This document shows, one piece after another, positions 1-33,371 of a stretch of 33,371 nt of DNA (positions are counted from its first letter, which is position 1; every line of letters begins with the position of its first letter). Origin of the DNA: Anaerolineae bacterium (GTDB taxonomy: Bacteria > Chloroflexota > Anaerolineae > 4572-78 > NAK82); the NCBI GenBank assembly GCA_025062175.1, contig JANXAX010000002.1:1-33371 (forward strand). The letters run 5' to 3'. Position numbers and translations under genes: made by a program. The notes under the pieces were generated by a model that did no database searches, was not told the DNA's origin, and worked only from the letters and a program-made list of their open reading frames with translations.

Positions 1-1
1 C

Positions 2-421
2 GTCTTCCTGCCGGTTTTGGTGCCCGGTGCCTTGTTCTCCTGCGGCGACTGCCACGCGGCGCAGGGTGATGGCGAGGTCAACGGCACCGCCATCGAGATG
101 CCCGCTACAGTGACGTTACGTTTCCATCTGCACAAGGGGGTTAACCTCCCCGAGCTGCGCTTCCGGACCCCACCGGGCAAGAAGCTCACCAGGGTGGACG
201 AAGGGGGCTATTACGTCACCACCGCGGCCGGGCCCGACCTCTTTAAGAACGCGCAACAAGCTACCCGCTATATGATTGACTATATGACAAAGGAATATGG
301 TCTGACACCCGAGCAAGCTTATTGTCTGTGTGGTGTGGTGTTGGATCTCAAGATCAGCCAGGTCGTGGACACGCCGAACTGGATGGTATCTGCGTACCTC
401 CCGCTGAGCATTTTTGTCTAG
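2..421 (+). CDS. acetamidase/formamidase family protein, C-terminal part (5' end lies outside the window)
   Basis: The frame is open from the window edge. Translation reads VFLPVLVPGALFSCGDCHAAQGDGEVNGTAIEMP..., which matches the FmdA/AmdA-type GDxHAxQGDGE motif. Stop codon ends at 421. Confidence 0.8.
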   Translation, partial: VFLPVLVPGALFSCGDCHAAQGDGEVNGTAIEMPATVTLRFHLHKGVNLPELRFRTPPGKKLTRVDEGGYYVTTAAGPDLFKNAQQATRYMIDYMTKEYGLTPEQAYCLCGVVLDLKISQVVDTPNWMVSAYLPLSIFV

Positions 422-435
422 GGGTGTGCCCTCAG

Positions 436-490
436 GGGGATGGGGAGATGGGAAGAAAGAGCTTGTGGCATCTCTCCCATCCCCGTTTCA
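436..490 (+). terminator. putative intrinsic terminator after the formamidase gene
   Basis: GGGGATGGGGAGAT (436-449) pairs with ATCTCTCCCATCCCC (470-484) with one bulged T. It is followed by a weak GTTTC tail, 15 nt after the stop codon. Confidence 0.4.
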
Positions 491-713
491 TCTCCTGGTG
501 GCGTTTCTCCTCATAAACTACCTTGGCCGCTGTATGTGAACACTTTATCTTGCCCCTAGAGCGTGGACAACTCTTCCCCCTTCTGCTTGATCTAAACCGC
601 AGGTCTGAGACAAGGATCTAGCGACGGTTACCTGTCCTGCGCTTAGGTGGTGTCTAGCAGGTGCCATTTGCGGGAAAATTCTTTCCATCTAGGAAAACTG
701 ACTGAAAAAGCTA

Positions 714-742
714 TTGACACAGAAAACGTTTTCTGCTATACT
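714..742 (+). promoter_or_regulatory. sigma70-type promoter of the LacI/ABC/GH127 locus
   Basis: TTGACA (714-719), exactly 17 nt spacer, TATACT (737-742). It lies about 100 nt upstream of the LacI start codon. Confidence 0.7.
721..734. promoter_or_regulatory. LacI-family operator 1 (perfect palindrome AGAAAACGTTTTCT)
   Basis: Perfect 14-bp palindrome with the central CG typical of LacI/GalR operators. It sits inside the promoter spacer. Confidence 0.65.
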
Positions 743-748
743 AGTTAT

Positions 749-762
749 AGAAAACGTTTTCT
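749..762. promoter_or_regulatory. LacI-family operator 2 (identical palindrome AGAAAACGTTTTCT)
   Basis: Second identical 14-bp palindrome, 28 bp centre-to-centre from operator 1. It covers the predicted transcription start just downstream of the -10. Confidence 0.65.
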
Positions 763-839
763 GAGCTGCGATGTTCCGGGTTGGAGGGACCATCTAGCAT
801 AGGATCTCCATCACCGCACCCTCTCTTGTGGTGAGTACT

Positions 840-1919
840 ATGTCGGTGAAGCTAGAGGACATTGCCAAAGCAACTGGTTTTTCCATCGCTACTGTCTCCC
901 GCGTCCTGGCAGGAACTGATTATCCGGTCAGCCCATCCGTCCGCGAGAAGGTGTTGAGCGTCGCCCAGGCGATGGGTTACAAGCCCAACATCGCCGCACG
1001 CAGCCTGCGCAGCAATCGAACCAACACGGTCGGGATCATTGTGGATGACATCATGAGCCCCTTCGTGCCGCCCATCGTGCGAGGCATCCAGGATTGCTTG
1101 CGCGAAAACGGTTTCTTGAGCCTCATTGTCAACTCCGACTGGGATCCCGATCAGGAACAGGACGCCATCCGAACGCTGATCAGCCGACCCGTGGATGGCA
1201 TTATCTTCGTGGAATACTCGCATCGCGTGCGCAGTGAGATTCTGGAGAAGTCCCATAAGCCCCATATGTTTGTCCACCGGATCTTCGGTTCACCGATCAA
1301 GAATTCTGTCGTGCCGGACGATCATTACGGCGCCACGCTAGCCGTGCGCCACCTCATCTCCCTAGGACACCAACGTATTGGATACATCAACGGGCCGGAG
1401 AACTGGCACAACTCGCGAGCGCGCTATCTCGGCTACCAGGATGAATTGGAGCGCCACAATATCCCGTTCGATCCTGAGCTGGTTCAACCGGGAGATTGGG
1501 AGATGGAGAGCGGATATAGGGCGGCTCAGAACCTGCTCGCACTTCGGGATCGACCTACTGCGATATTTGCGGCGAATGACTTGATGGCACTTGGCGCCAT
1601 CTACGCCATTCAAGACGCCCACCTGCGTGTCCCGGAGGATATTGCTGTGGTGGGCTATGACAACCGTGATTTTGCTAAGATTGTACGTCCAAGGCTGACC
1701 ACTGTGGCGATGCCCGTCTATGAGATGGGACGGGTTGCCACGGAATCCCTGCTGGCGCAGATCGCAGGAGAACATGGCGAGACGGAAGAGATCAAAGTGC
1801 GCGGTGAGCTCGTCATCCGTGATACGTGCGGCGCGGATGAAGCCTTGAAGGCCCGAGAGGAGATCAACCCCAGGACAGCGTTCAGGCGGGTGTTGCTGAA
1901 CAAGCAACCCGAGGGGTGA
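840..1919 (+). CDS. LacI family transcriptional regulator
   Basis: N-terminal HTH MSVKLEDIAKATGFSIATVSRVLAG followed by a periplasmic-binding-protein-like sugar-binding core (VGYDN, FAANDLMALGA). I prefer the ATG at 840 (GGTGAG 4 nt upstream) over the GTG at 828. Confidence 0.9.
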   Translation: MSVKLEDIAKATGFSIATVSRVLAGTDYPVSPSVREKVLSVAQAMGYKPNIAARSLRSNRTNTVGIIVDDIMSPFVPPIVRGIQDCLRENGFLSLIVNSDWDPDQEQDAIRTLISRPVDGIIFVEYSHRVRSEILEKSHKPHMFVHRIFGSPIKNSVVPDDHYGATLAVRHLISLGHQRIGYINGPENWHNSRARYLGYQDELERHNIPFDPELVQPGDWEMESGYRAAQNLLALRDRPTAIFAANDLMALGAIYAIQDAHLRVPEDIAVVGYDNRDFAKIVRPRLTTVAMPVYEMGRVATESLLAQIAGEHGETEEIKVRGELVIRDTCGADEALKAREEINPRTAFRRVLLNKQPEG

Positions 1920-2057
1920 GCGACTTACTTGCTGAGGAGCCTGTGGGGAAAGGAGAGTTTTCCACGAAAGGAGGTGGTACTGTCCAAACGCACAAATGTT
2001 CAGAATGAGCGCTTGGGTTCTGCAACTCTAGTCTCAATTTTTAAGAGGAGGCGCAAA

Positions 2058-3395
2058 ATGAAGAGAACCTATTCGCGACGTGAGTTTCTGGGGATGGCAG
2101 GAGCAGTTGCAGCCGGCAGTGTGTTGGCTGCGAGCACTCCGGTCACTGCGTTGGCCAGTCAGCTCCAAGCGGCTCCTGCAGCGCGCCGGCAGGCTCCAGC
2201 AGTGCTTACCCCGCGTAAAGTTCGCATTGCAGTGGGCGGTTGGGCCGAGCAGAACATGAAAGACCTGCTGGCCAGGACCAATTTCACCAAGGAGACAGGA
2301 ATTGAGGTCGAGGTGGTGCTCCGAACCGACACCAAGGAAACCGAGCTCACCCGCCTGGCCAGCGCGGTCCAGGCCGGCACGAGCCCCTACGACGTGATTG
2401 ACTTTGAGGACGAGCTGACCACCTCGTTCTCGCGGGCCGGCTATGTGATCGGACTGGATGACTTGTTGCCTCCTGACTTCTGGGATGACTTTCCGCCGGA
2501 AATGATCGCCTACAGTCAGACATGGAGCACCTATAAAGGTGAGACCTTCCGCATCATCCACAACTGGGAAATGCCCTACTGGTGGTATCGCAAGGACTGG
2601 TTTGATGCCAGAGGGATCCCTGTGCCGACAACCTGGGAAGAGGTCAAGCCCCTGGGCAAGGTTTTCACGGACGAGACCAAGGGTGTGTGGGCCTCTGTGG
2701 ATGGGCTGATCAAGGGGGCTTTCCTGAACGTCTATCTGGCTTGGATCACCCTGCAAGCGGGTGGCAATCCGTTCGACGTCGGCCCTGAATATAAGATGGC
2801 TCTCGAGTACATTTATGACCTCATGTACACCAGCAAGGTGCTCAACCCAGCGTCACTGCAGAAAGATTACAACCAGCAGAACGCAGACTATATCGCCGAC
2901 AGGGTAGCCTTTATGCGCCAGTGGCCTTTCTTTGGGGACGTCGCCCGCAGCCCTGAAAACAAGGACTGGTTCAGCGAGGATAAGGTGGCGGTTGCATTGC
3001 CACCGGCCGGACCAGGTGGCAAAGCAGGGTCCACCTATGCAGCGGCCTGGGGATTCGGCATCATCAAGACGTCCCCCAACCTGGCAGAAGCCAAGGAGCT
3101 CCTCAAGTTCCTCGTCTCGAAAGAGATAGCGGTAGAGGCGATGAAAGTCGGCTTCTGGTTCCTCAGCGCCCGCAAGTCCGTCCTAGCGGCGGCGCCCCAG
3201 GACAACTGGCTAGTCAAACAGCTGAAGATGTACACGGATGCGGGCGTCATCGGGGTGCGCCCCTTCCATCCTCGGTTTGTGGAGGCACTCACTATCCTCG
3301 AAGACACGGCGGCGGCCTATCTCACCCACCAGATCAGTCTCGACGAGTCGCTGAAGCAAGCGAAAGAGCGGTTGGCGCAGCTCGAGGAGGAATAG
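2058..3395 (+). CDS. ABC transporter substrate-binding protein (family 1 extracellular solute-binding, sugar/oligosaccharide type) with TAT-like signal
   Basis: MKRTYSRREFLGMAGAVAAGSVLAAS signal peptide, with AAGAGGAGG RBS 6 nt before the ATG at 2058. The ORF-track start at 1929 adds an implausible leader. Confidence 0.9.
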   Translation: MKRTYSRREFLGMAGAVAAGSVLAASTPVTALASQLQAAPAARRQAPAVLTPRKVRIAVGGWAEQNMKDLLARTNFTKETGIEVEVVLRTDTKETELTRLASAVQAGTSPYDVIDFEDELTTSFSRAGYVIGLDDLLPPDFWDDFPPEMIAYSQTWSTYKGETFRIIHNWEMPYWWYRKDWFDARGIPVPTTWEEVKPLGKVFTDETKGVWASVDGLIKGAFLNVYLAWITLQAGGNPFDVGPEYKMALEYIYDLMYTSKVLNPASLQKDYNQQNADYIADRVAFMRQWPFFGDVARSPENKDWFSEDKVAVALPPAGPGGKAGSTYAAAWGFGIIKTSPNLAEAKELLKFLVSKEIAVEAMKVGFWFLSARKSVLAAAPQDNWLVKQLKMYTDAGVIGVRPFHPRFVEALTILEDTAAAYLTHQISLDESLKQAKERLAQLEEE

Positions 3396-3418
3396 TTGCC
3401 TGGCACGGGCCTGTTTGA

Positions 3419-3451
3419 TTGCCTGGGCAGGCTGGGCACCTGCCCAGGCAA
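3419..3451 (+). other. intercistronic stem-loop between the SBP and permease genes
   Basis: TTGCCTGGGCAGG (3419-3431) and CCTGCCCAGGCAA (3439-3451) form a perfect 13-bp stem with a 7-nt loop. There is no T-tract after it. Confidence 0.6.
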
Positions 3452-3539
3452 GGCCTATGGTGGCACGCCGCATATAGAGTAAACGAGTTGATAGAGACAA
3501 TAACCCCTGAGAGGCTCGGGGTGAAAAGGAGGACAATTC

Positions 3540-4487
3540 GTGCATCAGACTTATGCCCGTGCACCCAGCTTGGCTCGCGCAAATGGCCAGCCTATCTTGG
3601 CCGCTTTGTCCAAAGCCGGCCAACGGCGCTATGTGCTCTTTCTGCTCCTAATAGCGCCGGCCTTCTTATTGCGCATCACCACGGCTGCCTATCCAATCCT
3701 GCAGACCATTTATTTGAGCTTCACGAATCTTAACCTTATCAAGAACACCAACGAGTTCATTGGCCTGCAGAACTATGTAGCCGTGTTCCACGATTACGGT
3801 GTCCGCGAGGCGTTATCTTTCACGATCATGTTAGTGGTGAGTGCCACTATCCTCGAGCTTGGGATTGGCATGCTGGTCGCACTGTTGCTCAATGCCGCTT
3901 TTGTAGGGAGAGGCTTTGCGCGCACCATCAATCTAATCCCTTGGGCCATTCCCACCATTGTAGCAGGTTACACCTTTCGTTGGTTGTTGGATGACCAATT
4001 CGGGTTGATCCCATACTGGTTGAATCTGCTGAGCGGCGCTCGAATGGTGGCCTTCATTGATCCCGTCTCAGCTAGGATAGCCGTCATACTGGTGCACGTG
4101 TGGAAAGACGCTCCGTTCATGGCTATCATTTTCCTGGCCGGCTTACAGGGCGTCCCACAGGACTTGTATGAGGCAGCCAGAGTAGATGGGGCAAATGTCT
4201 GGCATCGATTCTGGCATATTACCCTACCATTGGTGATGCCACTTACGATTACCATGGGTCTATTCCGGGTGGTGTGGTCGCTGGGGAGTTTTGATCTAGT
4301 CTATGGACTCACGCAAGGAGGACCGGGAGTCGCGACCTCGGTACTGGCCTTGCAAGTGTTTCGAGAGGGTATCATGTTCTTCAAGTTTGGCTTTGCTTCG
4401 ACCATCAGTGTAGTCTTGCTCGTTGTGGTGGCCATCGTCGGTGCCATCGGACTCTGGTTGTTCCGCAGATCTGAAGTTTCCTACTGA
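3540..4487 (+). CDS. carbohydrate ABC transporter permease (MalF/UgpA-like)
   Basis: Multi-TM protein with a BPD_transp_1-type EAA loop (LYEAARVDGANVWHRFWHITLPL). GTG start is preceded by AAAGGAGGA. Confidence 0.9.
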   Translation: MHQTYARAPSLARANGQPILAALSKAGQRRYVLFLLLIAPAFLLRITTAAYPILQTIYLSFTNLNLIKNTNEFIGLQNYVAVFHDYGVREALSFTIMLVVSATILELGIGMLVALLLNAAFVGRGFARTINLIPWAIPTIVAGYTFRWLLDDQFGLIPYWLNLLSGARMVAFIDPVSARIAVILVHVWKDAPFMAIIFLAGLQGVPQDLYEAARVDGANVWHRFWHITLPLVMPLTITMGLFRVVWSLGSFDLVYGLTQGGPGVATSVLALQVFREGIMFFKFGFASTISVVLLVVVAIVGAIGLWLFRRSEVSY

Positions 4488-4508
4488 GTTGGGGAGAGAG
4501 GAGGAGAA

Positions 4509-5369
4509 ATGGTGAATAGAGCGCGCATCAGCAGGCCGTGGAGTCGCCGGTGGAGCAGCAGCGCTGTATATGTGAGTTTCCTCTTCTTTACTTTCATTGT
4601 GCTTTTGCCGGTTTATTGGATGGTGCGCTCCTCTCTGGCCCCCGCTGCTGATCTGATAAAGATTCCGCTGGTCTACTTTCCCACGCCAACCTTGCGCAAC
4701 TTCATCACGTTGGTGGAGCAGGTGCCATTCCTGGATTATGTGCGCAACTCGCTCGTCTTCGCACTTGCGACAACCCTTGTGACGCTGGTGGTCAGTTTTC
4801 TGGCTGCCTATGCCTTTGCCCGCATTCGCTTCCCAGGCAGCAGCATTATCATGTGGACGTTGGTCCTCTCAATGGCATTGCCCGATGTTGGCACTATCGT
4901 GCCGCTGTACCGTATACTTTCCAGCTTGCGCCTGCTAGATACCATCGCCGGTATCACTTTGGTGCTGAGCAGTGCCCTGGCGCCCTTCACCGTGTGGGTG
5001 CTCGTCTCTTTCATCAAGCAAGTGCCCTATGAAATTGAGGAGGCTGCAATCATCGACGGTGCATCGTTGTGGCAGATCTTTGGACGCATCTTGGTGCCGG
5101 TTACCAAGCCAGCGCTGGTGACCATGGGACTGATCAACTTCATCAACGCGTGGAACAATCTCCTCTATCCGCTGTCTTTCACCACGTCGCCCTCCTCCAA
5201 GACGCTTAGTGTGTCCATCACGGAGGTGTTCGCCGGCTACTCGCCATGGGGAAAACCGTGGGAACTGATCATGGCTGTCGGGGTGACGATGACTGTCCCG
5301 ATGGTTATTCTGGTTCTCTTCTCGCAAAGAGCGATTGTGCGCGGTCTCACCGGCGGCGCAATCAAGTAG
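4509..5369 (+). CDS. carbohydrate ABC transporter permease (MalG/UgpE-like)
   Basis: Multi-TM protein with EAA loop EEAAIIDGASLWQIFGRILVP. GGAGGAG RBS lies before the ATG. Confidence 0.9.
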   Translation: MVNRARISRPWSRRWSSSAVYVSFLFFTFIVLLPVYWMVRSSLAPAADLIKIPLVYFPTPTLRNFITLVEQVPFLDYVRNSLVFALATTLVTLVVSFLAAYAFARIRFPGSSIIMWTLVLSMALPDVGTIVPLYRILSSLRLLDTIAGITLVLSSALAPFTVWVLVSFIKQVPYEIEEAAIIDGASLWQIFGRILVPVTKPALVTMGLINFINAWNNLLYPLSFTTSPSSKTLSVSITEVFAGYSPWGKPWELIMAVGVTMTVPMVILVLFSQRAIVRGLTGGAIK

Positions 5370-5400
5370 GCAATCAAGCAGAAAAGGGAAAAGACATCCT

Positions 5401-7353
5401 GTGGAACACTCATTGCGATCCTGTGCAGGGCCTGTCGACAACTCGCGCAGCCCTTATGCCACACTGAGGACTTTGCCTTTTGGTTCTGTCCGGATCACTG
5501 CTGGATTCTGGGCCGTACGTCGGGAAGTAAATCGCAAGGTGAGCCTGAGACACGGCTATGCGATGCTGGAAAAGGCCGGCAACTTTCACAACCTCAGATT
5601 AGCTGCGGGGAAGGCATCTGGAACCTACAGAGGTATGCACTTTGCTGACGAGAACGTGTACAAATGGCTTGAGGCAATGGCTTGGGAAATGGGCAATGCG
5701 CCGGATGATGGCCTGTGCCAGCTGGCCGATGAGGCAATCGAGTTGATCGTCGCTGCGCAACAACCAGATGGATACCTGAACAGTTACTACCAGGTGGTCG
5801 AGCCGCATCGAAGATGGAGTGATCTGGACTTTGGCCATGAGCTGTACTGTGCCGGTCATCTCTTTCAGGCCGCCATAGCGTTCCGACGGGCACTGAATGA
5901 CCACCGTTTGCTACACGTCGCGACGCGGCTGGCCGACCATATCGCTTCAGTTTTCGGACCAGGGAAGAAAGAAGGAGCGTGCGGACATCCCGAAATCGAG
6001 ATGGCGCTGGTCGAGCTCTACCGCACCACGGGAAACGAGACCTACCTGAAAATGGCGCAGTTCTTCATAGATCAGCGCGGCAAGAGAAGGATGCGTGGGC
6101 TCGGTGCCAATGGCCCGGAGTACCATCAGGACCACGTCCCAGTGCGCGCGGCGACGGAGGTGGCCGGCCACGCCGTGCGTCAGATGTATCTGGTCGCCGG
6201 GGTCACGGATCTCTATATGGAAACTGGAGAACCGGCGCTGCTGAGTGCCGTTGAGCGGCTGTGGCGCGACATGACCACCACCAAGATGTATGTGACTGGG
6301 GGAATCGGTTCGCGTTTCGACGGTGAGGCGTTTGGCGAAGCGTATGAACTGCCACCCGACCAGTGCTATTGTGAAACCTGTGCTGCGATTGGCAGCCTGA
6401 TGTGGAATTGGCGTCTGCTGCTTCTGAGTGGAGAGAGCCGCTATGCTGACCTGATCGAACGCACTTTGTACAATGGCATCCTGAGCAGCCCAAGCCTGGA
6501 TGGGAAGCATTATTTCTACGTGAACCCGCTTATGTTGCGCAATAGCCGTTATGTGCGCCTGTCCAGCAATGTGTCGCAGGGGGAGTCCCTTGCTGGTCGT
6601 CCCGAGTGGCACAGCGTAGCGTGCTGCCCTCCCAATGTGATGCGCCTGCTTTCCTCATTGGAACATTACTTTGTCACCACCGATAGGAATGGATTGCAAA
6701 TTCATTTGTATGGGGCATTCAACATCACAACGCAGTTACCGAACGAGCAGCCAGTCAGTCTCGCTGTCGAGACAGATTATCCTTGGGAAGGGCATATCCA
6801 CATCATAGTGCGAGAAACTGGCTCGAATCCGTGGGAGATGCGCCTGCGTTTGCCGGAATGGTGCTCATCCTTTCGTTTGACCCTGAATAACCACTACGTC
6901 CAGCATCCTGTCCTCGAGAAGGGATACATCAAGCTGGCGCGAATCTGGCAAGCGGGAGATGTAGTCGACTTGGACCTGGCGATGCCGCCCTTCTTGCTGA
7001 TGCCTAACCCACGGGTAGATGCCATTCGGGGTTGTGTGGCGATCCAGCGGGGACCGCTCGTTTACTGCCTCGAAGGCTGTGATCAGGAGCTGCCAGACAG
7101 CCTGCTTGACCTGCGGATCGACGCGAGCCGACCGCTGGTCATCCATCGGTATGAGAATCTGCTGGACGGCATTGTGACGATAGAGGCAGATGGGTATCTC
7201 TTTGATCCACAATCGTGGCAGGGCACGTTGTATCGGCCTGTTGAGGATATGCCTCACACCAATCGACGAGCGCTCCGCCTGAAAGCAATCCCTTACTATG
7301 CGTGGGGCAACCGCGGCATCGGCAGCATGCGCGTGTGGATCCCGACGGTCTGA
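5401..7353 (+). CDS. glycoside hydrolase family 127 protein (beta-L-arabinofuranosidase, HypBA1-like)
   Basis: DUF1680/GH127 hallmarks: YCETCA (Glu 6373-6375, Cys 6379-6381) and VACCPPN (Cys-Cys 6622-6627). The start is uncertain: the ORF-track ATG at 5335 overlaps the permease by 35 nt, and the GTG at 5401 after AAGGGA is more plausible. Confidence 0.85.
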   Translation: MEHSLRSCAGPVDNSRSPYATLRTLPFGSVRITAGFWAVRREVNRKVSLRHGYAMLEKAGNFHNLRLAAGKASGTYRGMHFADENVYKWLEAMAWEMGNAPDDGLCQLADEAIELIVAAQQPDGYLNSYYQVVEPHRRWSDLDFGHELYCAGHLFQAAIAFRRALNDHRLLHVATRLADHIASVFGPGKKEGACGHPEIEMALVELYRTTGNETYLKMAQFFIDQRGKRRMRGLGANGPEYHQDHVPVRAATEVAGHAVRQMYLVAGVTDLYMETGEPALLSAVERLWRDMTTTKMYVTGGIGSRFDGEAFGEAYELPPDQCYCETCAAIGSLMWNWRLLLLSGESRYADLIERTLYNGILSSPSLDGKHYFYVNPLMLRNSRYVRLSSNVSQGESLAGRPEWHSVACCPPNVMRLLSSLEHYFVTTDRNGLQIHLYGAFNITTQLPNEQPVSLAVETDYPWEGHIHIIVRETGSNPWEMRLRLPEWCSSFRLTLNNHYVQHPVLEKGYIKLARIWQAGDVVDLDLAMPPFLLMPNPRVDAIRGCVAIQRGPLVYCLEGCDQELPDSLLDLRIDASRPLVIHRYENLLDGIVTIEADGYLFDPQSWQGTLYRPVEDMPHTNRRALRLKAIPYYAWGNRGIGSMRVWIPTV

Positions 7354-7762
7354 TGCACTAGCAAGCTCATGCCCATGTAGCGTCGCAAGAACTCAAGACC
7401 AGCAGATTGCAAAGATGCTGGATGGGATTTGCTCATCTATCCGCGGCACGGTTTGAGCTCTGCCTCTCTCCGAAATGAAATCCGCCTGTCTCTACTCGAT
7501 GGTATGCCGTTTGCTTTTAGACGGCGTGTGGGCAAGCCGTCAACCGAGCTCTAGTCGTCTCCTAGCCACCTGATAGTTTACTGACACCGATAGGGAACCA
7601 ATGGACACGAATTGGCGGTGCGTTGTGTTGATCAGCTCTCGCTCGGCAAAGCGCAGACCAATTTGAAAGACGCTCTAAGGGTTTCGCGTTCGTGGTAACA
7701 AAGCAAGTAACAAGATGGGCAGCAACGCCTAGTCAGATTTTGTTCGATGTCGTGTGACGCGA

Positions 7763-9964
7763 TCAGGGCCGGTGCACGTCAGAAACAACAATGCCGTCAA
7801 CTTTAAAGACATTGTCTTGCAAAGTGTGCCCTGCGGATGTCATCGAAAATCTTTGACCACTTACTGAGTCATATACGCCGAAGTGCAAGTAATAGGACCC
7901 CGGCGGTGTATCCGTCGAAACAGGCACGTCAAATCGATCTACCACCCTTGTTCCGGGAAACCATTGGCTAGATGGCCATAGACCAAATAATGGCTGCCGA
8001 TCCTTTTGTCCCCATAATGTGTTGTCCTTAACTAAATGGACAAACACTGTATAGTTACGATCGGTTGTCATTAGAAGCTGCCATTCGAACCACACAGAGA
8101 TCGTCTCGCCCGGCACTACGCTCCGTTTAACCAGACCGTATCCAAGCCAGCGAAGTCGTCGATCGCTCACCACATCGGGCAGATTGATTAATCGCAGTTT
8201 CTCTTGTGGGACAAAGACGCACCAATCAGCGGGGTAGCTTTTATATACGTGGGCTAGACTCCAATTTGGAATCGGCTTTCGTAGTTCCAGTCTGCCACTG
8301 CGATAATCAATATAGTCGCGAAAGATCGACTTATAACGACTCACCATCATAACGTCTAGGATTACGTAGTCTGCATCGATTGCAGCTGGATAAGCCAAAG
8401 CCTGCGATATAGTATTTACAGTGACCGGTAAGATGCGAAAGCGAATCCGATCGGTGTATTTCCAGAACGGTAGCGAATGGCTCGGCCCCCAGAGCACTGT
8501 GAATTTGTTCAGTTCACCGGCGGTTAACCAATGCAGCACTTGCTCGGCATCATGATTATGCCAACTGTCTGCCTCAAAGGGATTCTCAAGTGCCTCCACC
8601 CTGGGAAGAGTCCCCATCACAAACCAAACTGATGTCGCGATCAGGATTATAAATGACAACCGCGTGGTGATGAGGTTGAAAAGGGTCTCCTCATCGCATA
8701 GAGATTTACCATGTATCCTAGACACACCAGTGACCAACAACGACCCTATAAAAAGTAAAATACGCTCGCATACAAACCAGAACGCTTGAGCTGCTAGCAA
8801 ACTGGCAATTGGTATCAGGAACAAAAAGAAACGTGCCGCGATAACGATGTTGGTGTACCAAGCAAACATCAGGAAAGTTAAGCCGAATAACATGAGCTTA
8901 ATGACCATCATATGCGCGTTTGTGCGCAAATGTTCAGCGAGATGCGGTCTGGCCACAACAATAGTCCCAACGCCAAGCATTACCATCACCAACAGCGTTA
9001 ACCACTGATACCCCAACAAACGGGACAAAGTTTGTTCGAAACTAACTGCCCACGGCGTAATAGTTTCCCAGAATGGAAGCCACAGTCGTATAGCTCCATT
9101 CCACAATCTTTCTAGTGCCTGGTACAGGGTATGAGTGGCAAAGTAAGTTGTAACTGTCGGCAACGTGTGTGGATCCTCAACCCAGCTCTGCCGCCACTTG
9201 TCTAGCCACATGGCATGGGTCGTGGCGAAATTATAAAATGGCGAGCCAAATGCCCAGTAGTTGAATAGAAGCAGAGGCGCTGTGACTACGCTAAAGGTTG
9301 CCCCCTGAGCCAATATAGACATGGCTATCCGACGAGGATGAGGCCAGTGGGTTAATATAGCCGCTATTAGACCTGCTATCAACAAGAAGTTCCCCGTACC
9401 TTTAGTGAGGTATGCCAAGCCACTGAACAGCCCAACAAGCGTCCATTTACGGAGGCCATCCTTCTGTGAGACCGCGCAATACAGGAAGTACCAACCTATC
9501 CAGAAGACGAGAACCAGCAAGCTCTCTGCCAGCGCTGTGGTGGAATGATAAATAAATTCAACATTCAGGCTCAGGATCAGAGCAGCGAGCAACGCGGCTT
9601 TCTGTCCAGCGATATATCTGCCCAACAGAAATAACAACAGAATTACTCCAACCCCACATGCGAGGCTCACAATCTTTGCCCAGGTAAAGTAGTTCCAAGA
9701 GCGCTTTGCAAAAGGCAACAACAGGAGTGGATAAAGCGGATGGCGCGTACCATCCGATAAAATTCCTTTCTCTTTGAGGTCCAGTCCCAGCTGTAGCGTT
9801 ACCCCCTGGTCTCCAGCGTTAGAATTACCATTTGCGATTATACCCTGCCAGCCAAGCACTATAAATCGAAGGGCAATAGCGATCAACACTATAAATGTCA
9901 GGTAAGCAGATATGGGCAAACCCCTTTGCTTTAGATTGTTATTCGAACAGTGTGGATTGATCAT
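7763..9964 (-). CDS. large polytopic membrane protein, GT-C fold (ArnT/PMT, GT39-like) glycosyltransferase-like, with a C-terminal soluble beta-rich domain
   Basis: The N-terminal ~450 aa contain more than 10 hydrophobic segments with ArnT/PMT_2-like spacing. The C-terminal ~130 aa (GETISVWFEWQ...YTVFVHLV...PGSYYLHFGVYD) resemble the extracytoplasmic domain often appended to GT39-type proteins. GC content is clearly lower than in the neighbouring genes. Confidence 0.55.
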   Translation of the reverse strand: MINPHCSNNNLKQRGLPISAYLTFIVLIAIALRFIVLGWQGIIANGNSNAGDQGVTLQLGLDLKEKGILSDGTRHPLYPLLLLPFAKRSWNYFTWAKIVSLACGVGVILLLFLLGRYIAGQKAALLAALILSLNVEFIYHSTTALAESLLVLVFWIGWYFLYCAVSQKDGLRKWTLVGLFSGLAYLTKGTGNFLLIAGLIAAILTHWPHPRRIAMSILAQGATFSVVTAPLLLFNYWAFGSPFYNFATTHAMWLDKWRQSWVEDPHTLPTVTTYFATHTLYQALERLWNGAIRLWLPFWETITPWAVSFEQTLSRLLGYQWLTLLVMVMLGVGTIVVARPHLAEHLRTNAHMMVIKLMLFGLTFLMFAWYTNIVIAARFFLFLIPIASLLAAQAFWFVCERILLFIGSLLVTGVSRIHGKSLCDEETLFNLITTRLSFIILIATSVWFVMGTLPRVEALENPFEADSWHNHDAEQVLHWLTAGELNKFTVLWGPSHSLPFWKYTDRIRFRILPVTVNTISQALAYPAAIDADYVILDVMMVSRYKSIFRDYIDYRSGRLELRKPIPNWSLAHVYKSYPADWCVFVPQEKLRLINLPDVVSDRRLRWLGYGLVKRSVVPGETISVWFEWQLLMTTDRNYTVFVHLVKDNTLWGQKDRQPLFGLWPSSQWFPGTRVVDRFDVPVSTDTPPGSYYLHFGVYDSVSGQRFSMTSAGHTLQDNVFKVDGIVVSDVHRP

Positions 9965-10014
9965 AACTTTCTTCCGTAGTCCCAGAACAAATGGGTTTGG
10001 ATGTAGTGTTACTG

Positions 10015-11526
10015 TTATGCGACGCTAATTCCTAACCGCGCTGCAATACCAAGTGTCTGGACGGTCAAGCGGCAGAATTCTGCGTAAAAACGATCATATA
10101 AGGCTCGTTGCATCGGCTGCGGCTCATAACGCTGGCGCAGTTGGATCATGCGGCGCAGAGTTGTATAGTGATCGTCCATCGGAATCATTCCGCAGCCCAT
10201 TCCAGCCAGCAGCGCGGCGCCATAAGCCGCCGCCGCACTGCCTACTTCTGGTACCAGGACGGGCAGGCCGGTCACGTCGGCTGTGATCTGGTTCCACAAC
10301 GCGCTCTCCGCCGGACCACCTGTCAGGCGCAGCTCGTGAATGGCGATCCCTATCCGTTCCAGGCGTGCGATCGTCTCGCGCAGTGCATAGGCAGTGCCTT
10401 CCATTACGGCACGACAGAGGTCACCGCGCGTCGTGGTGGCGGTGAGGCCAAAATAGCAACCGGCGCGCTGCTGCGCAGGGTCGGGATTGGTGGAGATCAG
10501 CAGATAGGGGAGATACAGCAGGCCATGTGATCCTGGCGGGGAAGCAGCGGCCAGTTCGTTCATTTGGCGGAACTCAGATTCGCGCGCTGCGCCGAAGAGC
10601 ATGGTCGCCAGCCAGCGGTAACTGCCACCGGAGGCGACCACCTCACGCATGTCATAACGCACAAACAGTCCCGGGATGACTGAGCATGTCGTGTAAAGAT
10701 CGGGGTGATAGCCGCCCTCGGCGGTGGAAAAGCACAACAGCTCAGTCGTGCCACGCATCACCACCGACTGGCCCACATCCAATGCGCCCACTGCCAACAC
10801 GACCACTACCGAGTCCTGCGCACCTGCCACCACCGGCGTGCCTTCACATAGACCGGTGTCCTGTGCCGCCGTTCGGGTCACTCGCCCGACCACAGCGTGG
10901 GATTCACATAAGGTGGGAAATTTTTTCTCGTCAAGGCCAATGGCGCGCACAAAATGGCTGTTCCATGCGCGTTTCGTTCTGTCGAAGGACAGGTGGAAGC
11001 CCCAATCCGATGTGGTTGCTATGAAGTTACCAGTGAAGCGATAGATCAGATAGCTGAGCGTGGTGAGGAACTTGTATGTGCGCGCATAACGCTCCGGCTC
11101 GTGCTCGCGGAGCCACATCATCCGTGGTTCTGGTTGGTCGTAGATATTATTGCCGGTGACGTGCCCCAGCTCGTCTCCGAACAGCTGGCGGATGCGCGCC
11201 TGTTGTGCTGTCGCGCGGGTATCTGTCCAGATGAGCGCGTTGCCGAGCGGTTGCCCCTGCGCGTCTACTGGCTGGCAGGCACACCCTTGGGCACTGAAGC
11301 TGAGGCCTGCAATCTGAGCAGGGCTGATCCGACTTTCCTCCAGAACTTGGCGCACCGTGTGGCAGACACCTTGCCACCAATCCGCAGCACTTTGCTCCTG
11401 GTATCCCGGCGCAGGGGTGAACGTGGGGTGGCTATGTATCGCGCTGGTGAGGATGTGACCCGTCTCGTCGACCAGCACAGCTTTGGTGTTGGAGGTGCCG
11501 ACGTCAATCCCGAGCAGGTAGTGCAT
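10015..11526 (-). CDS. FGGY-family carbohydrate kinase (xylulokinase-like)
   Basis: MHYLLGIDVGTSNTKAVLVDE N-terminal actin-fold phosphate-1 motif, and a C-terminal FGGY_C-like part (LRLTGGPAESALWNQITADVTGLPV). The ATG at 11526 avoids a 41-nt overlap with moeA that the ORF-track start at 11601 would create. Confidence 0.85.
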   Translation of the reverse strand: MHYLLGIDVGTSNTKAVLVDETGHILTSAIHSHPTFTPAPGYQEQSAADWWQGVCHTVRQVLEESRISPAQIAGLSFSAQGCACQPVDAQGQPLGNALIWTDTRATAQQARIRQLFGDELGHVTGNNIYDQPEPRMMWLREHEPERYARTYKFLTTLSYLIYRFTGNFIATTSDWGFHLSFDRTKRAWNSHFVRAIGLDEKKFPTLCESHAVVGRVTRTAAQDTGLCEGTPVVAGAQDSVVVVLAVGALDVGQSVVMRGTTELLCFSTAEGGYHPDLYTTCSVIPGLFVRYDMREVVASGGSYRWLATMLFGAARESEFRQMNELAAASPPGSHGLLYLPYLLISTNPDPAQQRAGCYFGLTATTTRGDLCRAVMEGTAYALRETIARLERIGIAIHELRLTGGPAESALWNQITADVTGLPVLVPEVGSAAAAYGAALLAGMGCGMIPMDDHYTTLRRMIQLRQRYEPQPMQRALYDRFYAEFCRLTVQTLGIAARLGISVA

Positions 11527-11560
11527 GGAGCATCCCTGTTCTCCAGGTGTGCTTTTCAGT

Positions 11561-12784
11561 TCAGTTGTTGGCTGGTGTTTCCACGTCGCGTACGGGGGCA
11601 ATCAGCCATGCTTCCAGCTCGCTGCCGGCAGGGAAGGTCTCCTGCTCGGCCGGCAGCACCAACAGAGCATTGGCACCCACCATCGAGAGCAGACGGCCAG
11701 AGCCCTGATAGCCGGTTGTGTGGGCGGTGTAACGACCGTCGGGGTGACGTCGCACCACAGCGCGCTGGAATTCGACCCGGTCAGGTTCGTGTCGGATGGC
11801 ATGCTCGATGATGACCCGTTGACGTGGACGATACAGGTGGGTGTGTCCGGCCATCTTGAGCAATGCCGGGCGCACATAGACCTCGAAGCTCACCAGTGCG
11901 CTGACGGGGAAACCTGGCATGGCAAACACCGGAATGCCATCCACAGTCGCAAAAGTGACCGGCTTGCCCGGCCGGGCGCGCACACGGCCGAAGTGGATCG
12001 TACCGCGTGCCGCCAGGTACGGTTTGATCAGGTCCAACTCCCCCATGCTGACCCCGCCTGAAGTCAACACGGCATCGGCCTGGCGCAGCGCACTCTCCAA
12101 CGCTTCTTGCACAGCTTCCGCTCGGTCGGGGATGCGTCCCCAGTCGAGCGGTTGCCCGCCCGCCTCACGCACGGCGCTTAGCAAGCTGTAGCGGTTGGAG
12201 TCACGAATCTGCCCCGGTCGCGGTTGCTCGTGAGGATCGACCAGCTCGTCGCCCGTGGAAAGGACGGCCACCCGAGGACGGGGATAAACCGAGACGTGGG
12301 TCCGGCCGATGGTCGCCAACAGACCGATTTCAGCAGCGCCCAACACAGTGCCATGCGAAAGCACTCGTTGGCCGGCGGCTAAGTCTTGCCCTATTGGGCG
12401 GACATTATCGCCCGCAGCAGGTTGAACATGGAGGCGTATGGAGCTATCTCCCTCTGGACTGGTGTGTTCAATCATGACCACAGCGTCGGCGCCTGCGGGG
12501 AGCGGCGCACCGGTCATCACGTGCACCGCGCTGCCCGGAGTGACGGTGAGCGTGCCCATCGAACCGGCCGGTTGTGCCCCGATAACCCGGCGTACGGGCG
12601 ATGGATCCGCAGCGATCACTGCATAGCCGTCCACCGCCGAAGCAGCAAAAGGGGGCATTGCTTCCGAGGCATCGATGTCTTCGGCCAGGACAAAGCCCAG
12701 TGCATCTGTAAAGTTTATTGTCACTGGCGTAAGAGGACGTACGTGCTGCAGAATTGTCTCGATGGCAGCTTCCACGGAGATCAT
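11561..12784 (-). CDS. moeA: molybdopterin molybdotransferase MoeA
   Basis: MISVEAAIETILQHV..., SAVDGYAV, LSTGDELV and TSGGVSMGELD are classic MoeA/gephyrin-E motifs. The ATG at 12784 overlaps the upstream stop codon as ATGA. Confidence 0.9.
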   Translation of the reverse strand: MISVEAAIETILQHVRPLTPVTINFTDALGFVLAEDIDASEAMPPFAASAVDGYAVIAADPSPVRRVIGAQPAGSMGTLTVTPGSAVHVMTGAPLPAGADAVVMIEHTSPEGDSSIRLHVQPAAGDNVRPIGQDLAAGQRVLSHGTVLGAAEIGLLATIGRTHVSVYPRPRVAVLSTGDELVDPHEQPRPGQIRDSNRYSLLSAVREAGGQPLDWGRIPDRAEAVQEALESALRQADAVLTSGGVSMGELDLIKPYLAARGTIHFGRVRARPGKPVTFATVDGIPVFAMPGFPVSALVSFEVYVRPALLKMAGHTHLYRPRQRVIIEHAIRHEPDRVEFQRAVVRRHPDGRYTAHTTGYQGSGRLLSMVGANALLVLPAEQETFPAGSELEAWLIAPVRDVETPANN

Positions 12785-13179
12785 TGGGTAGGGTGATTCG
12801 CGCATGGTTCCCTCCCGGGGACAAATGGTTCGTCCGATTTGGGCAAGAGATCGCCAAAAGCTGCTTGGAAACGTTCCTGGATCAGCTCATCTAGACCACG
12901 CTCAAACTGTTGGAAGCGCTGGACATAGTCGGCTGCGGCAGGAGTCAGGCGTGCTCCTCCTCCGCCTACACCGCCTGTTTGGGTGCTCAACAAAGGAACA
13001 CCCAGGCATCGCTCACATTCCCGGATCTTGTCCCAGGCGCGATGATAGGGGATGTTCAGGCGCTGGGCAGCGGCAGAGATGGAGCCGGTTTCCTGCACGG
13101 CCAACAGCAGAGCGACACGCCAGCGGCTGAGCGCCACCTGGCCATTACATTCGATCCACACATTTGCCTTGGCTTGCAA
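12781..13179 (-). CDS. ModE N-terminal-domain-like winged-HTH regulator (no Mop/molbindin domains)
   Basis: GSISAAAQRLNIPYHRAWDKI...TGGVGGGGARLTPAA aligns with the E. coli ModE N-domain pattern (GSIS..A...ISY..AWD...GG.GGGGA.LT). TTG start is preceded by GGTGAGGAGAG. At 132 aa it is too short to include Mop domains. Confidence 0.8.
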   Translation of the reverse strand: MQAKANVWIECNGQVALSRWRVALLLAVQETGSISAAAQRLNIPYHRAWDKIRECERCLGVPLLSTQTGGVGGGGARLTPAAADYVQRFQQFERGLDELIQERFQAAFGDLLPKSDEPFVPGREPCANHPTQ

Positions 13180-13243
13180 GCTCTCCTCACCTTATGTCCC
13201 ATCGAGCTCGTCTTCTCTTGACCGCGCGAACGGTGCTGGGATG

Positions 13244-13762
13244 TCAAAGAATTGTGCCTCTTTTGCACCATTCCGCTTCATAGCGCAACAGCGCCGCTTT
13301 ACGTCCTACCCCCCAACGGTAGCCGCCGAGCGTGCCGTCTTCGCGCACGACACGGTGACATGGGATAAGCAGGGCAACTGGATTGGCCGCACACGCGCGC
13401 GCCACAGCACGCGCAGCATTTGGCCGGCCGAGTGCGGCAGCCACCTGGCCATAGGTGCGTGTCTGACCGCAGGGAATGCGCTGGAGCGCCTGCCACACTT
13501 CCCTTTGAAACGGGGTCGCGCGGACGTCCAGAGGCAATGCAGGAGGCGCACGGCGACCTTCGAGATAGGCCAAAACCGGGGTGATATAGTCGGATAGGGC
13601 GATTGCGCCACAAGCCAGAGCTGCCAGAGCGAACTCAGTGCGCAGCTGCGCTTCCAGCTCGGCGGCCGTGTCCCCTAGTTTGAGGGCACACACACCGCGC
13701 TCCGTGGCTGCAAGCAACAGCCATTCCAGCGGGCAGGGGAGGCATGCGTAATGGACCCGCAT
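13244..13762 (-). CDS. ogt: methylated-DNA--protein-cysteine methyltransferase (Ogt/MGMT)
   Basis: Active-site IPCHRVV motif plus GGYRWG, and TYGQVAAALGRPNAARAVARA HTH region. Confidence 0.9.
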   Translation of the reverse strand: MRVHYACLPCPLEWLLLAATERGVCALKLGDTAAELEAQLRTEFALAALACGAIALSDYITPVLAYLEGRRAPPALPLDVRATPFQREVWQALQRIPCGQTRTYGQVAAALGRPNAARAVARACAANPVALLIPCHRVVREDGTLGGYRWGVGRKAALLRYEAEWCKRGTIL

Positions 13763-13768
13763 AGCATC

Positions 13769-14266
13769 TCAGCCGATCGTGACCAGGATCTGATTCTGTT
13801 CGACGCGGTCGCCCGTCTTGACGCGCACGCTGCGCACAATGCCGCCGCGCGGTGCCTTGAACTCGTTCTGCATCTTCATCGATTCTAACACGACCACCCG
13901 TTCACCAGCCGCCACCTCCTGGCCGACGACGACAGGCACATCCACCACCACACCTGGCATCGGCGCCTTGATGAGGATCTCGCCCACTGGCGTCGTCGGC
14001 ACCCGCTGTAAGCCGGCCAGACGCCGCGTGCGCTCATCCTCCACTTTGACTTCAAAGAGGCCCTCCTGCATCACGAGCAAGTAACGTTCTTCTTGCTCGT
14101 CGATGTAGACATCATAGGAACGGCCGTCTACCAGCAGGGAGAACAGATGCGAGCGACCAATGCTCTGCATATCGACGACGTGCGGCACCCCGTTGACCGT
14201 CACCTCACCGGCGCGATTGATCTCGATGACGTATTCCTTCTCCTCGATAGTGGCAATGTACTTCAC
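13769..14266 (-). CDS. accB: biotin carboxyl carrier protein of acyl-CoA carboxylase
   Basis: C-terminal biotinyl domain with the attachment motif VLESMKMQNEF. Confidence 0.85.
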   Translation of the reverse strand: MKYIATIEEKEYVIEINRAGEVTVNGVPHVVDMQSIGRSHLFSLLVDGRSYDVYIDEQEERYLLVMQEGLFEVKVEDERTRRLAGLQRVPTTPVGEILIKAPMPGVVVDVPVVVGQEVAAGERVVVLESMKMQNEFKAPRGGIVRSVRVKTGDRVEQNQILVTIG

Positions 14267-14286
14267 GGGGCGATTCCCTCACCGGT

Positions 14287-15783
14287 TCAGCGCAGAGGTC
14301 GACGCAATGCGTCGCGCCGTGCGGCCATCTTCCACGGGCTGAGACGATCTTGGTGCAGCAGCACCGCTTGCTGCGTGCGCTGATGGGCAAATAGAGTGGC
14401 GGCGATGGCCGCGACCTCCGGGATGTGTGGCTGCACTGTCTGCTCGATAGTAAAGTGGTTTTCTAGGAAACGCGTGTCCAATTGACCTCCTTGATAACGG
14501 GTGCTGTTCATCACTTGAATATGGAAAGGGATTGTGGTCTTGACTCCCACAATCTGGTACTCCACCAATGCGCGGCGCATGCGCAAAATTGCTTCAGCAC
14601 GCGTCTCGCCCCAGACGATCAGCTTGGCGATCAGCGAGTCGTAATACGGTGTGATCTGCATCCCCTGATAGATACCGCTTTCCAGACGTACTCCAGGACC
14701 GGTCGGTTCCCAGAGGCCCACGATCTCACCCGTGGAGGGCATGAAATTGTGATAGGGGTCTTCGGCCAGGATGCGGCATTCGATCGACCAGCCTTTAATC
14801 CGGATGTCATCTTGGCTGTAGCGCAATTTGCGGCCGGCGGCAATGCGCAACATCTCTTTGACGATGTCGACTCCGGTCACCATTTCGGTCACGGCGTGTT
14901 CCACTTGCAGGCGCGTGTTCATTTCTAGGAAGTAGAAGTTGCCATCTTGATCCAGGAGGAACTCAACTGTGCCGGCGCTGACATAGCCCGCCTGTTTAGC
15001 CACCTTCACCGCTGCCTCGCCCATGCGCCTGCGCAGATCCTCGTTCAGGGCGAGCGACGGAGCTTCTTCGATCAGCTTTTGATGCCGCCGTTGGATGGAA
15101 CACTCGCGTTCACCGAGGTGGATGACGTTGCCGTGCTGATCCGCCAGGATCTGGAACTCGATGTGGCGGATGGTGTCCAACATTTTTTCCACATAGACGC
15201 GGTCATCGCCGAAAGCAGCACGCGCTTCGTTGCGCGCGAGGCGCAACGCCTCGGGCAACTCCTCGAGCGTGTTCACCCGGCGCATCCCCTTGCCTCCACC
15301 GCCTGCGGCTGCTTTCACCAACAGCGGGAAGCCAATCGCAGCGCATTTGGCCATCAAGTCGTCGTCATGGAGGGTCTCCTGGACGCCGGGGATGATCGGG
15401 ATGCCGGCGGCGGCCATAGTGTTGCGCGCCACTGTCTTATCACCCATCATACGCATTGCGGCGGGCGGTGGTCCGATCCAGATGAGCCCGGCGTCGAGAA
15501 CAGCTTGGGCAAATTCAGGGTTCTCGGCCAGGAAACCATAACCCGGATGGATGCCGTCGACCTGGGCTTTCTTTGCCACATCAATGATGCGATCGATGCG
15601 CAGATAGCTTTCGATGGCGGGCGCGGGGCCGATGCAATAAGCTTCCTGCGCATGCCGCACATGGGGCGCCGTGCGGTCCGCCTCGGAGTAGACGGCCACT
15701 GTGGCCAACCCCATCTCCTGACAAGCGCGCATGATGCGCACCGCGATTTCACCGCGATTAGCCACCAACACTTTCCTGAGCAT
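14287..15783 (-). CDS. accC: acetyl/propionyl-CoA carboxylase biotin carboxylase subunit
   Basis: MLRKVLVANRGEIAVRIMRAC N-terminus, ATP-grasp GGGGKGMR, and EMNTRLQVEH. Confidence 0.95.
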   Translation of the reverse strand: MLRKVLVANRGEIAVRIMRACQEMGLATVAVYSEADRTAPHVRHAQEAYCIGPAPAIESYLRIDRIIDVAKKAQVDGIHPGYGFLAENPEFAQAVLDAGLIWIGPPPAAMRMMGDKTVARNTMAAAGIPIIPGVQETLHDDDLMAKCAAIGFPLLVKAAAGGGGKGMRRVNTLEELPEALRLARNEARAAFGDDRVYVEKMLDTIRHIEFQILADQHGNVIHLGERECSIQRRHQKLIEEAPSLALNEDLRRRMGEAAVKVAKQAGYVSAGTVEFLLDQDGNFYFLEMNTRLQVEHAVTEMVTGVDIVKEMLRIAAGRKLRYSQDDIRIKGWSIECRILAEDPYHNFMPSTGEIVGLWEPTGPGVRLESGIYQGMQITPYYDSLIAKLIVWGETRAEAILRMRRALVEYQIVGVKTTIPFHIQVMNSTRYQGGQLDTRFLENHFTIEQTVQPHIPEVAAIAATLFAHQRTQQAVLLHQDRLSPWKMAARRDALRRPLR

Positions 15784-15797
15784 CGTGCCCTATACCC

Positions 15798-17348
15798 TTA
15801 CAGGGGGATGTTGCCATGCTTCTTAGGAGGATTCTGATCGCGCTTGTTCTGGAGCATCTCTAAGGCATTGATCAAGCGCGGACGGGTATGGCTGGGTTCG
15901 ATAATGTCGTCCAGATAGCCCCAGCTGGCCGCGACATAGGGATTGGCAAAGGCATTGCGATACTCTTCAATGAGCCGTGCCCGCAGGCGCTCGGGATCAT
16001 CTGCCTCGGCCAGCTCCTTGCGGTACAGAATGTTGATCGCACCTTCGGCGCCCATTACGGCAATTTCAGCGCTAGGCCAAGCGAGATTCACATCACCACG
16101 AATGTGCTTGCTGGCAATCACAATATAAGCGCCCCCATAGGCCTTGCGGGTGATGACGGTGATCTTGGGCACCGTGGCCTCGCAATAAGCGTATAACAAC
16201 TTGGCGCCGTTGCGGATAATGCCTCCACGTTCCTGGTCCAGGCCGGGCAAGAAGCCGGGAACGTCCTCGAAGGTGATAATCGGGATGTTGAACGCATCGC
16301 AAAAGCGCACAAACCGCGCTCCCTTGATGGAGGCATTGTTGTCCAACGCGCCCGCCAACACGCAGGGTTGAGATGCGACAATGCCCACGGCGCGGCCGTT
16401 AAGGCGCGCAAACCCCACGATCAGATTGGGGGCAAAATGTTCCATGACTTCCAAGAAATCCCCGTTATCGACCACAGTATGGATGACCTGTTTCATATCG
16501 TAGGGCTGGGTAGGGTCGTCCGGTACAATGGTGTTCAAGCGGTCGTCGGTGCGCAAGGGGTCATCCCGGCAAGGAACGACGGGTGGATCTTCCATATTGT
16601 TCTGAGGCAGGAAGCTCATCAACCGCCGCAAGATGTAGATGGCATCCTCTTCGTTCTCGGCGATGAAATGCGCCACGCCGCTCTCGGTATTGTGCATCCA
16701 TGCTCCACCCAGGTCTTCGAAGGAGACCTCTTGTCCTGTGACCGCCTTGACCACATCAGGGCCGGTGACGAACATATAGCTGGTGTTCTTCACCATCACA
16801 ATAAAGTCCATCACTGCCGGCGAATAGACTGCGCCTCCGGCGCATGGCCCCATAATGCAAGAGATCTGGGGAATCACACCGCTGGCCATGACGTTGCGCA
16901 GGAAGATATCCCCGTAGCCTCCCAGCGCCACCACGCCCTCCTGGATGCGCGCACCACCGGAGTCGTTCAGGCCGATCACCGGCGCACCGTTCTTCATCGC
17001 TAGGTCCAGCACTTTGCAGATTTTATCGGCGTGGGCGCGCCCCAGGCTGCCCCCCATGACAGTGAAGTCCTGAGCAAATACAAATGTCAACCGTCCGTCG
17101 ATGGTGCCGTAGCCGGTCACTACGCCGTCGCCCAAGGGCTTGTTATGTTCCATGCCGAAGCCCGTGGCACGGTGGGTCACGAAACAGTCGATCTCGCGGA
17201 AGGAACCTTCATCCAGAAGCAGCTCCAGGCGCTCATAAGCGGTGAGTTTTCCCGCCTTGTGCTGACGCTCAATGCGCTCTGGCCCACCTCCTTGCCGGCT
17301 CAGCGCTTTCATTTCGCGCAAGCGTTGGATCGAAGGGGTTAGGCTCAT
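15798..17348 (-). CDS. acyl-CoA carboxylase carboxyltransferase subunit (PccB / methylmalonyl-CoA carboxyltransferase 12S-like)
   Basis: Typical N-terminus ([27 protein letters not shown]) and two crotonase-fold carboxyltransferase halves, 516 aa in total. Acetyl- versus propionyl-CoA preference cannot be decided by eye. Confidence 0.95.
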
Positions 17349-17400
17349 AGTCCTTGTCTTTCCCGACCTTTCTTGGATGTGGGATGGTGTGTGAAGAACA

Positions 17401-17464
17401 GCAAAGGTGACCTCAACGGCACTGCCAGGCAGATTGTTGACCTTGTCGCGTCGGTCACCTTTGC
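17401..17464. repeat. 12-bp perfect inverted repeat (GCAAAGGTGACC / GGTCACCTTTGC) separated by 40 nt
   Basis: Arms at 17401-17412 and 17453-17464. It lies in the predicted 5' leader of the carboxylase operon, 53-116 nt upstream of the start codon. Confidence 0.6.
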
Positions 17465-17530
17465 CTCTGCTATATACAAAACACCTGACGAGCCGCTTCG
17501 TTGTGACAAATAAGCATGCTCTAAGGAAAC

Positions 17531-17560
17531 ATCATACCATACGTGCCAAAGGCGAATCAA
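17531..17560 (-). promoter_or_regulatory. candidate promoter of the acyl-CoA carboxylase operon
   Basis: On the minus strand: TTGATT (17560-17555), 18 nt spacer, TATGAT (17536-17531), with a TGg extended -10. Confidence 0.45.
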
Positions 17561-17589
17561 ATGATGGAGAAGTATTGGAAAACTTGCTT

Positions 17590-17618
17590 TTGACAAACCC
17601 CAACCTTGACGCTAAAAT
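17590..17618 (+). promoter_or_regulatory. candidate promoter of the phosphofructokinase gene
   Basis: TTGACA (17590-17595), 17 nt spacer, TAAAAT (17613-17618). It implies a ~135-nt leader. Confidence 0.55.
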
Positions 17619-17758
17619 GTTGGTGATTTTATGTGCACCGCACCGAGGCGTTGCCCCTGCGCGAGGACTCTGCGCTTGCCAACCCATCACAGCCGACGTC
17701 TTGAGCTCAGGAATTATTGCAACCGATTTATGAAGTCAGTTGAGCAGGAGTCAGAAAG

Positions 17759-18916
17759 ATGAGAATCGGAGTACTTACCGGCGGTGGTGATGTTCCAGGA
17801 CTCAACCCGACCATCAAGGCACTTGTGTACCGCGCCCAGGACGAGGGATATGAGGTCATCGGCTTCCGGCGCGGATGGTGGGGTCCTTTGCACTACAATT
17901 TAGAAGACGATATGTACAACTGGAAATGTGCCGTCCGTCTCGACAAGAACGCGGTGCGCACCGTGGACCGCACGGGGGGCACATTCTTGCACACGTCGCG
18001 CACCCGTCCCTCGCACGTCGCCAGCAAGGAGCTGCCGGAGTTCTTGCGTCCGGCGGATTGGGATCCGAAAGATGGCAAGTTGCACGACTGCACGCCGCAC
18101 GTGCTCAAAGTGTTGGAGCACCTCCGCATCGACGTGTTGGTGCCGATCGGAGGCGATGATACGCTGAGCTATGCCCTGCGCCTGCACGAGGAAGGGGTGC
18201 CCATCGTCGCCATTCCCAAAACGATGGACAACGACGTTTTCGGCACCGACTATTGCATCGGATTCTCCACCGCGGTGACGCGCAGCGTCAATTTTATCCA
18301 CAACCTGCGCACGTCGGCGGGTTCCCATGAGCGCATCGGGATCATCGAACTGTTCGGGCGCAACTCTGGTGAAACTTCCCTGATCGCTGCCTATCTAAGT
18401 GGTGTTGATCGCGCCATCATTTCAGAGGTACCGTTTGACCCTGAAAAACTGGCCCGGCTTGTCATGGAGGACAAGCGCAACAATCCGAGCAACTACGCGA
18501 TGATCACCATCTCGGAGGGCGCGCAGATGATCGGCGACAAAGTGGTCGAATACGGCGAGCCGGATGCATATGGCCATCGCAAGCTGGGGGGCATCGGCAT
18601 CGTGACCGGTGATGTGCTGAAGAAGCTCACCGGCGAACATATCCTCTATCAGCAAGTTGCTTACCTGATGCGCTCCGGCGCGCCCGACTCGGTCGACTTG
18701 ATGGTGGGCTTCAACTTCGCCAACATGGCAATGGACCTGATCGTCGAGCGTCAGTTTGGTCGTATGGTGGCCATCCAAAAGGGCGTCTACACGAACGTGC
18801 CTATTGAGACGGTCGCCCAAGGCGTCAAACGTGTGGACGTGGATGAGCTGTACGACGTCGATCAGTATCGTCCCAAGGTGCGCCACGTGAACGGCAAGCC
18901 GATGTTCCTGTACTAA
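17759..18916 (+). CDS. 6-phosphofructokinase, PfkA family; signature residues predict a PPi-dependent enzyme
   Basis: [17 protein letters not shown]-terminus. GGDD at 18149-18160 (ATP-dependent enzymes have GGDG). IPKTMDNDV with Lys at 18218-18220 (ATP-dependent enzymes have PGTIDND). AGGAG RBS. Confidence 0.95.
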
Positions 18917-18945
18917 GTACACGTCCCGGATGGGACAGGTCTTCG

Positions 18946-18989
18946 GTGCCCCGTGCTCGTTCATCATAATAAAGAGCATGGGGCACTTT
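18946..18989 (+). terminator. putative intrinsic terminator after pfk
   Basis: GTGCCCCGTGCTC (18946-18958) pairs with GAGCATGGGGCAC (18974-18986), giving a 13 bp stem including one G-U pair and a 15-nt loop. It is followed by TTT. Confidence 0.5.
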
Positions 18990-19075
18990 CACGTTAAGGA
19001 GATCGGGACACGTTTTTGTGATACATAACCGGATGCGAGCACATTTTCCCCAGTGAAGGGTCAAGGAGGTCGGTC

Positions 19076-20056
19076 ATGGAGACACGTCAGCTGGGTTTCA
19101 CCGATCTGCATCTCAGTACTATCGGCTTGGGCGCCTGGGCGATGGGCGGTGGAGGTTACGTCTTTGGCTGGGGCCCGCAGGACGACGCCGAGTCGATTGC
19201 CACCATCCACCGTGCCCTGGACGAGGGCATCAACTGGATCGATACGGCACCCGGATATGGCCGCGGCCATTCCGAGGAAGTGGTGGGCAAAGCATTGGTA
19301 GGCCGGCGTCACCAGGTGTACATCGCCACCAAGTGTGGCATCCACGTGCTGCCCAATGGTGAGCTCACCTTCCGGCTCAAGCGCGATTCGGTGCGCCAGG
19401 AGATCGAAGACAGCTTGCGCCGTCTGCGCACCGATGTGATCGATCTATATCAGATCCACTGGCCACGTCCCGATGAGGACATCGAGGAAGCGTGGGAGGT
19501 GATTGCCGATGCCGTCCGCGCTGGCAAGATCCGTTACGCAGGTGTCTCCAACTTCAACATCAGCCAGATGGAACGGCTCCAGGCCATCCATCCGATCGCG
19601 TCCCTGCAGCCACCCTATAGCATGTTGAACCGCGACATCGAGTCCGAGATATTGCCCTACTGTGCCGCTCATAAAATTGGGGTGATCGTCTACAGTCCGA
19701 TGGAACGCGGTTTGCTCACCGGCAAGATCACGCGTGAGCGCATCCAGGCGATGCCGGAGGATGACCATCGCAAGCGCTATGCACCGTTCCAAGAGCCGCA
19801 GCTGAGCGTCAACCTGCGCTTGGTGGAACAGTTGCGGCCAATCGCGGAGCGCAACGGCAAGACCTTGGCGCAGCTAGCGCTGGCATGGGTGCTGCGCCGA
19901 CCCGAAGTGACCGGCGCGATCGCTGGCGCACGACGTCCCGACCAGGTTTCCGAATTGGTGGGTGCCAGCGGCTGGCAGCTCTCGGATGCCGATTTGAAAG
20001 AGATCGAAGCCCTCTTAGCACAACGCCAAGAAACCCTCGCCGAAATGGCCCATTAG
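19076..20056 (+). CDS. aldo/keto reductase
   Basis: AKR motifs INWIDTAPGYGRGHSEEVVG, IRYAGVSNF and YSPMERGLLTGK. AAGGAGG RBS. Confidence 0.9.
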   Translation: METRQLGFTDLHLSTIGLGAWAMGGGGYVFGWGPQDDAESIATIHRALDEGINWIDTAPGYGRGHSEEVVGKALVGRRHQVYIATKCGIHVLPNGELTFRLKRDSVRQEIEDSLRRLRTDVIDLYQIHWPRPDEDIEEAWEVIADAVRAGKIRYAGVSNFNISQMERLQAIHPIASLQPPYSMLNRDIESEILPYCAAHKIGVIVYSPMERGLLTGKITRERIQAMPEDDHRKRYAPFQEPQLSVNLRLVEQLRPIAERNGKTLAQLALAWVLRRPEVTGAIAGARRPDQVSELVGASGWQLSDADLKEIEALLAQRQETLAEMAH

Positions 20057-20094
20057 CGGGTGGGCAGCCGAGCTAGCCTGGTCCAGAACTATAG

Positions 20095-20140
20095 AAAGCT
20101 GCGCCTTCAAATCTGTCCTTATATAGGCGCAGCTTTTTCC
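20095..20140 (+). terminator. putative intrinsic terminator after the aldo/keto reductase gene
   Basis: AAAGCTGCGCC (20095-20105) and GGCGCAGCTTT (20126-20136) form an 11-bp perfect stem that runs into TTTTT. The 20-nt loop is large. Confidence 0.5.
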
Positions 20141-20308
20141 ATTATGAAAGGTGAATTTTCCCCGTTCACCCGCCCAGCTGACTACCGGTTTGCATTTCGG
20201 GAAAACATCTGGTAAAAAATGGTCTATCCCCATCGACAAAATTTTAAAGACCAGCATAGTTCTACTTGGGCTGAAGTGGTATTAGGTTCTGGTTAGGGAG
20301 AGTAAGTT

Positions 20309-22585
20309 ATGGGTAAGGCAAAGGTGGCACGACGAGACTATAGTCTGATCGGGAAGGATGCAGCACTGGCGGTTGAGAAGGGTTTAGCGAACGCTCCGTG
20401 GTATATCCCCCCTGTCCCCCGCGAAAAGATGCGCGAGCTGCTCGAGCGGCGCGATGGCCCAGCGATCCGCGATACCATTCTCTGGTTCTTCCTGCTCTTC
20501 GCCTTCGGACTGGCAGGCTATTGGCTCTGGGGCACTTACTGGGCCGCTATACCCTTTTTCATATACGGTGTGCTTTATGCCTCGGTCTCCGACTCGCGCT
20601 GGCATGAAACCAGTCACGGGACCGCTTTCAAGACCGACTGGCTGAACAACGTGCTGTATGAGATTGCTTCCTTCATGGTGCTGCGCGAGTCGGTGCCGTG
20701 GCGCTGGAGTCACACGCGGCATCATAGCGACACCATCATTGTCGGTCGCGACCCTGAGATCGCGGTGCCACGCCCGGCGAACTTGTTGGAGATCTTTTCG
20801 AAGTTCTTCAATGGGTTGGCCTGGATCAAGTATGTCCGAGGGGTCTTTTGGCACTGCCTCGGCCGGATGACCCCCGAAGAAAAGACCTATATTCCGGAAA
20901 CAGAATACCCTAAGGTGTTTCTCCGGGCACGAATATACGCTCTGATCTATCTGGGGGTTATTGCCCTGGCCGCCTATACTGGCAGCCTTCTGCCATTGAT
21001 GTACATCGGTCTACCTAATCTTTACGGTGCCTGGCTGATGGTCGTCTATGGCCTGACGCAACATGCTGGCCTGGCTGAAGACGTCCTGGACCATCGCCTG
21101 AACACGCGCACCTTCTATATGAATCCGGTGCACCGCTATCTCTACTGGAATATGGGCTATCACATCGAGCACCATATGTTCCCCTTGGTGCCATACCATG
21201 CATTGGACAAGCTGCATGAAGTGGTTAAGCCCTATATGCCCAAGCCCTATAAAGGGGTTATCGAGGTCTATCGCGAGCTCATCCCGGCACTGTGGCGTCA
21301 ATCCAAGGATCCTACCTATTACGTGAAACGGGAAGTGCCGGTTGTGGCCGAGACAGCGGAGACGCGCACAGCTATCCAGGTGTTGGTGGCCGAGATGGAA
21401 GCCACTCGCAGTGGCTGGGTCAAGGTGTGTCCGTGCCATCAACTACAAAACGAGGAGGTAATGCGTTTCGACTACCATAACAAGATCTATGCCATCTACC
21501 GAGCAGCCGATGGCAAGGTCTACGCCACCGATGGGGTCTGCACCCACGGCAACGCGTTGCTGACTGATGGATTTCTGCGTGGGTATCTCATTGAGTGCCC
21601 GAAGCACAATGGGCGCTTCGACATCCGTGACGGCTCACCCCAACGGCCGCCTGTTTCGATTCCGCTCAAGACTTATGAAGTGCGCGAAAGCGAGGGACAG
21701 GTGTGGCTCAACGTAGCAGTGATCCACGGCTCCGGCCTGGCAGAAGCAGCGCCGACCTATACGTTCCAGGTGGTCCGCAACGATAACGTCACCCCTGTGA
21801 TCAAGGAATTGATCCTCGAGGTGACGGACACCTCACCTGGCTTGACATACCAGCCGGGCGACTATCTGCAATTCGAGATACCGGCGTATGCAGAGCGCAC
21901 GTTGAGTGATGTGGAGGTTACACCGCCTTATGATAAAGTATGGGAGGAGCTCCATCTTTACGACCTCAAAGTAGCTAATCCGATCCCGTGTTATCGCAGC
22001 TACTCGTTTGCCAGCAATCCGGCTACGGAACGGCACTTGCGCTTCAATATCCGCTTGGCGACGCCGCCGCCTGGTCAGGATGTCTATGCTGGCGTCGGCT
22101 CCGCCTATCTCTTCGGCCTGAAGCCGGGGGACAAAGTCAGGGCGATAGGGCCGTTTGGCGCGTTTCACATCCGGCCGACCGATCGCGAGATGGTGTATTT
22201 AGGCGGGGGGTCTGGGATGGCGCCGTTGCGCTCCCATATTGCCTATCTCTTCGAGACCGCGAAGACCACGCGTCGGGTGAGCTATTGGTTCGGGGCGCGC
22301 ACGCGGCGTGACCTGTTCTACCAGGACTATTTTGCGCGCCTGGCCGAGCAGCATGCCAACTTCAGCTTCCATGTCGCTCTTTCCGAACCCCTGCCTGAAG
22401 ACGGATGGACCGGGCATACGGGTTTCATCCACGAGGTGTTGCAGCGCGAGTATCTCAACACACACCCCGACCCGACGCAGGTGGAATATTATCTCTGCGG
22501 CCCGCTACCGATGATCCGGGCAGCGGTCGCAATGCTCACCGAATTGGGGGTGAGTCGCGATCAGATCCTCAGCGACGAGTTCTAG
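20309..22585 (+). CDS. three-domain fusion: membrane fatty-acid-desaturase-family di-iron oxygenase + Rieske [2Fe-2S] domain + NqrF-like FAD/NAD(P)H oxidoreductase
   Basis: His boxes HETSH (20603-20617), HTRHH (20711-20725) and HIEHH (21161-21175), with TM segments between them. Rieske CTHG (from 21539) and CPKH (21596-21607). FNR-type RSYSFAS, GGGSGMAP and a C-terminus ALSEPLPEDGWTGHTGFIHEVL...YLCGPLPM...ILSDEF that closely parallels NqrF as I remember it. GGGAGAG RBS, single uninterrupted ORF of 758 aa. Confidence 0.85.
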   Translation: MGKAKVARRDYSLIGKDAALAVEKGLANAPWYIPPVPREKMRELLERRDGPAIRDTILWFFLLFAFGLAGYWLWGTYWAAIPFFIYGVLYASVSDSRWHETSHGTAFKTDWLNNVLYEIASFMVLRESVPWRWSHTRHHSDTIIVGRDPEIAVPRPANLLEIFSKFFNGLAWIKYVRGVFWHCLGRMTPEEKTYIPETEYPKVFLRARIYALIYLGVIALAAYTGSLLPLMYIGLPNLYGAWLMVVYGLTQHAGLAEDVLDHRLNTRTFYMNPVHRYLYWNMGYHIEHHMFPLVPYHALDKLHEVVKPYMPKPYKGVIEVYRELIPALWRQSKDPTYYVKREVPVVAETAETRTAIQVLVAEMEATRSGWVKVCPCHQLQNEEVMRFDYHNKIYAIYRAADGKVYATDGVCTHGNALLTDGFLRGYLIECPKHNGRFDIRDGSPQRPPVSIPLKTYEVRESEGQVWLNVAVIHGSGLAEAAPTYTFQVVRNDNVTPVIKELILEVTDTSPGLTYQPGDYLQFEIPAYAERTLSDVEVTPPYDKVWEELHLYDLKVANPIPCYRSYSFASNPATERHLRFNIRLATPPPGQDVYAGVGSAYLFGLKPGDKVRAIGPFGAFHIRPTDREMVYLGGGSGMAPLRSHIAYLFETAKTTRRVSYWFGARTRRDLFYQDYFARLAEQHANFSFHVALSEPLPEDGWTGHTGFIHEVLQREYLNTHPDPTQVEYYLCGPLPMIRAAVAMLTELGVSRDQILSDEF

Positions 22586-23532
22586 CTATTCAGGCGCAGG
22601 ATTTCGGCGGCGGTGCGCGCGTCGGTGATCAGCACATTGATGAACTTGCCGCGCAGCGCGCCCAGAATAGCCGATGCTTTGGCCAGGCCGCCGGCCACGC
22701 CAACCACCTTGGGTATCTGGGCCAGCATTTGCTGATTGGCCGCGATCAGCCGTCGGTTTAAGGAGATGTCAAGGACGCGTCCCTGCAGGTCGAACTGATA
22801 GCCCAGGACGTCGCCGACGGCCCCAGCGCGGGCGAGCTCGCGCAGGTCCGCGTCGGTGAGGAAGCCGGCGCGGTGTAGGCTGGACAATTCGGGATCGATC
22901 GTGCCGATACCGGTGATGGCAACTTCGACTTGCCGAATCAGCTCCATCGTGCTAAGGATGGCGGGTTCCTGGAGGAGGGCCAGTGCCGTTGCTTCGCTCT
23001 CGACCAACGCGGGCGCGTGCAGAAAGCGGATGGTGGCGCCCAGTTTTTGGGCTAGCAAGCGGGCACACTCCGGCCCGTCCACGGTCGAGTGGCCGCGCGC
23101 CACGGCGCCGAGCAGCTGGATCACCACGGCATCGCGCAGCGGAATGTTGGCCACATTGCGCGCCGTCTCATACACGGCGGTGCCCCAGCCGATGCCGATC
23201 TTGATCCCGTCGTGCAGCTGGCGCTGTAGGAAGCGCGCACATAGCTCGCCCAGATGCTGGATCAAAGTGGTATACTGGGCTGGAGCTTCGGCCAAGACCC
23301 ACGCATCTACCAAGCTGAAGGTCCTGACCAGCGTCGCGCCCAGCTCCGCGTCCACGTTGATGAGCTTATTGACCCGGATGACCACGATCCCTTCTTCACG
23401 AGCTTCCTGGAGCAGCCGCGATATGGTGGAACGCGACAGGCCAAGGCGACGAGCGATTTCCTCTTGGGTTCTGTTCTCTTCGTAGTACCACGCAGCGACT
23501 TGCTCGAGCAGCTCGTGACGGGTCTGGTACAT
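22582..23532 (-). CDS. SorC/DeoR-CggR family sugar-binding transcriptional regulator
   Basis: N-terminal HTH (AAWYYEENRTQEEIARRLGLSRSTISRLLQEAREEGIV) plus a SorC-type sugar-phosphate binding domain (GIGWGTAV, VGVAGG). Confidence 0.9.
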   Translation of the reverse strand: MYQTRHELLEQVAAWYYEENRTQEEIARRLGLSRSTISRLLQEAREEGIVVIRVNKLINVDAELGATLVRTFSLVDAWVLAEAPAQYTTLIQHLGELCARFLQRQLHDGIKIGIGWGTAVYETARNVANIPLRDAVVIQLLGAVARGHSTVDGPECARLLAQKLGATIRFLHAPALVESEATALALLQEPAILSTMELIRQVEVAITGIGTIDPELSSLHRAGFLTDADLRELARAGAVGDVLGYQFDLQGRVLDISLNRRLIAANQQMLAQIPKVVGVAGGLAKASAILGALRGKFINVLITDARTAAEILRLNS

Positions 23533-23603
23533 AGGCCGTGTGCTTTTGCTGATATTCCCCAGTCCCTTATCCGTCGCGGAAAAACCGACCTGTTCGCATT
23601 CCT

Positions 23604-24332
23604 CTACACCCGGAGCGCGGATTTCAGCCGCTGGGCATCTTCGAGAGTTTGACGCAGATCTGCCATGAAGCGTGCCCCGTGCGCCCCGTCCACCAGACGA
23701 TGATCACACGCGAGTGTGGCAATCATCGTCGGAGCGACAATGAGCTGATCATCGCGCACAACCGGGCGCTTCGCCACCCGTCCCACCGCTAGAATCGCCG
23801 CGTCGGGTGGACTGATCACAGCTTGAAAGGCATCGATGTCCAGCATCCCCATGTTAGAAAGAGTAAACGTGCGGCCGGTCAAGTCACCGGCTTGCAGGCG
23901 GCGTGCCCGTGCACCCGCCTCCAACTCGATGGCGCGATGGGCCAGCTCCAGCAGAGACATGCGCTCTGCATGATGGAGCACCGGGATGATCATCCCGTCT
24001 TCCAAGCCGACGACAAAACCGAGGTGTACGGAGGCGTACTCCTCAATCTCCTCCTCGATCAAGCGGGCGTTAAGCCGCGGGTGTTGCAACAACAAAGACG
24101 CCACGACTTTGAGGAGCAGGTGAGTGAGCGTCAGGCGCGGCTGGGGATGCATAGCTAGCAGCTCCTCCATCAACGTCTGAGCGGCGTGCATCTCGATCTC
24201 TTGGGTGAGGTAAAAATGGGGGATATCGCGCTTGCTGCGCACGACGCGCTCAATGATGGCACGACGCATCGCCGTGAGCGGCACGCGCCGCGCCACCACC
24301 GGTTGCGGAACGGATGTTTGTGCTGTGTTCAT
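23604..24332 (-). CDS. 2-oxoacid/acetoin dehydrogenase E2 catalytic (acyltransferase) domain protein, lacking lipoyl and subunit-binding domains
   Basis: The catalytic-core motif DHRLVDGAHGARF lies near the C-terminus. The protein begins directly at the catalytic-domain boundary (VPLTAMRRAIIERV). GGAAAGGA RBS lies 4 nt before the ATG. Confidence 0.9.
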   Translation of the reverse strand: MNTAQTSVPQPVVARRVPLTAMRRAIIERVVRSKRDIPHFYLTQEIEMHAAQTLMEELLAMHPQPRLTLTHLLLKVVASLLLQHPRLNARLIEEEIEEYASVHLGFVVGLEDGMIIPVLHHAERMSLLELAHRAIELEAGARARRLQAGDLTGRTFTLSNMGMLDIDAFQAVISPPDAAILAVGRVAKRPVVRDDQLIVAPTMIATLACDHRLVDGAHGARFMADLRQTLEDAQRLKSALRV

Positions 24333-24385
24333 CGGTCCTTTCCAGGCAGGTGGACGATCCTTCGGATCTCCCCCGGGCCTCTGAC

Positions 24386-24643
24386 CTATTCCGGCAGCGG
24401 CTCGTCGGGGTCGGCGATATAGGCCAAAACGTCACCCACCTTGGCGGTTTCGCCAGCTGGCACTTTGATGCGGCGCAAGATCCCGCTGCCGAGTGCCTCG
24501 ACCTGCAAAACCGCTTTGTCGGTTTCCACTTCAAAAAGCATCTCGCCGCGTTCGACGCGGTCGCCTTCCTGTTTCAACCATTGGAGTATCTTGTACGAAT
24601 CAGCTGTTTCAGTGAGAGGAGGCATCACTACAGAGGTGATCAT
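24386..24643 (-). CDS. stand-alone lipoyl-domain protein (lipoyl carrier of the E2)
   Basis: 85 aa with the lipoylation motif EVETDKAVLQVEA. GAGGAAAGG RBS. Confidence 0.85.
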   Translation of the reverse strand: MITSVVMPPLTETADSYKILQWLKQEGDRVERGEMLFEVETDKAVLQVEALGSGILRRIKVPAGETAKVGDVLAYIADPDEPLPE

Positions 24644-24700
24644 GGTCGCCTTTCCTCGCTTTTGTGCTCAAATTGGTTGCCGGGAAAAAACCATCCGCCA

Positions 24701-25708
24701 CTATGCCGAAGTGGACCGGACGGCCACCTCGGCGCCTATCATTTCTTTGACCACCTGGACCACTTGCGTCACGCCCGGAACGACCTGTTTCTCCAGTTGT
24801 GAATGTGCTGGCAGAGGCACGTGCAACCCGCCCAAGCGGCGCACCGGTGCTGCCAGGATGTCGAACAGCCTCTCTTGCAGGCTGGCCGCGATCTCTGCCC
24901 CGAACCCGCCGAACACACTCGCTTCGTGGATCACCACCGCCCGACGCGTCTTAGTCACGGAAGCGATCAGAGTATCCATATCCAGGGGCGCCAAAGTGCG
25001 CACATCCACCACCTCGGCGCTGATGCCAATCTGGCTGAGCTCCTGCGCTGCAGCCAGTGCGGTATGCACCATGTTGGAATAAGCGATCAGCGTGACATTG
25101 TTACCAGGTCGTTTGACGTCTGCCACGCCAATTGGAACCGTGTATTCGTCTTCAGGCACCTCTCCTTCTAAGGCGTACAGGCCTTTGTGCTCGATGAACA
25201 TCACCGGGTTGTCGTCGCGGATAGCGCTTTTGAGCAATCCCTTGGCATCATAAGGCGTGGCCGGCATCACCACTTTGAGGCCAGGCACGTGGGCAAACCA
25301 GGCTTCCAGGCTTTGGGAGTGTTGCGGCCCGGCGCCACGGCCGGTGCCCTGTTGGGTGCGGATGACCAGCGGCGCCTTCAGCTGGCCACCGAACATACCG
25401 TGGAGCTTGGCAGCCTGGTTGACGATCTGGTCCATAGCCAATGTGGCAAAGTCGATGTACATGATCTCGGCCACCGGACGCCCCCCCACGACGGCGGCGC
25501 CCAGTGCCGCACCGACGATGATCGCCTCGGACATCGGCGCATCGATGATGCGCTTCGGGCCAAACTCTTGCAGTAGACCTTGCGTGACTGCATAAGCGCC
25601 ACCATAACGCCCCACGTCCTCGCCGATCACGAACACGCGTGGGTCGCGTTGCATTTCTTCGCGCAATGCTTCTCGAAGTGCCTCGCGGTAACGAATCCTG
25701 CGCATCAT
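24701..25708 (-). CDS. alpha-ketoacid/acetoin dehydrogenase E1 component subunit beta
   Basis: Transketolase-like pyrimidine-binding and C-terminal domains (VFVIGEDVGRYGGAY, PMSEAIIVGAALGAA, NPVMFIEHK). Confidence 0.95.
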   Translation of the reverse strand: MMRRIRYREALREALREEMQRDPRVFVIGEDVGRYGGAYAVTQGLLQEFGPKRIIDAPMSEAIIVGAALGAAVVGGRPVAEIMYIDFATLAMDQIVNQAAKLHGMFGGQLKAPLVIRTQQGTGRGAGPQHSQSLEAWFAHVPGLKVVMPATPYDAKGLLKSAIRDDNPVMFIEHKGLYALEGEVPEDEYTVPIGVADVKRPGNNVTLIAYSNMVHTALAAAQELSQIGISAEVVDVRTLAPLDMDTLIASVTKTRRAVVIHEASVFGGFGAEIAASLQERLFDILAAPVRRLGGLHVPLPAHSQLEKQVVPGVTQVVQVVKEMIGAEVAVRSTSA

Positions 25709-25735
25709 GCTCTCCCCTTGCTTGACATAATCTCT

Positions 25736-26695
25736 TTACGCAAACACGTCTTCCAAGACGCTGTCCAAAGTGGCCGGCGGGCTCTCCTCGGCGAAGCGCA
25801 CCGCGTCGGCGATAACCTCTGCCACCTTTGCTTCGAGTGCATCCACGTCGGCCTGTGTCATAATCCCCTCCCGAAACAGGTGCTCCTGATAAAGGCGGAT
25901 TGGGTCGCGGGCGCGTTGTCTCGCCTCCTCTTCTTTGTCTCGGTACGGGCTTGGGTCACCGCGCGAGTGTCCCAGGAAGCGATAAGTTTGCGCGCCGATG
26001 AGTGTCGGACCTTCGCCCCGCCGAGCGCGCTCGATAGCCTGCAAAGCCACCTGGCGCACAGCTAGCACATCCTGACCATCCACTTCGATGCCGGGCATGC
26101 CATAGGCCTCGCCCTTGCGCGCGAACGAGTGTTCCGCCGTGGCATGCGTCCACGGCAGTGACATGGCATACTGGTTATTCTCACACACGAAAACGATCGG
26201 CAAGCGCCACAACGCAGCCATGTTGGCCGCTTCGTGGAAGATGCCCTCCGTCATCGCACCTTCTCCGAAGAAGGCGACAGTGACCCGGCCGTCGTTTTGC
26301 AGGCTCGACCATAACGCCGCACCCGTAGCGATGCCGATATGTCCGCCGACGATTCCGTTCGAGCCGAGATGGCCGAGCTGGACATCGACCAAGTGCATCG
26401 AGCCGCCACGGCCTTTGCAGTAACCTGTCTCTCGTCCCAACAGCTCGGCAATGATGCGGCGCAAATCGCCACCTCGGGCGATGATATGGCCATGCCCGCG
26501 GTGGGTGCTGGTGAGGTAGTCCTGCGGCTGCATTGCCGAGCAGACGCCGGTGGCCACCGCTTCCTGACCGATGCTCACGTGGCACATGCTGCTGGCCAGC
26601 TTTCCCTGGAGCAACAGCTCGAGTATCTTTTCTTCCGTGCGCCGGATCAGCACCATTGTGTAATACAAGTTGACCAACGTATCCCGATCTTCCAT
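25736..26695 (-). CDS. thiamine-diphosphate-dependent dehydrogenase E1 component subunit alpha (AcoA-like)
   Basis: TPP motif FFGEGAMTEG...NMA...VCENNQYA. THRGHGH and CKGRGGSMH motifs. At 319 aa it is short, like acetoin-type E1 alpha subunits. Confidence 0.95.
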   Translation of the reverse strand: MEDRDTLVNLYYTMVLIRRTEEKILELLLQGKLASSMCHVSIGQEAVATGVCSAMQPQDYLTSTHRGHGHIIARGGDLRRIIAELLGRETGYCKGRGGSMHLVDVQLGHLGSNGIVGGHIGIATGAALWSSLQNDGRVTVAFFGEGAMTEGIFHEAANMAALWRLPIVFVCENNQYAMSLPWTHATAEHSFARKGEAYGMPGIEVDGQDVLAVRQVALQAIERARRGEGPTLIGAQTYRFLGHSRGDPSPYRDKEEEARQRARDPIRLYQEHLFREGIMTQADVDALEAKVAEVIADAVRFAEESPPATLDSVLEDVFA

Positions 26696-26718
26696 AAGCC
26701 AGTCCTCTTCATTACTTG

Positions 26719-28278
26719 TTACCGATGAGCCTGCCGTGCGATGTGGCGAGTCATTTCGTGCATCAGATCGCGCATCTGAGGATAGGTGTTGATGTATTTA
26801 TCCACGAAGAACTGGTAGGCTTCGTGAGTAGCCGGATTCGGTATAATGCGCTCGGTCACGCGCACCATTGCCTTGGCGGCGGCTGCCAGGTTGGGATATG
26901 CGCCGCAGCCCACCGCTGCGCAGATGGCGGCGCCCAGCACCGCTGCGGACGCTCCCGCTTCGGTCAGGGAGATCGGCACGTTGCTCACATCGGCGTGGAT
27001 CTGCATCCACAGCTTGCTCTTGGTCGGTCCTCCCGACGCTACCAGCTCATGGGCGGTGTAGCCATATTGGCGCATCGTGCGCAAGATGTGCTCGGTGCCA
27101 TAGGCAATGCCCTCCATAATGGCGCGGAACACGTGCGCAGGGGTGTGGGACAGGGTGAATCCCCAGATCATCCCGCGTGCCTCCGGGTCGACATAGGGGG
27201 TGCGATTGCCCTGCCAATAATCCAGCACGATCAACCCATCCGAGCCAGGGGGCAATTGGGCGGCTTCCTCAGTGAGCAAGTCGTAGGCGCTGATGCCCAA
27301 GGCCTGCGCTTTTTGCACATAGCTGCCGGCGAAATTGTCGCGGAACCAGCGCACCACCGAGCCGGTTGAAATCTGGCCACCCTCTACCGTGTATTGGCCA
27401 GGGATCAGACAATCTGTGTAAGCACCAAAGATGCCCTTGCCATGAAATTGATGGGCGGATTGCCCCAAGAGCAGGTGCGAGGAACCCACGATAAAGGCCA
27501 TCTTACCCGGCTCGACCACGTCCAAACCGAGCATCGCGATATAGGCGTCGGCGCCACCTTGCGCCACCGGAATGCCAGGCTTGAGTCCGAGTGCGTCGGC
27601 CGCTTCGGGTCGCAAAGTGCCCACCACCTCGCCGAGATTGAGGATGCGCTGCGGGAATTTGGCCAGCAAATCCCCCAGTCCGATACCTTCGTAGAAATCC
27701 GTTGGGAAGCCCCCTGTGTTGCGATCATAATACCAGCGGATGCTGGTGTTGTTGATGCTGCCCACCCATTCGCCGGTCAAGCGGTGCATGCACCAATCCA
27801 CATACTCGCCCACGTAGCGCGCTTGTGCCCAAACCTCGGGTTGATTTTCCTTGACCCAGAGCGCCTTACATGGCATCCATTCCGCTGACACGTTGCCATA
27901 GCCGTTGTATTTGAGAGCCGCGTACCCGCTGGCGGCGATGCGGCGCGCCTGGTCGGCAGCGCGCACGTCCATCCAGATGATGGCCGGACGCAACGGCTGG
28001 AAACGTTCATCCATGAAGACCACAGTGCAGCTGGTGAAATCACCGCTGAGACCCGTGATCGCATGCGGATGCAATCCTGACTTCTCAAGCGCCTTTCGCA
28101 CAGCGCTGACGATCGCCGTCCACCACTCTTCGGGGTTCTGTTCTGCCCATCCTGGGTGTGGGTGATAGACCGGATAGGGCACTGCCTCCGAAGCGACCAT
28201 CTTCCCCTGGGGATCAAAGATGGCGGCACGCACGCTCTCCGTGCCGCAGTCGATGCCGAGAAAGTGCTGATCTGCCAC
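26719..28278 (-). CDS. FGGY-family carbohydrate kinase (ribulokinase / pentulose-kinase-like)
   Basis: FLGIDCGTESVRAAIFD, DYWQGNRTPYVDPEARG and ASGGPTKSKLWMQIHADV. GTG start is preceded by AAGGAGGA. Confidence 0.9.
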   Translation of the reverse strand: MADQHFLGIDCGTESVRAAIFDPQGKMVASEAVPYPVYHPHPGWAEQNPEEWWTAIVSAVRKALEKSGLHPHAITGLSGDFTSCTVVFMDERFQPLRPAIIWMDVRAADQARRIAASGYAALKYNGYGNVSAEWMPCKALWVKENQPEVWAQARYVGEYVDWCMHRLTGEWVGSINNTSIRWYYDRNTGGFPTDFYEGIGLGDLLAKFPQRILNLGEVVGTLRPEAADALGLKPGIPVAQGGADAYIAMLGLDVVEPGKMAFIVGSSHLLLGQSAHQFHGKGIFGAYTDCLIPGQYTVEGGQISTGSVVRWFRDNFAGSYVQKAQALGISAYDLLTEEAAQLPPGSDGLIVLDYWQGNRTPYVDPEARGMIWGFTLSHTPAHVFRAIMEGIAYGTEHILRTMRQYGYTAHELVASGGPTKSKLWMQIHADVSNVPISLTEAGASAAVLGAAICAAVGCGAYPNLAAAAKAMVRVTERIIPNPATHEAYQFFVDKYINTYPQMRDLMHEMTRHIARQAHR

Positions 28279-28329
28279 GTGATCCTCCTTGGCTGGTAGA
28301 ATCTGAAAATTCTTCGGAAGCGCACGCGC

Positions 28330-29322
28330 TTAGAAGAAACGGATTTCCTCGCGCCGCACGGCGAGCAAGACAGCAAAAATCAAAATGCCTCCGCGCACGA
28401 TATTTTGCAGATAGAAGGGTGCGCCCACCATGTTGAGGCCGTTGTTGATGATACCCAGCGTCAACACACCGACCAGGGTGCCAAGGATGTTAGCCTGGCC
28501 GCGCTTGATGGTGGTCATGCCCAAGAACACCGCCGCCAGCGCGTCCATTGTGTACGGATCAGCCCCTTGCGGTTGCGCCGAGCCGAGGTAAGAAGTGAGC
28601 ATCACACCGGCCAGGGCGGCGAAGAACCCACTGCACACCAGACCCAAGAAGCGGTAGCGCTCGGTATTGATCCCGCTGAGCTTGGCTGCTTTGGGATTGG
28701 CACCGGTGGCGATCACGTAACGCCCGGCGCGCGTCTTGTTGAGAAAGAGATATTGAACCAGCAACACCGCCAGGGCGAGGATGACAGCGAAGGGCACCCC
28801 ACCCACGAATCCCTGGCCGATGAATTTGAAGGTGGCTGGCATTTGTCCATAGATGGAGTCGCCCCCCGCATAGGCGAAGTTGACTCCCAAGGCAATGGAT
28901 GAGCCGCCGATGGTGGCGATCAACGAAGGCACACGAAACACGGTGACGATAAAGCCAAACAACGTTCCGAAGGCGGCTCCGGAGAGCAACGCGACCATGA
29001 GTGCCACTTCGAAGGTCTGTTCCTGGCGCACCATCAAGCCGGCCACCAGAATGCCGGCTAAGCTGGCAACCGTCCCAACCGAGAGGTCGAATTCACCCGC
29101 GGCGACACAGATGGTCAGACCACCTGCCACGACAGCCAACGTGGAAACTTGGCGTAGAATGTTGAGCAGATTGCGCCCACTGACAAACCGACCTTCTAGA
29201 ACCCAGAAAGCCACAAAGACGATCACCAGGGCTAAGACCGTGCCGTAGCGTGCGATGAAATCCTCCCAATCGATCGCAGGTAATCTCAGCTTTCCCACTG
29301 TCGGGGCTTGCTCCACCTTCAT
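28330..29322 (-). CDS. sugar ABC transporter permease (RbsC-like, BPD_transp_2)
   Basis: Polytopic protein with RbsC-like glycine-rich TM pattern. The ATG at 29322 follows AGGAGG, whereas the ORF-track ATG at 29349 has no RBS. Confidence 0.9.
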   Translation of the reverse strand: MKVEQAPTVGKLRLPAIDWEDFIARYGTVLALVIVFVAFWVLEGRFVSGRNLLNILRQVSTLAVVAGGLTICVAAGEFDLSVGTVASLAGILVAGLMVRQEQTFEVALMVALLSGAAFGTLFGFIVTVFRVPSLIATIGGSSIALGVNFAYAGGDSIYGQMPATFKFIGQGFVGGVPFAVILALAVLLVQYLFLNKTRAGRYVIATGANPKAAKLSGINTERYRFLGLVCSGFFAALAGVMLTSYLGSAQPQGADPYTMDALAAVFLGMTTIKRGQANILGTLVGVLTLGIINNGLNMVGAPFYLQNIVRGGILIFAVLLAVRREEIRFF

Positions 29323-29358
29323 CCCAATTTTTCCTCCTGCTACCTCCAAAAATTAAGA

Positions 29359-30882
29359 TCAAAGACGAGGCTCGGCGATGGCTGCTTCGGCGGCACCCAA
29401 CATATGTTGCAGGACGGTCTCCTGGGTAAAGTCTGGACGTCTGCCTGAGCAGACCACCCGGCCGGCGCGCATAATATAAATGCGATCGGCCAACACCATC
29501 AACTCTTCCAGGTCGGATGTCGCGACGACAACGCCAGCGCCCTGGGCGGCGAGACCACGGATGATATTCCACATCTCAGCACGCGCGCCTACGTCGATCC
29601 CTTCGGTCGGTTCATCGAGCAGGAAGACCTTGCCTTGCACGTCTTCGCTGACCGCCAGCCACTTGCCGAACACGACCTTCTGCTTGTTTCCACCGCTCAA
29701 GTTGCCCACGTTGGTGCGCAGGCTGGGGGTGACGATACCCAGCCGCTTGACCACGTTGCTGGCGGCGCGGCGCAGGCCTGATTCGGACACGATCCCGCCC
29801 GGGGAGCAATCGGGCAGACAGACGACCGTGAGATTTTCCAGCACGTCCAGGCGCATCATCAGCCCCTTTTCCATGCGTTTTTCGGGCACCAGGATAAGCC
29901 CGTTACGGATGGCTTGCTCAGGTGTTCGGATGCGCTTGGGTTCACCACGGACCAGGGTGGTGCCGCTGCGAACGTCCCGATAGCCCACCAGGCTCTCCAG
30001 CAATTCGGTACGTCCGGCGCCGACGACGCCGGCCAGGCCGACCACTTCGCCGGCATAAACCTTCAGGGACACATCATAAAACCCTTCACCGGATAGATTA
30101 CGCACCTCCAACAGGACGGGTCTCCCGGTGGCATCTACATAATCCGAGGTGGTCGCGGCGATCTCGTGTCCTACGATCAACCGCGGCACGTCTTCCGGCC
30201 GGTAGGCGCTGATCGGTCCGCTGCTGACCACCTTGCCGTCGCGCAAAATGGTGATGTGGTCTGCGATTTCGAACACCTCATCTAGATGATGGGAGACGAA
30301 GATGATCCCCACACCACGTTCCTTAAAGCGGCGCAGGGTGTCGAACAGATGCTCGGTTTCCGCAGCCGAAAGAGAGGCGGTGGGTTCGTCCAGGACGATC
30401 ACCTTAGGGGAAGTGCGCAGAGCACGGGCGATGTCCACCAGTTGTTGCTTGCCGGCACCGAGTTTTTCGACATCGGCGTCGATGTCCAAATCCCCGATGC
30501 CCAGATTTTCCAGGAGTTCACGCGCGCGCTGACGCAACAATTGGCTGTTGATGATCCCCAGCTGTGACGGCTCGATGCCCAACAGAATGTTCTCAGCGAC
30601 TGTCAAATGACGGATGAGTGTGCGTTCCTGGTGGACGACCACGATACCGTATTGGGTGGCATCGCGCGCGTGGCTCAGATGCACCAGCTGACCATCCAGG
30701 AAGATAGAACCGTGATCGGGTTTTTCCGCGCCAGCGATGACCTTGACCAGGGTCGATTTACCGGCGCCGTTCATCCCCACCAAAGCGTGGATTTGGGCGC
30801 GCTCCAGGGTGAAATCCACATGGTCCAGCGCCCGCACTCCGGGATACGTCTTGACGATGTCGCGCGCTTCGAGCAATGCCAT
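29359..30882 (-). CDS. sugar ABC transporter ATP-binding protein with duplicated ATPase domains (RbsA-like)
   Basis: Two nucleotide-binding domains: Walker A GMNGAGKST and GVVGAGRT, signature LSGGNKQK, Walker B VIVLDEPT and VFLLDEPT. Confidence 0.95.
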   Translation of the reverse strand: MALLEARDIVKTYPGVRALDHVDFTLERAQIHALVGMNGAGKSTLVKVIAGAEKPDHGSIFLDGQLVHLSHARDATQYGIVVVHQERTLIRHLTVAENILLGIEPSQLGIINSQLLRQRARELLENLGIGDLDIDADVEKLGAGKQQLVDIARALRTSPKVIVLDEPTASLSAAETEHLFDTLRRFKERGVGIIFVSHHLDEVFEIADHITILRDGKVVSSGPISAYRPEDVPRLIVGHEIAATTSDYVDATGRPVLLEVRNLSGEGFYDVSLKVYAGEVVGLAGVVGAGRTELLESLVGYRDVRSGTTLVRGEPKRIRTPEQAIRNGLILVPEKRMEKGLMMRLDVLENLTVVCLPDCSPGGIVSESGLRRAASNVVKRLGIVTPSLRTNVGNLSGGNKQKVVFGKWLAVSEDVQGKVFLLDEPTEGIDVGARAEMWNIIRGLAAQGAGVVVATSDLEELMVLADRIYIMRAGRVVCSGRRPDFTQETVLQHMLGAAEAAIAEPRL

Positions 30883-30921
30883 TTTGGGGTAAATCTCCCA
30901 AACGTGTTAAAGGGTATGAAA

Positions 30922-30955
30922 CGGTCGCCGCCAACGGGAAGTTGGCAGGCGACCG
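30922..30955 (-). other. intercistronic stem-loop between the SBP and ATPase genes
   Basis: CGGTCGCCGCCAAC (30922-30935), GGGAA loop, GTTGGCAGGCGACCG (30941-30955). This gives a 14-bp stem with one bulged A and no T-tract. Confidence 0.55.
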
Positions 30956-31010
30956 CTTGCGAATCAAGGACTGGACATCTCCGCCTGGGCCGTGAAGAGT
31001 GGATGCCGGT

Positions 31011-32105
31011 CTATTCTTTGACCATCGCCTGCTCGAAGAAGAGCTGGTAGAAGTCGACCGTCTCCCACGGCATCTTGCCTTCGGGCGGCATATTAACCCC
31101 TTTGACGATGAAAGGTGCCGGGAAATCCACCTGTGGCACTGGCACCACCTCTTTGGCCGGCCGCCCTTTGCCCACGATTTCGTCGACGAAGGAACCGGCG
31201 AGGGCACCCCACAGCTCGAAGGCCTGTGCCGGCGTGGCCACCAGCGGATAGTCCGGGTTGCGCATCTCTTCGACGGCCGGAGGATGGCCATCGGCGCCAA
31301 CCACGAAGGCATCCTTGACCGTCATACCCTGGCTGACCAGCGCTTGCGCGGCCGCTTGCGCGGGTTCATCCCACGGGCACCAGATGGCATCGATGTCCTC
31401 GCCATAGCGGTTGATCCAATCGTTCACGGTGTTGAGCGTGGTCTCGAAGAAACCTTCGTATTGGATGACCTGGTCGGCCAGCACCTTGATGTTCTCATTT
31501 TCCGAGAGGACGGCATCTCGCACCTTGCCACGCTTGCGTGTCCCGTGATGGAAGTTGGCGGTGATGGTGCAGATGTTGGCCTCGGTCTTACCCTCGCCCA
31601 GCAGGCGCTGCACCAGGTAGGAGGTCATATGGGAGCCCATCACATAGTTGTTGGAGGCGATGTCGCAGATCGCCGGCGGGTAGTAGCCCGAGTCGACCGA
31701 CAGCATCGGAATACCGGCCTTGGCAACAGCTTGCAAGGCACCCTGAGCAGCGGTCAACGTGCCGAAGGTGACGATGATAGCGTCCACTCCGCGTGAGACC
31801 GCATCTTCGATCGTAGCCGAGAGCTGCCCCGGATCCCCCTTGGCATCGGTCACGGTGACGTCCCAGGGGAGGCCGGAGGCCTTCAGCCAGTTCTCAAAAC
31901 CCGCCTTGACACGCTGATTGCTCTGCGCCGAGAGCTGCTGGCACAAATAGGCGATTTTGAGCTCTTTCTTCTGGCGCGGCACATCGGGTCGCACATGGGA
32001 GAAAAGGTCTTTGGCAAACGCTGCGGTTACCGAGTTAGAAAACGCCAATCCGGCAGCACCGAGTGCGCTGGCCATCAGAAACTCACGTCGTGTTACCTTT
32101 GACAT
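31011..32105 (-). CDS. sugar ABC transporter substrate-binding protein (RbsB-like, Peripla_BP_4) with TAT-like signal
   Basis: MSKVTRREFLMASALGAAGLAFS signal peptide and a type I periplasmic-binding fold pattern (VDAIIV, VVGADG). AAAGGGGGA RBS. Confidence 0.9.
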   Translation of the reverse strand: MSKVTRREFLMASALGAAGLAFSNSVTAAFAKDLFSHVRPDVPRQKKELKIAYLCQQLSAQSNQRVKAGFENWLKASGLPWDVTVTDAKGDPGQLSATIEDAVSRGVDAIIVTFGTLTAAQGALQAVAKAGIPMLSVDSGYYPPAICDIASNNYVMGSHMTSYLVQRLLGEGKTEANICTITANFHHGTRKRGKVRDAVLSENENIKVLADQVIQYEGFFETTLNTVNDWINRYGEDIDAIWCPWDEPAQAAAQALVSQGMTVKDAFVVGADGHPPAVEEMRNPDYPLVATPAQAFELWGALAGSFVDEIVGKGRPAKEVVPVPQVDFPAPFIVKGVNMPPEGKMPWETVDFYQLFFEQAMVKE

Positions 32106-32285
32106 AAAGCATGTCCCCCTTTCCCTTCCTCATTGAATTGACTTAGCCATTGCAGATTTGCCTTGTCATTTGCGGAAATGATGAAGACCGGCGCGCTGAC
32201 GGGACTACTGGGTAACATGGGCGTGCTCCGCTGCACATCACCCCCTTTCAGAAATGTCACCATCTGCCCTTACTCACTATGATCC

Positions 32286-32314
32286 AGTATAACACTCGCA
32301 TGCACATATGTCAA
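32286..32314 (-). promoter_or_regulatory. near-consensus sigma70-type promoter of the transporter/kinase/E1-E2 operon
   Basis: On the minus strand: TTGACA (32314-32309), 17 nt spacer, TATACT (32291-32286). It sits in an AT-rich patch about 180 nt upstream of the SBP start. Confidence 0.6.
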
Positions 32315-32333
32315 TCATTTGGACAAATGTGCA
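32301..32333. promoter_or_regulatory. imperfect inverted repeat overlapping the -35, candidate operator (SorC regulator?)
   Basis: TGCACATATGTC (32301-32312) and GACAAATGTGCA (32322-32333) match at 11 of 12 positions with a 9-nt spacer. Confidence 0.4.
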
Positions 32334-32439
32334 AACATTATATAAATTTAAAAACCTGTGAGGTTTGGTAGATCTAGGGGGATCCACAGAGTCAGAAACC
32401 CAGGTGAACGGCTAGATAAGGCGCTTAGAAGGGTACATC

Positions 32440-33267
32440 CTAGGGCATGCTGGGAGATGCCGGGGTCAGGGTGAGGAGCAGCGGAGAACCCTCCTCAACT
32501 TTTTCCCATATCTGGTCCACCACCTGCCCACGCTGTCCCATGCGCCCCATCGATTTTCCGTTGACGATCGCTTCCACGCCGCCGGCGTTGCCCACGCGCA
32601 CAGCCACTTGCCTCTGTCCATTCCAGTGCTTTTCGTCGCCCGGCCGTAGAATGCCCTCGAACTCTTTCACCCCGTCCACAAACACCTGTACCCAGGACTC
32701 CTCGGTGATGCGCAGTTCCACCGTGACACCGGTGTAATACACGGGGGTGGGAGTGTGCGTGGGAGTGGGGGTGAGCGTGGGCAGCGGAGTAGGCGTCGGC
32801 AGGATAAAAACGGCTTCCTCGGTGGGACGCATCGACTCTCTTGCGCTCTCCAGCAGGCGCGACCATTGTTCCTGAAGGGCGTAAAAGGCCCCCACAAGGC
32901 CACCCACCACGACCAAAACTACCAGGACAACAACCAAGAAATCACCCGGCGTGCGCGTCGAAGCGCCAATGGGGATGTCCTTGTAGACGATGCCCCTCTC
33001 GGACAGCATCGCACCGTCGTCCGGCACCTCTAACGGGCGTGTCAGCCCCTCAAACATGCCCACCAGGACGTCTGGATCCAGCTTGAGCACCGAGGCATAG
33101 CTGCGCAGGAAACCACGCCCTACCACCGGGTCGGGCAGCTCCTCAAAGCGTTCCTGTTCTAAAGCTTCCAAGTAGCGGCGCTGAATGTACGTGATGGTCT
33201 GGACATCCTCCAGGGTCAGACCCAGCTCCTCACGGGAACGCCGCAACAGATCACCCAGCTCCTTCAC
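32440..33267 (-). CDS. rodZ: RodZ-like HTH domain protein (HTH, single TM, Pro/Thr linker, DUF4115-like C-terminus)
   Basis: N-terminal LGDLLRRSREELGLTLEDVQTITYIQRRYLEALEQERFEELP, one TM segment (FLVVVLVVLVVVGGLVGAFYAL), a PTPTPLPTLTPTPTHTPTP linker, and C-terminal WVQVFVDG...NAGGVEAIVNGK. GTG start follows AGGGGTGA. Confidence 0.8.
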   Translation of the reverse strand: MKELGDLLRRSREELGLTLEDVQTITYIQRRYLEALEQERFEELPDPVVGRGFLRSYASVLKLDPDVLVGMFEGLTRPLEVPDDGAMLSERGIVYKDIPIGASTRTPGDFLVVVLVVLVVVGGLVGAFYALQEQWSRLLESARESMRPTEEAVFILPTPTPLPTLTPTPTHTPTPVYYTGVTVELRITEESWVQVFVDGVKEFEGILRPGDEKHWNGQRQVAVRVGNAGGVEAIVNGKSMGRMGQRGQVVDQIWEKVEEGSPLLLTLTPASPSMP

Positions 33268-33299
33268 CCATCACCCCTATCGTATGGTACGGCAGTTCT

Positions 33300-33328
33300 A
33301 GCATAAACGAGCCGGAAGCAAAAGTCAA
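33300..33328 (-). promoter_or_regulatory. candidate promoter of the RodZ-like gene
   Basis: On the minus strand: TTGACT (33328-33323), 17 nt spacer, TATGCT (33305-33300). It lies about 30 nt upstream of the start codon. Confidence 0.5.
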
Positions 33329-33371
33329 GGTAGTGGGTGTGCCAGGAGATAAGCGGGGTTCAAACCGAACC

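Follow-up and report, generated by a model that had tools for sequence, protein, structure and literature searches.

What does a TPP/lipoyl cleavage complex of the acetoin dehydrogenase type do inside an operon for the uptake and phosphorylation of a sugar? The question is raised by a locus in a 33,371-nt stretch of DNA from an Anaerolineae bacterium (GCA_025062175.1 JANXAX010000002.1:1-33371), referred to below as the window. The reading that we favour, with a probability of roughly 0.4, is that the operon is a complete catabolic unit for a small sugar of the ketose type, in which the kinase product would be cleaved by E1 and for which a 1-deoxy-2-ketose is the leading candidate substrate.

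The locus comprises nine co-directional minus-strand ORFs at 22582-32105, from the SBP gene to the SorC regulator gene (Table 1). All nine were found at the places and in the order given by the original prediction, with Pfam in agreement, and the gaps, described there as small, measure 9-128 nt (from SBP to SorC: 128, 9, 51, 23, 27, 57, 53 and 71 nt). The 9-nt gap between ATPase and permease becomes 36 nt if the permease uses an ATG start as in L001, a relative with 96% identity from which this start was taken for comparison; the permease (BPD_transp_2, 154 bits) counts 339 aa from its TTG start, but the ATG at 29322, which gives 330 aa, is probably its true start, and its L001 counterpart is called as a 330-aa product. 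The near-consensus promoter that had been claimed is likewise present (TTGACA-17-TATACT), top-ranked of seven sites in the region, compared with 3.0 +/- 1.6 sites in shuffled sequence. Between it and the SBP start codon stretches a leader, about 170 nt long, that matched no Rfam family, and a sequence scan of the kinase/E1 alpha junction found no terminator-like site. The prediction that the nine genes form one operon-like unit is supported.

Table 1. Genes and regulatory sites of the predicted operon (positions in the window).
Feature	Position	Strand	Evidence and details
SBP	31011-32105	-	ORF + Pfam
ABC ATPase	29359-30882	-	ORF + Pfam
ABC permease	28330-29349	-	ORF + Pfam
FGGY kinase	26719-28278	-	ORF + Pfam
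E1 alpha	25736-26695	-	ORF + Pfam
E1 beta	24701-25708	-	ORF + Pfam
Lipoyl protein	24386-24643	-	ORF + Pfam
E2 catalytic core	23604-24332	-	ORF + Pfam
SorC regulator (final operon gene)	22582-23532	-	ORF + Pfam
Sigma-70-like promoter	32286..32314	-	11/12 positions matched, plus upstream TG; -35 at 32309-32314, extended -10 (TG-n-TATACT) at 32286-32291
Candidate SorC operator	32301..32333	.	Inverted repeat, arms 32301-32312 and 32322-32333

The importer is of the CUT2 sugar ABC type. Its 364-aa SBP (Peripla_BP_4, 102 bits) is only distantly RbsB-like (RbsB model 58 bits, cutoff 337), has ribose/polyol-type CUT2 SBPs as its best solved relatives (E about 1e-14 to 1e-17), and shares 64-72% identity with its counterparts in the related loci L003, L085 and L086. 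Two unrelated SBP types, varying by lineage, serve the related loci, at least four of which have a RhaS/LsrB-type SBP (LsrB model 90-112 bits). The 507-aa ATPase carries two nucleotide-binding domains (two ABC_tran matches) and scores 390-470 bits, below every cutoff, with AraG, XylG and RbsA-type models.

The 519-aa kinase belongs to the FGGY family (FGGY_N and FGGY_C), and the motifs quoted in the original prediction, GNRTPYVDPEARG in the kinase together with THRGHGH and CKGRGGSMH in E1 alpha, were all recovered in the ORF translations. It scores 331 with the ribulokinase model (cutoff 428), 298 with the XylB model (cutoff 380) and 135 bits with the fuculokinase model, and its best solved relative is the Bacillus halodurans ribulokinase 3QDK. 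In the 3QDK alignment W126, D274 and E329 are kept and K208 is replaced by R, a set which we take to be the ribulose-contacting residues of that enzyme. By these comparisons the enzyme is pentulokinase-like, much closer to 5-kinases (AraB, XylB, LsrK) than to 1-kinases. The kinases beside E1 alpha in related loci are its orthologues (51-75% identity).

The E1 alpha (319 aa; E1_dh, 284 bits) is TPP-dependent and acetoin-dehydrogenase-like, with a TPP motif GEG-X26-NN whose GEG variant is shared by 26 of 120 clade members. This clade, marked by S35, M37, C38, V40 and S41 within the motif ASSMCHVSIGQEA, is a monophyletic group of 129 sequences that includes none of 160 generic E1 alpha-E1 beta-E2 loci; identity to generic relatives is at most 52%. 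Because E1 alpha forms part of a separate clade and remains below the cutoff of the PDH equivalog (361.5 versus 393.85), the view that the E1/E2 genes are not those of a housekeeping PDH or BCKDH is supported. E1 beta (335 aa; Transket_pyr and Transketolase_C) reaches 409 bits with NF006667 and exceeds the cutoff of the PDH E1 beta subfamily. The lipoyl protein is a free-standing 85-aa polypeptide (Biotin_lipoyl, 61.5 bits) whose top NCBIfam match is the AcoC N-terminus, while the E2 core is a stand-alone protein of 242 aa (2-oxoacid_dh, 228 bits, residues 15-236) in which neither a lipoyl domain nor an E3/E1-binding domain was found (no PF02817 match). This split is not a frameshift artefact, since relatives encode lipoyl (81-87 aa) and E2-core (239-243 aa) proteins as separate genes. 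Cofactor and catalytic motifs are intact: the TPP motif, ETDKA for lipoylation and DHRLVDG in the E2 core.

The crucial test set by the original prediction was whether kinase and E1 stay linked across genomes. Thirteen neighbourhoods from Chloroflexota and Actinomycetota assemblies were readable (L001, L003, L004, L005, L085-L087, L168-L170, L179, L180 and the window). All retain E1 alpha and E1 beta, and in 12 of these 13 independent neighbourhoods, covering at least two phyla, an orthologous FGGY kinase lies directly upstream of E1 alpha, in several cases with overlapping stop and start codons. The linkage, as judged from these neighbourhoods, is not an accident of the window's genome. The module as originally claimed is conserved in part: its core of FGGY kinase, E1 alpha, E1 beta and free lipoyl protein holds, the lipoyl gene (81-87 aa) being present in all 12 related loci in which its position was readable, but the E2 core is confined to four of the 13 loci (the window, L001, L085 and L086) and missing from nine, in one of which the contig stops before the E2 position. 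An E3 gene was found in 0/13 related loci, versus 27/78 generic loci. No aldolase or isomerase, nor any further enzyme for C-C cleavage, is encoded in any locus, and E1 is therefore the sole candidate for processing the kinase product. Accessory genes vary among relatives and include polyol-dehydrogenase-type SDRs, an AKR, a tartronate-semialdehyde-reductase-like enzyme and DhaK/DhaL, which hints at polyol entry or an unphosphorylated aldehyde product. We found no published description of a sugar importer/kinase operon with a TPP/lipoyl cleavage module; the combination is conserved and uncharacterised.

The SorC regulator (316 aa) has a Sugar-bind domain (217 bits) and an N-terminal HTH, and scores 207 with the Bacillus DeoR model (cutoff 420) and 160 with the LsrR model (cutoff 486). 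The candidate operator overlaps the -35 box, each of its arms being a copy, with one mismatch, of the palindrome GCACA-N2-4-TGTGC; an extra half-site, TGCACAT, is located at 32232-32238. In 12 related loci this palindrome, exact or relaxed, stands no more than 450 nt ahead of the operon's first gene, which accounts for 12 of 24 matches in 2.33 Mb. Its enrichment ahead of kinase-E1 operons is strong, and the palindrome, to which SorC is predicted to bind, is likely the SorC operator.

The pathway that we infer, in its chemistry, its substrate and its reliance on housekeeping E2 and E3, is as follows. The ABC system would take up the sugar, and the kinase would phosphorylate its terminal hydroxyl. 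The resulting ketose phosphate would be the direct substrate of E1, whose TPP would attack the C2 carbonyl and break the C2-C3 ketol bond; an aldose phosphate would leave, and the two-carbon unit would be transferred oxidatively to the free lipoyl protein. The E2 core, or an assumed housekeeping E2 in relatives that have none, would move the acyl group to CoA, and an assumed housekeeping E3 would re-oxidise the lipoyl protein. SorC would repress at the promoter-overlapping palindromes until released by a phosphorylated intermediate. The likeliest route would lead from 1-deoxy-D-xylulose via DXP to acetyl-CoA and glyceraldehyde-3-phosphate; only a 1-deoxy substrate would complete the operon, because both products are then central metabolites.

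Indirect support for DXP, which the original prediction had suggested, comes from a second E1 alpha clade, whose 18 members lie directly downstream of DXR-II, an enzyme described previously (PMC3847144); for the copy in Agrobacterium, PDB 3UPL is a match (E = 4e-210). SorC is likewise encoded in these loci, together with CUT1 ABC and PfkB, Gut-type PTS or FGGY genes, and a Priestia plasmid carries an FGGY kinase 48% identical to that of the window beside DXR-II. The E1 alpha motif M..S (positions 37 and 41) occurs in 27 loci, all in the DXR-II-linked clade or that of the window, where generic relatives have [VILST]..Y, and the GCACA-N2-4-TGTGC palindrome recurs in DXR-II loci L084, L102 and L117, preceding E1 alpha in L084 and L117. 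The two M..S clades are not sisters in an NJ tree, E1 beta has no signature common to both, and neither DXR-II nor DXR is encoded in the window or the 13 related loci; DXP remains a putative substrate and its cleavage a putative reaction. Precedent for such chemistry comes from earlier work, which cites that pyruvate and acetoin dehydrogenases can form 1-deoxyketoses and that XylB, an FGGY kinase, phosphorylates 1-deoxy-D-xylulose, and which reports that DXP synthase can be replaced by PDH E1 mutants (PMC3424233).

The same architecture would also serve an ordinary ketose phosphate (xylulose-5-P, ribulose-5-P or a tetrulose phosphate) made after import of a pentitol, tetritol or ketose. Dihydroxyethyl-TPP, as in transketolase, would yield a glycolyl thioester on the lipoyl protein, then glycolyl-CoA plus glyceraldehyde-3-P, and the operon would in effect be an oxidative counterpart of phosphoketolase. 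The retained residues that we take to be ribulose-contacting in 3QDK, the ribose/polyol binders nearest to the SBP, and the polyol-dehydrogenase-type SDRs or Zn-ADHs of several relatives are consistent with this, as are Atribacterota polyol loci, in which E1 alpha-beta is fused and lipoyl and E2 genes are lacking. Among cultured organisms, the nearest kinase (52-58% identity) is encoded on a Rubrobacter plasmid, in a tetritol-like cluster with transketolase, DAK and RpiB and without E1, a setting that an ordinary ketose phosphate would explain no less well than DXP. We nevertheless consider such a substrate unlikely: the loci encode no evident fate for glycolyl-CoA, the pentose phosphate pathway already handles such intermediates, and the E1 alpha signature is specifically common with DXR-II-linked E1s, for which a methyl-ketone substrate is expected.

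It is more doubtful that the E1/lipoyl/E2 module bypasses the kinase product and, merely co-regulated, oxidises acetoin, pyruvate or an alpha-hydroxyaldehyde (lactaldehyde, glycolaldehyde or glyceraldehyde) to an acyl-CoA. Rodionov et al. (PMC8579813) propose the same for Athe_0702-0704, with L-lactaldehyde as candidate substrate, and both the E1 beta score and the aldehyde-handling AKR, DAK and beta-hydroxyacid dehydrogenase genes that recur near the loci would fit; against it, no locus enzyme, aldolase or other, could turn the kinase product into one of these metabolites, kinase and E1 alpha are translationally coupled in several loci, and E1 alpha stands apart from the PDH equivalog in score and clade.

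An alternative AI-2 route appears improbable. Here DPD would be imported and phosphorylated, and E1 would split the hydrated 2,3-diketone of phospho-DPD like a 2-oxoacid into acetyl-CoA and 3-phosphoglycerate, replacing LsrG/LsrF, a chemistry that we judge near that of normal 2-oxoacid dehydrogenases. The Lsr-like layout of the original prediction stands as gene logic (SorC, FGGY kinase, CUT2 ABC transporter), and the RhaS/LsrB-type SBPs of relatives and an L085/L086 SDR2 similar to diacetyl/acetoin reductases agree with an AI-2 route, but the likeness does not extend to the proteins: all Lsr equivalog models, among them LsrR (160/486), LsrK (218/528) and LsrA (396/586), score far below cutoff, and the window SBP is unmatched by the LsrB model and has no LsrB structure among its PDB matches. 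Highly improbable is a redox-neutral, phosphoketolase-like variant, purely mechanistic speculation and without known precedent among E1 enzymes, in which a substrate phosphorylated by the kinase at C1 would, after C2-C3 cleavage, lose phosphate from the TPP-bound fragment to give acetyl-TPP, whose acetyl group would pass via the reduced lipoyl protein to CoA, with no need for E3 and with an unphosphorylated aldehyde as product; the missing E3 genes, the L180 lipoyl gene followed by DhaK/DhaL and an aldehyde-reductase-like gene, and the AKR or DAK genes near L087 and L170 would suit it, but the kinase is far from 1-kinases, as its fuculokinase score indicates.

Cleavage of a 1-deoxyketose phosphate, the preferred reading, can be compared with several known systems. 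The acetoin dehydrogenase system (AcoA/AcoB/AcoC/AcoL; acetoin to acetaldehyde and acetyl-CoA) shares the heterotetramer-type E1 alpha/beta with STHRGHGH and GGSMH motifs and, with the predicted chemistry, ketol C-C cleavage rather than decarboxylation and lipoyl-dependent C2 transfer to CoA; several E1 alpha clade members are named acetoin:DCPIP oxidoreductase alpha by JGI. The window differs in its split E2 without a subunit-binding domain, its lack of an E3 gene, SorC and a sigma-70-like promoter in place of AcoR/sigma-54, its separate E1 alpha clade and the position of the module within a sugar uptake/kinase operon. Athe_0702-0704 of Caldicellulosiruptor bescii, an acetoin-dehydrogenase-like set in the rhamnose regulon described as a novel dehydrogenase without assigned function (PMC8579813), likewise lies inside a sugar locus, but has a full E2, E3 and E1, a DeoR-type regulator, a rhaA neighbour and no adjacent kinase.

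The lsr AI-2 operon (LsrACDB, LsrK, LsrR, LsrF, LsrG) has in common with the window a CUT2 ABC importer, an FGGY kinase and a SorC-family repressor and, with the proposed pathway, a 1-deoxy-pentulose-type kinase substrate and acetyl-CoA among the expected end products; in the window, LsrF/LsrG are replaced by the TPP/lipoyl module and every protein stays below the Lsr equivalog cutoffs. The uncharacterised DXR-II-linked loci of Rhizobiales, Acetobacteraceae, Priestia and freshwater Actinobacteria share the aco-like E1 alpha/beta, M..S signature, SorC and sugar uptake/phosphorylation genes. In them, unlike in the window and its clade, DXR-II directly precedes E1 alpha, the E2 is full-length, and Lpd and LipA are often encoded as well. 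The C2-C3 bond of 1-deoxy-xylulose(-5-P) is formed by TPP chemistry, from hydroxyethyl-TPP and glyceraldehyde(-3-P), in DXP synthase and in 1-deoxyketose-forming side reactions of PDH E1 and acetoin dehydrogenase; the proposed reaction would break this bond, with oxidative transfer to lipoate/CoA rendering the step irreversible, and, to our knowledge, has been demonstrated for no enzyme. Finally, in transketolase/phosphoketolase routes, of which D-apiose catabolism through apulose-4-phosphate transketolase is an example, a TPP enzyme that removes C1-C2 of a ketose phosphate is likewise supplied by a CUT2 SBP and a sugar kinase; there an aldose or phosphate accepts the C2 unit, whereas in the pathway proposed here a lipoyl protein and CoA would do so.

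The nine minus-strand ORFs of the operon lie at the positions originally predicted, and Pfam agrees with the identity proposed for every one of them. They are separated by small gaps of 9-128 nt, as had been stated, and most are preceded by purine-rich ribosome-binding sites; the near-consensus promoter proposed ahead of them is the top promoter-like site of the region. A sequence scan revealed no terminator-like site between the kinase and E1 alpha genes, and an Rfam search for a leader RNA element was without match.

Features of the window and of the genome, metagenome and plasmid loci (L handles) compared with it
Locus	Feature	Coordinates	Strand	Content
Window	SBP		-	CUT2 type, Peripla_BP_4
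Window	ABC ATPase		-	Tandem ABC domains (Pfam)
Window	Permease		-	BPD_transp_2 (Pfam)
Window	FGGY kinase		-	FGGY_N 160 bits, FGGY_C 139 bits (Pfam)
Window	E1 alpha	25736-26695	-	E1_dh 284 bits (Pfam)
Window	E1 beta		-	Transket_pyr 160 bits, Transketolase_C 132 bits (Pfam)
Window	Lipoyl protein, 85 aa		-	Biotin_lipoyl (Pfam)
Window	E2 catalytic domain, 242 aa		-	2-oxoacid_dh (Pfam)
Window	SorC-type regulator		-	Sugar-bind (PF04198) 217 bits, residues 61-313; HTH residues 15-50
Window	Promoter	32314..32286		TTGACA-17-TG-TATACT
Window	Inverted repeat	32301-32312, 32322-32333		Two arms
Window	Separate sugar locus	828-7353	+	LacI regulator, CUT1 SBP, two permeases, GH127 beta-L-arabinofuranosidase
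Window	Second FGGY kinase	10015-11601	-	Only 29% identical to the operon's kinase
Window	758-aa fusion	20309-22585	+	Membrane fatty-acid-desaturase, Rieske [2Fe-2S], FNR-like FAD/NAD-binding reductase
Window	RodZ-like	32440-33267	-	HTH_25, RodZ_C; Pro/Thr-rich linker PTPTPLPTLTPTPTHTPTP
Window, L001	Kinase-E1 neighbourhood			Nine-gene layout in common
L085, L086	Kinase-E1 neighbourhood			Nine genes as in the window, then two SDRs
L004, L170	Kinase-E1 neighbourhood			Divergent ABC transporter and DeoR regulator, then FGGY-E1 alpha-E1 beta-lipoyl
L005, L087, L169, L179	Kinase-E1 neighbourhood			FGGY-E1 alpha-E1 beta-lipoyl-SorC
L180	Kinase-E1 neighbourhood			ABC-FGGY-E1 alpha-E1 beta-lipoyl, then tartronate-semialdehyde-reductase-like gene, DhaK/DhaL
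L003	E1 neighbourhood			SDR between permease and E1 alpha; contig end follows
L168	E1 neighbourhood			SorC-E1 alpha-E1 beta-lipoyl
L087	Second cluster abutting the module	13264-20987
L169	Second cluster abutting the module	13352-21023
L005	Second cluster abutting the module	13168-20358
L084 (Aquiluna genome)	DXR-II beside aco-like E1/E2	9896-17760		Co-directional: palindrome, E1 alpha, E1 beta, E2, SorC, GutM, PTS IIC/IIBC/IIA, DXR-II
L171	DXR-II beside aco-like E1/E2	7598-9960
L172	DXR-II beside aco-like E1/E2	7541-9945
L173	DXR-II beside aco-like E1/E2	7603-9960
L174	DXR-II beside aco-like E1/E2	7510-9930
L178	DXR-II beside aco-like E1/E2	7361-10581
Priestia plasmid	DXR-II-linked locus			E1 beta-E2-Lpd-SorC-MFS-SorC-DXR-II-FGGY
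L181 (Listeria innocua plasmid)	DXR-II locus	6790-11604		SorC, DXR-II, GutM, PTS Gut IIC/IIB/IIA; no E1/E2
L009 (Atrimonadaceae chromosome); likewise L008, L010, L050	Atribacterota polyol locus	5822-20019 (L009)		SorC, PfkB, mannitol-DH-like, Zn-ADH, 673-aa fused E1 alpha-beta, two xylose-isomerase-like TIM barrels, MFS, two FGGY, Zn-ADH, SDR
L176 (Rubrobacter radiotolerans plasmid 2)	Cluster with closest cultured-organism kinase	5223-21554		Transketolase, three FGGY, DAK-family kinase, RpiB, Zn-ADHs, HAD phosphatases, glycerol-1-phosphate-dehydrogenase-like gene

The window's other genes, which also include MoeA, acyl-CoA carboxylase subunits, a phosphofructokinase and an AKR, are not obviously linked to the operon. 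The desaturase-Rieske-reductase gene is convergent with the SorC gene, with a 4-nt overlap at the SorC stop codon, and also neighbours the operon in L001. The RodZ-like protein would fit a Chloroflexota-like source for the window, and the nearest E1 alpha homologues, by their names, likewise point to Chloroflexota/Anaerolineae.

No operon protein reaches an equivalog cutoff of the curated models. E1 alpha falls below the cutoff of the PDH model (361.5 bits, cutoff 393.85; NCBIfam TIGR03182/NF006667 test) and E1 beta passes a broad subfamily model only (408.8 bits, cutoff 321), while the closest models are ribulokinase (331 bits, cutoff 428) and xylulokinase (298, cutoff 380) for the kinase and Bacillus DeoR (207 bits, cutoff 420) for the SorC regulator; the SBP is remotely RbsB-like (58 bits, cutoff 337). 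Judged by its motifs, the catalytic equipment is intact. The TPP motif of E1 alpha is GEG-X26-NN (consensus GDG-X(24-27)-NN), with Glu at residue 145 replacing the Mg-binding Asp of GDG, and GEG is also present in 26 of 120 clade members; the lipoyl protein contains a lipoylatable lysine (VETDKAV), and the E2 core holds the catalytic motif CDHRLVDG (DHRxxDG type). Alignment of the kinase with the Bacillus halodurans ribulokinase 3QDK shows that W126, D274 and E329 are kept and that K208 is replaced by Arg, residues that we take to be the ribulose contacts; the catalytic Asp of the kinase is conserved and aligns with D274.

A protein search returned about 8000 E1 alpha relatives, the best 120 of which are 57-96% identical and belong mostly to Anaerolineae/Chloroflexota and Actinomycetes metagenome-assembled genomes. 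In a neighbour-joining tree built from 291 E1 alpha sequences, one clade of 129 sequences unites the window with 118 of these 120 best matches and every kinase-linked locus; it includes none of the 160 generic loci (44-52% identical; gene order E1 alpha, E1 beta, fused E2, with Lpd in some). Contig scans of genomes and metagenomes yielded, among the matches listed, mostly distant relatives (44-52% identity), which were used as outgroup, and added nothing to the close clade. E1 relatives on plasmids of cultured bacteria were all less than 60% identical, and no plasmid-borne member of the window's E1 clade was found among them.

Thirteen readable neighbourhoods were obtained from the window's clade or its immediate sister (Table). 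The kinases of the related loci share 51-75% mutual identity and are thus orthologous, and in L087, L169 and L179 the stop codon of the kinase gene abuts or overlaps the start codon of E1 alpha. A housekeeping PDH whose linkage to the kinase is unique to this genome, which would have spoken against the original prediction, is not what was found, since the E1 forms a separate clade and the linkage is kept in relatives. The SBPs fall into two unrelated types, the window's lineage having an RbsB-like one and most others a RhaS/LsrB-like one, and the accessory genes differ by locus (GolD/DthD-like and acetoin-reductase-like SDRs, AKR, beta-hydroxyacid dehydrogenase, DhaK/DhaL); no SDR gene was found within the window. 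The AKR was ruled out as a conserved pathway member, those of the window, L087 and L170 being only 30-34% identical to one another. The second cluster abutting the module in three actinobacterial relatives encodes an XylB-like FGGY kinase, DeoR, an M42 peptidase-like protein (SgcX-type), a BtpA/SgcQ-family protein and a RhaS/LsrB-like ABC transporter, and resembles the uncharacterised sgc genes of E. coli.

Every lipoyl domain in the window's clade stands alone as a protein of 81-87 aa, and an E2 core, present in four loci only, has neither a lipoyl nor a subunit-binding domain. The lipoyl domain and core of the window are separate genes in different reading frames, E3_binding (PF02817) had no match in either, and a frameshift or pseudogene origin of the split is ruled out because it is kept in relatives. 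No E3 was detected by tblastn with an Lpd query in the window and ten related loci, a search confined to the loci themselves, nor was an E3-type gene present in the gene calls of L179 and L180; in the comparison set, 27 of 78 generic loci contain one. The free lipoyl protein, the rare E2 core and the missing E3 together point to a conserved unit comprised of the kinase, E1 and E1's own lipoyl substrate. A cognate lipoyl domain is recognised specifically by its E1, E2 cores and E3 being more permissive. The E1 with its matching free lipoyl protein would work as a plug-in to the E2 and E3 that the cell already has: the acylated lipoyl protein would be discharged by whatever E2 core is present and then re-oxidised by the housekeeping E3. 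If true, the design would be minimal and modular: the E1 and the free lipoyl protein would be dedicated, and the E2 and E3 that they supply would be shared.

The inverted repeat overlapping the -35 box of the operon consists of two arms, each a copy of GCACA-N2-4-TGTGC with one mismatch. The exact palindrome is located directly upstream of the first gene in five related loci (L001, L003, L005, L087 and L169), against a background rate of 6 hits in 1.96 Mb, and of the 24 relaxed matches in 2.33 Mb, 12 are located within the 450 nt that precede an SBP, FGGY, E1 alpha or SorC gene of loci of this kind. The palindrome is likely the operator to which SorC would bind. In its exact or relaxed form it also precedes E1 alpha in L084, L102 and L117, which belong to a second group of E1 loci, linked to the alternative DXP reductoisomerase DXR-II (DRL).

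The E1 alpha sequences of this second group form an 18-member clade. In Agrobacterium tumefaciens, Rhizobium sophoriradicis, Pseudoroseomonas and Nitratireductor, the gene directly before E1 alpha encodes a 441-aa protein annotated as an NAD(P)H-dependent oxidoreductase. These operons have either a CUT1 ABC transporter with a PfkB kinase or a glucitol-type PTS; they also encode a SorC regulator, frequently along with Lpd and LipA. The Agrobacterium oxidoreductase matches PDB 3UPL/3UPY (E = 4e-210), which we take to be the apo and fosmidomycin-bound structures of Brucella abortus DRL/DXR-II. In agreement with this identity, the chain numbering reproduces G121, T229, H250 and V351, the residues diagnostic of DXR-II (PMC3847144). 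A DXR-II homologue adjoins E1 alpha in at least 13 independent genome or metagenome loci, and in all six plasmid accessions found by both searches fewer than 200 nt separate E1 alpha from DXR-II. Cultured carriers of related loci are S. fredii NGR234, S. meliloti Rm41, Agrobacterium CFBP7129, Priestia aryabhattai XT37 and Listeria, and the FGGY kinase of the Priestia plasmid is 48% identical to that of the window. On rhizobial plasmids and in Acetobacteraceae, Priestia and freshwater Actinobacteria, DXR-II adjoins E1/E2, a sugar PTS or ABC-plus-kinase set, and SorC; in Listeria it lies inside a polyol PTS operon despite complete MEP and mevalonate pathways.

The two E1 clades also share an E1 alpha motif, which reads HGTM-HLSIGQEA in the DXR-II-linked clade and ASSMCHVSIGQEA in the window, with M37, S41 and Q44 in common; all 27 loci that have the M37/S41 signature belong to one or other of these clades, and the motif of generic relatives is PGF[VI]-HLYIGEEA. 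M37 aligns with F61 of human PDHA1, presumably an active-site residue; besides M37 and S41, the clade residues of E1 alpha include H109, H119 and W182. No E1 beta signature common to the two clades was found. The motif signature, the palindrome and the DXR-II adjacency together make the window's E1 and regulator resemble, in apparent function, a system in which the neighbouring enzyme interconverts MEP and DXP. DXR-II was absent from the window and ten related loci when searched for, and no DXR-II-type gene stands beside E1 alpha in the gene calls of L179 and L180; if the pathways are related, the window's clade would consequently need import of the 1-deoxyketose itself, or a housekeeping DXR.

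That the E1 cleaves the kinase's ketose phosphate is our main reading, with a probability of about two in three. A 1-deoxyketose such as DXP, as the specific version of this cleavage, is put forward only tentatively, and the assignment of the whole operon as a "1-deoxyketose-phosphate (DXP) dehydrogenase", a TPP/lipoyl system performing the oxidative reverse of DXP synthase, is rather doubtful. DXP is a methyl ketol, as acetoin is; it would be cut at C2-C3, with oxidative transfer to lipoate, to give acetyl-CoA and glyceraldehyde-3-P, and only with such a DXP-like methyl ketol substrate would the operon be self-sufficient in enzymes. E. coli that has lost DXP synthase is rescued by mutations in the gene for PDH E1 (PMC3424233); that paper also cites work in which pyruvate and acetoin dehydrogenases made 1-deoxyketoses and the FGGY kinase XylB phosphorylated 1-deoxy-D-xylulose.

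The variable accessory genes, the two SBP types, the absence of DXR-II, and the Rubrobacter and Atribacterota loci are the reasons for which rival readings are kept. An ordinary ketose phosphate may be the substrate, with glycolyl-CoA as product. In favour of this, the closest cultured-organism kinase (52-58% identity), on the Rubrobacter plasmid, belongs to a tetritol-like cluster that includes a transketolase but lacks an E1 and may represent a tetritol or other unusual polyol pathway, and the fused E1 alpha-beta of the Atribacterota polyol loci, with no lipoyl or E2 gene, may act transketolase-like without a lipoyl partner.

The DXR-II-E1/E2 neighbourhoods themselves suggest, from gene context, a so far undescribed pathway for the breakdown of 2-C-methyl-D-erythritol or DXP. 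If the DXP dehydrogenase reading is true, this would be the first catabolic route for the MEP-pathway sugars 1-deoxy-D-xylulose and 2-C-methyl-D-erythritol and, together with the DXR-II-linked loci, would make the native role of DXR-II/DRL catabolic, from MEP to DXP. Such a role would explain the puzzling distribution of DXR-II, which is also found in bacteria with DXR-I, in mevalonate-only bacteria and in bacteria without an isoprenoid pathway (PMC3847144). With DXP as substrate, MEP-pathway intermediates that plants and microbes release would find a sink in this route, and the five named carriers of related loci, from S. fredii NGR234 to Listeria, would be model organisms for it. The searchable literature, which leaves out most subscription journals, yielded no account of a kinase-linked E1/lipoyl module, and DXP or methylerythritol catabolism and the DXR-II-E1 adjacency are likewise undescribed there.

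Compared with known systems, the operon is similar in logic to the lsr operon, and phospho-AI-2 may be its substrate, cleaved to acetyl-CoA and 3-phosphoglycerate. However, the window's proteins score below the cutoffs of the LsrA (396 bits, cutoff 586), LsrC (105, cutoff 388), LsrD (110, cutoff 500), LsrK (218, cutoff 528) and LsrR (160, cutoff 486) models, and its SBP has no match at all to the LsrB model. Two points of the original prediction hold here: the kinase is ribulokinase/xylulokinase-like rather than LsrK-like, and the operon contains no additional ORF to encode LsrF or LsrG.

The predicted chemistry is also that of acetoin dehydrogenase, and the complex may act as an aldehyde or acetoin dehydrogenase, the kind of function suggested for Caldicellulosiruptor Athe_0702-4 (PMC8579813). 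The STHRGHGH motif of E1 alpha is common to more than 600 relatives among the matches listed, and some clade members are named AcoA-like by JGI; identity to generic aco/pdh-like loci is 44-52%. Unlike acetoin dehydrogenase (AcoABCL), which is under AcoR/sigma-54 control, the window combines SorC with a sigma-70-like promoter, and in contrast to 2-oxoacid and acetoin complexes, in which the lipoyl, subunit-binding and core domains of E2 form one chain, its E2 is split and its locus has no E3. A redox-neutral elimination mechanism may be mentioned last. By gene content and control, the operon fits neither the acetoin dehydrogenase nor the Lsr systems. E1/E2 complexes are textbook 2-oxoacid enzymes, acetoin being the exception; from sequence comparison, we rate the window's system as a putative E1/lipoyl ketol-cleavage system, minimal and modular in build, that phosphosugar catabolism has recruited, and, if this is true, a conserved and separately evolving E1 branch tied to sugar import and phosphorylation would add the oxidative ketol cleavage of sugar chains straight to acyl-CoA.

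Follow-up and report, generated by a model that had tools for sequence, protein, structure and literature searches.

The fusion gene and its surroundings

The stretch of DNA analysed (33,371 nucleotides from a contig of an Anaerolineae bacterium; hereafter the window) contains on its forward strand one uninterrupted open reading frame with an ATG start (20309..22585; 758 aa plus stop) that constitutes the coding sequence of a D-E-F fusion, i.e. of a protein in which a membrane oxygenase domain (D), a Rieske domain (E) and a reductase module (F) follow each other. Both the single frame and the good ribosome-binding site described in the first-pass annotation were recovered. The features of the locus are as follows (L003-L005 denote three close relatives with a syntenic locus):

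19076..20056, + strand: aldo-keto reductase gene, upstream neighbour (Pfam Aldo_ket_red, 1.2e-84; context)
about 20093-20143, + strand: terminator-like hairpin 3' of the aldo-keto reductase gene (RNA fold of 20057-20160)
20144..20294, + strand: putative own promoter/operator region (aligned with the corresponding intergenic stretch in L003-L005)
20295-20302, + strand: Shine-Dalgarno-like AGGGAGAG, 6 nt 5' of the fusion ATG (read from the sequence)
20309..21343, + strand: D domain, MocD-like membrane di-iron oxygenase of the FA_desaturase superfamily, aa 1-345 (Pfam PF00487; MocD identity)
20474..20593, + strand: first hydrophobic hairpin, aa about 56-95, predicted to form two transmembrane helices (Kyte-Doolittle scan)
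20603..20617, + strand: His box 1, H99-E-T-S-H103 (motif reading)
20711..20725, + strand: His box 2, H135-T-R-H-H139 (motif reading)
20927..21058, + strand: second hydrophobic hairpin, aa about 207-250, predicted to form two transmembrane helices (Kyte-Doolittle scan)
21161..21175, + strand: His box 3, H285-I-E-H-H289 (motif reading)
21344..21415, + strand: linker 1, aa 346-369 (weak conservation, low model confidence)
21416..21712, + strand: E domain, MocE-like Rieske [2Fe-2S] ferredoxin, aa 370-468 (Pfam Rieske, TIGR02377, MocEa identity)
21539-21607, + strand: Rieske ligands C411-T-H413 ... C430-PK-H433 (motif reading)
21713..21757, + strand: linker 2, aa 469-483, short tether between Rieske and FAD domains (conservation analysis)
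21758..22183, + strand: FAD-binding part of the NqrF-like reductase, aa 484-625, with R563-S-Y-S-FAS (Pfam, NCBIfam, PDB matches)
22184..22582, + strand: NAD(H)-binding part, aa 626-758, with G632-GGSGMAP639, C730-G and the C-terminal D-E-F758 (Pfam, PDB match)
22582-23532, - strand: SorC-family sugar-binding regulator gene, convergent neighbour (Pfam Sugar-bind, 2.6e-64; context)

The upstream hairpin consists of a 14-bp stem (AAAGCUGCGCCU...AGGCGCAGCUUU) and an 18-nt loop followed by a U-run, and is kept in L003 and L004; it was overlooked by a simple consensus terminator scan because the loop limit of that scan was 8 nt. The adjoining intergenic region, a putative promoter/operator of the fusion gene, contains blocks that are conserved in the alignment with L003-L005 (e.g. 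TTTGCAT and TCGA..AA.T.TTAAAG) and a single weak sigma-70-like match at 20233-20260. At its 3' end the fusion gene overlaps by 4 nt (at the stop codon) with the gene of the SorC-family regulator, the nearest NCBIfam models of which (DeoR and LsrR) both score under their cut-offs. Lying between the hairpin and this convergent gene, the fusion gene looks monocistronic, in agreement with the initial claim, and appears as a singleton in the window as well as in the syntenic L003-L005, which share the aldo-keto reductase gene. The fusion gene is flanked there by generic sugar genes only (PFK, aldo-keto reductase, SorC regulator, ABC transporter, kinase); methyl-handling genes were found beside the fusion gene neither in the window nor in L003-L005, and the 33-kb window contained no mocCABR, iol/inositol, LacI regulator or PanB-like gene.

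Domain composition and kinship of the fusion protein

The combination of desaturase, Rieske and NqrF-like domains, originally proposed from motifs, was borne out by profile HMM search, with every Pfam match above its gathering score (FA_desaturase PF00487, residues 78-316, 1.7e-34, 120.2 bits versus a cut-off of 29.7; Rieske, 370-456, 2.8e-15, 56.4 bits; FAD_binding_6, 561-620; NAD_binding_1, 631-739). Generally, His boxes of the types HX3-4H, HX2-3HH and H/QX2-3HH supply the di-iron ligands in the membrane desaturase-like superfamily, and the three boxes of the D domain fit this pattern: all eight box histidines together with H252, H262 and H303 are invariant among 64 D, D-E and D-E-F sequences, and H99, E100 and H103 of box 1 are so both in these and in a set of 30 fusions. 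The same 30 fusions have the Rieske ligands C411, H413, C430 and H433, the RxYS and GGGxGMxP motifs, C730-G and the terminal F758 in common without exception; the RxYS FAD motif, the GGxGxxP nucleotide motif and a C-terminal aromatic residue are the criteria of ferredoxin-NADP+ reductase-like flavoenzymes, and all three are present in the fusion.

Members of the desaturase-like superfamily carry two hydrophobic hairpins, the four membrane helices of which bring the His boxes to one face. In the AlphaFold2 model of residues 1-470 (pLDDT 82, pTM 0.82), helices are predicted at both hydrophobic hairpins (49-72 and 77-91; 197-224 and 228-248), and the Rieske part superimposes on the Rieske ferredoxin 5bok with a target-normalised TM-score of 0.94 and an rmsd of 1.1 Å. 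Among solved structures, none matched the sequence of the D domain at E <= 10, and the 50 matches listed in the fold search, mostly Rieske proteins, included none described as alkane hydroxylase or stearoyl-CoA desaturase. The cofactors probably face the cytoplasm, as the hydropathy pattern and the basic N-terminus suggest and as had been assumed from the start.

The C-terminal 275 amino acids share 45% identity over 272 residues with the solved FAD/NADH domain of NqrF (PDB 7qty; 1.5e-77), and the score against the NqrF model TIGR01941 (309.1 bits) exceeds the cut-off of 295; NCBI and IMG name such fusion proteins "NqrF" (e.g. the relatives P0008, P0014, P0021, P0086 and P0101). That the protein is the NADH-oxidising subunit of a Na+-translocating NADH:quinone reductase deserves, however, next to no credence and is contradicted by the domain map: the profile match covers only positions 130-403 of 405, the N-terminal helix and plant-type domain of NqrF are replaced by 483 residues of MocD-like plus Rieske domains, the fusion gave no Fer2 match (the earlier observation of a Rieske cluster in place of the plant-type one thus stands), and nqrA-E-like families were absent from the 24 neighbouring ORFs scanned in the window. 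Through this label, metagenome-assembled genomes may be wrongly credited with sodium-pumping respiration.

The architecture search suggested in the first-pass annotation revealed that the three-part composition is shared by all of the 120 best database clusters (drawn from NCBI, ENA, JGI and Logan assemblies; 747-793 aa, mostly 754-769), which align collinearly with the fusion protein at 62-92% identity and 99-100% coverage. All three domains lie in one frame at 18 fetched loci (12 from a genome-contig scan, 6 by protein look-up), and the fusions of L003-L005 are 82-90% identical to the one in the window. Among relatives, D may stand alone, be joined to E or form part of a D-E-F fusion; this last form is not rare but widespread in Chloroflexota metagenome-assembled genomes. 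The natural occurrence of all these forms makes a split arrangement biologically possible, and in principle two or three genes might have been merged by assembly or gene calling; such an artefact is nevertheless virtually excluded by the unbroken frame in the window, by the close relatives and by the uniform length and alignment of the 120 clusters, which are independent and stem from four data sources. The fusion is a real gene and no assembly artefact, because more than 120 independent assemblies have the same full-length fusion.

The nearest named relatives of the first two domains are rhizobial. With MocD of R. etli CIAT 652, the comparison sequence used in place of the original L5-30 / strain 1a MocD, the D domain shares 52% identity over 346 aa (E 4e-132); with the best-matching rhizobial homologues, including those of S. 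meliloti pSymB and Rhizobium sp. SL42, the identity amounts to 55-59%. The E domain is 42% identical to R. etli MocEa over 100 aa (BLASTP, E 2e-31), and the best NCBIfam model for residues 370-468 is that of the MocE family (TIGR02377, 108.5 bits, under the cut-off of 136.15). In contrast, the fusion protein exhibited no similarity to R. etli MocFa (best E 0.86), and a MocF-like gene was not found at any non-rhizobial locus examined. Judged by homology, the protein is a close relative of MocD/MocE/MocF in which D and E are fused and F is swapped for an unrelated NqrF-type module. The domain order fits the complete chain from NAD(P)H via FAD and Rieske cluster to the di-iron centre that had been read into the single polypeptide. 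As a fusion it is uncharacterised, as first suspected (a full-text search of the accessible papers found none characterising a D-E-F fusion), whereas the chain itself has a counterpart in MocD/MocE/MocF, known genetically from rhizopine catabolism; likewise, the initial list of electron donors (cytochrome b5, rubredoxin, XylA and Rv3230c for membrane enzymes, Rieske ferredoxins for soluble di-iron enzymes) had overlooked the pairing of membrane oxygenase and Rieske protein in MocDEF. On this sequence evidence the electron chain is not new in kind; new are only the fusion and the exchanged reductase.

Gene neighbourhoods and the proposed reaction

In the rhizobial clusters the D homologue is followed by a MocE-family Rieske ferredoxin, an FAD reductase, a PanB-like gene and iolG. 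Adjacent genes encode a LacI regulator, a sugar ABC transporter and a TIM-barrel protein, and folD and purU are found there too. Two papers citing Bahar 1998 (PMC13434037, PMC2593844) describe MocDEF as an oxygenase system demethylating 3-O-methyl-scyllo-inosamine. This assignment reportedly rests on genetics and a model. Homologues of mocDEF were induced by a root exudate topped by pinitol (PMC5789663), a role in the catabolism of an inositol derivative has been assigned to mocDEF clusters with LacI and TIM-barrel genes at their flanks (PMC3538637), and mocDEF lies directly 5' of xylA2 in woody-host P. syringae strains (PMC5132102).

Among 34 loci of relatives outside Rhizobiaceae and non-syntenic with the window, Pfam assignment of the neighbouring genes gave the following raw counts, to be read without genomic background: sugar-type ABC ATPase at 14, URO-D-type methyltransferase at 12, AP_endonuc_2 TIM barrel at 8, B12-binding corrinoid protein at 7, xylose isomerase at 5, pterin-binding methyltransferase at 4 and a PanB-like gene at 3. 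The clearest run of genes is that of L012, which encodes a D-E-F fusion of 63% identity: on the same strand, an ABC transporter, two URO-D genes, a B12-binding protein and a further URO-D gene precede the fusion gene, and a PanB-like gene, a pterin methyltransferase, a xylose isomerase and an FGGY kinase follow it. Similar gene sets are present at L034 and L038; no informative neighbours were seen at the D-E-F loci L035, L036, L037 and L039. The neighbourhoods of the relatives thus point to methylated sugars or cyclitols, and the likely substrate is polar rather than a hydrocarbon chain.

Based on these data we consider the protein, with a probability of about 0.55, to be a self-sufficient, membrane-anchored, NADH-driven monooxygenase of three modules, a single-chain version of MocD/MocE/MocF that would demethylate a methylated sugar or cyclitol with release of formaldehyde. 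NADH (possibly NADPH) would reduce the FAD of the C-terminal NqrF-type module, from which electrons would pass one at a time to the Rieske [2Fe-2S] domain that immediately precedes this module and is tethered to it, where real NqrF has its plant-type ferredoxin domain. The Rieske domain would in turn reduce, at the cytoplasmic face, the di-iron centre held by the histidines of the N-terminal domain with its four membrane helices; this centre would activate O2 and hydroxylate the methyl ether carbon of a small polar methylated cyclitol or sugar, and the resulting hemiacetal would split into the free hydroxyl compound and formaldehyde. We infer electron flow, cytoplasmic topology, O-demethylation chemistry and substrate class alike. 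To our knowledge there is no established pairing in which an FNR/NqrF-type module passes electrons from FAD directly to a Rieske cluster, and this counts against the proposal; Rieske ferredoxins usually receive their electrons from a glutathione-reductase-type reductase or via a plant-type cluster. Also speaking against it are the TIGR02377 score of the E domain under the MocE cut-off, the singleton appearance of the gene in the window and in L003-L005, and the D-E-F loci that lack informative neighbours.

The same electron chain might instead drive some other reaction with a small polar compound as substrate, namely hydroxylation of a non-methyl C-H bond (of a sugar, deoxy-sugar or cyclitol) or N-/S-demethylation (of an osmolyte or amine). 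In favor of this unlikely but serious alternative are the non-sugar transporters near some fusions (a phosphonate-type binding protein together with an AraC regulator at the Oceanospirillaceae locus L013, an NMT1-type ABC system at L037), the rhamnose mutarotase genes at L034 and L035, the PhyH dioxygenase gene adjoining the fusion gene of L031 and the lack of any methyl-handling clue at the window locus; against it, O-demethylation by MocDEF is the sole functional assignment in the family, and the corrinoid methyltransferase sets, PanB-like genes, folD and purU beside relatives indicate a methyl/C1 theme. The first-pass annotation had named acyl lipid, hydrocarbon, carotenoid or sphingoid-like substrates, for which no support was found. 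A lipid-directed enzyme with its own reductase chain (acyl-lipid desaturase or hydroxylase, alkane hydroxylase, carotenoid ketolase or sphingoid-type modifier) would agree with the Pfam family FA_desaturase, with the membrane-embedded domain of four hydrophobic helices and with the acyl-CoA carboxylase genes 3-6 kb upstream (13769-17348), and natural fusions of desaturases or AlkB with electron donors are known. These carboxylase genes are, however, located on the opposite strand, non-adjacent and common only to the close syntenic relatives L004 and L005; none of the 25 best listed NCBIfam models covers the D domain, its nearest named relatives are MocD and not DesA, AlkB, XylM or CrtW, and at the 34 independent loci the recurring neighbours are sugar and methyl-transfer genes, with no lipid, alkane or carotenoid genes among them, which together render the lipid alternative improbable.

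If the O-demethylase reading with its substrate class holds true, abundant uncultured Chloroflexota would be shown to use methylated plant, algal or microbial carbohydrates, by a second, non-P450 route of oxidative sugar demethylation. More tentatively, and with less than even odds, D-E-F O-demethylase and neighbouring corrinoid methyltransferase sets might jointly form an unrecognised methyl-sugar utilisation system of Chloroflexota and other uncultured bacteria, with an oxygen-dependent and an oxygen-independent arm, in which the NqrF-type module feeds the Rieske domain directly; this would be the first case of such a transfer. Membrane di-iron oxygenases are difficult to study since they need separate, often unidentified electron partners, and we know of no MocD-type enzyme that has been reconstituted; with the all-in-one natural fusion, first biochemical and structural work on this branch comes directly within reach, and the fusion is also a candidate biocatalyst for sugar or inositol demethylation.

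Comparison with known electron-transfer and demethylation systems

AlkB-rubredoxin, AlkB-ferredoxin-reductase and cytochrome b5-desaturase fusions as well as the XylM/XylA pair are known; they have the superfamily fold and the His-box di-iron site in common with the D-E-F fusion and resemble it in the tethering of an electron donor to a membrane oxygenase, but their carrier is rubredoxin, plant-type ferredoxin or cytochrome b5 instead of a Rieske cluster. The Rieske domain has the fold and ligand motif of CarAc, BphA3, NDO ferredoxin and T4moC (31-39% identity to solved Rieske ferredoxins, target-normalised TM-score 0.85-0.94, rmsd about 1 Å); those proteins donate to oxygenases of the Rieske/mononuclear-iron type or to soluble di-iron hydroxylases, whereas the Rieske domain of the fusion is covalently tethered on both sides and would serve a membrane di-iron centre. 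With NqrF, the fusion shares the FAD/NADH domains with their RxYS and GGxGMxP motifs and the aromatic residue at the C-terminus; it differs in lacking the N-terminal membrane helix and the plant-type [2Fe-2S] domain, the place of which is taken by the Rieske domain, in the absence of a surrounding Nqr operon and in its proposed electron acceptor, an oxygenase and not a quinone reductase complex.

The cytochrome P450 O-demethylase for 6-O-methyl-D-galactose of marine Bacteroidota is biochemically proven (PMC6292453, PMC9400963). Oxidative O-demethylation, formaldehyde release and the feed by ferredoxin and reductase, as proposed for the fusion, are common to both; the P450 is, however, a soluble haem enzyme of an unrelated family. 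The closest correspondence is found with MocDEF: full-length homology and the three His boxes link the D domain to MocD, the Rieske domain shares 42% identity with MocE, the order of oxygenase, Rieske ferredoxin and reductase is identical, electrons would likewise run from NAD(P)H via flavin and Rieske cluster to a membrane di-iron centre, and a carbohydrate or cyclitol gene context is seen around relatives of the fusion. In contrast to MocDEF with its three polypeptides, the fusion is a single one from a Chloroflexota host (Anaerolineae/Ardenticatenia-like) and encoded in a window devoid of mocCABR, PanB-like and inositol genes; and where MocF is a glutathione-reductase-type flavoprotein, the fusion possesses a non-homologous module of the NqrF/FNR type.

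Domain architecture and distribution of the fusion protein

The gene at 20309-22585 (+) reads without interruption as one 758-aa ORF; it starts with ATG and has the Shine-Dalgarno-like sequence AGGGAGAG six bases 5' of that codon, in agreement with the first-pass annotation, whose listed motifs were all recovered at their positions. The assignment of a desaturase-family oxygenase domain (D), a Rieske domain (E) and an NqrF-like FAD/NADH reductase module (F) was confirmed by Pfam, all domains scoring above the gathering values (the letters follow MocD, MocE and MocF, the separate oxygenase, Rieske ferredoxin and reductase of rhizobial rhizopine catabolism).

Features of the fusion protein (amino acid positions; gene on the + strand)
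78-316, FA_desaturase domain (Pfam, 1.7e-34)
99-103, His box 1, HETSH
135-139, His box 2, HTRHH
285-289, His box 3, HIEHH
370-456, Rieske domain (Pfam, 2.8e-15)
C411-x-H413 and C430-x-x-H433, Rieske ligands
563-569, RSYSFAS motif
632-639, GGGSGMAP motif
FAD_binding_6 and NAD_binding_1 domains (Pfam, above gathering scores)

The last 275 residues matched the solved FAD/NADH domains of NqrF (E 1.5e-77, 45% identity), the linker between the Rieske and FAD domains comprised about 15 residues, and hydropathy revealed two hydrophobic hairpins (aa 55-95 and 207-250). In an alignment of 30 fusions the cofactor-binding residues were all invariant; the invariant histidines were the eight of the boxes plus H252, H262, H297 and H303, accompanied by the four Rieske ligands, RxYS, GGGxGMxP, C730-G and the C-terminal DEF. 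The protein is very probably an oxygenase of MocD type that carries its own Rieske and flavin reductase modules in a self-contained unit. A basic N-terminus together with a 2+2 arrangement of helices would put His boxes and C-terminal domains alike in the cytoplasm.

Computed from 30 close fusions, the AlphaFold2 model was poor for D (pLDDT 68, falling below 50 around the His boxes); that of residues 1-470 from 64 more diverse sequences reached a pLDDT of 82 and a pTM of 0.82, the latter being compatible with a defined mutual arrangement of the modelled D and Rieske domains. The modelled Rieske part superposed on solved Rieske ferredoxins at about 1 Å. Rieske proteins dominated the fold search, the sole D-domain match among the best 50 being 8xks_K (query-normalised TM-score 0.46), and by sequence the isolated D domain matched no PDB entry at E <= 10.

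The fusion is genuine and common: in a collection of 5.8 billion proteins the best 120 clusters, which derive from NCBI, ENA, JGI and Logan assemblies, were all full-length three-domain proteins (747-793 aa, mostly 754-769; 62-92% identity, 99-100% coverage), and these 120 independent assemblies rule out an assembly artefact for practical purposes. A scan of species-representative genomes yielded 31 loci; MAGs with the full fusion bore the labels Anaerolineae, Ardenticatenia, Chloroflexia, PVC group, Bacteroidales and Oceanospirillaceae, and one was labelled Propionivibrio. The proteins of three loci syntenic with the window (L003-L005) were 82-90% identical to the window protein, which marks the source as an Anaerolineae/Ardenticatenia-like member of the Chloroflexota. 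Compared with window 17759-23532, their flanking phosphofructokinase, aldo-keto reductase and SorC genes were 94-98% identical, whereas identity in the fusion domains was only 79-94%, so the oxygenase is evolving faster than the genes around it.

The D domain retrieved 358 of 1.84 billion cluster representatives at E <= 1e-30, among them stand-alone proteins (~330-370 aa), D-E proteins (~455-520 aa) and one three-domain protein. In a word-indexed search with the D domain, D-E proteins made up 95 of the 120 matches listed (Chloroflexota and Verrucomicrobiota among others). True D-E genes were directly followed by other genes (L014, L015, L020, L025), and the 8-kb surroundings of these two-domain genes held no reductase gene. 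At one locus (L022:7947-10856) the D-E gene occurred in two tandem copies; in the second, the Rieske end is disrupted over two frames, a pattern that points to recent duplication followed by decay. In the D-domain neighbour-joining tree the D, D-E and D-E-F forms were interleaved, with rhizobial MocD and Acidimicrobiia D-E forms as sister group; since this tree is too crude and some short "D" proteins are probably truncated gene calls, no claim is made on the number of fusion events or of reductase gains and losses.

Many of the ~760-aa fusions and some D-E proteins are named "Na+-transporting NADH:ubiquinone oxidoreductase subunit F" by NCBI and IMG (the window 20309-22585 product and the database matches P0004, P0007, P0008, P0014, P0021, P0086 and P0101). 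The TIGR01941 equivalog model scored 309 bits (cut-off 295) from the C-terminal 275 residues alone; as the cut-off is passed on the C-terminal third, the misannotation is systematic, and false Na+-NQR calls in metagenome-assembled genomes could follow. An actual NqrF identity runs counter to the domain map and to the absence of nqr genes among the neighbouring ORFs scanned, and can be dismissed with near certainty.

Gene context in the window and in related loci

Features of the window
828-7353 (+), LacI regulator, SBP_bac_1 binding protein, two BPD_transp_1 permeases and GH127 beta-L-arabinofuranosidase: an arabino-oligosaccharide-type utilisation cluster
7763-9964 (-), 732-aa PMT_2-type membrane glycosyltransferase
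13769-17348 (-), biotin carboxyl carrier protein, biotin carboxylase and carboxyltransferase: an acyl-CoA carboxylase gene set
about 20093-20143, hairpin with 14-bp stem and U-run
22582-32105 (-), lsr-like run: SorC regulator (nearest models DeoR, LsrR), E1 alpha/beta and E2 (pyruvate/acetoin-dehydrogenase-like), FGGY pentulose-type kinase, double-ATPase ABC protein, permease and ribose-type binding protein
23604-24332 and 24386-24643 (-), split E2 acyltransferase

Both boundaries proposed at first pass were recovered. Upstream of the fusion gene lie phosphofructokinase and aldo-keto reductase genes, the latter followed 3' by the hairpin, which was revealed by RNA folding, is conserved in two relatives and was not reported by a consensus terminator scan; downstream, the convergent SorC-family regulator gene overlaps the fusion stop codon by 4 nt. 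The fusion gene stands alone between the hairpin and this regulator, beyond which the E1/E2, kinase and ribose-type ABC transporter genes follow on the other strand. Every NCBIfam match in the lsr-like run was below its cut-off, and kinase, regulator and aldo-keto reductase fell below every equivalog cut-off. The region is carbohydrate-gene-rich, yet names no substrate and is only weakly informative, and four further fusion loci (L035, L036, L037, L039) were equally uninformative in their neighbours.

Some features of the window concern its other genes. The E2 acyltransferase is divided into two ORFs in different frames and about 50 bp apart, an 85-aa one for the lipoyl domain and a 242-aa one for the catalytic domain; the latter, short ORF is also present in L003-L005, so the division may be real and not due to faulty sequencing. 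The acyl-CoA carboxylase genes lie on the opposite strand, 3-6 kb ahead of the fusion gene, and are shared with L004 and L005 only. The GC content was 0.47-0.48 at 8001-10000 compared with 0.54-0.63 elsewhere; this dip coincides with the PMT_2-type gene, which may have been acquired horizontally.

For the relatives, the ORFs of all fetched loci were clustered, and recurrent clusters were identified with Pfam and then counted.

Recurrent neighbours at 34 loci outside Rhizobiaceae and non-syntenic with the window (raw counts without genomic background)
Sugar-type ABC ATPase, 14/34
URO-D-type methyltransferase, 12/34
ABC permease, 10/34
AP_endonuc_2 TIM barrel, 8/34
Periplasmic binding protein/LacI, 8/34
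B12-binding corrinoid protein, 7/34
Xylose isomerase, 5/34
DUF4380, 5/34
DUF4432 (mutarotase-like), 5/34
Pterin-binding methyltransferase, 4/34
PanB-like protein, 3/34

The common theme of these loci is a transported carbohydrate or cyclitol carrying a methyl group. The L012 fusion shares 63% identity with the window protein and belongs to one same-strand run, in the order ABC transporter, two URO-D genes, corrinoid protein, a further URO-D gene, the fusion, a PanB-like gene, a pterin methyltransferase, xylose isomerase and an FGGY kinase. At L034, a LacI gene and the fusion are flanked by two sugar ABC systems, and the locus further encodes a rhamnose mutarotase, three URO-D proteins, and a corrinoid protein together with the activator that reduces it; the neighbourhood of L038 is similar. 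In loci from Bacteroidales, Oceanospirillaceae and Anaerolineae a TIM-barrel gene directly adjoins the fusion, reminiscent of the one next to rhizobial mocDEF (PMC3538637).

Full or partial corrinoid methyltransferase sets (1-3 URO-D-type genes, B12-binding protein, pterin-binding methyltransferase, RACo activator) were present at L008:1200-8000, L012:1-13300, L021:1-11000, L031:1-7400, L034:1500-22265 and L038:400-10800, sharing gene runs with sugar ABC transporters, rhamnose mutarotase, xylose isomerase and the MocD-like fusions. They may represent an oxygen-independent route of methyl-sugar demethylation beside the oxygen-dependent one; a literature search found no paper on such a corrinoid route.

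Published observations agree with the methyl-group theme. Woody-host Pseudomonas syringae carries mocDEF immediately upstream of an additional, second gene for xylose isomerase (PMC5132102), the role of mocDEF still being called unresolved in August 2026 (PMC5132102, PMC13434037). Three Thermoflexales/Anaerolineae loci (L014, L015, L020; about 1-11500) combine a D-E gene, a TIM-barrel gene and xylose isomerase and so mirror mocDEF-xylA2 (PMC5132102); the parallel hints at a methyl-aldose substrate common to these lineages and P. syringae, across phyla. In Rhizobium mesoamericanum, mocDEF homologues were induced by a root exudate, the main component of which was pinitol, a methyl-inositol (PMC5789663); a paper on pinitol catabolism covers fungal P450s and demethylation-independent bacteria (PMC9788770).

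Proposed reaction and alternative readings

The favoured reading, to which we assign a probability of roughly 0.55, is an NADH-driven membrane O-demethylase of a methylated sugar or cyclitol. NADH would reduce the FAD of the NqrF-type module, from which electrons would pass to the Rieske cluster, in the domain joined on by the ~15-residue linker, and on to the di-iron site of the His boxes at the cytoplasmic face of a four-helix membrane domain; O2 activated there would hydroxylate the methyl carbon of the methyl ether, and the resulting hemiacetal would decompose, releasing formaldehyde and leaving the sugar or cyclitol without its methyl group. The released C1 unit would plausibly be handled by PanB-like, FolD and PurU proteins.

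That the same machine performs a different reaction on a polar substrate is a less likely alternative, in whose favour speak the non-sugar transporters at some loci and the lack of any methyl clue in the window, set beside the methyl-group theme of the relatives. The first-pass annotation had leaned towards lipid or hydrocarbon-type substrates; neither homology ranking nor gene context lends support to such an enzyme, lipid, alkane and carotenoid genes being nowhere recurrent among the relatives' neighbourhoods, and we consider it improbable.

As an O-demethylase, the fusion may constitute a second route for oxidative carbohydrate demethylation, unrelated to the known P450 (PMC6292453); it offers a tractable entry point to an unstudied branch of oxygenases.

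Relationship to the MocDEF system

A translated plasmid search with the N-terminal 345 residues returned 288 records, mostly of Rhizobium and Sinorhizobium (at most 59% identical across the whole domain). The operon in these records encodes, in order, a desaturase-family protein, a MocE-family Rieske ferredoxin, an FAD-dependent oxidoreductase, a ketopantoate-hydroxymethyltransferase-like protein and often iolG; it is divergent from a LacI regulator and adjoins a TIM-barrel gene, a sugar ABC transporter, folD and purU. In R. etli CIAT 652 its first three genes are annotated mocD, mocEa and mocFa. The window protein resembles R. etli MocD (52% identity, 346 aa, E 4e-132) and MocEa (42%, 100 aa, E 2e-31), whereas MocFa shows no similarity; TIGR02377 (MocE family) was the best NCBIfam model for residues 370-468, with a score below its cut-off.

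Full-text literature search found neither a description of the fusion nor a biochemical study of any MocD-type enzyme. For the fusion itself this agrees with the first pass, which recognised no such domain combination as characterised; the nearest known system, MocDEF, had gone unrecognised, and given the kinship with MocD and MocE a Rieske-fed membrane oxygenase of the desaturase family is a known kind. In contrast to MocF, which is of glutathione-reductase type, the window protein carries a non-homologous NqrF-type module; this module lacks the plant-type ferredoxin domain of NqrF, the place of which is occupied by the Rieske domain. What is new compared with MocDEF is the covalent fusion of all parts and the swapped reductase, not a new category of enzyme.
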